DNA of 37,654 nt from Nemertoderma westbladi (lineage: Eukaryota > Animalia > Xenacoelomorpha), in assembly GCA_032718475.1 (NCBI GenBank), contig JAUCBJ010008286.1, positions 1 through 37,654 on the forward strand, in the 5' to 3' direction. The translations under genes and the position numbers were made by a program. The notes beneath the pieces are model-generated. The model saw nothing but the letters and a program-made list of their open reading frames with translations. It was not told where the DNA came from and ran no database searches. Shown here in pieces: positions 1-37,654 of this stretch. The number at the start of each line of letters is the position of its first letter. The first letter of the stretch is position 1.

Positions 1-845
1 TAAACATTATTAGACTATGGGACCTCTATCTACCCCTACTATATCGACTACAGTGGATTTAATGGAAGAGGTTTCGAGTCAAAATTACCATAGCAACAGG
101 GTGTTCCGCCATAGCAACGGCTAAAATAAACATTATTAGACTATGGGACCTCTATCTACCCCTACTATATCGACTACAGCGGATTTAATGGAGGAGGTTT
201 CGAGTCAAAATTACCATAGCAACAGGGTGTTCCGCCCTAGCAACGGCTAAAATAAACATTATTAGAGTATGGGACCTCTACCTACCCCTACTATATCGAC
301 TACAGTGGATTTAATGGACGAGGTTTTGAGTCAAAATTACCATAGCAACAGAGTGTTCCGCCATAGCAACGGCTAAAATAAACATTATTAGACTATGGTA
401 CATCTACCTACCCCTACTATATCGACTATACAGTGGATTTAATGGACGAGGTTTCGAGTCAAAATTACCATAGCAACAGGGTGTTCAGCCATAGCAACGG
501 CTTAAATAAAAATGTTTAGACTATGGGACCAATTTCAACTCCTAATATCGAGTACGGCGGATTTAATGGACGAGGTTTCGAGTCAAATTACCATAGGAAC
601 AGAGTGTTCCGCCATAGCAACGGCAAAAATAAACATTAGTAGACTATGGGACCGCTACCTGCTCCTACTATATCGACTACAGCGGATTTAATGGACGAGG
701 TTTCGAGTCAAAATACCATAGCAACGGGGTGTTCCGCCATAGCAACGGCTTAACTAAACTTTATTTAACTATGGGACCGCTACCTACCCCTACTCTATCG
801 ACTACGGCAGATTTAATGATCGAGGTTTCGAGTGAAAATTACCAT
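1..845. repeat. Tandem satellite, ~126-bp unit, ~6.7 copies in window (continues off left edge)
   Basis: The unit start TAAACATT (degenerate in the last copies) recurs at 1, 127, 253, 379, ~507, ~630 and ~755. Units diverge toward the right edge. Each unit has CCATAGCAAC twice. Confidence 0.95.
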
Positions 846-1583
846 ACAAAATGACCGTTTTTAGATGGAATCAAAGCTAATTTGGAAGCACGCAATATTA
901 TTTAATTTTCGGATGTAACTTGTTTTGGATTGCGACCGAGTCCTTGGATGATGCGTATTAATGTTTTAGAATGCTACATTTCGGCGTCCGTCTTAGATTA
1001 TGACATAGTGCAGATATGAAAACAACGTAATAGAAATATGTTGGGGTTGGGGGCGATAATGGGGGTTACATGACATAAAAAAAATACCAAACGTAATTTT
1101 AACTACATGGAATTAAATTAGTGGGTGGGTGGGCTGACCCTTAGCCATATATTATATGAGTAAACACATTGGAGGGTGGGTGGGCTGATACATGATGCTA
1201 ATGGGGTGGGTGGTGGGAATAATTAGGGAGTAGATGGGGGGTGGTGGCTTGGGCGGGCCATGGTCCGTAATTTATTTATGATGATATTGTGATAACTAAT
1301 GGGTGGTGGTTTATTTATTTAGCTTTCATGGTTCGGGCACTAATGACCCATACTACTACAAATACGAAACTAACTACACAGCACAAATGTAACTATATAT
1401 AAATAATATTAAACTTTACAAAGACAATAGTTTATATATAAGATAAACTAAGAACATAACACAAAAATAATGTAGTTTAAGTAGATAAAAAATTCAATAG
1501 TTTTTACATCGAAAAAATATTCAAAAGATTTTACAGCGGAAAAAAATTCAAAAAATTTTTACATAAAGCACAAAATCAGAAAT

Positions 1584-4393
1584 TTAGGTTACCCCAAGCA
1601 CCACTAACCACCTCTTGCGCAACACCGAGAGAGGAGAAACGTTAGCAATTGCACGAATAATGATGTTTTGTGAAACATCAATACGTCGTAGCAAGGAAAA
1701 AATATTACTTCTCTGCACAGCCCTAAAAGTATTGATCCTATTATTTACAAAAATTTCACTAGCGTCCTCAGTTCTAGAATATTGGAAAGGTGATCTAAAA
1801 GCAGTATTATAAGCTACCTTAACCTTGCGCAAATTCTCAACACGAAATATAGACCAGAGTGAGCAACAGTACATGCTGTAACAGTAGGATCTAAATAAGG
1901 TTAACTTTACTTCATATGAACAATTCGAAAATAATCTAGCAATCTGGTTACCCCTACAATACATTGAGCACATTATACGTTTCATATCTGATTCATCGCT
2001 TAGATCGCAAGTAATTGTATGACCAAGGTAATTAACCTCCTTAACACAATGTAATAGTTTACCACAAAGATATACATCACCAGCACGGTTAATTCTATAA
2101 GGAAGAAAATACATACAGTGAGATTTAAGCGGGTTAAATTCAATATCAAATTCCACCCCAAACTTTTCACAAATAGCAATTAACTTACGTAGACCAAAAA
2201 TGCTAGGGGATAATAAACATAGATCGTCTGCATAAAAAAGATTATTAATAATAATGGAATCTACTTTGCAACCAACAAAAGAGTCGTTTAAACGTCTACT
2301 TAATTCCGTCATATAGATATTAAAGAGAAGAGGGCTGAGAAGGCTCCCCTGTCGTACACCATTAGTAACAGTGAAGACATCCGAGGAAGCACTTCCCCAT
2401 CTTATAAAAATATATTGATTTGAATACCAAAAGGAAAGAATACGTACAATTGAAACCGGTACATTAATATCCAAAAGCTGTCTAAACAATTTAAAATGAT
2501 TTACCCGGTCAAACGCCTTAGACGCATCTAAGAACGCCGAATACACTGGAGATTCTCGACTGACATATAAATGAACAGTTTCTTTTAACGCAAAAATACA
2601 CATTTCAGTGCCTAGAGCTGACTGAAAACCGAATTGATTATCAGTACATTTAGCACGACCCTTGATAAAAGGCAGTATACATGCCTCAAATACTTTCGAT
2701 ATCGCGTTAGCAACAGCTACTGTATAGGTCTGTAATTAGTGAAATCAGAATAACTAGCATTCTTATTTTTAATTACAGGTAAAATACTAGAAGTAATAAA
2801 GCTATTAGGCAAATAACCATGAACCAAAAAAGCATTAAATAATAGGGCTAACATTACTGACAAACGCGGCCCTGCAAATATTAAACTTTCTGGAAAAATC
2901 CCATCCGGACCTGCAGCCTTTCCTTTAGAAAGACTCTGAACCGCCTCATAAACCATAAACGGAGTAATATGCACATAATTAGAACCATCTCAATTATCAA
3001 ACACACCTTTCACGTAGACAAAATCATCATCCTTACACGGCACTGAGTTAAAGATATGCTCATAACTACTCTTAAAAAGATCAGCTATTTCCGGTTCGGA
3101 ATTAGCACCACCAACATTATTGGAACGTTTAATTTTCGCGTTATTTCGCGATCGCACTGAACTCCAAAAATCGTTTTTACTATCAATAAAAGACTGAGCT
3201 AATTTGTCGTCTCTGATAGACTGCACTGACCGACGGCAATTACGCAGGGCCAATTTAAACTGCGCGGTTGCACGCCGTTTCACGTCCCAAATAAAACCGA
3301 ATCTCGGTCGCCCCTGCTCACACCATATATGAAAGGCCTCCTGCGCCGCTTCATATTTTTCTTTAACAAACTCGTTCCAACCGGGAACAGCATTAGTAGT
3401 CCTACTGTTATAACTACACTTAGAAGTAGGGATATACTTATCTACACTAGATTTAATAGCACCAATAATTTGGTCGTAAGATATTTTAAGACTGCTTAAA
3501 TGTTCAGGGTTACTACAGTGAACATCACAACAAGTAACAGAGTCCGGTAAATTAAACATAGATAAGCACTCATCTAAACCTTTATGGTAAGCATCGATTA
3601 CAGTACTATCTACCTTCTTCCAATCGGAACGTGGAGAAGCTGGTTCTACGTGTACGTGCCTGGGAGATGAATCTACAGAGACATCGCACACAAAGGATAA
3701 CGGGAGATGATCATCAACCGAAACATCTGTAACTACTTTAAGACCAGAAATCTTGCCATGGAAACTTGGCGTAGAAACTACATGATCTAACCAAGACACC
3801 GTACCGTAAATATGACTTATATACGTAAACGTTTCCCTTGGTAATAAAATAACATTTGATACTAGCAACGAAGAAAAATTACAGAAATTCTGTAATTCTG
3901 TTCCAAAATTCCGACCGGGCATAGCATTAAAATCGCCAATAACTGCACAAAGATTACCGGGGTGGTCATTAATACTTGTAAAGCACACTGATAATAATTC
4001 CAAAAATAATTCGTAATTATCCGAATTATCGCACGGAAAATAGGCATTAATTAAAAACATCGTGGATCCATCCGAGCACTCTACAGTAACACCTATTAAA
4101 CGATTGTTATTCAAATTAATTATTTTAACTTTATTATTCAACGACTTATGCCAGAGGATGGCTAGCCCCCCGTTAGGCCTGCCAACACGAGGACCATCTC
4201 TTAGATCTACACTTACCACCCCACTACCAAAATAGTCGCCTTCAATGCTGTTTAAAGAATGCAGGTCCTGCTTATATTGCCACGTTTCCTGGAGAAACAA
4301 CATATCGTGATTTTTACATAGCGACCTAACATGGTCCATATGGGAGGTAAGACCTCCACAGTTGAACAAACATATCCGCAAATTATGACTCAT
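1584..4393 (-). pseudogene. LINE ORF2: apurinic-type endonuclease + reverse transcriptase (~934 aa reconstructed, two lesions)
   Basis: APE motifs: FNCGG, LQETW, GDFNA, SWLDH, DDHLP. RT motifs: YRPI, QFGF, FLDASKAFDRV, GVRQGSLLSPLLF, YADD (2223-2234), YLG. Lesions: an in-frame TGA at 2990-2992 and a 5-bp insertion at ~2719-2723. Repairing both joins ORFs 2990..4393, 2717..2974 and 1584..2603. Confidence 0.93.
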
Positions 4394-4546
4394 TATCTAT
4401 ACTAAAAAATTACTTTTTAACTAACTAAAACTCTTACTAAAAATAACAATGGGTACTGAAGCAAATTATGTCACTTAAAAATTAAGTTGGATTATTTGAT
4501 TAGAGTCTTTAGAGTAATAGTCTCTAACACTACTCCCATCCAGCAC

Positions 4547-4612
4547 TTAAACACGAGACCCATCCATAGGGACCCAGTGCCTCTTCACAAGAATCCCCTG
4601 CGGCCAGGATCT
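4547..4612 (-). pseudogene. LINE ORF1, 3' fragment (RSWPQGILVKRHWVPMDGSRV*)
   Basis: Joins in frame to ...VYEKLIDT (17007 side) when element 1 and one AGTGT copy are removed. WPxGxxVxR is the usual end of the RRM-like ORF1 domain of such LINEs. Confidence 0.85.
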
Positions 4613-4617
4613 AGTGT

Positions 4618-5861
4618 TGTTCGCGCTTTTGAAGACCTTTAGCAGTTTAACCTGCCAAAATTTATATGTCTTTTCGTTAATTAAAACCACTTTAGCATAC
4701 GACAATATTTTATGCTAATACGCAAAACACTAGCCGAAATCAGCCCATGCGCGATCATTCACCCGATGGATCTACACCCGGGAGACTGAATTCGGATGCT
4801 TAAATTTTATTATTACAGTGTAAGGTTGCAGTGTATACCTAATGTATTATTCGATAGATCGTTAATAATTAATCTCTGACAGATATTATTGGCTTTCGGG
4901 AAATATTAACAGTTCCTTTAGGACGTGGCGCTTTATCTATTTAAACAGAACTAAGACTTATACTAAACGCAACGATACTGCTTATGATTAAAGTATAAAG
5001 CGTATTCTTTAGGAAATACTTTGTTACCAATCACAATCATACACACTATTCTGCCGACAGTCAGTACATTTGATCACACATAAAGAGAGCAGTAATTGAC
5101 TCACGTAGGGTCTGCTAAATAACATTGGATTCAATACACACCACATTAATATAAATCGCAATTGTTATGTATAGCCGGTCTCTCTAACCTGTAGTGTTAT
5201 CAAGAAAATTGGGAATTGGGTGATTTATCCGTATTATCCAAATAGCAATATTTCCATCAACAAATAGGTACAATTAATAACTGACAGTAAATAACAGTAA
5301 AAACAATATGATTAATGCAATTAAATTAAGTGAGCATGTTAATTAGTGATTTATTGAGTAATTAATTGAGGTAACAGTTTATACTTTCGATAATTCAAGC
5401 AGTTTACTAGAGTTCTTCCCAAAAGGCCGGTGTTTCTGGCTTAGACAGCAATAACAACAAAGTAACAAGTAAAACAGTAAGACAGAACACTCTCCTTATG
5501 ATCGGCAGAAAAGCTACACGTCGACAGGAAAAACCGCCCTGATTGGCCCAAGCCAAACAAAGAACCACGCGTCCAATGGCTGTTTCCATGTCAGCAACCA
5601 GCTGCTAGATGTCGTAATATGAATCATCACGGCTAAGCTGTGAAAGGTAGTTGGTGCATTACAAGTTTTTTGCCTTACCATGTCCGCCAAAACACGTATA
5701 TAGCAGAATGATTTTTATGTCCGTTAAAACACCTGTAAAGGTACCTTGCGGGCGAGGGGAATATATATACAGTTAGAAAACCTTTTTAGAGTATTCCAGC
5801 GCCTGGGGGAGAACTGGCCAGCAAAGGCAAACGTATCAGTTATCCCACAAAAGCTTTTACA
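4618..5861 (-). repeat. 3' LTR of element 1 (1244 bp)
   Basis: Runs TGTTCGCG...TTTTACA on +. Matches 15762-17006 except for about 4 substitutions and one 1-bp indel seen by eye. A purine-rich GGGAGCGG (PPT-like) lies immediately upstream on - at 5862-5869. Confidence 0.96.
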
Positions 5862-5939
5862 CCGCTCCCAGAAAATGGGATTTAAGTCTATAAAATATAC
5901 CAAATCACAGTTTCTAAAATATAAAAATACTCTAAACAG

Positions 5940-7229
5940 TTAGTCTTTCTTGCGCGGACGGCGTTTACGCAGCCTTTTAAAGCTAGCAAGAGTCCTTTTC
6001 TCTTTGGGGCGAGCCACTTTACGAGGAGGGCTATAACTCCTGGGTGAAGGGTGCAATATGATTGCATCAGAAGGTATGGGATTGCGATCGGTATATCCGC
6101 CGGTCGAAGTACTGGGTTGATTGACATCAACGTCCGGGGAGAGGGGTCTAACGGCTTTGAGAGCTCGTTTCAAGACAGCCGCTCTTACGGGTCCTTTACG
6201 AGTGGTCTGAACGAGGGCCGTGGGTGGACCATAGGCAGTTAGAAACTTCCTTGGTTTAATGGTTCTTTCCAACTCGCGTTCGCGGGCTTGGTACTCGTAA
6301 GGCCGTCGATATACTTCCTGTAACTCGATATGCGTGATTTCTGTTCGACAGAAGCGAATAGATAAGGATGGAACGCATAAATTCCTTCGTAAGCGCGTCC
6401 AGGATAATAGCGATGGCGCGAATCACGATGTAAATCAGCGTTCGCTTCCCAAGCTCTAATGTAACGTAGTGTGATCATTTCATCTACGCTTTCCAAATCG
6501 CGATTAAAAAGGGCAATCGAAACTGGCGTGTCCCTTTAGTTGACAGTGGTGACATTGAGTCATAAATTGAGGGCAAACCGCAAAAATATGCAAATTATTA
6601 AATCTGCAATACGCGCAATAAATTTCCATCGCCGGTTGTTCGTGGAAATAGGAACAGCGGACGTTTGTGTCCATGGGCGTAACATGGTCTCTCGATGCGC
6701 ATAATCGACAACGTTGCCGAGAAACATAGTTGGCATGGCGATAATCGTACGCAGTGAGACACTGTGGACCTTGATACCATTCTAGGATGTAATCGTTGTC
6801 GTTGTTCCGAGCGCGATAGGCTGAATCTCTTCAGATTCCAGACATATTGGTTCGTCTTCCCAGTCTGTTACGAATAGAATTTTCGTGATCTATTCTCGGT
6901 TTATCGTTACGACGCCGCTGGGTATGATATTTAAATAGAACCATTTCCCTTTCGGTGTCTACATCGTCCGTATCATGTAAATCGATAGGATGGCCGGTAG
7001 TTAAGAAGTCCATATACGTACCATTACGATGCGTATAGCGAGCAGTTAATTTTCGATAGTCCAATTCACACGTAAGTTGCTCTTGGGACATCGGCGGTTC
7101 GATATAACGACCATCGTCCTCCGTAATAGTCGGATCGGCTTCACCGCGTATCAAGCTATCCACAAACGCTTGTAAAGGTAGAGTATATCGCTCCCTGATA
7201 CCAAGGTCATCTTCTATCAATTCCGTCAT
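5940..7229 (-). pseudogene. Element 1 accessory ORF (~430 aa reconstructed): three CCHC-type zinc knuckles + WExxADxH domain + basic tail
   Basis: Reading through the TGA at 6831-6833 gives CRLCASRDH...C, CAYCRFNNLHIFAVC and CHHCQLKGHASFDC. Removing one T of the T-run at ~6506-6510 joins ORF 6239..6496 (WEANADLH...). A compensating shift returns to the frame of 5940..6272. Homologous to 20591..21460. Confidence 0.75.
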
Positions 7230-8040
7230 ATCTGTTATCTGAGTTTATTAATATCAATATGAGTTAATATTTTAGGCAAGCGGGCGTCGCTGCCTACTAG
7301 GCTTTGCCCCCGGACAGTGGGTTTCTCAGCGCCGATGTACCGCTGTCGCAGTGTTTACGCCAACATGTAGCAATAGCACGACAACGATAACTGGCACAAG
7401 TCCCACCACTGTCCGTCCCAAAAGCTTGAATCCACTTGAGGTTATCTCGGTAGAGTTAGGGCTATTTTACAATTGCGATTAGCTACTGTAAACACACTTT
7501 AGTAGTAACATTCACCTATAAACGCACAAATTCCATACAATCATTACTTACTACACACATGCATGCCATTTGTCCGTTAGTCAGTGTCTTCCAGAATGTC
7601 ACGTTATTACTATGTATCCTTGGATACTAATAGTGCGCTATGTATACTCTTATGCTACGCAATGGGGCAAGCTTTTATTGTTCCTTTAACTTGCTTCTAA
7701 TTCTAGCGTGGGTGTTGCCATGGTGACATTATGGAAAACTAGCGGTAGAATTAGGGCAATTCTCATGTATACAGATCTGGGATGTTATTTAATAGTAATT
7801 CTTTAATTGTCAATATCCTCTTTATGCATGATTTTATAAATTTTATCGGCTATTGACTATATGTTGGAGATTCTCACACTCTAGTACACTCAATATGAAT
7901 CTCCGCTCCCATGATCTATTAATTACTGGAATTTTGGGAATGTTGTAAATTGCACAAAATGACAATTTATGAAATTCATTCGAATATGAATTTAAATTTA
8001 TTCCCGTGAATTTTATTATTTGATATTAAATTGACATAAA

Positions 8041-8333
8041 TTTTATTCCAGAGCATATCTGGGGACTCAGGATCCTTAATTCTGTAAAATAGTCCTTCTA
8101 AGAATATCGGTAAATACTGCGATATCTCAATTGACTAGAAATTTTAAAGGATCGGGATTTTACAGATTTTAACAAATATTAAATTAATATTTTAGGATGG
8201 GCACCGATTTATTCCAGAACTTGTCTGGGGACGTTAACCACTGATTCTAGAATTTGTCTTTCAAGTATATCGGTGGGTGCCGCGATATCTTAATCGACTA
8301 GAATTACAGATGGTCAAAAGGTTTAACAGATTT
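8041..8333. repeat. Diverged ~165-bp direct duplication in the non-coding interior of element 1
   Basis: TTTATTCCAGA..TCTGGGGAC...ATATCGGT...GCGATATCT..GACTAGAA occurs at ~8042 and ~8208. Confidence 0.7.
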
Positions 8334-8850
8334 ATTTGCGTTTTACGCTACTGTTAGAGGGACATCACGCTACTATATGTATTATCTGTTATAAGGTAGA
8401 AGAGCAATATCGCACGAAGCAATGTCAGTGTGAAGAGGCAAGTCGTTTCCAAGGTCTACCCAGAGCTTGGTTTAGCCGAGACACGAGGATCTGAACTTTG
8501 CATTCCTAATACTCTGCCTACCAATAATACTTAAATATAGTAGTGGCTTTACTGTACTTTAAGAAGTACTGACATGTCATCTTACTATAGTCTCGCATTT
8601 ATAATATAATACGGACAGTAAGGAAAGAGAAAATAATTACTTCTTGCCGTCGCACTAAATATATATTATAAGTAATTATGTACGTAATAAACACTAATAT
8701 ATTGCACTAATCTACTAACATTCTAAAATAACATTTTACTAAATAGAATTAAATAAAAACGATTATAATAAAGTACATAATAATACATACATAAATAGAA
8801 AATAAAAACAAATATAAAATGATATAGTCACACGCCCACTCCACATGCTA

Positions 8851-9927
8851 TCACGTTATGGAGTCCCTAGATATTTGTCGGATTAGGGAAGTAGTCGTAG
8901 GAAGAGTATCTTGCCTTCCATAGTTTTCGGACAGTTTTCGGTCTCTTTCCAGTAAACATAAACGACTAGCTGGGCGATTGAGTTGTTGTGTTACTTTCTC
9001 CGCTCCCTTGGCCTGTCTAATTTCTGCCGTGGTAAGATGAGGAGGCCATTCTTCTTCTTCTTTACTTAAGGAGTCGGATCCACCTAACCAGCCTGGAGTA
9101 TCTATCAGTTCTTGAAGAGTTGCTCCTCTGGAAGCGGTGTCGGCTGGATTAATCGTCCCAAGGCAATGTCTCCATTGATCTACATTGGAGTTAATATCGT
9201 CATTATCTGAGGAGTATGGTGTTCCCTCAGTTGGGTCGTCCACATCACTGCTCTCCACTTCCCCCTTTACTTGGTATACCTGTTGTTGAGGTAATCTCTC
9301 TTTGAGAGTTCTACGGGAAGGGCCAGTGAAGTACCAACCTACTCTAGTTCTTACCGCATAGGTTTGTAGTGGCTGTGGTTGAGCAGGCCGTTTCTCTAAT
9401 GGCTCGAGCGCCTCATGCGCGTTTTGGCCGATGAGTATTTGCACTCCAGGATAATCTGTCTGGAATCGAGGTATCTTAAGATGTTGGACGCTCTCATCTT
9501 CGTCCCAATTATAAAGGTCTGCTTGAGTAGTAGCAAAGTTCTTTATAGCCACCATTTTTACTGACCTTACACCTTGTGTTCCTAACTTATCCTGGGGGGT
9601 GGACAACACACCTACATAGTAATCTGCCGTCAGGGTAGATTTCCAAACCTGCATAATTCCTGACATATTCAATTTAGTCCGGAACTTGGGTTGTCCAGCA
9701 AAGATATCTTCGGCTAGTTCTTGATCGATGAATGTTCCTGTGCTGCCGGAGTCCAGGAGGGCGTTCACTATGTAGCTTTTGTTAAGACCGTGAACTCTTA
9801 CCTGAACTACAGGAAATTCTCTGATTCCTACGTTGGAAGCTGGAGCTTTCCAAGATGGTTGTTTGGCGAAAGTAGTTTGGGGAAACTCCTCGTTGATGTC
9901 TTTTTCGTAAGTAAGTGCTCGATACAC
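8851..9927 (-). pseudogene. BEL/Pao aspartic protease (DUF1758-type) fused in frame to the C-terminal remnant of RNase H
   Basis: ALLDSGSTGTFI catalytic motif, ILIG and AVRTRVGWYFTGP, then directly QWRHCLGTINPADTASRG...WLGG...WP (Pao RNase H end). There are no RT motifs between them and no integrase after. Confidence 0.88.
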
Positions 9928-12900
9928 TTGCGGTATTTATTAGATAACAGGATTCGTTGGCATCGGAGAATTCGTCTGTATAGAATCCTTCCCACTCAGA
10001 ACCTTGGTCAGTGTCGTTCACATCACTGAATTGGACATGTAGTTCGGGCTCACTTACCTGACTCGGGTTGTCTCGTTCGAACTCACTGTGTAACAAAATG
10101 TGATGTTTCGCGCCACACTTTGCACACTTTGCGTCGGAGTAACAGGTTCGCCGTTGGTGTCCTGATCTGAGGCAATTATAGCATAACCGCTTATTCCACA
10201 GGACTGTACGTCTGTCTACAGGGGATTTCTTTAGAAATTCAGCACACGCACTCAAACGGTGAGGCCCGTCGCACAGCGCACATTTTGGTTTGATGTTACT
10301 CACCTTAACTTGGTTAACGTTATGCACTCTCGTTCTTTCTTCGGGCTTTCTTCCATGAATTCTCTTAGGAGACGTAGGAGGAGTTGTTGTTACCTGTTCT
10401 CTCCTGTCACTGGTTCGAGACTTGTATTTACTTACGTCTTTATAGGTCTTGTTGTCATAGTAAGATTTTGCTGTGTCTTTCCCGCTGTCCTCTTCTTGAG
10501 AAGCTTGGCTTTCGCCGTCGTCAGTATAACACACTGGTATTATCCTTCTCCTAGAATCGGGTTTCTCACTTACCTTATTTTCCGATGTTTTCTCTCTGGC
10601 CTGCCTTATGAGTTGTAATTTTACTTCACTATCTAAGAAAGACATGAGATCAGCCATGGTTGGACTTCGTCGTTGTTGTTCATTCATGTACAACACTTTC
10701 TTGTCCCAGCGTGTACATACTCCACCCTTTGGTAAAGTAGAGACTACGGCTCCAATAACCATGGAACTCTGGTATTCGTGCGACTTACCTAACCAGTCCA
10801 GTTGTCTACAGATCTCTTGTATTTCATCGGAAAACTCTATAATCCCACTACTAAGGAAGTGTCGGGGGGCTACTAATTTTGTATACAAATACTTAGCTAT
10901 GTTATCTTTGTTACCATACCTGATGTTTAATGTATCCCAAACTTGTCTTAATCCATCTGGATGTCCAATAAACTTTAACGCCATTAACTTGGGAGGTCCT
11001 TCCAAACACTTGATGAGGAATCTAAGTTTCTCTCCGTTAGATAGTACAGAGTTCTGTATGCTATCTTTGTAATATTCGTTGAAAGGTAACCATTTCATCT
11101 CATCTCCATTGAATTTGACGATCTCTCCCACTTTGACCGCTTGGCGGGCTTCTGTTCTAGCCATCTGACGCGTAAAGCTTTCTTGGGCCATCGTGTTATT
11201 TAATATCGAATTATCGGTATACAAATTTCTCGGATCATTATCAGGTCTATAGGGAATATCATTAATAACAGGTCTATAATCACCCTTAATAGGGTTTGCT
11301 ATAGGAGTTTCAACTTCACTAGCAGTATAGATGCGTGTAGGCTCCACACCTTGCGCATGTAATACTTCAGACCTAACGGGTTGACACAATGTTACAGGAG
11401 GCATTGGTATGCCTTTTTGTATATTGACTAATTTGTCGCGTTCTAGCGCGATACTTTGCTGCACTTCTTGCAACTCTGCTCTACCTTCCCTCACTGTTCC
11501 CTTAAGTTGGTGGACAGTCTCCTGCATCTGTCCTAGCAGGAGATTCATCCCCCGCCGTCCCTCTTCCACCCACTCAACCGCCGAAGCGGGAGTCGCCAAC
11601 ATAGTAGCGGGCTGACGCGGGACGACGGGAGACAAATTATTGATTTCTCTCTCTGCTATCTGGACAGGGGTATTTGCATGGACTGTTCCACCGGGTACAG
11701 GCAGTGTAGTGCTATGTAAAGGGAATTTAGAGTTAAGCTCTGGAAGTGTAGGGGTCTCTAGCACAGAAGTGACTTTGGGAACTACAGGCCTAATTATTTC
11801 AGGTTCATCGACTATAGTAGGGAGTCTTTTGACCTGGATAAATTGTTCTATGGGTTCTGCACTACCTAAATCCGTGCTAGTTAGCTGTCTTTTAACAGCT
11901 GGGGGCAAATCAGGCAATTTGCGACGGTAATAGGTTTTTCTACGCCTACTTAGATGGGATCTATTTCCTCCGCCTTCAGGGTCGGTAGTATCGCCTTCCT
12001 CCGAGGATGTGTACCCCTGGCGCTTGGGAGTAGATTTTCTCATCATCTGCATTTGATTAGCAGTAAACTGTTTATTTATACTGTCTTGTGTCTCTTGCAG
12101 ATTCTCCAACTCCAGTTGGGTAGTCTGCTCAAATGCTCTCCTTTCTGCTTCTGCCACTGCCTTTGCCACCTTGGCTTCTGCTTCTGCATCTGCCGCCGCT
12201 GCCTTTCTTTCTGCTTCTGCATCTGCCGAAGCCGCCGCCTTTGCTGCTTTTCTTTCTGCTTCTACTTCTGCCGCCGCTGCCTTTCTTTCTACTTCTGCTT
12301 CTGCCATAGCCGCCGCCATAGCCGCCGCCTTTTGTTCCTCTATCCTTCTTTTCTTTATTTGTTCTTCTCGGACCCTAGTGAGGCGGAGTTTTTCATCACA
12401 TTCAGCTTGGTTTGCAGCTAACATTTCGGCATCGATCGAGTCCAATATAAGCTTGGTTCCTTCACTATTAGGGGAAAGTCCATGCAGCCGTCTCCTCAAC
12501 TCTTCGTCTCCTAGGAATCGCTGATAGTCGGACAAATAAATGTCGATAGCGTCTCTAGTTCGCGGTTTCTCGGCGGCCTCTTCGCTTTCCGCTTGAGAAA
12601 GGGTGACATCAGTTTGTTCTTCACAAGTTGATCTCTCAGCCAGCTGGGATTTCCACGTGGCCGTTTCCTGTACTTTGAGATCTACCCGATGTAACCAAGT
12701 TTTGACAGCAACCTGCAGCGACGTGTCCTGTCTTCTTTTGGAAGTTTCCTCAAAGGCTGAGAGGATTAGTCGAATGCGTAGGGTTCTTTCACGTACTTGG
12801 TATAGCAGCTCTTCCTGCTCTTGAGGTCCTTGAAGTTGTCGAAACAGTTGTTCTTCCAAGCGCTCCAAGGAGCCGAAGAATCCCTGCACATATCCTGCTG

Positions 12901-13501
12901 CCGACCTCTTCCAAACAGCTGGATCCATTGTATCTTTTGCCACTCCCATCCTGTGTATTTCTTCCCAAGTAGCCTCGGACAGGTCCAACGGGAGTCCGAG
13001 TCCGGGAAAGTTCCATTGTGATTCAACAATAGATCTCAATTCTTCCCTGGCGTATCCCGCGTAATTATCTTGGGTCGCTCGCTTATTCTTCGCCCAGTCG
13101 GCTTGATGTTCCTCCACCGCAATGAATATAGTAGTTAGCACTGCAGCAGGAAGAGTAAGAAGGGGGTCCGAGTAGACTGTATCAGCCGTCTGCACTTCAT
13201 GTTCGGGAGTCAGCTCTACAGTATCCGAACTGCTGGAGCTATCGGATCGCTGGGAAGTAGGTTCTTGACCAAGATGTTGCTGCGATAGGACAACTGCCTC
13301 TTGGTCCCGTTTTACCTGTGCCCGAGTGCCTATGATGGACCTATGGTGGACTAGCCTAGGGTCTGATACTACTGGAGGGATGACCTTTTTTACAGTAGGA
13401 GGTGAGCCGAACTTCTCTCTTATTCGCTCCACACTCCTATCTGAATCACAGATAGTGGTCTCGATCAGACTGTCCGACAGGTTTTGCTGAGTGTCAGACA
13501 T
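9782..13501 (-). CDS. gag: BEL/Pao Gag (DUF1759-type capsid region, three Cys/His knuckles, Ala/Glu/Lys coiled-coil repeats)
   Basis: 1239-aa open frame. KFNGDEMKWLPF...EKLRFLIKCLEGP...LNIRYG is a BEL gag signature. Knuckles: CALCDGPHRLSAC, CYNCLRSGHQRRTC, CAKCGAKHHILLH. The last ~40 aa are out of frame after a 4-bp duplication at ~9907-9914. Confidence 0.92.
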   Translation of the reverse strand: MSDTQQNLSDSLIETTICDSDRSVERIREKFGSPPTVKKVIPPVVSDPRLVHHRSIIGTRAQVKRDQEAVVLSQQHLGQEPTSQRSDSSSSSDTVELTPEHEVQTADTVYSDPLLTLPAAVLTTIFIAVEEHQADWAKNKRATQDNYAGYAREELRSIVESQWNFPGLGLPLDLSEATWEEIHRMGVAKDTMDPAVWKRSAAGYVQGFFGSLERLEEQLFRQLQGPQEQEELLYQVRERTLRIRLILSAFEETSKRRQDTSLQVAVKTWLHRVDLKVQETATWKSQLAERSTCEEQTDVTLSQAESEEAAEKPRTRDAIDIYLSDYQRFLGDEELRRRLHGLSPNSEGTKLILDSIDAEMLAANQAECDEKLRLTRVREEQIKKRRIEEQKAAAMAAAMAEAEVERKAAAAEVEAERKAAKAAASADAEAERKAAAADAEAEAKVAKAVAEAERRAFEQTTQLELENLQETQDSINKQFTANQMQMMRKSTPKRQGYTSSEEGDTTDPEGGGNRSHLSRRRKTYYRRKLPDLPPAVKRQLTSTDLGSAEPIEQFIQVKRLPTIVDEPEIIRPVVPKVTSVLETPTLPELNSKFPLHSTTLPVPGGTVHANTPVQIAEREINNLSPVVPRQPATMLATPASAVEWVEEGRRGMNLLLGQMQETVHQLKGTVREGRAELQEVQQSIALERDKLVNIQKGIPMPPVTLCQPVRSEVLHAQGVEPTRIYTASEVETPIANPIKGDYRPVINDIPYRPDNDPRNLYTDNSILNNTMAQESFTRQMARTEARQAVKVGEIVKFNGDEMKWLPFNEYYKDSIQNSVLSNGEKLRFLIKCLEGPPKLMALKFIGHPDGLRQVWDTLNIRYGNKDNIAKYLYTKLVAPRHFLSSGIIEFSDEIQEICRQLDWLGKSHEYQSSMVIGAVVSTLPKGGVCTRWDKKVLYMNEQQRRSPTMADLMSFLDSEVKLQLIRQAREKTSENKVSEKPDSRRRIIPVCYTDDGESQASQEEDSGKDTAKSYYDNKTYKDVSKYKSRTSDRREQVTTTPPTSPKRIHGRKPEERTRVHNVNQVKVSNIKPKCALCDGPHRLSACAEFLKKSPVDRRTVLWNKRLCYNCLRSGHQRRTCYSDAKCAKCGAKHHILLHSEFERDNPSQVSEPELHVQFSDVNDTDQGSEWEGFYTDEFSDANESCYLINTASVSSTYLRKRHQRGVSPNYFRQTTILESSSFQRRNQRISCSSGKSSRS

Positions 13502-13584
13502 GTTTAGTTATACAGTTGAATGTCTACTACTATAGTTTCAGTTAAAGCAAGTCTAGTAATTCAGTATGACCGCAAGCCTAGCGA

Positions 13585-13880
13585 TTTATTACCGGTACCG
13601 TTACTCGGTGTAACGTGATATATACACAATATATTAGAATACCGGTATGCTTATAATATATAAGTATTATTACAGACTAGATTTGTCACAGAGTACCGGT
13701 ATAATTTTAGCACAAATATATATATATATAGTAGGCCTATAATGAATACCGGTATACAGCTTACACTTACAGCATGTAAGTATAATTATGAACTAGAATT
13801 AATTACAGAGTACCGGTATGATTTCAGCTCAAATTTATAGAGATAAATATAATAAGCCTATAGTAAGTACCGGTATGTCA
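13585..13880. repeat. Diverged ~120-bp tandem repeats with six TACCGGTA palindromes in the element 1 leader
   Basis: ACTAGA..ACAGAGTACCGGTAT..TTT.AGC.CAAAT...GCCTATA..TACCGGTAT is seen at ~13675 and ~13790, with additional TACCGGTA copies upstream. Confidence 0.65.
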
Positions 13881-14856
13881 ATTATTTTAGAATAATTGAA
13901 TTTCTGAATATTTTAGGGTTACTTAGTTACTTTAACTTACTTTATTACCGTTATTTAAGCAGTAGTCCAACTGATAGTGAGACCTAGTTTTTGTGTGGCA
14001 GGCCTACTATTTATAAATCGTTTGGGTTGATTTATAATATTTATATACCCGTTATATGGGTTTTTGTCAATATTTGAAATAAATGTTATTATTTCTGGGG
14101 GAGTCACTACACAGAAGCTGAACGCCTCTAAGTGAAGTGCTATTTATTTGACACTAAAACTGATAATTCTAATTTACCTAAGTTACTTAATACTACAAAT
14201 TACTTACGATACGGGTGAGATTAATTCTCTAATTAAACACAACAAAATATTACGTACGAAATTTTTAGGGTAATTTTACAGGAAGTCTACAAACCAGTCC
14301 AACAAAGGGTTAGATTTCTGGCTATTACAAAGGACAGGGTACTACGGTATTTGAAATAATAAGTAGTAGTAAATATATTGTACTGTCCAGATAGGAAAAT
14401 ACCACCGCCTGACGACCTATAACCGTATCGCTATAGGTACAACGTTATGTATCACGGATTGTTCCTACCCAGAAGTTAATAGAGCTAACGAATGTGCCTA
14501 TCAACCACTTTACAACACAAAAATACTGCCTACACTAATTACTTCGGAAGGCACTGTACTCTAAACCCTAAATTAGGTACAAGTACCGGTATAACAAATA
14601 ATCAGTAGTTAAATATACTTGAACAGTTAAAAGAACCACGGCATCTGCTGGAGTGACCGAAGCACAAAGTCGTCAGTCTTTACCTACGCCAAGCAGCCCT
14701 GATGTAGTACCGGGGTTAGTTTAACTATAACGGTATGTATAACAAGCACAATTACTGTAGGAATAAACTTGGGGACATGAATGTTGCGAATAATCGCATA
14801 AACTCTGAATAATAAATATTACGCTACCCGTACAGAATACTCAAACGAATACAAAC

Positions 14857-15325
14857 CAAAACGCTGGCTGACTACTATCAAGCCTAAACAAACTACTGTA
14901 TGTGCAGATTCTGAAACTGTTAGTCAGTATGCGTGCTAACACGGTAGTACGACTTACTCTTTAAGAGGGGATTGACCTTACCGCTTATGGCTGCCCCAAC
15001 TTACTAACGGCGCTTGATCAGACCAACTCTACACACGCAGCAATCCCTTCAGACCTACAATAGCTAGACAACAATCCAGCCCACAAATATTTGAGTAATA
15101 ACTATTACGGTACCTGAACAGACCACACAAACAAACACAGGCTAAAACACTGGCAGACTACGATCAAGCCTAAATAAACTACGGTATATGCAGACTCTGA
15201 AACTGTTAGTTAGTATGCGTTCTAACACGGTAGTACGACTTATTCTTTAAGAGGGGATTGACCTTACCGCTTATGGCTGCCCCAACTTACTAACGGCACT
15301 TTATCAGACAAACTCTACACACGCC
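14857..15325. repeat. Direct repeat pair (~180-bp conserved block, 286-bp spacing) in the element 1 leader
   Basis: CTGG..GACTAC.ATCAAGCCTAAA...CTTTAAGAGGGGATTGACCTTACCGCTTATGGCTGCCCCAACTTACTAACGGC starts at 14864 and 15150. Confidence 0.9.
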
Positions 15326-15634
15326 GTAATCTCTCCAAACCCAACCACAGTCAGACAGCAGCTCAGCCTACAATTATCTGAACAATCTGAGCAGGGTCAC
15401 ACGCCTTCTGCTCAATATTAGCCTACTAGGAAATAAAACCGACAGAAATAGGTAAAATCTCAATAAAAATTCAGGGCTGCAGTCCCTGATTAAGTACTAA
15501 GACCTACCAGTATACAATAATCAAAATCGAATAATACTAAATGTACTTGTACAGCAGTACCGGTACCGGTGATGACAGTTAGGCCTACTGACCTACAGAA
15601 GCACCGGTTCAGTTTTACCAGTCACTACGGTATT

Positions 15635-15767
15635 TTGCAACCTTATTGCTTACTGCAATAAGATTGTAAACTGTTACTGTTCGACAGAACAGTATTAAAC
15701 CGTATTTAATGCCTACACTTGCAACCTTATTGCCTACTGCAATAAGATTATAAACTGTTACTGTTCG
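15635..15767. repeat. ~49-bp hairpin-containing duplication (84-bp spacing) abutting the 5' LTR
   Basis: TTGCAACCTTATTGC(T/C)TACTGCAATAAGATT(G/A)TAAACTGTTACTGTTCG occurs at 15635 and 15719. Each copy has the stem CTTATTGC/GCAATAAG. Confidence 0.85.
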
Positions 15768-17006
15768 CGCTTTTGAAGACCTTTAGCAGTTTAACCTGCC
15801 AAAATTTATATGTCTTTTCGTTAATTAAAACCACTTTAGCATACGACAATATTTTATGCTAATACGCAAAACACTAGCCGAAATCAGCCCATGCGCGATC
15901 ATTCACCCGATGGATCTACACCCGGGAGACTGAATTCGGATGCTTAAATTTTATTATTACAGTGTAAGGTTGCAGTGTATACCTAATGTATTATTCGATA
16001 GATCGTTAATAATTAATCTCTGACAGGTATTATTGGCTTTCGGGAAATATTAACAGTTCCTTTAGGACGTGGCGCTTTATCTATTTAAACAGAACTAAGA
16101 CTTATACTAAACGCAACGATACTGCTTATGATTGAAGTATAAAGCGTATTCTTTAGGAAATACTTTGTTACCAATCACAATCATACACACTATTCTGCCG
16201 ACAGTCAGTATATTTGATCACACATAAAGAGAGCAGTAATTGACTCACGTAGGGTCTGCTAAATAACATTGGATTCAATACACACCACATTAATATAAAT
16301 CGCAATTGTTATGTATAGCCGGTCTCTCTAACCTGTAGTGTTATCAAGAAAATTGGGAATTGGGTGATTTATCCGTATTATCCAAATAGCAATATTTCCA
16401 TCAACAAATAGGTACAATTAATAACTGACAGTAAATAACAGTAAAAACAATATGATTAATGCAATTAAATTAAGTGAGCATGTTAATTAGTGATTTATTG
16501 AGTAATTAATTGAGGTAACAGTTTATACTTTCGATAATTCAAGCAGTTTACTAGAGTTCTTCCCAAAAAGGCCGGTGTTTCTGGCTTAGACAGCAATAAC
16601 AACAAAGTAACAAGTAAAACAGTAAGACAGAACACTCTCCTTATGATCGGCAGAAAAGCTACACGTCGATAGGAAAAACCGCCCTGATTGGCCCAAGCCA
16701 AACAAAGAACCACGCGTCCAATGGCTGTTTCCATGTCAGCAACCAGCTGCTAGATGTCGTAATATGAATCATCACGGCTAAGCTGTGAAAGGTAGTTGGT
16801 GCATTACAAGTTTTTTGCCTTACCATGTCCGCCAAAACACGTATATAGCAGAATGATTTTTATGTCCGTTAAAACACCTGTAAAGGTACCTTGCGGGCGA
16901 GGGGAATATATATACAGTTAGAAAACCTTTTTAGAGTATTCCAGCGCCTGGGGGAGAACTGGCCAGCAAAGGCAAACGTATCAGTTATCCCACAAAAGCT
17001 TTTACA
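15762..17006 (-). repeat. 5' LTR of element 1 (1245 bp)
   Basis: Direct copy of 4618-5861, followed by the TSD AGTGT. Confidence 0.96.
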
Positions 17007-17480
17007 AGTGTCAATAAGTTTTTCATACACATCCTTACTCCGAGTTATTATAATAAACGAGCTATAGGTCTGGTGTAGTTGTTTCGGGTTAGCAACAACC
17101 GAACCAACAGACAAATTATGCTGCGAGTTAATAAACTCCTCGACAACCGCAGCTGTTGTTTCGGGGATGAAGCGAGAAACAAAGATACGCAACTCTCGCG
17201 GCTCACGGGCAGCCGCAACTAGGCCAGGAAACTCAAAAGTACCGGTTCCAATCGGCGCCGGACGTTTCTTCCGCCTGTCAGCAGTGAAACCACCAGGGAT
17301 CGCAGCACGGGTACCAGAAGCAGGTGGAACAGGACCGTCCGATGTAGCAGGTTGCTTGGAGGGACCTCCATCGACACCGCCGCCACCCCGGCGTCGTCCT
17401 CGTAGACCACGTAGTTTAGCAGATCGAGGAAGTCGACTAGCTTCTTCACTGTCAGAAGCAGCCTGATCAGATGTACCCAC
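17007..17480 (-). pseudogene. LINE ORF1, 5' part (basic/disordered region + RRM-like domain)
   Basis: IFVSRFIPETTAAVVEEFI...YSSFII is an RRM-like ORF1 signature. The listed ORF 16869..17480 reads into the LTR after residues LIDT. Confidence 0.8.
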
Positions 17481-17542
17481 GGGCTAAGAATACTCGCGGA
17501 CTAAGAATACACACGGACTAAGAATACACACGGGCTAAGAAT
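17478..17542. repeat. 17-bp minisatellite, ~4 copies (CACGG(A/G)CTAAGAATACA)
   Basis: Units start at 17478, 17495, 17512 and 17529, directly upstream of the LINE ORF1 fragment. Confidence 0.9.
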
Positions 17543-17577
17543 TCCGGAGACCACATGGAGGTTTGAGCCAGACAGCC

Positions 17578-19518
17578 TGTTAAACAGGGGCAATCAGGAG
17601 CGCGTTATTACTGCTATTGCTAAACACAAAACTGCTTCTTACCGCTGGATTGCGCTAACCTGCCGTCCGCTAATATATTTTACTAATTTTATACGGCTCC
17701 TGCAAATCGCTTGTTCCTTTCTCCACCGATCGCTCTATAGAGAGCTAACTGTTCGAATCTATGAGCCACGCGGGAGTAACCAAAACAATAAACCCGAGAC
17801 GGCTACCTAGGCTACTTAAAACGAGTGTTAGAGGCTTACACTCAGGGTGTTCACTTATCGTCTAATCGCAATACTGGGGTTCCCTAACGGAATGTGTGAA
17901 TGTGAGAATGTTTAAATAACTCAAAGTGTGACGAAATGACCTATCGGACCGGTACTGTATGTGGGTCTAACTTGCCTTCGGCTGGCTTTAGGCCAGCAGC
18001 TTACTACTGTATACTGCTATCAGCTCGTTGCCCGCTATTTTCAAATAACCGCCCGGCGTGAATAGTTACAGTACTCCAAATAATTACTTTAACTACAGTA
18101 CTCCCCGCTATGCTGCGTACAAATTCTTAATTTTACATAATTAATTACAGTCATAAATATGAAACAGCGTACTAATTACTAATGTTCCAGAATACGCAAT
18201 TCTAATTTATTACGTACCGGGTTACACTAGCAACAGCCTAAATACCATATTAATTTGACCTAATCAGCAATTATTAATCGTAAACTAAGAAATAGAAATC
18301 AATCAAGGGAAAGGGCGCCTATCTAAATATTCACAATCAAGAATCAGGCACACTTAGCAACACACAAATCAGCGTAGCAATCAGCTAACAATACGGTACT
18401 GCGTTGACTACCAGTCAGCTAGCGCACTAAAACCACACAGTAGCGCATCAGTATATCATTATAGTATGCAATTGAAAACCTATAACTAACTCTAGTTTAC
18501 AATTAGAAATTGCAGTGACAGACATAAAGGCCTCTCCCGGCTACAGTATAGGGTTCCTAACTAACCCAAGTCCTGCCCCCTAACACTACAAATAGAGACA
18601 AAATCTGGATCGTCAGCCCCTTATCACTGTACCGGCTGCCGGCCCCCAGTCCACACTGACTAACCCCCGGCTGCAACGGTGACCCCCGGCCAGCGTTGCC
18701 CGCCTTTGAATCCTCCGCACTCCCTTCGTCGCTACCCCCCGGTGCGCCCGCCGCACCTACCGGTACCTTAGCCCTCAATTAGAACGAATAGCTACCGTAG
18801 CGGCGCATGACAAACAGTCTGACAGTCTAAAGAAAATCCCGTGGGATTATCGCATCTTAAATCACATAGAACCATTAATCAAGGGGTAGAAATCATAGTT
18901 CGAAAGTGTGATTTGCAGTAACCATTTAGATTGATTGAGAAATACAGCAAAGAATAAAGCAGAAATTACAAAATTGCATATATACATCAAACATATAGGG
19001 TCCAAAAACAAAGATTATAGATAACTGAGAATCAAAGATAGAGAATGTGGATTATCCGCGCTACCATTAGACCAACCTGGAAGCAGCTAGGCCAATAAGG
19101 AAGCCAGATTGTGAATCTAATGCCTCCCAGAATCACAAATTACTACCATATATGGTAACAGTGGCTTAATTTACTTAATTACTTTATTTAGCGGTACTAA
19201 AAGCACGGTACATACAATCTAATTTAGCGCAAATATTATGGAATTTAAAGCAAATACACGGTTAATCCTATTGATACCAATAACAGCAAGCTTACATCAA
19301 GGGTTTTATAGGAAACGTGCTACCGTAGAACTATTTATTTATATTTTATTACAAAATTACGTAGGTAGGGCTACATACTATACAAAAATGGATAAGATTC
19401 ACAAATATGGATATTTTATTCTCCTTATCTAAATATGGTTGCGCGTCATTATGGCTTATCTAAATAATTATACTGTATAACGGGCTGATAATGGTACACA
19501 GCACCATATACCGTAACA
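17578..19518 (-). repeat. Putative 3' LTR of element 2 (~1.94 kb)
   Basis: Begins TGTT and ends AACA on +. It is preceded on - by TGGAGCAG, similar to the GGGAGCGG before the element 1 3' LTR, and is non-coding. No second copy is available, so the ends are inferred. Confidence 0.45.
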
Positions 19519-19679
19519 CTGCTCCAAGGGAAACAAGCAATGTTTCCCTCCAATTGTAGAAGAATATAGGGCGATGTAAACAAACAAAATAAAAATTACC
19601 TTCAAATAATCTAAATACTTGGTCTTATAATAGTTCTAATATTTACAAATATTGCCATAGATATTGCATAATGGTTTTA

Positions 19680-19830
19680 CATACAAATCAAATTTACAAA
19701 ATATTATCTCTCTCACTGTATAATGATTACTAAATACAAATTAAATTTACAAAAATATTGCTTTCTCTTACTACATAATGATTACTACATACAAATTAAA
19801 TTTACAAAAATATTGCTCTTTCATTTACAA
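19680..19830. repeat. Three AT-rich ~54-bp repeats (TACAAAT.AAATTTACAAAA.ATT) in the element 2 3' UTR
   Basis: Copies at ~19682, ~19734 and ~19790. Confidence 0.7.
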
Positions 19831-21780
19831 ATTGACGATCTACATAAAAAAAACCTGGCTAGGGCAGGTGAAAGGAGTAAGCCAAACCCGCAGGTTTGTC
19901 TCCCCAATCACCTCCTTCGCCTCTCTCATAATATAAGATTCCAGAATATGAATACGACTAGTGTATATGAGTCCAGTCGAATGTTTTACTAAATACTACG
20001 ATATACATCAGAGCGACGATGATGTATATGTCTGACTCTATATGTAGAGTCTGTCGCTCCGTGATACGATCGCATTATCGACTTGCTGCTGGGTTCTTCG
20101 GGCTCGCTCCCCTCTTTCGCCCCCTCCCCAGATACACCAGTCTACCTCCTGTAGACTCTGTTGACGGCGTCCGTGAGGCGTCACTTCCTGGAACAGGCGA
20201 CGATGTCCCTGGGCCCCGACTGTTTCTCGGCTGGTACTCCTCCATCGGCCTCGTCCCATTTGTTGTGTTCCCGTGGTCGCATCCGCCAACTCCTCCTTCT
20301 GCAGTTGCACGCGCGCCTTTTCGGACGCGCCTTGTGCCCTTCGCTGCAGACGTTGAGCTTCAATAATAGAGTGATAGTGCTCGTCCTTGACCTGACGCTT
20401 GTCTAGGACTCCTCCTTCTGGTACTTTCCGCAAGCTATGAGCTCCGGTGGTTGTCGCTGTGGGCGCCGCGGTCCGTTGCTCCTCTATCTGTTCGGCGGTC
20501 AATGAACCCACCGGTACGTGAGTCAACAGAAACTCGTTGCAGTATTGTATAGCCGCTATCCTCCAATCTCCTCTCGCGCGCACCACCTTTCTAGTCTCCG
20601 AAAAATAGACCTTTGGTTATACGGTCGCAAATAGCAACAAAGTTCCAAGTATACTTATTGTCCATATTCAACTGTCTAAAATATGATCGGACAACGATAA
20701 CTCCAGTATTCTGCGGAAGGTCTTGAGCGGTTAGTATCAGCTCCTGATATTGTGGTAGAGATTGCAAATACGGCTCGTATGCGACGTGTGATGGATCTAC
20801 CGCCCAGAACCCGTATCCTGCTTTAAACGGCAACCAACGCATTTGTGCTTGGATGTGGTAATCAGCCACACCCTCCCACTTGTCTAACATTTCCCGGAGT
20901 AGGTTGGCGCTATGGTTTTGGAAAGAATCATCACGCAGTTGACATTTCGCGCTACAATGTCCCTTTACCCCACAATATCCACATTGAGAAATGAAGACGG
21001 TGCATGTATGGAATAAATGATCTGTCTCGTTGCACCAACGGCAGACCTTATGCGCCGCCTCTACTATAGCATCGCACAACTTTTGACTATGCCTTGTACT
21101 GCCGCACAACTTGCATCTACGCGCTTGTGGAAACCAGGCCCTCTCATATATGAGGTCTCCAATCGGCTTCGCACTTCCTCCCTTCCCAATGTCTAAAACG
21201 ATGTCATCCTCTCCGGTCAGAGGTTGTCGATCCGGAACAAAGTAAACATCCTCGCCTTTGTCCTCTATCTCCAATATTTCCTCCCGCATTCGTTTCGGAT
21301 ATGTCTTCGCCACTGGGAGATCCACTCCGAACACCTCTACTAACGTCTCCGGCCAACCCTCTCTAACGGGTCTATCCGCCTCCAAGTGGACGGGAGTACC
21401 AAACCCGCGGGTTTGATCCCCGAACCACTTCTCCAAGGCCTCTGGCGTCGGATACTCCATTGACGGTCAGTCTCCCAAATCTCCGATGTTCTGTCGATAT
21501 ACTCCTTTGAATATCGCTAATCCTCTCCTAACCATCGACGTGTTCTCTAGCGATTGGTTGAAGAACGGGGTTAAGAAACGCTTCATCACGTCGGATTGGA
21601 TTCCCCCTTTCGAGCGAACGTATTGATCTCCTCCAAACACCAATGGATGACGCTTCAAAACTCGCGCAACGATATCCACTACTAAACAAGTTACCGTGCT
21701 CGACTCAAGCACCAAATAATATTGCAGCGACGCACGGGGTGGCGCGCAGATGTTCCAATACACTAACGCTTGCCGCTTAA

Positions 21781-23144
21781 CCGTTACAGGACTGGGCTAT
21801 TTTCCGTGCACCAGGACTGGGGGGGGGTTGATTCCACCCCCCCTTCCATTTTGGATAATTACTGGCCATTTTTTTTTTAAAATTGGTAGTAATGTGAAAA
21901 AATAAATACCTAGCTCGTGTGTGATAAAAAAATTTATTTTCGAGTTATGGGTGGCACCGAAACGGCACTTTTCGTGCACCCACTGAAAAAAATAAAATTT
22001 CAGTAAAACAAGTCAAAAAGTTACTTTCCGCCCGGTTTTATGGGTTTTCGACCCCACTGAATCCTACCTGATGGTCCATATCGTCTCATAATGTTGATTT
22101 ATGCCATTTTTTAGAAGCACCCAAATTTGAAATTTTCATGCCACACCCACTTCTAGGATCCCCCGAAAAATACCATCCCACTTGTCTGTGACATCTATCT
22201 ATCGGTCTAAATCGATTCAGCGACCTCGAAAACCTTTGTACACAGAAAATTGACCTTTGGAAATGAGTACGATTGAAAGTGAAAATTTGAATTTTTCGTG
22301 CCGCACCCACTTTTGAAGGACTCCCCAAAAAATACCATCCCACTTGTCTGTGACATCTATCTATCGGTCTAAATCGATTCAGCGACCTCGAAAACCTTTG
22401 TACACATAAAATTGACCTTTGGAAATGAGTACGATTGAAAGTGAAAATTTGAAATTTTCGTGCCGCACCCACTTTTGAAGGACTCCCCGAAAAATACCAT
22501 CCCACTTGTCTGTGACATCTATCTATCGGTCTAAATCGATTCAGCGACCTCGAAAACCTTTGTACACAGAAAATTGACCTTTGGAAATGAGTACGATTGA
22601 AAGTGAAAATTTGAAATTTTCGTGCCGCACCCACTTTTGAAGGACTCCCCGAAAAATACCATCCCACTTGTCTGTGACATCTATCTATCGGTCTAAATCG
22701 ATTCAGCGACCTCGAAAACCTTTGTACACAGAAAATTGACCTTTGGAAATGTGTACTATTGAAAGAGAAAATTTGAAATTTTCGTGTTGCACCCACTTTT
22801 GTAGGACCCCCAAAAAATGTATTCAGGGAATTTTTGACGTAAAATGGACACCATTGTTCGATTCGGTATACCAAAAAACCTTTATAAACGAGAAACTGGC
22901 TGACAACATCAATCCTTTCAAAAGTTGCAAATTTTAGCTTGAAAAGTGCTGACATGTGTTTTTTACACCCCCTATAACTCGAAAACTAACAGAGCTATAA
23001 AGTTCTCGTTTTTTTTGTGAGATTCAGAGATAAATTTTAGGAAAACTCAGGAAATTTCAGCTTACTGCGATCAGTGCTTCTGCGCAGATCACTAGATAAA
23101 CTTAAGGGGGGGTGGATTCAACCCCCCCCCCAGTCCTGTAACGG
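21781..23144. mobile_element. Non-autonomous piggyBac-type DNA transposon
   Basis: TTAA at 21777-21780 and 23145-23148. 16-bp TIR CCGTTACAGGACTGGG / CCCAGTCCTGTAACGG. Asymmetric subterminal G7-TTGATTCCA-C7-type repeats and no transposase. Excision restores the flanking reading frame. Confidence 0.93.
22110..22810. repeat. 162-bp tandem repeat, ~4.3 near-identical copies, inside the piggyBac-type element
   Basis: ATCGGTCTAAATCGATTCAG occurs at 22201, 22363, 22525 and 22687. Confidence 0.95.
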
Positions 23145-25414
23145 TTAAAGTGGGATTTGAACTCCGCTCCCGGTGGCGTGCTATATTCACCATACGCATC
23201 CTCGCATTTCTTTTGCGTCTTTAACTTGAAGTCCCAATTGTATAACAAATGCGCTATAAAGCCCATACCAGTCTTAGCAGAGTTTGGGTACTCTCTATAA
23301 ATTCCAATATCCTGTGCCCATAGCAACAATAGCTTGGTGTCCCAAACGGTCTCGGCAATCTATCCTCCAAATCCGTCATGGTGTTGAAGTCGCTCTCCAA
23401 GTCACTCTGGACTCCCGATCCCACCTTGACGTAATCCTGGTTGAGAATCGCCTCTATAACTTTCTTGGGTAGCATCCTGGCATTGATACGCTCTGCTCCG
23501 TGCATACCTCCTCGCCTGCATACCTCCAAAATCTGCTCCCTGAGATCCTTCCCCCGCCGATATTGCGTCGTTATGATGGGCTCCGGTCTCTCTCGGTCCG
23601 CCCTCATGCGCATAAATACAAGAGTCACACCATCGGCCGCGTGAATTTGAATGCACTTACTAGTTAGGCACTCTTGATGGGACCCTCCCTCATTGTCGTA
23701 AAACATCACGCGCCAATCCTGTAGGGATTCCTCTGTCTTTCTCCATTGACGCTGGATATCGTCGGATGGGGTCCACATGCGCTCAATATCCTTGTGGTCA
23801 TCGTATTGGGTGTAGGAACCCTTCCTCCTCAGCCACGCCTGATCTACCTCCTCGTCGTCCGGGAATGTAGCCACCGCGACCCATACCTTTATGTACTTGT
23901 CCAACCAACCAAATAATTTGCTCTCCTTCCCCGGAGCTCCAATCTTGTCTAACGTATCGTAATCCGTTATCTGCATCGGGACGTCACGCAAGAACTTCGC
24001 GCATAAAACTTCCCGTAGGCAGTCGCGTTCCAATGATCCGACGACATCACCATCGGCAAGAATCGAATGGCTTCTCGCGACTCCAGGTATTGGTTCGTTG
24101 CCGTCGGAATAATACACCGGTCGGGGTTGAGATACAGCCTGTGGAACAAATCCAGTCACTCTCCTAGTTTCCTCCTGATGTCTATCCGCGGTCTTATTAT
24201 ACTCCGCTATCCGCTCTTTGAATAACTGCTTCGCTTTCGCCGCTCGCTCCTCCTGCCGCAATGCATCTATATCGTCCTGATGCTCAGGCATGAGATTTCT
24301 CGCTCGGTGAGGCGAAGTAAACGTGGTCCAGGAACTCGAGAGCTCGAAACCCGCGGGTTTGGTACTCGAGTCCCGTGCCGCTTCGCGCCGCGCCTCTAAG
24401 TCCTTATAGGCTCGGTATAGCGAAATGGCCGCCGCCGTCTCTATCAAAGCGGGTGTCGAACAGGGTTTAATCTCCGTATACGGATCTAAAGTCGTAACAG
24501 TCGGCGTAATGGGTCTCGGAGGTCGCTTTCCGCTAAAGTCGATACTGATCATCGGGTTGCTCATCGGGTAACCTCCCTCGTTGTATCTAAGAAACTGGTG
24601 AGCTTGACATCGCGTTAATATCGGTTCAGGATTCTGCTCATTCAGTCGATCGGGAATCGCTACGTCTTGCTTATTCATGCATTCGCCACATTTGTAGAAC
24701 AACTTGTATATACTGAAAACCTTTGGCGTCTCCTGATCCTCGCTTCGAGTCCTCCGGTAAAGGGGCATTCCGTCGAATTGATCCCGGACTACAGGTAGCG
24801 GTTCGTCATATCGTAAATACATGTTTAATATGGTATAGACGAGCGATTTCCTCATCGGGGTCTGCGCTAATATCACATACATCAAGGGCAAAGTCGTAGG
24901 GATAACGAGTGCGATATTCTTTCCGTAGAACCTCCATGCGGTGTCCCAACGCTCGCATCTGTTCCCTCCTCAACTCCTTCTCATACGTGGGCTTATACTT
25001 CCCGTTCAACTCCATCACTGATCTCCCGTGGTAGTAAACATTCGAATCCTTACACCCGGGTTGGGCGAACGGTAGTTCCGCCTCCTCTCTGGCGGTGAAC
25101 CCTCTCCTCGGTTGCGCTCTCATTTCCTTCTCCATTTTGCCACGTATATATACATATATCCAATTGGGTCCATTACGTAACTAATTACACTGGGTAAATC
25201 AGTTAGATGATGCCGAAGGACAGACTTGCCAAACCCCCGGCCGCCTTCCAGCAGTTCAGGTTCGGCTCTCTAGATCCTGTCTCATTCCTAACTACCTTCT
25301 AACCTATTCCCATGCATAGCGCAAAAACTTCGGAGATAAACTGGCCATGACCAACTCACTTTTTGATGCCCAAGCTACTCCCAATACTTGTACTAGACTA
25401 CAGTAGTTAAAAAG

Positions 25415-26097
25415 GACAATAGTTCAGCCATCTCCTGTTCCAATACTCTGGCGTTCACCCTCTTGTAAACCAGACAGGCGTCGTACATAGTACCTACTGC
25501 CCTGCTTGGCTGCAATAGAATGAATCGCTGTCTCGCTGCCGACTAACAGTATAACTTTCCCATGTGATGCAACCTATTATGTATATCCCATAGAATCGCT
25601 CTTTGCAATTCTATTGGGTGACTAGGGATTATCACTGGGAACCTAAACTTTGAGTTTATGTCGACAGTCTGGATTCTCGATCTAAGACAAATCAAACCCT
25701 TATGGATTAATGGACTCCATTTTCTAAGGGGTTTATAGAGAACTGGTCGTTGAGCCGATAACAGATAGAATTCTTTCGGGAAGGCACACATTTGATAATG
25801 CTTCAAATGCTTTAATTCCGCTTGATCAATCTCATCCTCTGTCAGAGGTTGTTTCAATTTCTGAATTCGCTCAATATTAGTGCTCATTTGTTCTCCTAAA
25901 TGTTCCGAATGTTTTAAACAAAGGTACGAAACGTATCGGCTTAACCACGCAGTTCTTTTACAAATTGTTAGCCAAGAGGCAGACGAATTTAGTAATTTGT
26001 CATAAATACTACATGGCTCTAATGCCAGCGACGGTTGCCCGCTATCTAATGGAAGTTTCGAATCCAAACCCGCAGGTTTGGAAACCAAAGGCTCCAT
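25415..26097 (-). pseudogene. Element 2 pre-integrase region and integrase Zn-binding domain; catalytic core absent
   Basis: ASWLTICKRTAWLSRY, EIDQAE, LICLRSRI, FPVIIP and HNRLHHMG, then after a stop ...CLVYKR...EQEMAEL. No DDE core is recognisable downstream. Confidence 0.8.
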
Positions 26098-26227
26098 CTT
26101 GTCGGTAATTTTCTATCCGTCACTTACCAATTATGACCCTTGTGTAGTCTGTAAGGGTGGTTTTATGTCATAACTTACCCTTCCGGACCTAGTAGTCACG
26201 TAAGTCTCTTGGTCTGACAGGTCTCCG

Positions 26228-26327
26228 GGCCGCTCCAATTACTCTTCAGGCCGCTCCAATGACTCTTCAGGCCGCTCCAATGACTTTTCAGGCCTCTCCA
26301 ATGACTCATCAGGCCGCTCCAATGACT
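26228..26327. repeat. 21-bp coding minisatellite, ~5 copies (SLERPEE on -)
   Basis: GGCCGCTCCAATGACTCTTCA-like units at 26228, 26249, 26270, 26291 and 26312. Confidence 0.9.
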
Positions 26328-26964
26328 TGAGTTTGGCTTTCGACTTAGACTTGGAAACTTTCTCCACTTTGACTTCTGCATCTATCGGCATCGGATTAGT
26401 TACTACCTTCAGTTGCTCTGGCCAGTGTTCCTGTGTCCTCGTTAGAAAATGAGGTCCATGCAACCAAAACTGCTGGGACTCCTCCTGACAGAATTCCGCC
26501 GGCATAGCACCTCTTGAAGTTATGTCGGCCGGGTTTAACACTCCCGGACAATGTCTCCACTGTTCCTTCGTCGAGAAGTCGACGATCTGAGCGTGTCTGT
26601 TGGCCACAAATGTCTTTAGTGCAATATTGTCAGCTGCAATATACACTAACACTAAGGATGCGTCTGTCCAATAGAATAAGGTCATTGTCGTGTCTAACTC
26701 CTCTATTATCTGCTTACTTACCTCGACTGAGACTACTGCCGCCTGCAACTCTGCACGAGGGACAGTCATGTATTTGACCGGCATTGTCTTTGATCTAGAA
26801 GTCACAAAGGCCGTCTCAAACTTATTCTGACTTACCTCTCGGCGAAGGTAGGCTACCATACCAAAGCCAGTGTCACTTGCGTCACTGAACAAATGCAGTT
26901 CTAAATCAGCTGGAAATACCAGCTGATTCGGAAAGTAGGAGCGGGGTATATCTATATTTTTCAA
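26239..26964 (-). pseudogene. Element 2 RNase H (Pao 'Peptidase_A17' region)
   Basis: IPRSY, LHLFSDAS..GFGMVAYLR, VPRAELQAA, YWTDAS, FVANR, WRHCPGVLNPADITSRG, WLHGPHFL. Confidence 0.92.
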
Positions 26965-26979
26965 TAGATGTAACTCGGC

Positions 26980-28082
26980 TTCCTACTCTCTCCACTGCTT
27001 TGCATGTATAGGGGATATTGGCTCGTCCCACTCTAGGTCGGACAACCAAATTTTCCTCATACATACTCATGCCTGTAATATTATCGGGCTGATAAAGTTC
27101 ATCGGGTCAAATAGTCTACTCATTGTGGATAAGCAGATTCTCTTAGTCAAAACTTTGTCCGGGCTACTGGGCTCAAACCAAACTCTCACCTGGAACTTAT
27201 CCATGTTCGGATTCCAAGCTAGTCCCAGTACTCGCGCCATGGGGATGGGTTCTACCCCCAATTCAATGTCTCCGCTCCCGCGATCTTTCACCGGGAACGA
27301 CTCTAATAGGGCCTCCGAGTTGGTGGTGAACTTGGTCAGAGGGAAACCTTCTGTAGCCAAGCACTCCTGTAGGCCGTGAGCCACTTCTATGGCTTGTTCC
27401 GCTGTGTCCTTGGACACCAATCCGTCGTCCATATAGAAGTTTCTCAGGATGGACTAAATAACTTCTACTGGAAACTTACCTATCTGGGCCATTGCTATTT
27501 TCTTTAGAACAAACAGCGTGCCGTTGGGACTATCGCGGGCACCGAATATCCTGACATACACCTGGCATGTAACCACTGGGCCGGATAGGTCTTCATTCTC
27601 ATATCAGAGAAATCGGAGACTATCCTGGTCCGCCTTGCAGGCTCTTACCTGGTGAAACATTGCCTCGATGTCGCAAGTAAACGCGAATCGCCGCTGTCTA
27701 AAGCGTAACAGTATCCCTATTAAGTAGTTATTTAAGTTGGGACCATCCATCAACTCTGAGTTCAGGGACATACCTCTATAGACTGCTGCGCAGTCGTTGA
27801 CTACTCGGACTTTGTCTGGATTGTCAGGGTGAGTCACATAGTGGTGTGGGAGGTAATAAGTCTGGTCCGTCACTAAGTTGGGGTCCTCTACCTTCCCAGC
27901 AAATCCCTTGGCGAAATAGTTGTTTATCTGGGCGCAATACTTCTCCCTAACGTCTGGATTCTTTAACAACCGAGCCCTTACTCTGTTCAATCTTTTCAGA
28001 GCCAAGTTGTAGTTGTTCTCCAACTTAGGAGGTTGTCGACTCCACAACATTCCAACTTCAAAATGTCCTGTCGGTAGCAGCG
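26980..28082 (-). pseudogene. Element 2 reverse transcriptase (several stops)
   Basis: GHFEVGMLW, YYLPHH, KVRVVNDCAA, SLNSELMDGPNL, LLRFR, DIEAMFHQV, NFYMDD (YMDD at 27424-27435), RVLGLAW, TKR...FDP. Confidence 0.93.
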
Positions 28083-29245
28083 CTTGTGTCCTTCTGGGCT
28101 CCTCCCCGAGGCGCACCAACGAGGCGGACACCTTTCCACCACCCCTGGGGCCAGTCTGACTGATGTTATTATCAGACCGGGCTGGAGGGTGGCCCTATGC
28201 TTCCCGGGTTCTGTTTTCGGTCCCCTGATCACACCGGCACAGCTCGTCGAACGTGTAGCCAGATGGGCGGCTACTGTCAACTTACTGTGGCCTGACTGTA
28301 CATTGAGCCAACTCAGAGAGTCAACCGGCGGGTGGACCAGTCGATAGCGATCGAGCACCAAGGTCGCCCTTGGGCCTAACCGACGGTCTTGTCCCAGGTG
28401 GGCTTGCGCTACCCAACATGGAATATTGATACGTAAGTTCCACAAACAATACTGACTAGTGCGAAAGCTAGGAACAAGTAACCACTTACCAGTCACTGTA
28501 CACGTGTACTCAACAGATGTTCACAATATCAAGTACACAACGGTAAACACAAATTCGGACACATACCATGCACACAGAGGACATAATAGGGAAAGACAAA
28601 ATCGGGGTCAAAATCGAGAAAGACAGGGAATAGTTGTATCGACTGGAGAATATGAGGAAAGAGAGTCGAAAGTACTTTATTTTACCGTCAGGGTAAAATA
28701 ACTTTGTGTGCACAAAGTATGCTGGGGCGCAGTAGAGATATGGTCCTACTAATCCCAGCGGCAACTGAGCCAACTGGCAAGGTTTCCTACACTCACTCGT
28801 AGTGGCCACACATACGATCACATGTACTCACGTACCCACAGCAACAGAAAGCTCATCTCAGACCTAAACACACTCCAAAGACCAATCAGCTGAACATGGA
28901 GACAATAACATATAGTATCAAAAAAACGGAACAGCTGACGGTCAATGGCACACATCCAAGCCCCAAAGCTAACGGCCACTCGTTGCCCACATACAAAACA
29001 CAGTTCACACCACATGAAACACAAATCACGCCATGCCACCACCCCTACTGTGTACAGGAATGGCAGTACGGCAACAGGCCGACTAGGCAATACCACGGCA
29101 CCATGTCGATTCATGGTTCGTCAGACACGAGGGCCTTAAGTATCTCCGTTGCACTTAGATACCGATTTAACGTGCCCCCAGACCCTCACGAGTCCGCCGC
29201 CGCCTGTTATACGCACCCCTATAGAGACCTCAACTCTTTAGGTAC
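28083..29245. other. Unidentified ~1.16-kb insertion splitting element 2 pol between protease and RT
   Basis: EKRSLEMMEDTI (29247 side) and LLPTGHFEVGMLW (28080 side) are normally contiguous in BEL pol. The intervening DNA has no recognisable domain, TIR or TSD. Confidence 0.7.
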
Positions 29246-30870
29246 GTATGGTATCTTCCATCATCTCTAGCGACCGTTTCTCATCAGTGGACATGGTTAA
29301 GTCGTATCCACCGGGTTCCATTGCGTCCCTATCCAGCCATTCGACGGTTCTAGCTCCTGTCTTGAGGTCCTGGCATATCAGTTCCTTCTGCAACTCCTCC
29401 TCCTCACTGTATTGGAAAATGTCGAGGTCTCGATATTTTGCCACTTGACCCTCCACTATATTGGTATAAGTCGAAACATTACTCAAATAGGTGGCGTGGG
29501 CCGCTGAACCAGACCCACGGGTCTGATAACAGTAGTCCTCGGGTTCACTATCTGTCCGGTCATTGTAGAGTGGTTCCGACAATCTAACATTATCGGGAAT
29601 CAACTCCTCGTCCGACTCGCTAACGTCACTATAGTGGTCAATACAGGTTCTCCTAAACTCGTCTATGTCTGGTGGTTCTACTAACGGTGGTTGAGTTACA
29701 GGCTGTAATCCGTCGTGTCTATCCTTTGGCTTGTCACCACCTGAAAACTCATAAGACATGGGTACTCGTGTATACCAACATAGTATAGTCCTATGGGCGT
29801 GTGGTCCATTTACATGCGGCTCAGCTGGTCTCGTTTCCCATATTTGGTGCGCGATCAGCTGTTCTGCTCCAATCAACATAGATACATTCCTATAACCTAC
29901 CTGGTGTCTTGGTATTCTGAGCTTGTCAAAATACTCCTGTGCTATGGGACTCATCGGTGGCACCTTACCTAACTGCCTGCCGAACCCTTTCATAGCTAGA
30001 CACTTGAATCCGTCCAATGGCAACGCTCTCCGTTCTTGGCGAGTGTGCTGGTCTCTCGGGAGTAGGGAGTCTAGTTCTACCGAAATCTTGTGTCCCTTGA
30101 GGTCCCCTACCCCGTGCATGGATTTTAACTCTATTTGGATTTCCTCAGTGTCCTGGAAGCTGGAAACGGCTCTCGCCACTTCCTTGTCTATATATGACAA
30201 TGTGGACGCAGTGTCCAATATCACATATATTCTCTTCGATCCCTTGTCTCCAGTAAGTTTCACCGGAATCACGCTGAATATTTCCGACGTGGCCGATGAC
30301 AAATACGTCCACGCGCTGGGTGATGAACTATCCGCGGTGAACCCTTGGCAGGTCACCTCTCTCGCGCTCGCCTCGCCATCCTCGTCAGACAAACCTGGTT
30401 GATATCCATCGTCCTGGATGCCGGTGTACGTATTTCTTCTCATCATTACGGGATCTCTGCTCCCCTTCCTTTGAGGATTTCTCTGTAGGTAACGGTCTGT
30501 TGGGGTATGGAAATCCGCATGTAGCAACTTGTGATGTAGTCTGCCGCATTCCATGCATCCGTCCTTGCTGTTCATGGCCTGGCGCAAGACATGCCCAACA
30601 GGTGTCCAACGTCTGCACTTGAACTCTTCTCTGTTCCGAAGTTAATTCTTTGAACCGTCTGCAACTGTCTAACTTATGGTCGTCTGATCTTACCTCTTTT
30701 AGTAGGCAGAATTGGCAACCTACAAATCCATCCGGCAACTCCTGTTGCTTTACCTTAGGTCTATCTGACCTCTCACCTTACCATACTCGCGAGTCTGATC
30801 TAAAGGCAGGGGTACTCGAATCGTTGCCAGTCCAGTTTGGTGGCCTAGGAATACCATTGCCTGTCGACCT
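29246..30870 (-). pseudogene. Element 2 gag C-terminus (zinc knuckles) + aspartic protease
   Basis: CQFC...HKLDSC, CWACLAPGH, CMECGRLHHKLLH (frameshift near 30580), VILDTASTLSYI and MLIG. Truncated upstream of ~30870-30900. Confidence 0.88.
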
Positions 30871-31014
30871 AGTATCGCAGCACGTAAATTCCAAAGAAGT
30901 CTGTGAGCCATTCAACCACAGTGGCAATATATTGGTGGTGTGGGAGGCACAGTTACACATCACCAACAGAATAAAATCCCGGTCGCTTACCACTGTACAC
31001 ACGAAGGTCACTGT

Positions 31015-31100
31015 GTCAGTGTTATTGGCGCAGTGGTCAGATAGGTTAAGGCGTAGGTTACATTCTAGGTAGGTCAGGGGTTCAAATCTGGGTCGGGAAA
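31015..31100 (+). mobile_element. tRNA-derived SINE-like head (Pol III A/B boxes)
   Basis: A-box TGGCGCAGTGG at 31026-31036 and B-box-like GGTTCAAATC at ~31079-31088. No complete cloverleaf. Confidence 0.5.
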
Positions 31101-31337
31101 TTTTTTATTTTGTTGGTCTCGGCAGCTCTTACAATTAATGCAACAATTTGTATCCAATGCTGTATCTTCTGCATTGTTGTCAAGGATGAATTGTGGTTCG
31201 ATGTCAACAAGCGATCGTATAAAAATGGATCTCATCACGTTTTTCAACGCGATATAGACACCGACCCTACTAAGCACTATCATATAAATATCATTATGTT
31301 CCTTGCGGTGCTGGGCACGCTAGTATTATGGGATGTA

Positions 31338-31361
31338 CCCCCCCCCCCCCCCCCCCCCCCC
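31338..31361. repeat. Poly-C homopolymer (24 nt)
   Basis: Directly visible. Confidence 0.9.
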
Positions 31362-31649
31362 AACCCCACTCGTTAACATAATATAACTAGTACTGATACG
31401 ATTGTTTGACGTATTGGATAATGTGCAATAGGATTATCGTGCGTATGTTAATCATATATTTCATGTTTGCTGCCCAACGTGTATATACAATTCGGTTCCG
31501 CCTGATTTTATTTCTGCCTTATTTCACATTTTATTTCTATGTTGTTTACAATCATGATAAATAAATAATTTTAATATATGGCGCCACCGTGCGGCCGCAA
31601 TACGAATGAAAATGATAATGAAATGTAACCCTCACCAAACTAACCTCAA

Positions 31650-32375
31650 AGCAGAACACCTCCAGTTGAACGAGTTAGTGGTGGAGAATGGGGTGTCGAT
31701 GTGGATAAACTCCCATCCAATCACCCTACACCGCACCCATCTTACCAAGGAGGAGTTTCGCGACGCCATCTGTCTGCGTGAAGGTTGGCAACCCCAGTCT
31801 CCCTGGGCTGTTGGGACACGAGTTTCAGTTAATGAGATCCTGTCGTGTCCTACAGGCAGATTTCCATAAATCCAACACAACAAAATCCGGGACTTTGTGG
31901 CTGATACACTAACCGAGGATGCCCACAATGTCACAGTGGAGCCCCATTTACAACCGATATCTGGGGAAGTATTAAACCGATGATCCATGTCCACCAACCA
32001 ACAGACACGTCTAGATGTCTCAGTTTCTGGTTTCTGGGGTACCCGATTCCAAACACCTACAAGTCTGTTTTTAATCCCCTAGCAGAAACCAACGCCACTA
32101 TGTCTCCAGAAGGTGCGCACTCGTTCCATGAGCAGTGGAAGTGTAATAAATATGAGGAACGAGTGAGGGAGGTTGAACTCGCCACCTTTACCCCATTGAT
32201 CTTCTCAACGTTCGGCTAGATTTCACTAACTACCCCACAGTTCTTTTAAACAACTTAGTATAAACTGTCTGAGAAACGTGATATCAGCTACACTGAGTGC
32301 TGCAACTGGGTGTGACATCAGGTAAGCTTTGTGCTACTGCAGGCTGATTGCCTGATGTGTCTCCGGGGGTCGCAA
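31650..32375 (+). pseudogene. Degenerate C-terminal (Zn finger + restriction-like endonuclease) region of a CRE-type non-LTR retrotransposon
   Basis: LTKEEFRDAICLR, QHNKIRD, VEPHLQPISGE, GFWG, VFNPLA, HEQWKCNKYEERVREVELATFTPLIFSTFG, CLRGS. Multiple stops and frameshifts. Confidence 0.8.
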
Positions 32376-32584
32376 TCCGCCCATCACCTACCCATGCATA
32401 CTTTCCAACGCGGACCTGGGTGGTAGTCCATGACTGCATGAAGTTCACCGACATTGAAATGTCCTTGTCAACAGACTGAAATACTGAAATACCTATTTCG
32501 GTTTGAATTTCCCGCCATTTGGGATTTACCGATTTTATATGTTAATATTTTCAAGGTAATAAATAATTGTCATTAAAAGCGTTA

Positions 32585-32900
32585 ATGATACTTTACAAAG
32601 AACTAGGAATTCTACCAACTTAAAATTTGTAAAATTTGTTTAACTTAAAATTACAGCAAGTAGCTACACTGATGTTTGATATATCCAACAATCTCGACAA
32701 ATCAAGTCTGTCAAAGTTATTTCCAAAGGTCTCAGACATTCACTCTCATAATAAGAGAGCGACAACATCAAAAATTACCATTTTAACAATGTCTGCCTTG
32801 TTGTCGCGCATCGCCTTTTCACATTTCAGGGCGCCAAAATTTGGAATGACCTGCCCGAAAATATTCGGGCCTCCAAATCGAAATAGGAATCCACTAATTC
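32585..32900 (+). pseudogene. Degenerate 3' end of a CR1/L2-group LINE ORF2
   Basis: LYKELGIL...LMFDISNN...IHSHNKR and, in another frame, FQGAKIWNDLPENIR, the typical C-terminal WNxLP motif. Confidence 0.65.
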
Positions 32901-32999
32901 TTTTATGAAACTCGTAGAAGACCATTGGGGCTACGTTCCTATCGAATGGGGGTACAAAAAATATGTCGGCAATAGGGGCCAAAAAGGGCCAGAATTTGT

Positions 33000-34100
33000 A
33001 AAGTAGTTTTTATCGAATAATTTTTTATTTTTAACTTTAGTTGGTTAAGGTACATTCTATACAGTCAATATCCATACGGGGAATTCAAATATGCTATCGG
33101 TTTTGCTCCAAGGATGATATTAAAAAAATGAGGGCCAAAATTATAATTTCGCGCTTCAAACTTGCTTCGCGGGAAATCGTCTAGCTCGAAAACTACTTAA
33201 CTTACGGGAGATTTGTTTACACAGACTTATAGTGCGTTAAATTATCTATCTAACAGCGTTAATCACAGCGCCGGAGGTATTATAAAACTGGAGCGGCAGG
33301 CGATCGTGTGAAATATAATATTTATAAAAAGGGACGAAAAATTTTTTTTTTTAACAAATCGCTATTCCATTATAATTTAGCGTATTGCGCCAAAAGTACC
33401 TGTAAAAAGTATCAAATTAACTCCGCTATCTTTTATCTTAACATATATAATTAAAATTACGAATTTTAAGGGTCGAAAAATATCGCGTTATTTTGGCCCT
33501 TTTTTTTAATTTTTTTGGGGCCAAAAATAACCCCTTCTCAAAAGATTAAGAAAAAAATTACGGCAAAGAATATACCAATTTTATTGAATTTGGACCACCA
33601 GAACCGAAGTTAGAGCGATTTTAGTGAAAAAATAAAAATAATTTTTTTTGCAAAAAAATTAAGAATGGTCAGGTCAATATTGGATTTCGAACCCGCGAAC
33701 TTAGGTTTCATTAACGTGATTGATAACCACTAGACTATGTGACCAAGAGAATTTGAAATTTTCGAGTGACTATTTTTAAACATAAATAACTTCGGTTCTA
33801 CAGGGCCGTTTGATCTGAAACTTTTTTCATTGGATAGAGGATAGATTGTAGTGTGTGAAATAGGATACAACTTGGGAAAAGACGCATGTGCACTTAGTGC
33901 AAAATGCACTTAAATAGTGAACATTTTTTCGATATTTCAAACACTGTTATTTCCAGTTCTATTCATCGTAGAATATTATTTTTTGGATTAAAATGTAGTT
34001 TGGAATGATTTCTAACTATAATCGTAACATTTGTTTAACTTTTTATGTCTATAAAGTGACTTAAAAATGTCCATGAATATGGTCCAAAATCGCAAATCCA
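33000..34100. mobile_element. Probable non-autonomous DNA-transposon interior (ends not defined)
   Basis: Non-coding and A/T-tract rich, with dispersed inverted motifs such as AGAACCGAAGTTA (~33600) / TAACTTCGGTTCT (~33787). No TIR or TSD identified. Confidence 0.3.
33672..33744 (-). pseudogene. tRNA-like pseudogene or SINE head
   Basis: 73 nt, GGTCA...TGACC ends, A-box TAGTCTAGTGG and B-box GGTTCGAAATCC. The anticodon and T stems pair poorly. Confidence 0.55.
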
Positions 34101-35228
34101 GATTTATTAAATTGGATTTTTGACACTTTTAGCGACTGACACTTGATCATACACCATCGTAGATCGGTAGAGGATAAACATAAGTTTGTTAAATAAGAGC
34201 CACCATTACGATCTGCTAAAGTGCATTTGTACAAATAAGTGTGCAAAAGTGCAAATTTTTTAATAAGGTCAAATTATATAGTATTGGGTTCTTTTCTTTG
34301 CAGATACTTTATTTTCATATTAATATGTTGTTTGAACCTTACTGAGCGCATTAGGGGATATGCGTACAAATAACCGGCCCTTATGAGGCTTCGATTGGGT
34401 AAATTAATAAAACATAAGGTTGTATAGTATAATATTCTAAAAACCAGTGTGATATTAAATGCACTTTAAATAATAAATAGAAATCAAATAACAAATGGAC
34501 CACACAATTAAAAACTCGCACAATTTTGTACTTATTATATCGCTTCAAATTAATTCAACAGTGGATATTTGTGGGAAGGGGGAAGTTACAGTGTGCATTC
34601 GGGGGAAGTTTGGTGAACTGCATTTATGCAGTGAATCCAAACTTCCCCCTTTGATATATCATATACTTAAGACATGCTAGGGTGACGGGGAAATATTTGT
34701 TACTGTCACACTTTGCTTCCATTTATCCTATCCTTTATTATTACCCCAGTCAGATAAGAGATAATAAATCAGTAAAAACTAAACTAAACTGTCTTTCATG
34801 CAAACAAATTTCTAACTAAAGACGGGTGAATGACCATGACCATGGAAATAATTTTAAATATAATTGTATATCAACTATTTGGGGAGGCTTCCAAGTTAAA
34901 CCCGAAAACAATTATTTTGTTACATATATATAGTAAATAACGTTGTATGTTCTTCTTCCTCTCATAATAAAATATAAATGAAATATCTCAGATCGCTATG
35001 CCCTGTAACATTTCACAACCAAAATATTTAAGTGTGAAAAGTGTAGGCCTACCACACACCGCCCAAACAACCGCAAACGCATAGCCAACAAATTTAACAA
35101 AAGGTTACATACATGTTGGGTTCATGACGAGATGAGTGAAAATTGATCGCGTAATATAAAGTAAAAAATTAAGAGACGGGCTGGCTCTCCTCCACTTTCT
35201 TACCCAATGGATATGTTGTTGTAATAAT

Positions 35229-36015
35229 CTAATATTGGGGCGGCTTTCTCTCGGTCCTGATGTCTGTTCTTAGAATAGGTGTATGTTTGTCTACTATCTT
35301 TTGTATTGATCCTAATATAGGTTCAGTGTTACTAACATAAAATATGGTATATTTACTTTTATTTCGTTTTTTATCATTTTGTAGAGATTCTAACTGTGTC
35401 TGAATAGCTGCCGCTGCAAATTGTGTAGTAACATCGGCCAGTCTCCAACCCCTAGCAATGAATGCTGCTCCATATTCATAAAGTGCTTGCATTAAATCCT
35501 CCATTCGTGAATTGTTACGCCTCAATCGTAGGGCAACCCCATATGGAACGTGTTTAAGTTGACTGTGCGGATGGGCTGAGTGCGGACATATATATTGATG
35601 GACGTCTGTTGGTTTGTGGTATATTTTTGTTTGAAGTATTCCATTGTCATCAAAAAATATAGTTAAATCTAAGTAATTAATTTTCCTTCCATATTCTTAT
35701 AATTTAAACTTTATTTTCCCAGGTTTAACGGTATTGTTGAGGTGGTCAATCAGAATACCGATATCTTCATCTTCTTGTTCAAGTGTAATAGCTATTCCAT
35801 CATCTCTAAATCGTTTCCATTCTTCTGGAGGCTTTGGTGAAGTTCGGACTGCTGTATCAATATATTCAGCACCAAAAATGTCTGTGTAAGAGCAAGAGTA
35901 TGATGGGCCCATTGCCGACCCATCCACTTGTGTGTAATGTTTTCCATTAAAACTACAATTATTACAATTTAAACATAATTCTAGAGCTTCAGTCAAACAT
36001 TCTACTGGCACTGGG
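35229..36015 (-). pseudogene. Penelope-like element reverse transcriptase fragment (palm + thumb)
   Basis: YTQVDGSAMGPSYS and WKRFRDDG, then after one stop INYLDLTI, IYHKPTD, SAHP and VPYGVALRLRR...FIARGW. No GIY-YIG domain seen, and both ends are truncated. Confidence 0.88.
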
Positions 36016-37177
36016 GGAGAGTCTAATTAATTAATTAAAGTAATTTCTTATAATTTTTATTTAACGTGGTTGATCTTGGTTTCCTTACAATTATATTTAT
36101 ATATTTATATATATACAATATATATATACAATATATATTTTGAATAAATTTTGGGATCCAAAACTCCGTTTTCTTCGTTTTTATTAATTTTTCTCAACTT
36201 GCCTTCTGTGCAATTTCTGTTACGCTTTGATTCTTTGGGTTTGCCACTTTTGTACAGTAAATTGTTTTATGTATCTTTAGGGGTCAGTAGAAATATTCTC
36301 ACTCATTTTATGTGTTAAATTGCAAGTGGACGCGGCGCTGTCCACCTCTACATTAGAGTATTCGCGTGATATCCAGGAACTAGTGGCACTTGCCACTTAC
36401 TATCTGGAGCTCACACGAATTCAGATCCACAACCTATAAATAAAATAACGTATGGTACATAGTAATATAATGTACTTTGACTTATCTTGTGTTTATTATT
36501 TGTGTTGGTATTGGTTGGGTCTGTCGTTCCTTATTCTGTTGAAATGAAATAAAATTCATCTTCAAGTTGTAGTGTAAACCTTGAAGGATAAACACCATTT
36601 TTAAAATTAAAGTAATAAATTCTTAGGTAATTCGCATGCAACAAATTTAAATATTGTCAGTTATTGAAAACACTCCCAACTCTTACACAACTCACAACCT
36701 ACCAATGTTCCCTCTAAGAAAATCAACCATGGGATCTTTTATTACAATAACATCTGTGCCGCTTTTCATAACAAGAAAGGAGCGCTGCAGAGCGCTTTCA
36801 GAGCGCTAATAATTCCATGCACGCAATAAACATGTTCATAGCAACCAACCTAATCCATCACATGCGTACAGAGTAATATATATAACCCCCAGGTTAGATA
36901 CACTCGAGGAGACAATGCAGGAAAATATATAGAAATATCTTCCATATGGAAGATTGTAATCTCCGATCGATATTACATAATGTTGAAGTTGTCTTAAACA
37001 CATCGTATCCCTTACATATGCTTTATGTGTATAATTAATCCCATACGAAGTTAATTTACTGTAGTGTGTTGTAAACATTAATTTTGTGACATTTCCACAT
37101 AATTAAAGTAGTCAAAGTCTGTAAATACGGCCTACAATTTTTCACAAAGCTAGTAGGATTATTACAGGTTAACCATC

Positions 37178-37411
37178 ATGTCGGGATTTGTCTGGGTCTG
37201 GGTACTAAGCATTCTTGTTGGGTCGCTTGAAGTTATGGCGGCACCAACTACTACGGAAGATCAAACTACTAAAGCCCCAGTGGCTTCGACTACTGCCCCA
37301 GTGGCATCGACTACTGCCGCCCCAGTCGCATCGACTACTGCCGCCCCAGTCGCATCGACTACTGCCGCCCCAGTGGCATCGACTACGGCACCAGTAGCAT
37401 CGACAACTCAG
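37178..37411 (+). CDS. First coding exon of a secreted or membrane mucin-like (Thr/Ser/Ala/Pro-rich) host protein
   Basis: ATCATG start and a hydrophobic signal peptide (MSGFVWVWVLSILVGSLEVMA), then six APVASTT(A) repeats. Phase-0 donor CAG|GTACGT at 37411/37412 and a possible acceptor TTACAG at 37162-37167. Confidence 0.72.
37274..37408 (+). repeat. 21/24-bp coding tandem repeat (APVASTT/A) x6
   Basis: GCCCCAGT(G/C)GC(A/T)TCGACTACT units with synonymous third-position variation. Confidence 0.9.
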
Positions 37412-37654
37412 GTACGTTGATATGTTTAAAATAGAGGATAGCATTTGCAATACAATTATTACAACCATATAAATTAAGACATTAATTACATTATAAACAC
37501 ATCATGTAAATGTAAATGTCGTTGCCTGATACACTCAGCTTGTGTAATCACAGAATCAACCGGTTTTATATAGCTGCTGTCGGCATGCTGGATTGCGGAT
37601 ATATGTATATATATTATTAAAGCAAAATATAGTGCTCTGAGTTGTCCTCGTGTC

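What the first reader, a model, noticed from the sequence alone, without database searches (positions are those of the whole stretch)
5940..7229. A second, divergent BEL/Pao family carries a homologous accessory ORF at the same position
Seen: the ORF track hides the knuckles, but reading through the TGA at 6831 gives RQRCRLCASRDH...C / CAYCRFNNLHIFAVC / FMTQCHHCQLKGHASFDC. These align with element 2 ARRCKLCGSTRHSQKLC / CRWCNETDHLFHTC / FISQCGYCGVKGHCSAKC. Both ORFs lie just upstream of the PPT/3' LTR and end in basic low-complexity tails. The two elements are otherwise clearly diverged in their protease and RNase H sequences. Inference: the cargo is an old, vertically inherited module defining a BEL/Pao lineage, not a one-off gene capture.
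Basis: partly seen in the sequence, partly recalled or inferred. Interest (0 to 1): 0.82.

Follow-up and report, generated by a model that had tools for sequence, protein, structure and literature searches.

The report
Retrotransposons share zinc-knuckle exonuclease cargo gene
Two very different, broken retrovirus-like jumping genes in this DNA carry related extra genes where a virus keeps its envelope gene, each with three zinc knuckles and an unnamed domain, likely fused in intact copies to an RNA-trimming nuclease that would help the element process or shield its RNA.

Summary
The homology is real and goes beyond generic knuckle spacing. The two knuckle regions beat all 2,000 shuffles, even with Cys/His fixed. 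A second shared domain follows them, in another frame in element 1 (1 of 5,000 shuffles). Three unnamed database proteins carry the same module, and a profile built from them alone finds both window genes. Differences segregating among element-1 copies are 15 of 20 synonymous, so the gene has been under selection.

The N-terminus of homolog P0125 matches EXD2/WRN/Nibbler-type 3'-5' exonucleases (low-confidence model). Element 2 shows the same motifs upstream, split by a TTAA-flanked insertion (p about 0.003-0.015). The element-1 copy lacks this domain.

Corrections: only element 1 has an LTR pair and a clearly basic tail, and it lacks RT and integrase. Vertical inheritance is unproven (sister grouping 94/75, long branches).

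Verdict: a BEL/Pao third gene, probably exonuclease plus triple CCHC plus a new domain. It is a new variant of the DEDDy cargo known from rotifer retrotransposons.

The parts
15762..17006 (-). Element 1, 5' LTR (1,245 bp, TG...CA)
   Evidence: 99.6% identical to 4618-5861, 5 differences; 5-bp TSD AGTGT on both flanks
9782..13507 (-). Element 1 gag-type ORF, 1,241 aa, ending in three BEL/Pao gag knuckles
   Evidence: Pfam DUF1759 E 2.9e-12; knuckles
8851..9936 (-). Element 1 pol remnant: protease (motif 9759-9742), RNaseH-integrase linker (9168-9139) and pol C-end (8976-8950); RT, RNase H core and integrase absent
6831..7229 (-). Element 1 third gene, N-terminal part (no exonuclease motifs in this copy), ending at TGA 6831-6833; other copies diverge or carry extra sequence near 6855-6867
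6504..6830 (-). Element 1 third gene, three CCHC-type knuckles at 6710-6513
6326..6505 (-). Element 1 third gene, post-knuckle domain in a different frame (W-E-x-x-A-D ... G-x-Y/W-x-F)
   Evidence: score 57, 1 of 5,000 shuffles; second of only two hits of the homolog-only profile
5940..6320 (-). Element 1 third gene, Pro/Ser/Arg/Lys-rich basic tail; other copies carry extra sequence at about 6320-6326
5862..5869 (-). Element 1 polypurine tract
   Evidence: directly before the LTR's TG
4618..5861 (-). Element 1, 3' LTR
29238..30777 (-). Element 2 gag end and protease (5' part of element missing from the window)
25400..28194 (-). Element 2 RT, RNase H and start of integrase, with 4 in-frame stops in 28044-26347; integrase core not seen
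   Evidence: Pfam PF05380 E 2e-39; 692 polyprotein hits, best 41-42%
23761..25135 (-). Element 2 third gene, N-terminal region of about 450 aa, unassigned (one frame break near 24820)
   Evidence: no hit
23149..23760 (-). Element 2 probable DEDDy-type exonuclease, first part (D-x-E at 23700-23689; GSGVQSD at 23421-23401; frame break near 23290)
21781..23144 (.). Non-coding insertion with terminal inverted repeats, flanked by TTAA, holding a 162-bp tandem array; splits the probable exonuclease
21467..21778 (-). Element 2 probable exonuclease, last part (Q-Y-Y-L-V-L-E at 21724-21704), then an in-frame TGA at 21467-21469
20591..21466 (-). Element 2 knuckles (21115-20942) and post-knuckle domain (20911-20735)
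20038..20616 (-). Element 2 third gene, tail (frame break near 20600)
19911..19927 (-). Element 2 purine tract followed by TG; candidate PPT, LTR not verified
   Evidence: loose ends at 19928 in two runs; no LTR pair

Best explanation
Both elements are decayed BEL/Pao LTR retrotransposons whose sense-strand third gene holds a shared triple zinc knuckle plus an unnamed domain, likely fused in intact copies to an EXD2/WRN/Nibbler-type 3'-5' exonuclease that would trim RNA 3' ends bound by the knuckles. SHOWN: BEL/Pao identity, the position of the gene in element 1, homology of both shared domains, three outside homologs, and a synonymous excess among element-1 copies. SUPPORTED BUT NOT PROVEN: the exonuclease fold in homolog P0125, and the same domain in element 2, making its third gene one long ORF of about 1,300 aa (unknown region, exonuclease, knuckles, new domain, tail). 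INFERRED: the element-1 copy is a non-autonomous deletion derivative that lost pol and parts of this gene; the two elements inherited the gene from one ancestor; the protein is soluble and nucleic-acid binding, not an envelope, and most likely lowers small-RNA silencing of the element or finishes 3' ends of its RNA or cDNA.
For: Shuffle tests: 0 of 2,000 with Cys/His fixed; 1 of 5,000 for the post-knuckle frame; 0 of 120 polyproteins reach the partner score. Three hits among 1.84 billion representatives, E 3e-12 to 2e-4, covering knuckles and post-knuckle domain. A profile from those homologs alone ranks element 2 (56.8 bits), element 1 knuckles (17.0) and element 1 post-knuckle frame as the top three in six frames of the window; best polyprotein 8.5. 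Segregating differences are 15 of 20 synonymous, 14 of 20 at third positions (p 9e-4); window-private ones are 5 of 16. P0125 N-terminus: phmmer EXD2 E 0.03 and WRN 0.066; Foldseek lists EXD2 first (E 1.4e-5), then Egalitarian, Nibbler, WRN; VIA top row EXD2 Z 6.3, rmsd 4.2, 84 aligned. Element 2: all eight homolog-defined blocks fall in order, and the first acidic motif is about 409 aa before the first knuckle against 382 and 430 in P0125 and P0124. No transmembrane-like stretch in the knuckle-bearing parts (max hydropathy 0.8). Precedent: DEDDy ORF3 in rotifer elements (PMC5408684).
Against: Element 2's exonuclease is statistically modest: rank 6 and 9 of 2,001 by HMM; 53, 148 and 853 of 1,000 by pairwise score; 2 of 600 and 23 of 1,500 by block chains, 0 of 400 and 5 of 665 natural chunks. 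Pfam, NCBIfam, PDB sequence search and the Atlas find nothing there; pairwise E 0.098 and 0.27. The P0125 model has pLDDT 35.6 and Z 6.3 is middling. Element 2 has Glu where the last Asp is expected and P0123 lacks the first Glu, so activity is not assured. The element-1 copy has no exonuclease motif, and an in-frame stop separates the two parts in element 2. The tree is weak. The selection test used 36 of 239 differences, those best supported, with a threshold that I chose.
Confidence: 0.6

Rival explanations
1. Same gene family, but passed between retroelement lineages by recombination (a shared pool of accessory genes), so it does not define one BEL/Pao lineage.
For: PMC5408684 (sections 3.3, 3.4) reports DEDDy ORF3s gained at least twice and shared between LTR and Penelope-like elements. 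The sister grouping could be long-branch attraction; 18 of 120 outside proteases match element 1 better than element 2 does. The superfamily of the homologs' carriers is unknown.
Against: Element 2's protease has element 1 as best match (123 against at most 104 of 120). Both protease-containing trees tried join them. Cargo divergence (33% over the knuckle region) is like pol divergence (28%).
Confidence: 0.3
2. The shared unit is only the knuckle plus post-knuckle RNA-binding module (a nucleocapsid-like chaperone); the exonuclease is an optional or dead partner and was never in element 1.
For: The element-1 copy has a selected N-terminus without exonuclease motifs. P0123 carries the module twice and has a degenerate first motif. 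In element 2 a stop and a possible ATG (21460) precede the module.
Against: All 3 outside homologs have an exonuclease-like N-terminus in the same ORF. Other element-1 copies diverge or carry extra sequence at about 6860, where the domain would lie.
Confidence: 0.25
3. The knuckles are a duplicated piece of the element's own gag nucleocapsid, or a chance CCHC match.
For: BEL/Pao gag also ends in three Cys/His motifs; element-1 gag knuckles score 49 against the element-2 gene (33 of 5,000 shuffles).
Against: Cargo-to-cargo score 100 against at most 62 for 120 gag-bearing polyproteins; the post-knuckle domain has no counterpart in gag; the third cargo knuckle ends in Cys where gag ends in His.
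Confidence: 0.03
4. The third gene is an env-like or fusion protein.
For: It sits in the env position; some belpaovirids carry env-like genes (PMC8742986).
Against: No hydrophobic stretch in the knuckle-bearing parts (max 19-residue hydropathy 0.2-0.8; 1.6-1.7 in the exonuclease-like parts); no env-type Pfam hit; knuckles and a basic tail point to nucleic-acid binding.
Confidence: 0.03

Closest known systems
DEDDy exonuclease ORF3 of bdelloid rotifer LTR retrotransposons Juno and Vesta, shared with Athena/Terminon retroelements (PMC5408684; passages and sections 3.3, 3.4, 4 read)
   Same: Sense third ORF between pol and 3' LTR; non-env; DEDDy-type 3'-5' exonuclease; proposed roles in 3'-end processing or silencing, untested.
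   Different: Carrier here is BEL/Pao (Juno and Vesta are Gypsy-type, recalled). The nuclease is fused to three CCHC knuckles and an unnamed domain, which the passages read do not describe (0 occurrences of 'zinc' or 'CCHC'). Closest folds here are EXD2/Nibbler/WRN. Kinship to the rotifer ORFs was not tested.
Belpaoviridae / BEL-Pao retrotransposons (ICTV profile PMC8742986, whole text read)
   Same: LTRs, gag with DUF1759 and triple knuckle, PR-RT-RH order, Pao-type PF05380 domain, PPT before the 3' LTR.
   Different: The profile lists only an env-like third gene and genomes of 4.2-10 kb; element 1 spans 12.4 kb with 1.24-kb LTRs even without RT and integrase.
Cellular EXD2, WRN, Nibbler/Mut-7 and Egalitarian exonuclease domains (PDB 6k17, 2e6l, 7jw2, 9rw7)
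   Same: Best sequence and fold matches of homolog P0125's N-terminus.
   Different: Only 12-23% identity; none of these is a retroelement gene; domain partners differ.
Multi-knuckle RNA-binding proteins (Lin28, Air2, retroviral nucleocapsid)
   Same: CCHC knuckles; best PDB sequence matches of the module.
   Different: Matches cover the knuckles only; the post-knuckle domain has no PDB or Pfam match.
Additional ORFs of plant LTR retrotransposons (PMC7264820, part 1 of 3 read)
   Same: [quoted passage not shown]
   Different: Plant Gypsy/Copia; env-like or antisense ORFs; no nuclease-knuckle fusion in the part read.

Membership tests
BEL/Pao (Belpaoviridae) | Paired LTRs with TG...CA and a 4-6 bp TSD | tested here: met
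   Element 1: 99.6% LTR pair, TSD AGTGT. Element 2: no pair in the window.
BEL/Pao (Belpaoviridae) | Gag with DUF1759 and three Cys/His motifs | tested here: met
   Element 1 DUF1759 E 2.9e-12, motifs; element 2 only the gag end.
BEL/Pao (Belpaoviridae) | Pol with PR-RT-RH-IN order and Pao-type PF05380 domain | tested here: met
   Element 2: PR, RT, RH in order, PF05380 E 2e-39, 692 BEL/Pao-type hits; integrase core missing. Element 1: only PR, linker and C-end remain.
BEL/Pao (Belpaoviridae) | PBS for tRNA-Arg or tRNA-Gly after the 5' LTR | tested here: inconclusive
   No CA-TGG start within 300 bases of element 1's 5' LTR; a duplication lies there.
BEL/Pao (Belpaoviridae) | PPT before the 3' LTR | tested here: met
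   Element 1 5862-5869; element 2 candidate 19911-19927 only.
DEDDy (DnaQ-like) 3'-5' exonuclease, EXD2/WRN type | RNase H-like DnaQ fold | tested here: inconclusive
   Homolog P0125: Foldseek EXD2 E 1.4e-5, VIA Z 6.3 rmsd 4.2 over 84, from a pLDDT 35.6 model. Element 2's own domain was not folded.
DEDDy (DnaQ-like) 3'-5' exonuclease, EXD2/WRN type | Four acidic residues in three motifs, with Y-x3-D last (motif definition recalled) | tested here: inconclusive
   By alignment P0124 and P0125 show D, E, D and Y-x3-D; element 2 shows D, E, D and Y-x3-E; P0123 lacks the first E.
DEDDy (DnaQ-like) 3'-5' exonuclease, EXD2/WRN type | Match to a curated family model (Pfam PF01612 or NCBIfam) | tested here: not met
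   No exonuclease family for element 2 pieces or P0123-P0125.
DEDDy (DnaQ-like) 3'-5' exonuclease, EXD2/WRN type | Metal-dependent 3'-5' exonuclease activity | not testable with these tools
   Needs an assay.
Rotifer Juno/Vesta DEDDy ORF3 clade | Groups with rotifer retroelement DEDDy ORFs in a tree | not tested
env-like ORF3 | Signal peptide, transmembrane anchor, glycoprotein homology | tested here: not met
   Hydropathy scan and Pfam on the pieces present in the window.

The most novel reading that the evidence does not exclude
An old, unnamed BEL/Pao clade encodes its own EXD2/Nibbler-like 3'-5' exonuclease fused to a triple zinc knuckle and a new domain, and uses it as an anti-silencing enzyme that trims or destroys host piRNAs. 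The same gene family would sit in LTR elements of several other hosts (three unnamed homologs, one on a contig that looks like ORF3-LTR-gag).
Probability: 0.25. Interest if true: 0.85.

Novelty: new variant of a known kind. Interest (0 to 1): 0.62.

Why it matters
The ICTV profile lists only env-like third genes for BEL/Pao elements. A conserved, selected nuclease-knuckle gene would extend enzymatic cargo from rotifer elements to a second LTR superfamily and to a different nuclease branch, the one holding the piRNA trimmer Nibbler and the transposon-RNA carrier Egalitarian (roles recalled). It defines a new protein module with no Pfam or PDB match, and gives a testable candidate for an animal retrotransposon counter-silencing or RNA-processing factor. 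Intact natural homologs exist for assay.

Tried and rejected
No whole genome is held for this window, so copy number and full-length relatives could not be examined. Word-indexed protein searches found nothing for the knuckle ORF (473 candidates) or the upstream ORF (7,570 candidates). Locus scans found nothing in viral contigs, genome contigs or the first metagenome scan; the second gave L001 plus two 33-aa knuckle-only matches that I set aside. Atlas: only CCHC leads under 0.9 and no usable hit. The single-sequence fold of the element-2 module was unusable (pLDDT 34.4) and was not searched. Plasmid and phage tblastn gave only E 3 or worse; one search gave no exonuclease locus. No RNA holder is listed; run X6 is only guessed to be RNA, so expression is untested. 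Slips: wrong frame for the post-knuckle piece, for pol, and for the middle exonuclease piece (redone in 103; the rank-1 and hhalign results are not used). No remnant of element 2's upstream region in element 1's 1.6-kb spacer or N-terminus. Programmed frameshifting at about 6505 was considered because most read depth shares that break; I think an amplified broken subfamily is likelier, since other copies differ there, but this is not excluded. Literature: searches listed no BEL/Pao element with an exonuclease or knuckle ORF3; the term with a slash cannot be searched, Repbase and Dfam were not available, and no supplements were read (those of PMC3118150 hold 7,861 element sequences and may bear on novelty).

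Full report
Layout. The window is eukaryotic repeat DNA with two minus-strand BEL/Pao elements. Element 1 runs from 17006 to 4618: LTRs of 1,245 bp with 5 differences and the TSD AGTGT, a 1,241-aa gag (DUF1759), and a 361-aa ORF that goes from protease straight to the RNaseH-integrase linker and the pol C-end. It has no RT or integrase, so it is a young non-autonomous copy, inserted in a LINE. Element 2 has a gag end, protease, RT and RNase H with stops (PF05380 E 2e-39), no integrase core and no LTR pair in the window. Its pol has no close relative: best 41-42% among 692 hits, the named ones mostly from marine invertebrates. The host was not identified.

The observation. Their alignment scores 113, above all 2,000 shuffles, and above all 2,000 with Cys and His fixed. 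None of 120 BEL/Pao polyproteins, each with gag knuckles, comes near (at most 62 against 100). Homology continues past the knuckles in another frame of element 1 (6505-6326; 1 of 5,000 shuffles). The N-termini and tails do not align. Position next to the 3' LTR is shown for element 1; element 2 has only a purine tract at 19911-19927. The tail is clearly basic only in element 1.

Outside homologs. A full HMMER search of 1.84 billion representatives gave 3 hits, P0123-P0125, E 3e-12 to 2e-4. All are singletons without a functional name. All have three knuckles followed by the same motif, roughly F/W-E-x-x-A-D-x-G ... R-W ... G-F. A profile of their four modules, with no window sequence in it, ranks element 2 (56.8 bits), element 1's knuckles (17.0) and element 1's post-knuckle frame as the top three in all six frames. 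A profile of the post-knuckle part alone gives two hits, element 2 (15.6 bits) and that same element-1 frame (1.3 bits); its best score in 120 polyproteins is -1.0. The only homolog with DNA (L001, 3.7 kb) looks like ORF3-PPT-LTR-PBS-gag but holds no pol.

Selection and breakage. Public runs hold many copies of both families. Of 239 differences found over 5800-7400, 40 were listed and 36 lie in the ORF. Those segregating among copies are 15 of 20 synonymous and 14 of 20 at third positions (p 9e-4); those nearly private to the window copy are 5 of 16 synonymous. The two-frame path fits better than a single frame (15 against 13 synonymous). The list is biased to well-supported sites, sites are not independent, and the 0.75 cut was mine. 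Contigs from several runs stop matching at about 6320-6326 and 6855-6867 and go on unlike for up to 288 and 115 letters. The simplest reading is that the window copy has deletions there; divergence below the 85% limit is the alternative.

The exonuclease. The homologs' N-termini carry D-x-E, G-S-x-V/I-x-x-D and Y-x3-D motifs (motif meaning recalled). For P0125 the first non-knuckle PDB sequence matches are EXD2 (E 0.03) and WRN (0.066). Its model is poor (pLDDT 35.6), yet Foldseek finds 15 matches at E 0.001 or better, the 11 listed all EXD2, followed by Egalitarian, Nibbler and WRN. VIA-align puts EXD2 first of 48,161 chains (Z 6.3, rmsd 4.2, 84 aligned), a middling score. In element 2 the region upstream of the knuckles, split by a frame break and a TTAA-flanked insertion, shows these motifs in order. 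It is the only hit of the homolog exonuclease profile in the window, though at E 0.21. Shuffle results are modest: rank 6 and 9 of 2,001; 2 of 600; 23 of 1,500; natural chunks 0 of 400 (of 739) and 5 of 665; pairwise 53, 148 and 853 of 1,000. Libraries find nothing there. Spacing to the first knuckle, about 409 aa, lies between the 382 and 430 of two homologs. I put the domain's presence in element 2 at about 0.75-0.8. The element-1 copy lacks it.

Inheritance. Only protease and linker are shared (28% identity). From 120 relatives, 110 had both parts, 57 were non-redundant and 40 were used. The careful tree joins elements 1 and 2 at 94/75, unstarred, with a long-branch warning. Left alone, each joins the long row P0068. 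Element 2's protease has element 1 as best match, but 18 of 120 beat element 2 as a match for element 1. Common descent is favoured, not shown, and whether the nearest pol relatives carry the gene could not be checked.

Mechanism. Shown: a conserved, selected, non-membrane third gene with knuckles and a new domain. Supported: fusion to an EXD2/WRN/Nibbler-type nuclease. Inferred from known knuckle and DEDDy proteins: the knuckles and basic tail bind RNA and the nuclease trims 3' ends, either of host small RNAs that silence the element or of the element's own RNA or cDNA. A catalytically dead RNA-binding role, as in Egalitarian (recalled), is open, given the last motif in element 2 and the first in P0123.

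Comparison. PMC5408684 (passages, sections 3.3, 3.4, 4) describes DEDDy ORF3s in rotifer Juno and Vesta elements, gained at least twice and shared with Athena elements. PMC8742986 (whole text) and PMC3118150 (passages) mention only env as a third BEL/Pao gene. PMC6338049, PMC6431247, PMC3706591, PMC8220671 and PMC12440569 (passages) and PMC7264820 (part 1 of 3) add DEDDy domains in Dada transposons and Terminons and plant extra ORFs, but no BEL/Pao case. Nine searches listed none; Repbase, Dfam and supplements were not seen. Earlier unchecked notes of this scan report Rrp6-like nuclease or helicase plus knuckle ORFs in Gypsy elements of other genomes; none matches this sequence, and I did not test them.

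Verdict. Observation partly confirmed, interpretation partly supported. New variant of a known kind; interest 0.62.

Noticed in passing
window 1584-4396 and 16869-17483 (-): Element 1 is inserted between ORF1 and ORF2 of a LINE whose endonuclease (PF03372) and RT (PF00078) frames are largely open; the ORF1 label is recalled.
   Followed up: partly
window 21781-23144: Non-coding TTAA-flanked insertion with terminal inverted repeats and 4.3 copies of a 162-bp unit; piggyBac-like by recalled features. Two contigs stop matching at 21778, so other element-2 copies differ there.
   Followed up: partly
window 23761-25135 (-): About 450 aa at the start of element 2's third gene with one CxxC and a charged helical stretch; no match in any library tried.
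   Followed up: partly
L001 79-3685: P0123 holds the module twice. It is followed by a purine tract and TGT (2064-2075), about 1.1 kb without a long ORF, CA-GT-TGG (3158-3164) and an acidic ORF that runs off the contig: the look of ORF3-PPT-LTR-PBS-gag. No pol on the contig, so unverified.
   Followed up: partly
window 5800-7400, runs X2, X3, X5, X6: Element 1's family is abundant and has at least two kinds of copy: in X3 a contig nearly identical to the window has depth 2,686, a divergent one 35. This fits an amplified non-autonomous subfamily; depths are not copy numbers.
   Followed up: partly
window 12140-12330 (-): Element 1's gag is unusually long (1,241 aa) and holds an Ala/Glu/Lys repeat from 33-39 bp units.
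   Followed up: no
window 26228-26327 (-): In-frame 21-bp tandem repeat (4.8 copies) between RNase H and integrase of element 2.
   Followed up: no
window 35229-36026 (-): Two same-frame ORF pieces that look like a Penelope-type RT end and its thumb region (recalled); no Pfam hit at E 0.001.
   Followed up: partly
window 37200-37415 (+): Thr/Ala/Pro-rich 24-bp repeat ending at a GT, possibly a mucin-like host exon.
   Followed up: no
window 1-846: 126-bp satellite, 6.7 copies.
   Followed up: no

Follow-up and report, generated by a model that had tools for sequence, protein, structure and literature searches.

The 37,654-nt stretch of Nemertoderma westbladi DNA analysed here (hereafter "the window") contains, between the degraded pol and the 3′ end of a BEL/Pao retrotransposon (element B), a broken minus-strand frame of ~1,237 codons in six pieces that very probably represents a coding, element-borne cargo gene. 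Our preferred, still tentative, reading is that of an accessory gene of a many-copy BEL/Pao family, whose product would be a soluble protein combining a triple CCHC zinc knuckle with a middle domain possibly derived from a WRN/EXD2-type DEDD exonuclease and likely catalytically altered or dead. The cargo is a real BEL/Pao accessory gene with a putative nuclease domain, and one that has apparently hitherto escaped description.

Element B and its cargo gene

The end of gag and the degraded pol of element B occupy positions 25421–30777 (minus strand), where ORFs and Pfam reveal Gag Cys-His boxes, protease, an RT with YMDD, RNase H and an integrase zinc finger, the present copy lacking an integrase core. 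The pol is of the Pao type, with Pfam matches to Peptidase_A17 (PF05380, E 2.4e-21) and RT_RNaseH_2 (E 0.005) and a PR-RT-RH-IN order deduced from the ORFs. The triple Cys-His box at the Gag terminus is split by a frameshift over two ORFs (30777–30385 and 30641–29238); these boxes show a weak similarity to those of element A, the second BEL/Pao element of the window. A 1,164-bp insertion within pol (28081–29244) is skipped by contigs from all three runs. At the opposite end, the 3′ untranslated region and presumed 3′ LTR (17474–20037, minus strand) are delimited by contig cover, which drops ~60-fold or more at 17474, and by the end sequence ...GGGTACA. A CA-ending border is seen at the 3′ end (17474) only, the 5′ end being cut near 30821, and no partner for the 3′ LTR was found within the 37,654 nt of the window; contig comparison shows that other copies diverge in sequence at 25421 and past 30821.

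Element B is a member of an abundant, many-copy BEL/Pao family with diverged copies. Indeed, 4,657, 9,597 and 5,984 contigs from three runs (two samples, two studies) were placed on pol plus cargo, the present copy shares 0.26–0.28 of its words with its relatives and differs from them at many sites, and the read tables give 524 differing places, 40 of which are listed.

The sequence-only reading had joined six ORFs downstream of pol into one sense-strand frame, and all their coordinates and the minus strand were verified. Three frameshifts, one TGA and a TTAA-flanked insert interrupt the frame. The first piece (24806–25135), which matches no family, comprises 109 codons from the ATG at 25135 and closes at the first frameshift; the second (23344–24808) contributes ~488 in-path codons out of a 571-codon frame and consists of an orphan N-terminal part, which has a CxxC...CxxH motif (24690–24598), and of the N-half of the exonuclease-like region; the third (23150–23341) runs from the second frameshift to the insert, and the hhalign alignment extends over it; the last (20038–20616), past the third frameshift, has a basic, low-complexity tail. 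Contigs of diverged copies covering the first and second breaks show a single gap at these places, and a contig spanning 20458–20645 differs by one gap and no letter. The ATG at 25135 has the good context attributed to it (CAAAATGG), whereas its identity as the true start is less secure, two ATGs in another frame (25173, 25155) lying just upstream.

That the cargo is coding is indicated by the 571-codon frame, to be compared with a longest frame of 222 codons in 500 shuffles, by a position-wise GC content close to that of the pol pieces, and by the gap-free alignment over 23544–23892, in three of three runs, of contigs from copies 14–15% diverged. The 17 near-fixed differences listed are distributed 5/8/4 over codon positions 1/2/3, a subset too small to inform on selection. 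Since the 19-residue hydropathy peaks at 1.63, at an internal site (first piece, 0.19; last piece, 0.81), the cargo is not env-like, a class recognized by a signal peptide and a C-terminal membrane anchor.

The insert (21777–23148, unstranded) is 1,368 bp long and has perfect 20-nt terminal inverted repeats that include the TTAA (21777–21796 and 23129–23148) and four internal 162-bp repeats; its empty site is joined across by one contig of run X1. TTAA together with terminal inverted repeats is a trait of the piggyBac family, and both the TTAA duplication and the repeats of a piggyBac-type MITE are present. The piggyBac name given by the sequence-only reading depends on TTAA plus repeats and not on a transposase; the insert itself is non-coding and MITE-like.

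The zinc knuckles and the integrity of the gene

Three CCHC knuckles are present in the cargo, as had been noticed from the sequence: CX2CX4HX4C twice followed by CX2CX3GHX4C, at 20942–21115 (minus strand), after which comes a conserved post-knuckle stretch. A related module is found in element A (4618–17006, minus strand), identified by its two LTRs (4618–5861 and 15762–17006; 1,245 bp, 99.6% identity), its ACACT target-site duplication and Pfam. This element has a 1,241-codon gag frame (DUF1759, E 2.9e-12), a mostly deleted pol and a broken ORF3 of ~430 codons (5940–7229, minus strand), which carries a triple knuckle in mid-protein (6710–6513; zf-CCHC_3, E 0.002–0.0035), a basic tail and an in-frame TGA among other damage, and has no exonuclease-like part. 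The cargo knuckle region matches this ORF3 with an in-window blastp E of 4.6e-10, and none of 2000 C/H-fixed shuffles did as well for either the knuckles or the post-knuckle stretch. Because element A carries a homologous triple-knuckle gene in the same slot, the knuckle module can be regarded as element-borne cargo. Furthermore, the third knuckle of the cargo is CCHC, unlike the third box of BEL Gag, given as CX2-4CX3HX4H in PMC554778, so that the module is not a plain duplicate of Gag. Tandem CX2CX4HX4C knuckles also occur in RNA-binding proteins of the Air2, Lin28 and CNBP type; the matches to Air2 (E 0.17) and Lin28 (E 0.21) and the ESM Atlas leads of 0.78–0.89 to CCHC and DUF8363 clusters are all non-significant. 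The cargo knuckles can be expected with considerable confidence to bind nucleic acid, RNA being the likely ligand.

Two questions concern the integrity of the gene. An in-frame TGA (21467–21469, minus strand) may be mutational or a genuine stop codon; in the latter case the single gene originally proposed would be two, namely an exonuclease-like ORF of ~763 codons, closed by the TGA (21467), and, from ATG 21460 onwards, a knuckle ORF of ~472 codons. The in-frame position of this ATG, two codons past the TGA, and the existence in element A of a separate knuckle gene of comparable size, with its knuckles in mid-protein and its basic tail, speak for such a division. On the other hand, the frame passes the TGA without shift, which is what a point mutation would produce in such a decayed copy, and the element A gene also has an in-frame TGA that plainly belongs with other damage. 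Two genes are thus a possibility of some weight, albeit the lesser one, and one compatible with any interpretation of the first ORF; pieces, strand and frame stand as proposed. The cargo could also be an independent high-copy element, or a host gene of recent capture, that happens to lie inside this BEL copy: no bridge between pol and cargo is seen among the contigs listed, contig depth, when summed, is about half as high over the cargo as over pol, with a dip at 24824–25105, and the window contains no 5′ LTR of element B. This origin is nevertheless very improbable, considering that introns, terminal repeats and poly(A) are absent around the cargo, that none of the 18 loose ends listed (of ~940–950) marks an empty site at its borders, that no close host-gene relative emerged from the homologue and phmmer searches, and that, within the LTRs of element A, the corresponding slot holds a homologous module. 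ORFs, Pfam, contigs, hydropathy and knuckle homology bear out a sense-strand, element-borne, non-membrane cargo at the env position of a BEL/Pao element, as well as the death of this copy.

The exonuclease-like middle region

D, E, D and E are indeed encoded at 23697, 23691, 23403 and 21706, as the sequence-only reading had reported, and the motifs quoted by it are there. An ExoI-like DxE is found in VMFYDNEG (23689–23697, minus strand; D 23697, E 23691), placed blindly at 3.3 bits; weak by itself, it coincides with a strand in both of the low-confidence models described below. The ExoII-like block YVKVGSGVQSD (23401–23433, minus strand) has the KVG...D pattern and scores 13.8 bits. The proposed ExoIII (W...YYLVLE; 21704–21757, minus strand) is unmatched by the profile (block score −9.5), its C-part reaching z 0.6 with 519 of 2000 shuffles as good; in place of the YxxxD expected ~12 residues past the Trp, this decayed copy, the only one considered here, has a YxxxE one residue later. 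A Lys-Arg-Gln...Trp stretch ahead of it scores 5.8 bits when the block is split post hoc, and the first residues of "VWDT" cannot be assigned because this string straddles the second break.

These features were evaluated with a WRN/EXD2-like profile, for which 83 domains were gathered and 44 bacterial exonucleases retained at <75% identity. Read through with X at the breaks, the region ranks first of 687 window segments (5.9 bits, E 0.31), a score reached by one of 2000 shuffles, while hhalign gives p 0.014 with a probability of 3% and continues from ExoII over the frameshift into the next helices. A test with ordered blocks (z ~3.8; as good: one of 2000 shuffles and none of 210 natural decoys) sets ExoI, the next two strands and ExoII at the positions chosen from the sequence, and one of 250 column-scrambled profiles does equally well. 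Removal of the ExoII-like block reduces z from ~3.7 to 0.27; when the spacers are neutral, the true order of the blocks yields 2.69 vs 2.79 for the best of 119 other orders. The N-part scores 12.9, to be compared with minima of 30.0 for RNase D and 19.0 for PolA when true DEDDy subfamilies are held out. Only one of five profiles responded, those for RNase D (20 sequences), NrnC-like (40) and PolA (20) and the pooled one failing to detect the region.

The library-wide searches were blank. No PF01612 match was found in the cargo at E up to 10, Pfam being blank on 23 and then on 7 pieces; nor did NCBIfam and PHROGs (6 pieces) or the PDB sequences yield a match. With a 500-aa piece, phmmer found none among 1.84 billion representatives at E 0.001; word-indexed homologue searches of longer proteins gave 208 candidates for the exonuclease-like piece and 1,078 for the knuckle piece, with 0 matches for both; in the ESM Atlas no match was usable, all leads being <0.9; and of 130 and 10 pattern matches in metagenome and viral contigs, respectively, none was confirmed. 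Single-sequence AlphaFold models of the N-half only have pLDDT values of 48.5 (including 23 out-of-frame residues) and 59.7; with both these low-confidence models Foldseek (PDB, viral) found nothing at E 0.001, a result that excludes nothing, and the best VIA Z scores, 4.8 and 6.0, concern unrelated chains, as obtained with poor single-sequence models. In the second model helix-strand...strand...helix elements occupy corresponding places.

Whether this likeness reflects ancestry or chance is evenly balanced as far as the middle region is concerned. It is quite conceivable that it is fortuitous and that the cargo is an orphan knuckle-bearing accessory protein with a middle domain of another fold: the searches are blank, the signal hangs on one block to which block order adds nothing, and the family was picked after the sequence had been seen, so that p ~0.001 is uncorrected for other matchable families. 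Against chance stand five blocks falling unguided in the expected order, the continuation of the hhalign alignment, the secondary structure of the second model (pLDDT 59.7) and the precedent, in the rotifer elements of PMC5408684, of a DEDD cargo in the same slot. An active DEDDy-type 3′–5′ exonuclease fused to RNA-binding knuckles, trimming or destroying host piRNA/siRNA or processing element RNA/cDNA ends, appears improbable. DxE, the ExoII D and the final E do follow in order, the Lys-Arg-Gln...Trp stretch may be added, the rotifer DEED also has D replaced by E (PMC5408684), and the many differences of this copy from its relatives blunt every search; yet the score of the YxxxD block is −9.5, the C-half does no better than chance, no fold or family match emerged, and for the rotifer ORF3 PMC5408684 reports neither demonstrated activity nor a clear link to copy number. 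The motif order, originally considered established as DEDDy, has its statistical weight in the ExoII-like block alone, and an intact active site is not borne out, while WRN/EXD2-like ancestry survives in weak form (p ~0.001 vs shuffles, from one 12-residue block). The middle region is unlikely to be an active nuclease, and the putative anti-piRNA action is very doubtful. Equally doubtful is the more elaborate scenario whereby an exonuclease of the WRN/EXD2/Mut-7 type was captured by a BEL/Pao lineage and joined to a triple-knuckle RNA-binding module shared among BEL families, producing an active, element-encoded 3′-trimming enzyme directed against host small RNAs.

Known counterparts and significance

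Compared with WRN exonuclease, EXD2 and Mut-7 (Nibbler), i.e., PF01612, the cargo likewise has, in order, a DxE strand, a Gln-bearing strand pair and KVGxG...D, whereas it has ~50 additional residues separating the third strand from the ExoII helix, leaves the ExoIII YxxxD unmatched and finds no Pfam, PDB or fold match. The precedent of DEDDy cargo in rotifers cited by the sequence-only reading was confirmed: the bdelloid LTR retrotransposons Juno and Vesta, and also Athena/Terminon, have a DEDDy-type ORF3 (Rodriguez et al. 2017, PMC5408684) in which, according to the same account, one D is replaced by E (DEED), activity is undemonstrated and no clear relation to copy number exists. Like the cargo, this ORF3 is a non-env ORF downstream of pol with no transmembrane domain and an unproven function, and its acidic motif is altered, the cargo having D-E-D-E if the alignment is right. 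Unlike the cargo, with its BEL/Pao host and marginal likeness, it belongs to non-BEL lineages and has strong HHpred homology; the cargo is also far longer and has the triple CCHC knuckle, a distinction drawn from the rotifer descriptions alone.

Third genes of BEL/Pao elements are named only as env-like in the texts consulted (PMC8742986, PMC554778 and PMC9094657). These genes of the Belpaoviridae (Tas, Cer7, Atlas) lie, as does the cargo, between pol and the 3′ LTR, whereas the cargo has knuckles instead of a signal peptide, membrane anchor or glycoprotein likeness.

Some C. elegans BEL-type Cer elements may have an exonuclease between integrase and env; no such statement was found in the literature searched and, if it is right, the novelty of the cargo is lower.

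Under the preferred reading, the cargo would be expressed from a subgenomic RNA, probably a spliced one. Inside the cytoplasmic particle, the knuckles would hold on to single-stranded RNA of the element itself, and the 3′ end of this RNA would be held or shielded by the DEDD-like domain. We infer that the protein may act in RNA chaperoning or end protection and not in the destruction of piRNA.

The occurrence in one window of a non-env, knuckle-bearing ORF3 in two diverged BEL families points to an accessory-gene class missed by annotation, given that a 500-residue piece is without a relative among 1.84 billion proteins. Should active trimming of small RNAs be true, Belpaoviridae would have their first nuclease cargo, and animals a candidate enzyme of anti-silencing. 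If the DEDD ancestry is false, a large orphan accessory gene still remains; if it is true, nuclease-fold cargo, so far seen in rotifer elements, would extend to another LTR lineage, and the many diverged copies would make the function of such ORF3s, a question posed in PMC5408684, testable by selection analysis.

Nested retroelements and the backbone of the cargo-bearing copy

The window consists of repeat-rich eukaryotic DNA without N, in which two BEL/Pao elements lie on the minus strand. The first, element A (4618-17006), is bounded by LTRs that are 99.6% identical over 1,245 bp and by a target duplication (ACACT). Its gag frame is long and open and matches DUF1759 (Pfam, E 2.9e-12), its pol is mostly missing through a deletion running from after the protease through the end of RNase H, and an AT-rich spacer of 1.6 kb is present, as is a damaged knuckle gene in ORF3, the third-gene slot between pol and the 3' LTR where env would sit; element A is young and probably a non-autonomous derivative. 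Its 5' leader bears a 286-bp duplication (14806-15381).

The second, element B, extends from ~30821, beyond which the sequence of other copies differs, to 17474, where contig cover collapses at a terminal CA. Its pol is degraded yet clearly of the Pao type (PF05380, E 2.4e-21), lacks the integrase core and is interrupted by a 1,164-bp insert (28081-29244) that other copies skip. This insert is itself under dense contig cover and has no match elsewhere in the window; 21-bp repeats (26222-26326) are found in the linker between RNase H and integrase. The contigs, drawn from three public DNA runs (two samples, two studies), cover pol, cargo and 3' region of element B in thousands at 80-99% identity, their depth being a figure distinct from copy number; none among those listed bridges pol and cargo.

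The ORF1-like region of a minus-strand LINE (1584-4396 and 16869-17483; RVT_1 E 1.3e-27, Exo_endo_phos E 8.4e-10) is split by element A and adjoins the 3' end of element B, so that at least three retroelements are nested here. Elsewhere in the window are a 126-bp satellite (1-860), minus-strand fragments (35229-36026) without a Pfam match that we take to resemble a Penelope-type reverse transcriptase, and an apparent host exon on the plus strand (~37178-37410), mucin-like, whose start resembles a signal peptide and which contains Thr/Ala-rich repeats of 21-24 bp.

An accessory gene in the third-gene slot

The cargo of element B lies between pol and the 3' end (20038-25135, minus strand). The six pieces from which the sequence-only reading had assembled it are present and total ~1,237 codons; the four acidic codons that it quoted are found in the sequence, as is the interrupting insert (21777-23148; perfect 20-nt TIRs with TTAA, four 162-bp repeats), whose empty site is crossed by one contig. 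The sequence-only description is thereby confirmed in part. One cargo frame reaches 571 codons against a longest of 222 in 500 shuffles, GC by codon position is similar to that of the pol pieces, and at 23544-23892 contigs diverged by 14-15% align free of gaps. Since the first and second breaks are crossed by other contigs and the third by one, with a single gap each, the frameshifts look particular to the window copy, through mutation or assembly error. An in-frame ATG lies two codons past the TGA and would open a knuckle gene of 472 codons, preceded by one of 763 codons; the cargo may be one gene, or two genes split at the TGA. Around its start (25120-25210, minus strand) the sequence CTAAC...CCAG (near 25190) may supply a branch point with its splice acceptor; it is followed by a 17-codon upstream ORF from ATG 25173, a short TA-rich run and ATG 25135. 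In the orphan N-terminal part, a CxxC...CxxH motif (24598-24690, minus strand) is a possible further zinc site.

When all frames of element A were compared with all frames of element B, the best match outside pol paired the 3' ORF of A with the knuckle piece of B (E 4.6e-10, 30% over 98 residues), and a second fell just downstream of the knuckles (E 0.004). In 2000 shuffles, with Cys and His fixed for the knuckle stretch, neither score was reached, and the pairwise alignment holds 30 invariant columns. The gene of A, ~430 codons without an exonuclease-like part, sits within the LTR pair. The knuckle module is genuine element-borne cargo. Each of the three cargo knuckles is of the CCHC type, which sets them apart from the third box in the Gag of Pao elements as described in PMC554778; they match library proteins only weakly (Air2 E 0.17, Lin28 E 0.21; ESM Atlas leads <0.9). 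Because hydropathy revealed no convincing membrane segment in any piece, the cargo is not an env.

Likeness of the middle region to DEDDy exonucleases

No exonuclease family or homologue was found in Pfam, NCBIfam, PHROGs, PDB sequences, 1.84 billion proteins (phmmer), ESM Atlas or metagenome and viral contigs, and two single-sequence models of low confidence (pLDDT 48.5 and 59.7) gave no fold match. Since these unbiased searches were blank, custom reference profiles were built from bacterial PF01612 domains, the WRN-like seed matching WRN, EXD2 and Mut-7 structures and the WRN/EXD2-like profile retaining 44 of 83 collected domains; breaks in the query were bridged by X. Sensitivity was thereby lowered twice, by the bacterial references and by the decayed query copy. 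The RNase D, NrnC-like, PolA and pooled profiles detected nothing in the region, which with the WRN/EXD2-like profile ranks first of 687 segments (5.9 bits, E 0.31; 1 of 2000 shuffles as high; hhalign p 0.014, probability 3%).

An ordered-block test tolerating long insertions placed ExoI and the two next strands, then the helix of ExoII and its KVG block, exactly where the sequence-only reading had put them; the YxxxD block (ExoIII) scores -9.5, even with a post hoc split. The N-part reaches z 3.8, equalled by 1 of 2000 shuffles and by none of the natural decoys (n = 210; among 229 bacterial windows, 55 were true exonucleases and had been removed), and 1 of 250 column-scrambled profiles attains the same z. 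The C-part is at chance level (z 0.6), omission of the ExoII block lowers z to 0.27, the best among 119 alternative block orders does as well as the true one when spacers are neutral, and held-out true DEDDy subfamilies outscore the region. The likeness thus comes down to a single good motif of 12 residues whose neighbours are compatible, and the family was chosen post hoc. Given the precedent for such cargo, besides the motif, DEDD ancestry of the middle region is about evenly balanced with its contrary, an intact active site is unlikely, and a nuclease domain is unproven. The earlier interpretation is partly supported: it stands for an accessory gene with knuckles in the third-gene slot and falls short at YxxxD and the C-part.

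Precedents and possible function

In some C. elegans BEL-type Cer elements, an exonuclease may be carried between integrase and env. DEDDy ORF3s are known in the rotifer elements Juno, Vesta and Athena/Terminons, with the motif DEED and, in the accessible sections, no activity shown (PMC5408684; also PMC6431247, PMC6338049, PMC5718144). For BEL/Pao, the ICTV profile and passages of PMC3118150, PMC554778, PMC9094657 and PMC11662393 mention no extra genes other than env-like ones, and among the matches listed in full-text searches, mostly of freely available papers, none describes an exonuclease or a knuckle ORF3 in this group. The cargo is a real BEL/Pao accessory gene, apparently undescribed, and a variant within the known class of non-env ORF3s.

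Single-stranded nucleic acid is bound by CCHC knuckles in tandem, and the cargo protein could bind the element's own RNA inside the particle, where a derived DEDD-like domain would hold or shield 3' ends; a role against piRNAs is improbable. According to the accessible part of PMC5408684, RNA-binding, catalytically inactive DEDD derivatives exist (Maelstrom, EXD1) and ORF3 is typically translated from spliced messages. A soluble knuckle-bearing accessory gene occupies the third-gene slot in two BEL families and, since element A keeps the knuckle module only, this module is apparently the core, to which the nuclease-like part would have been added.
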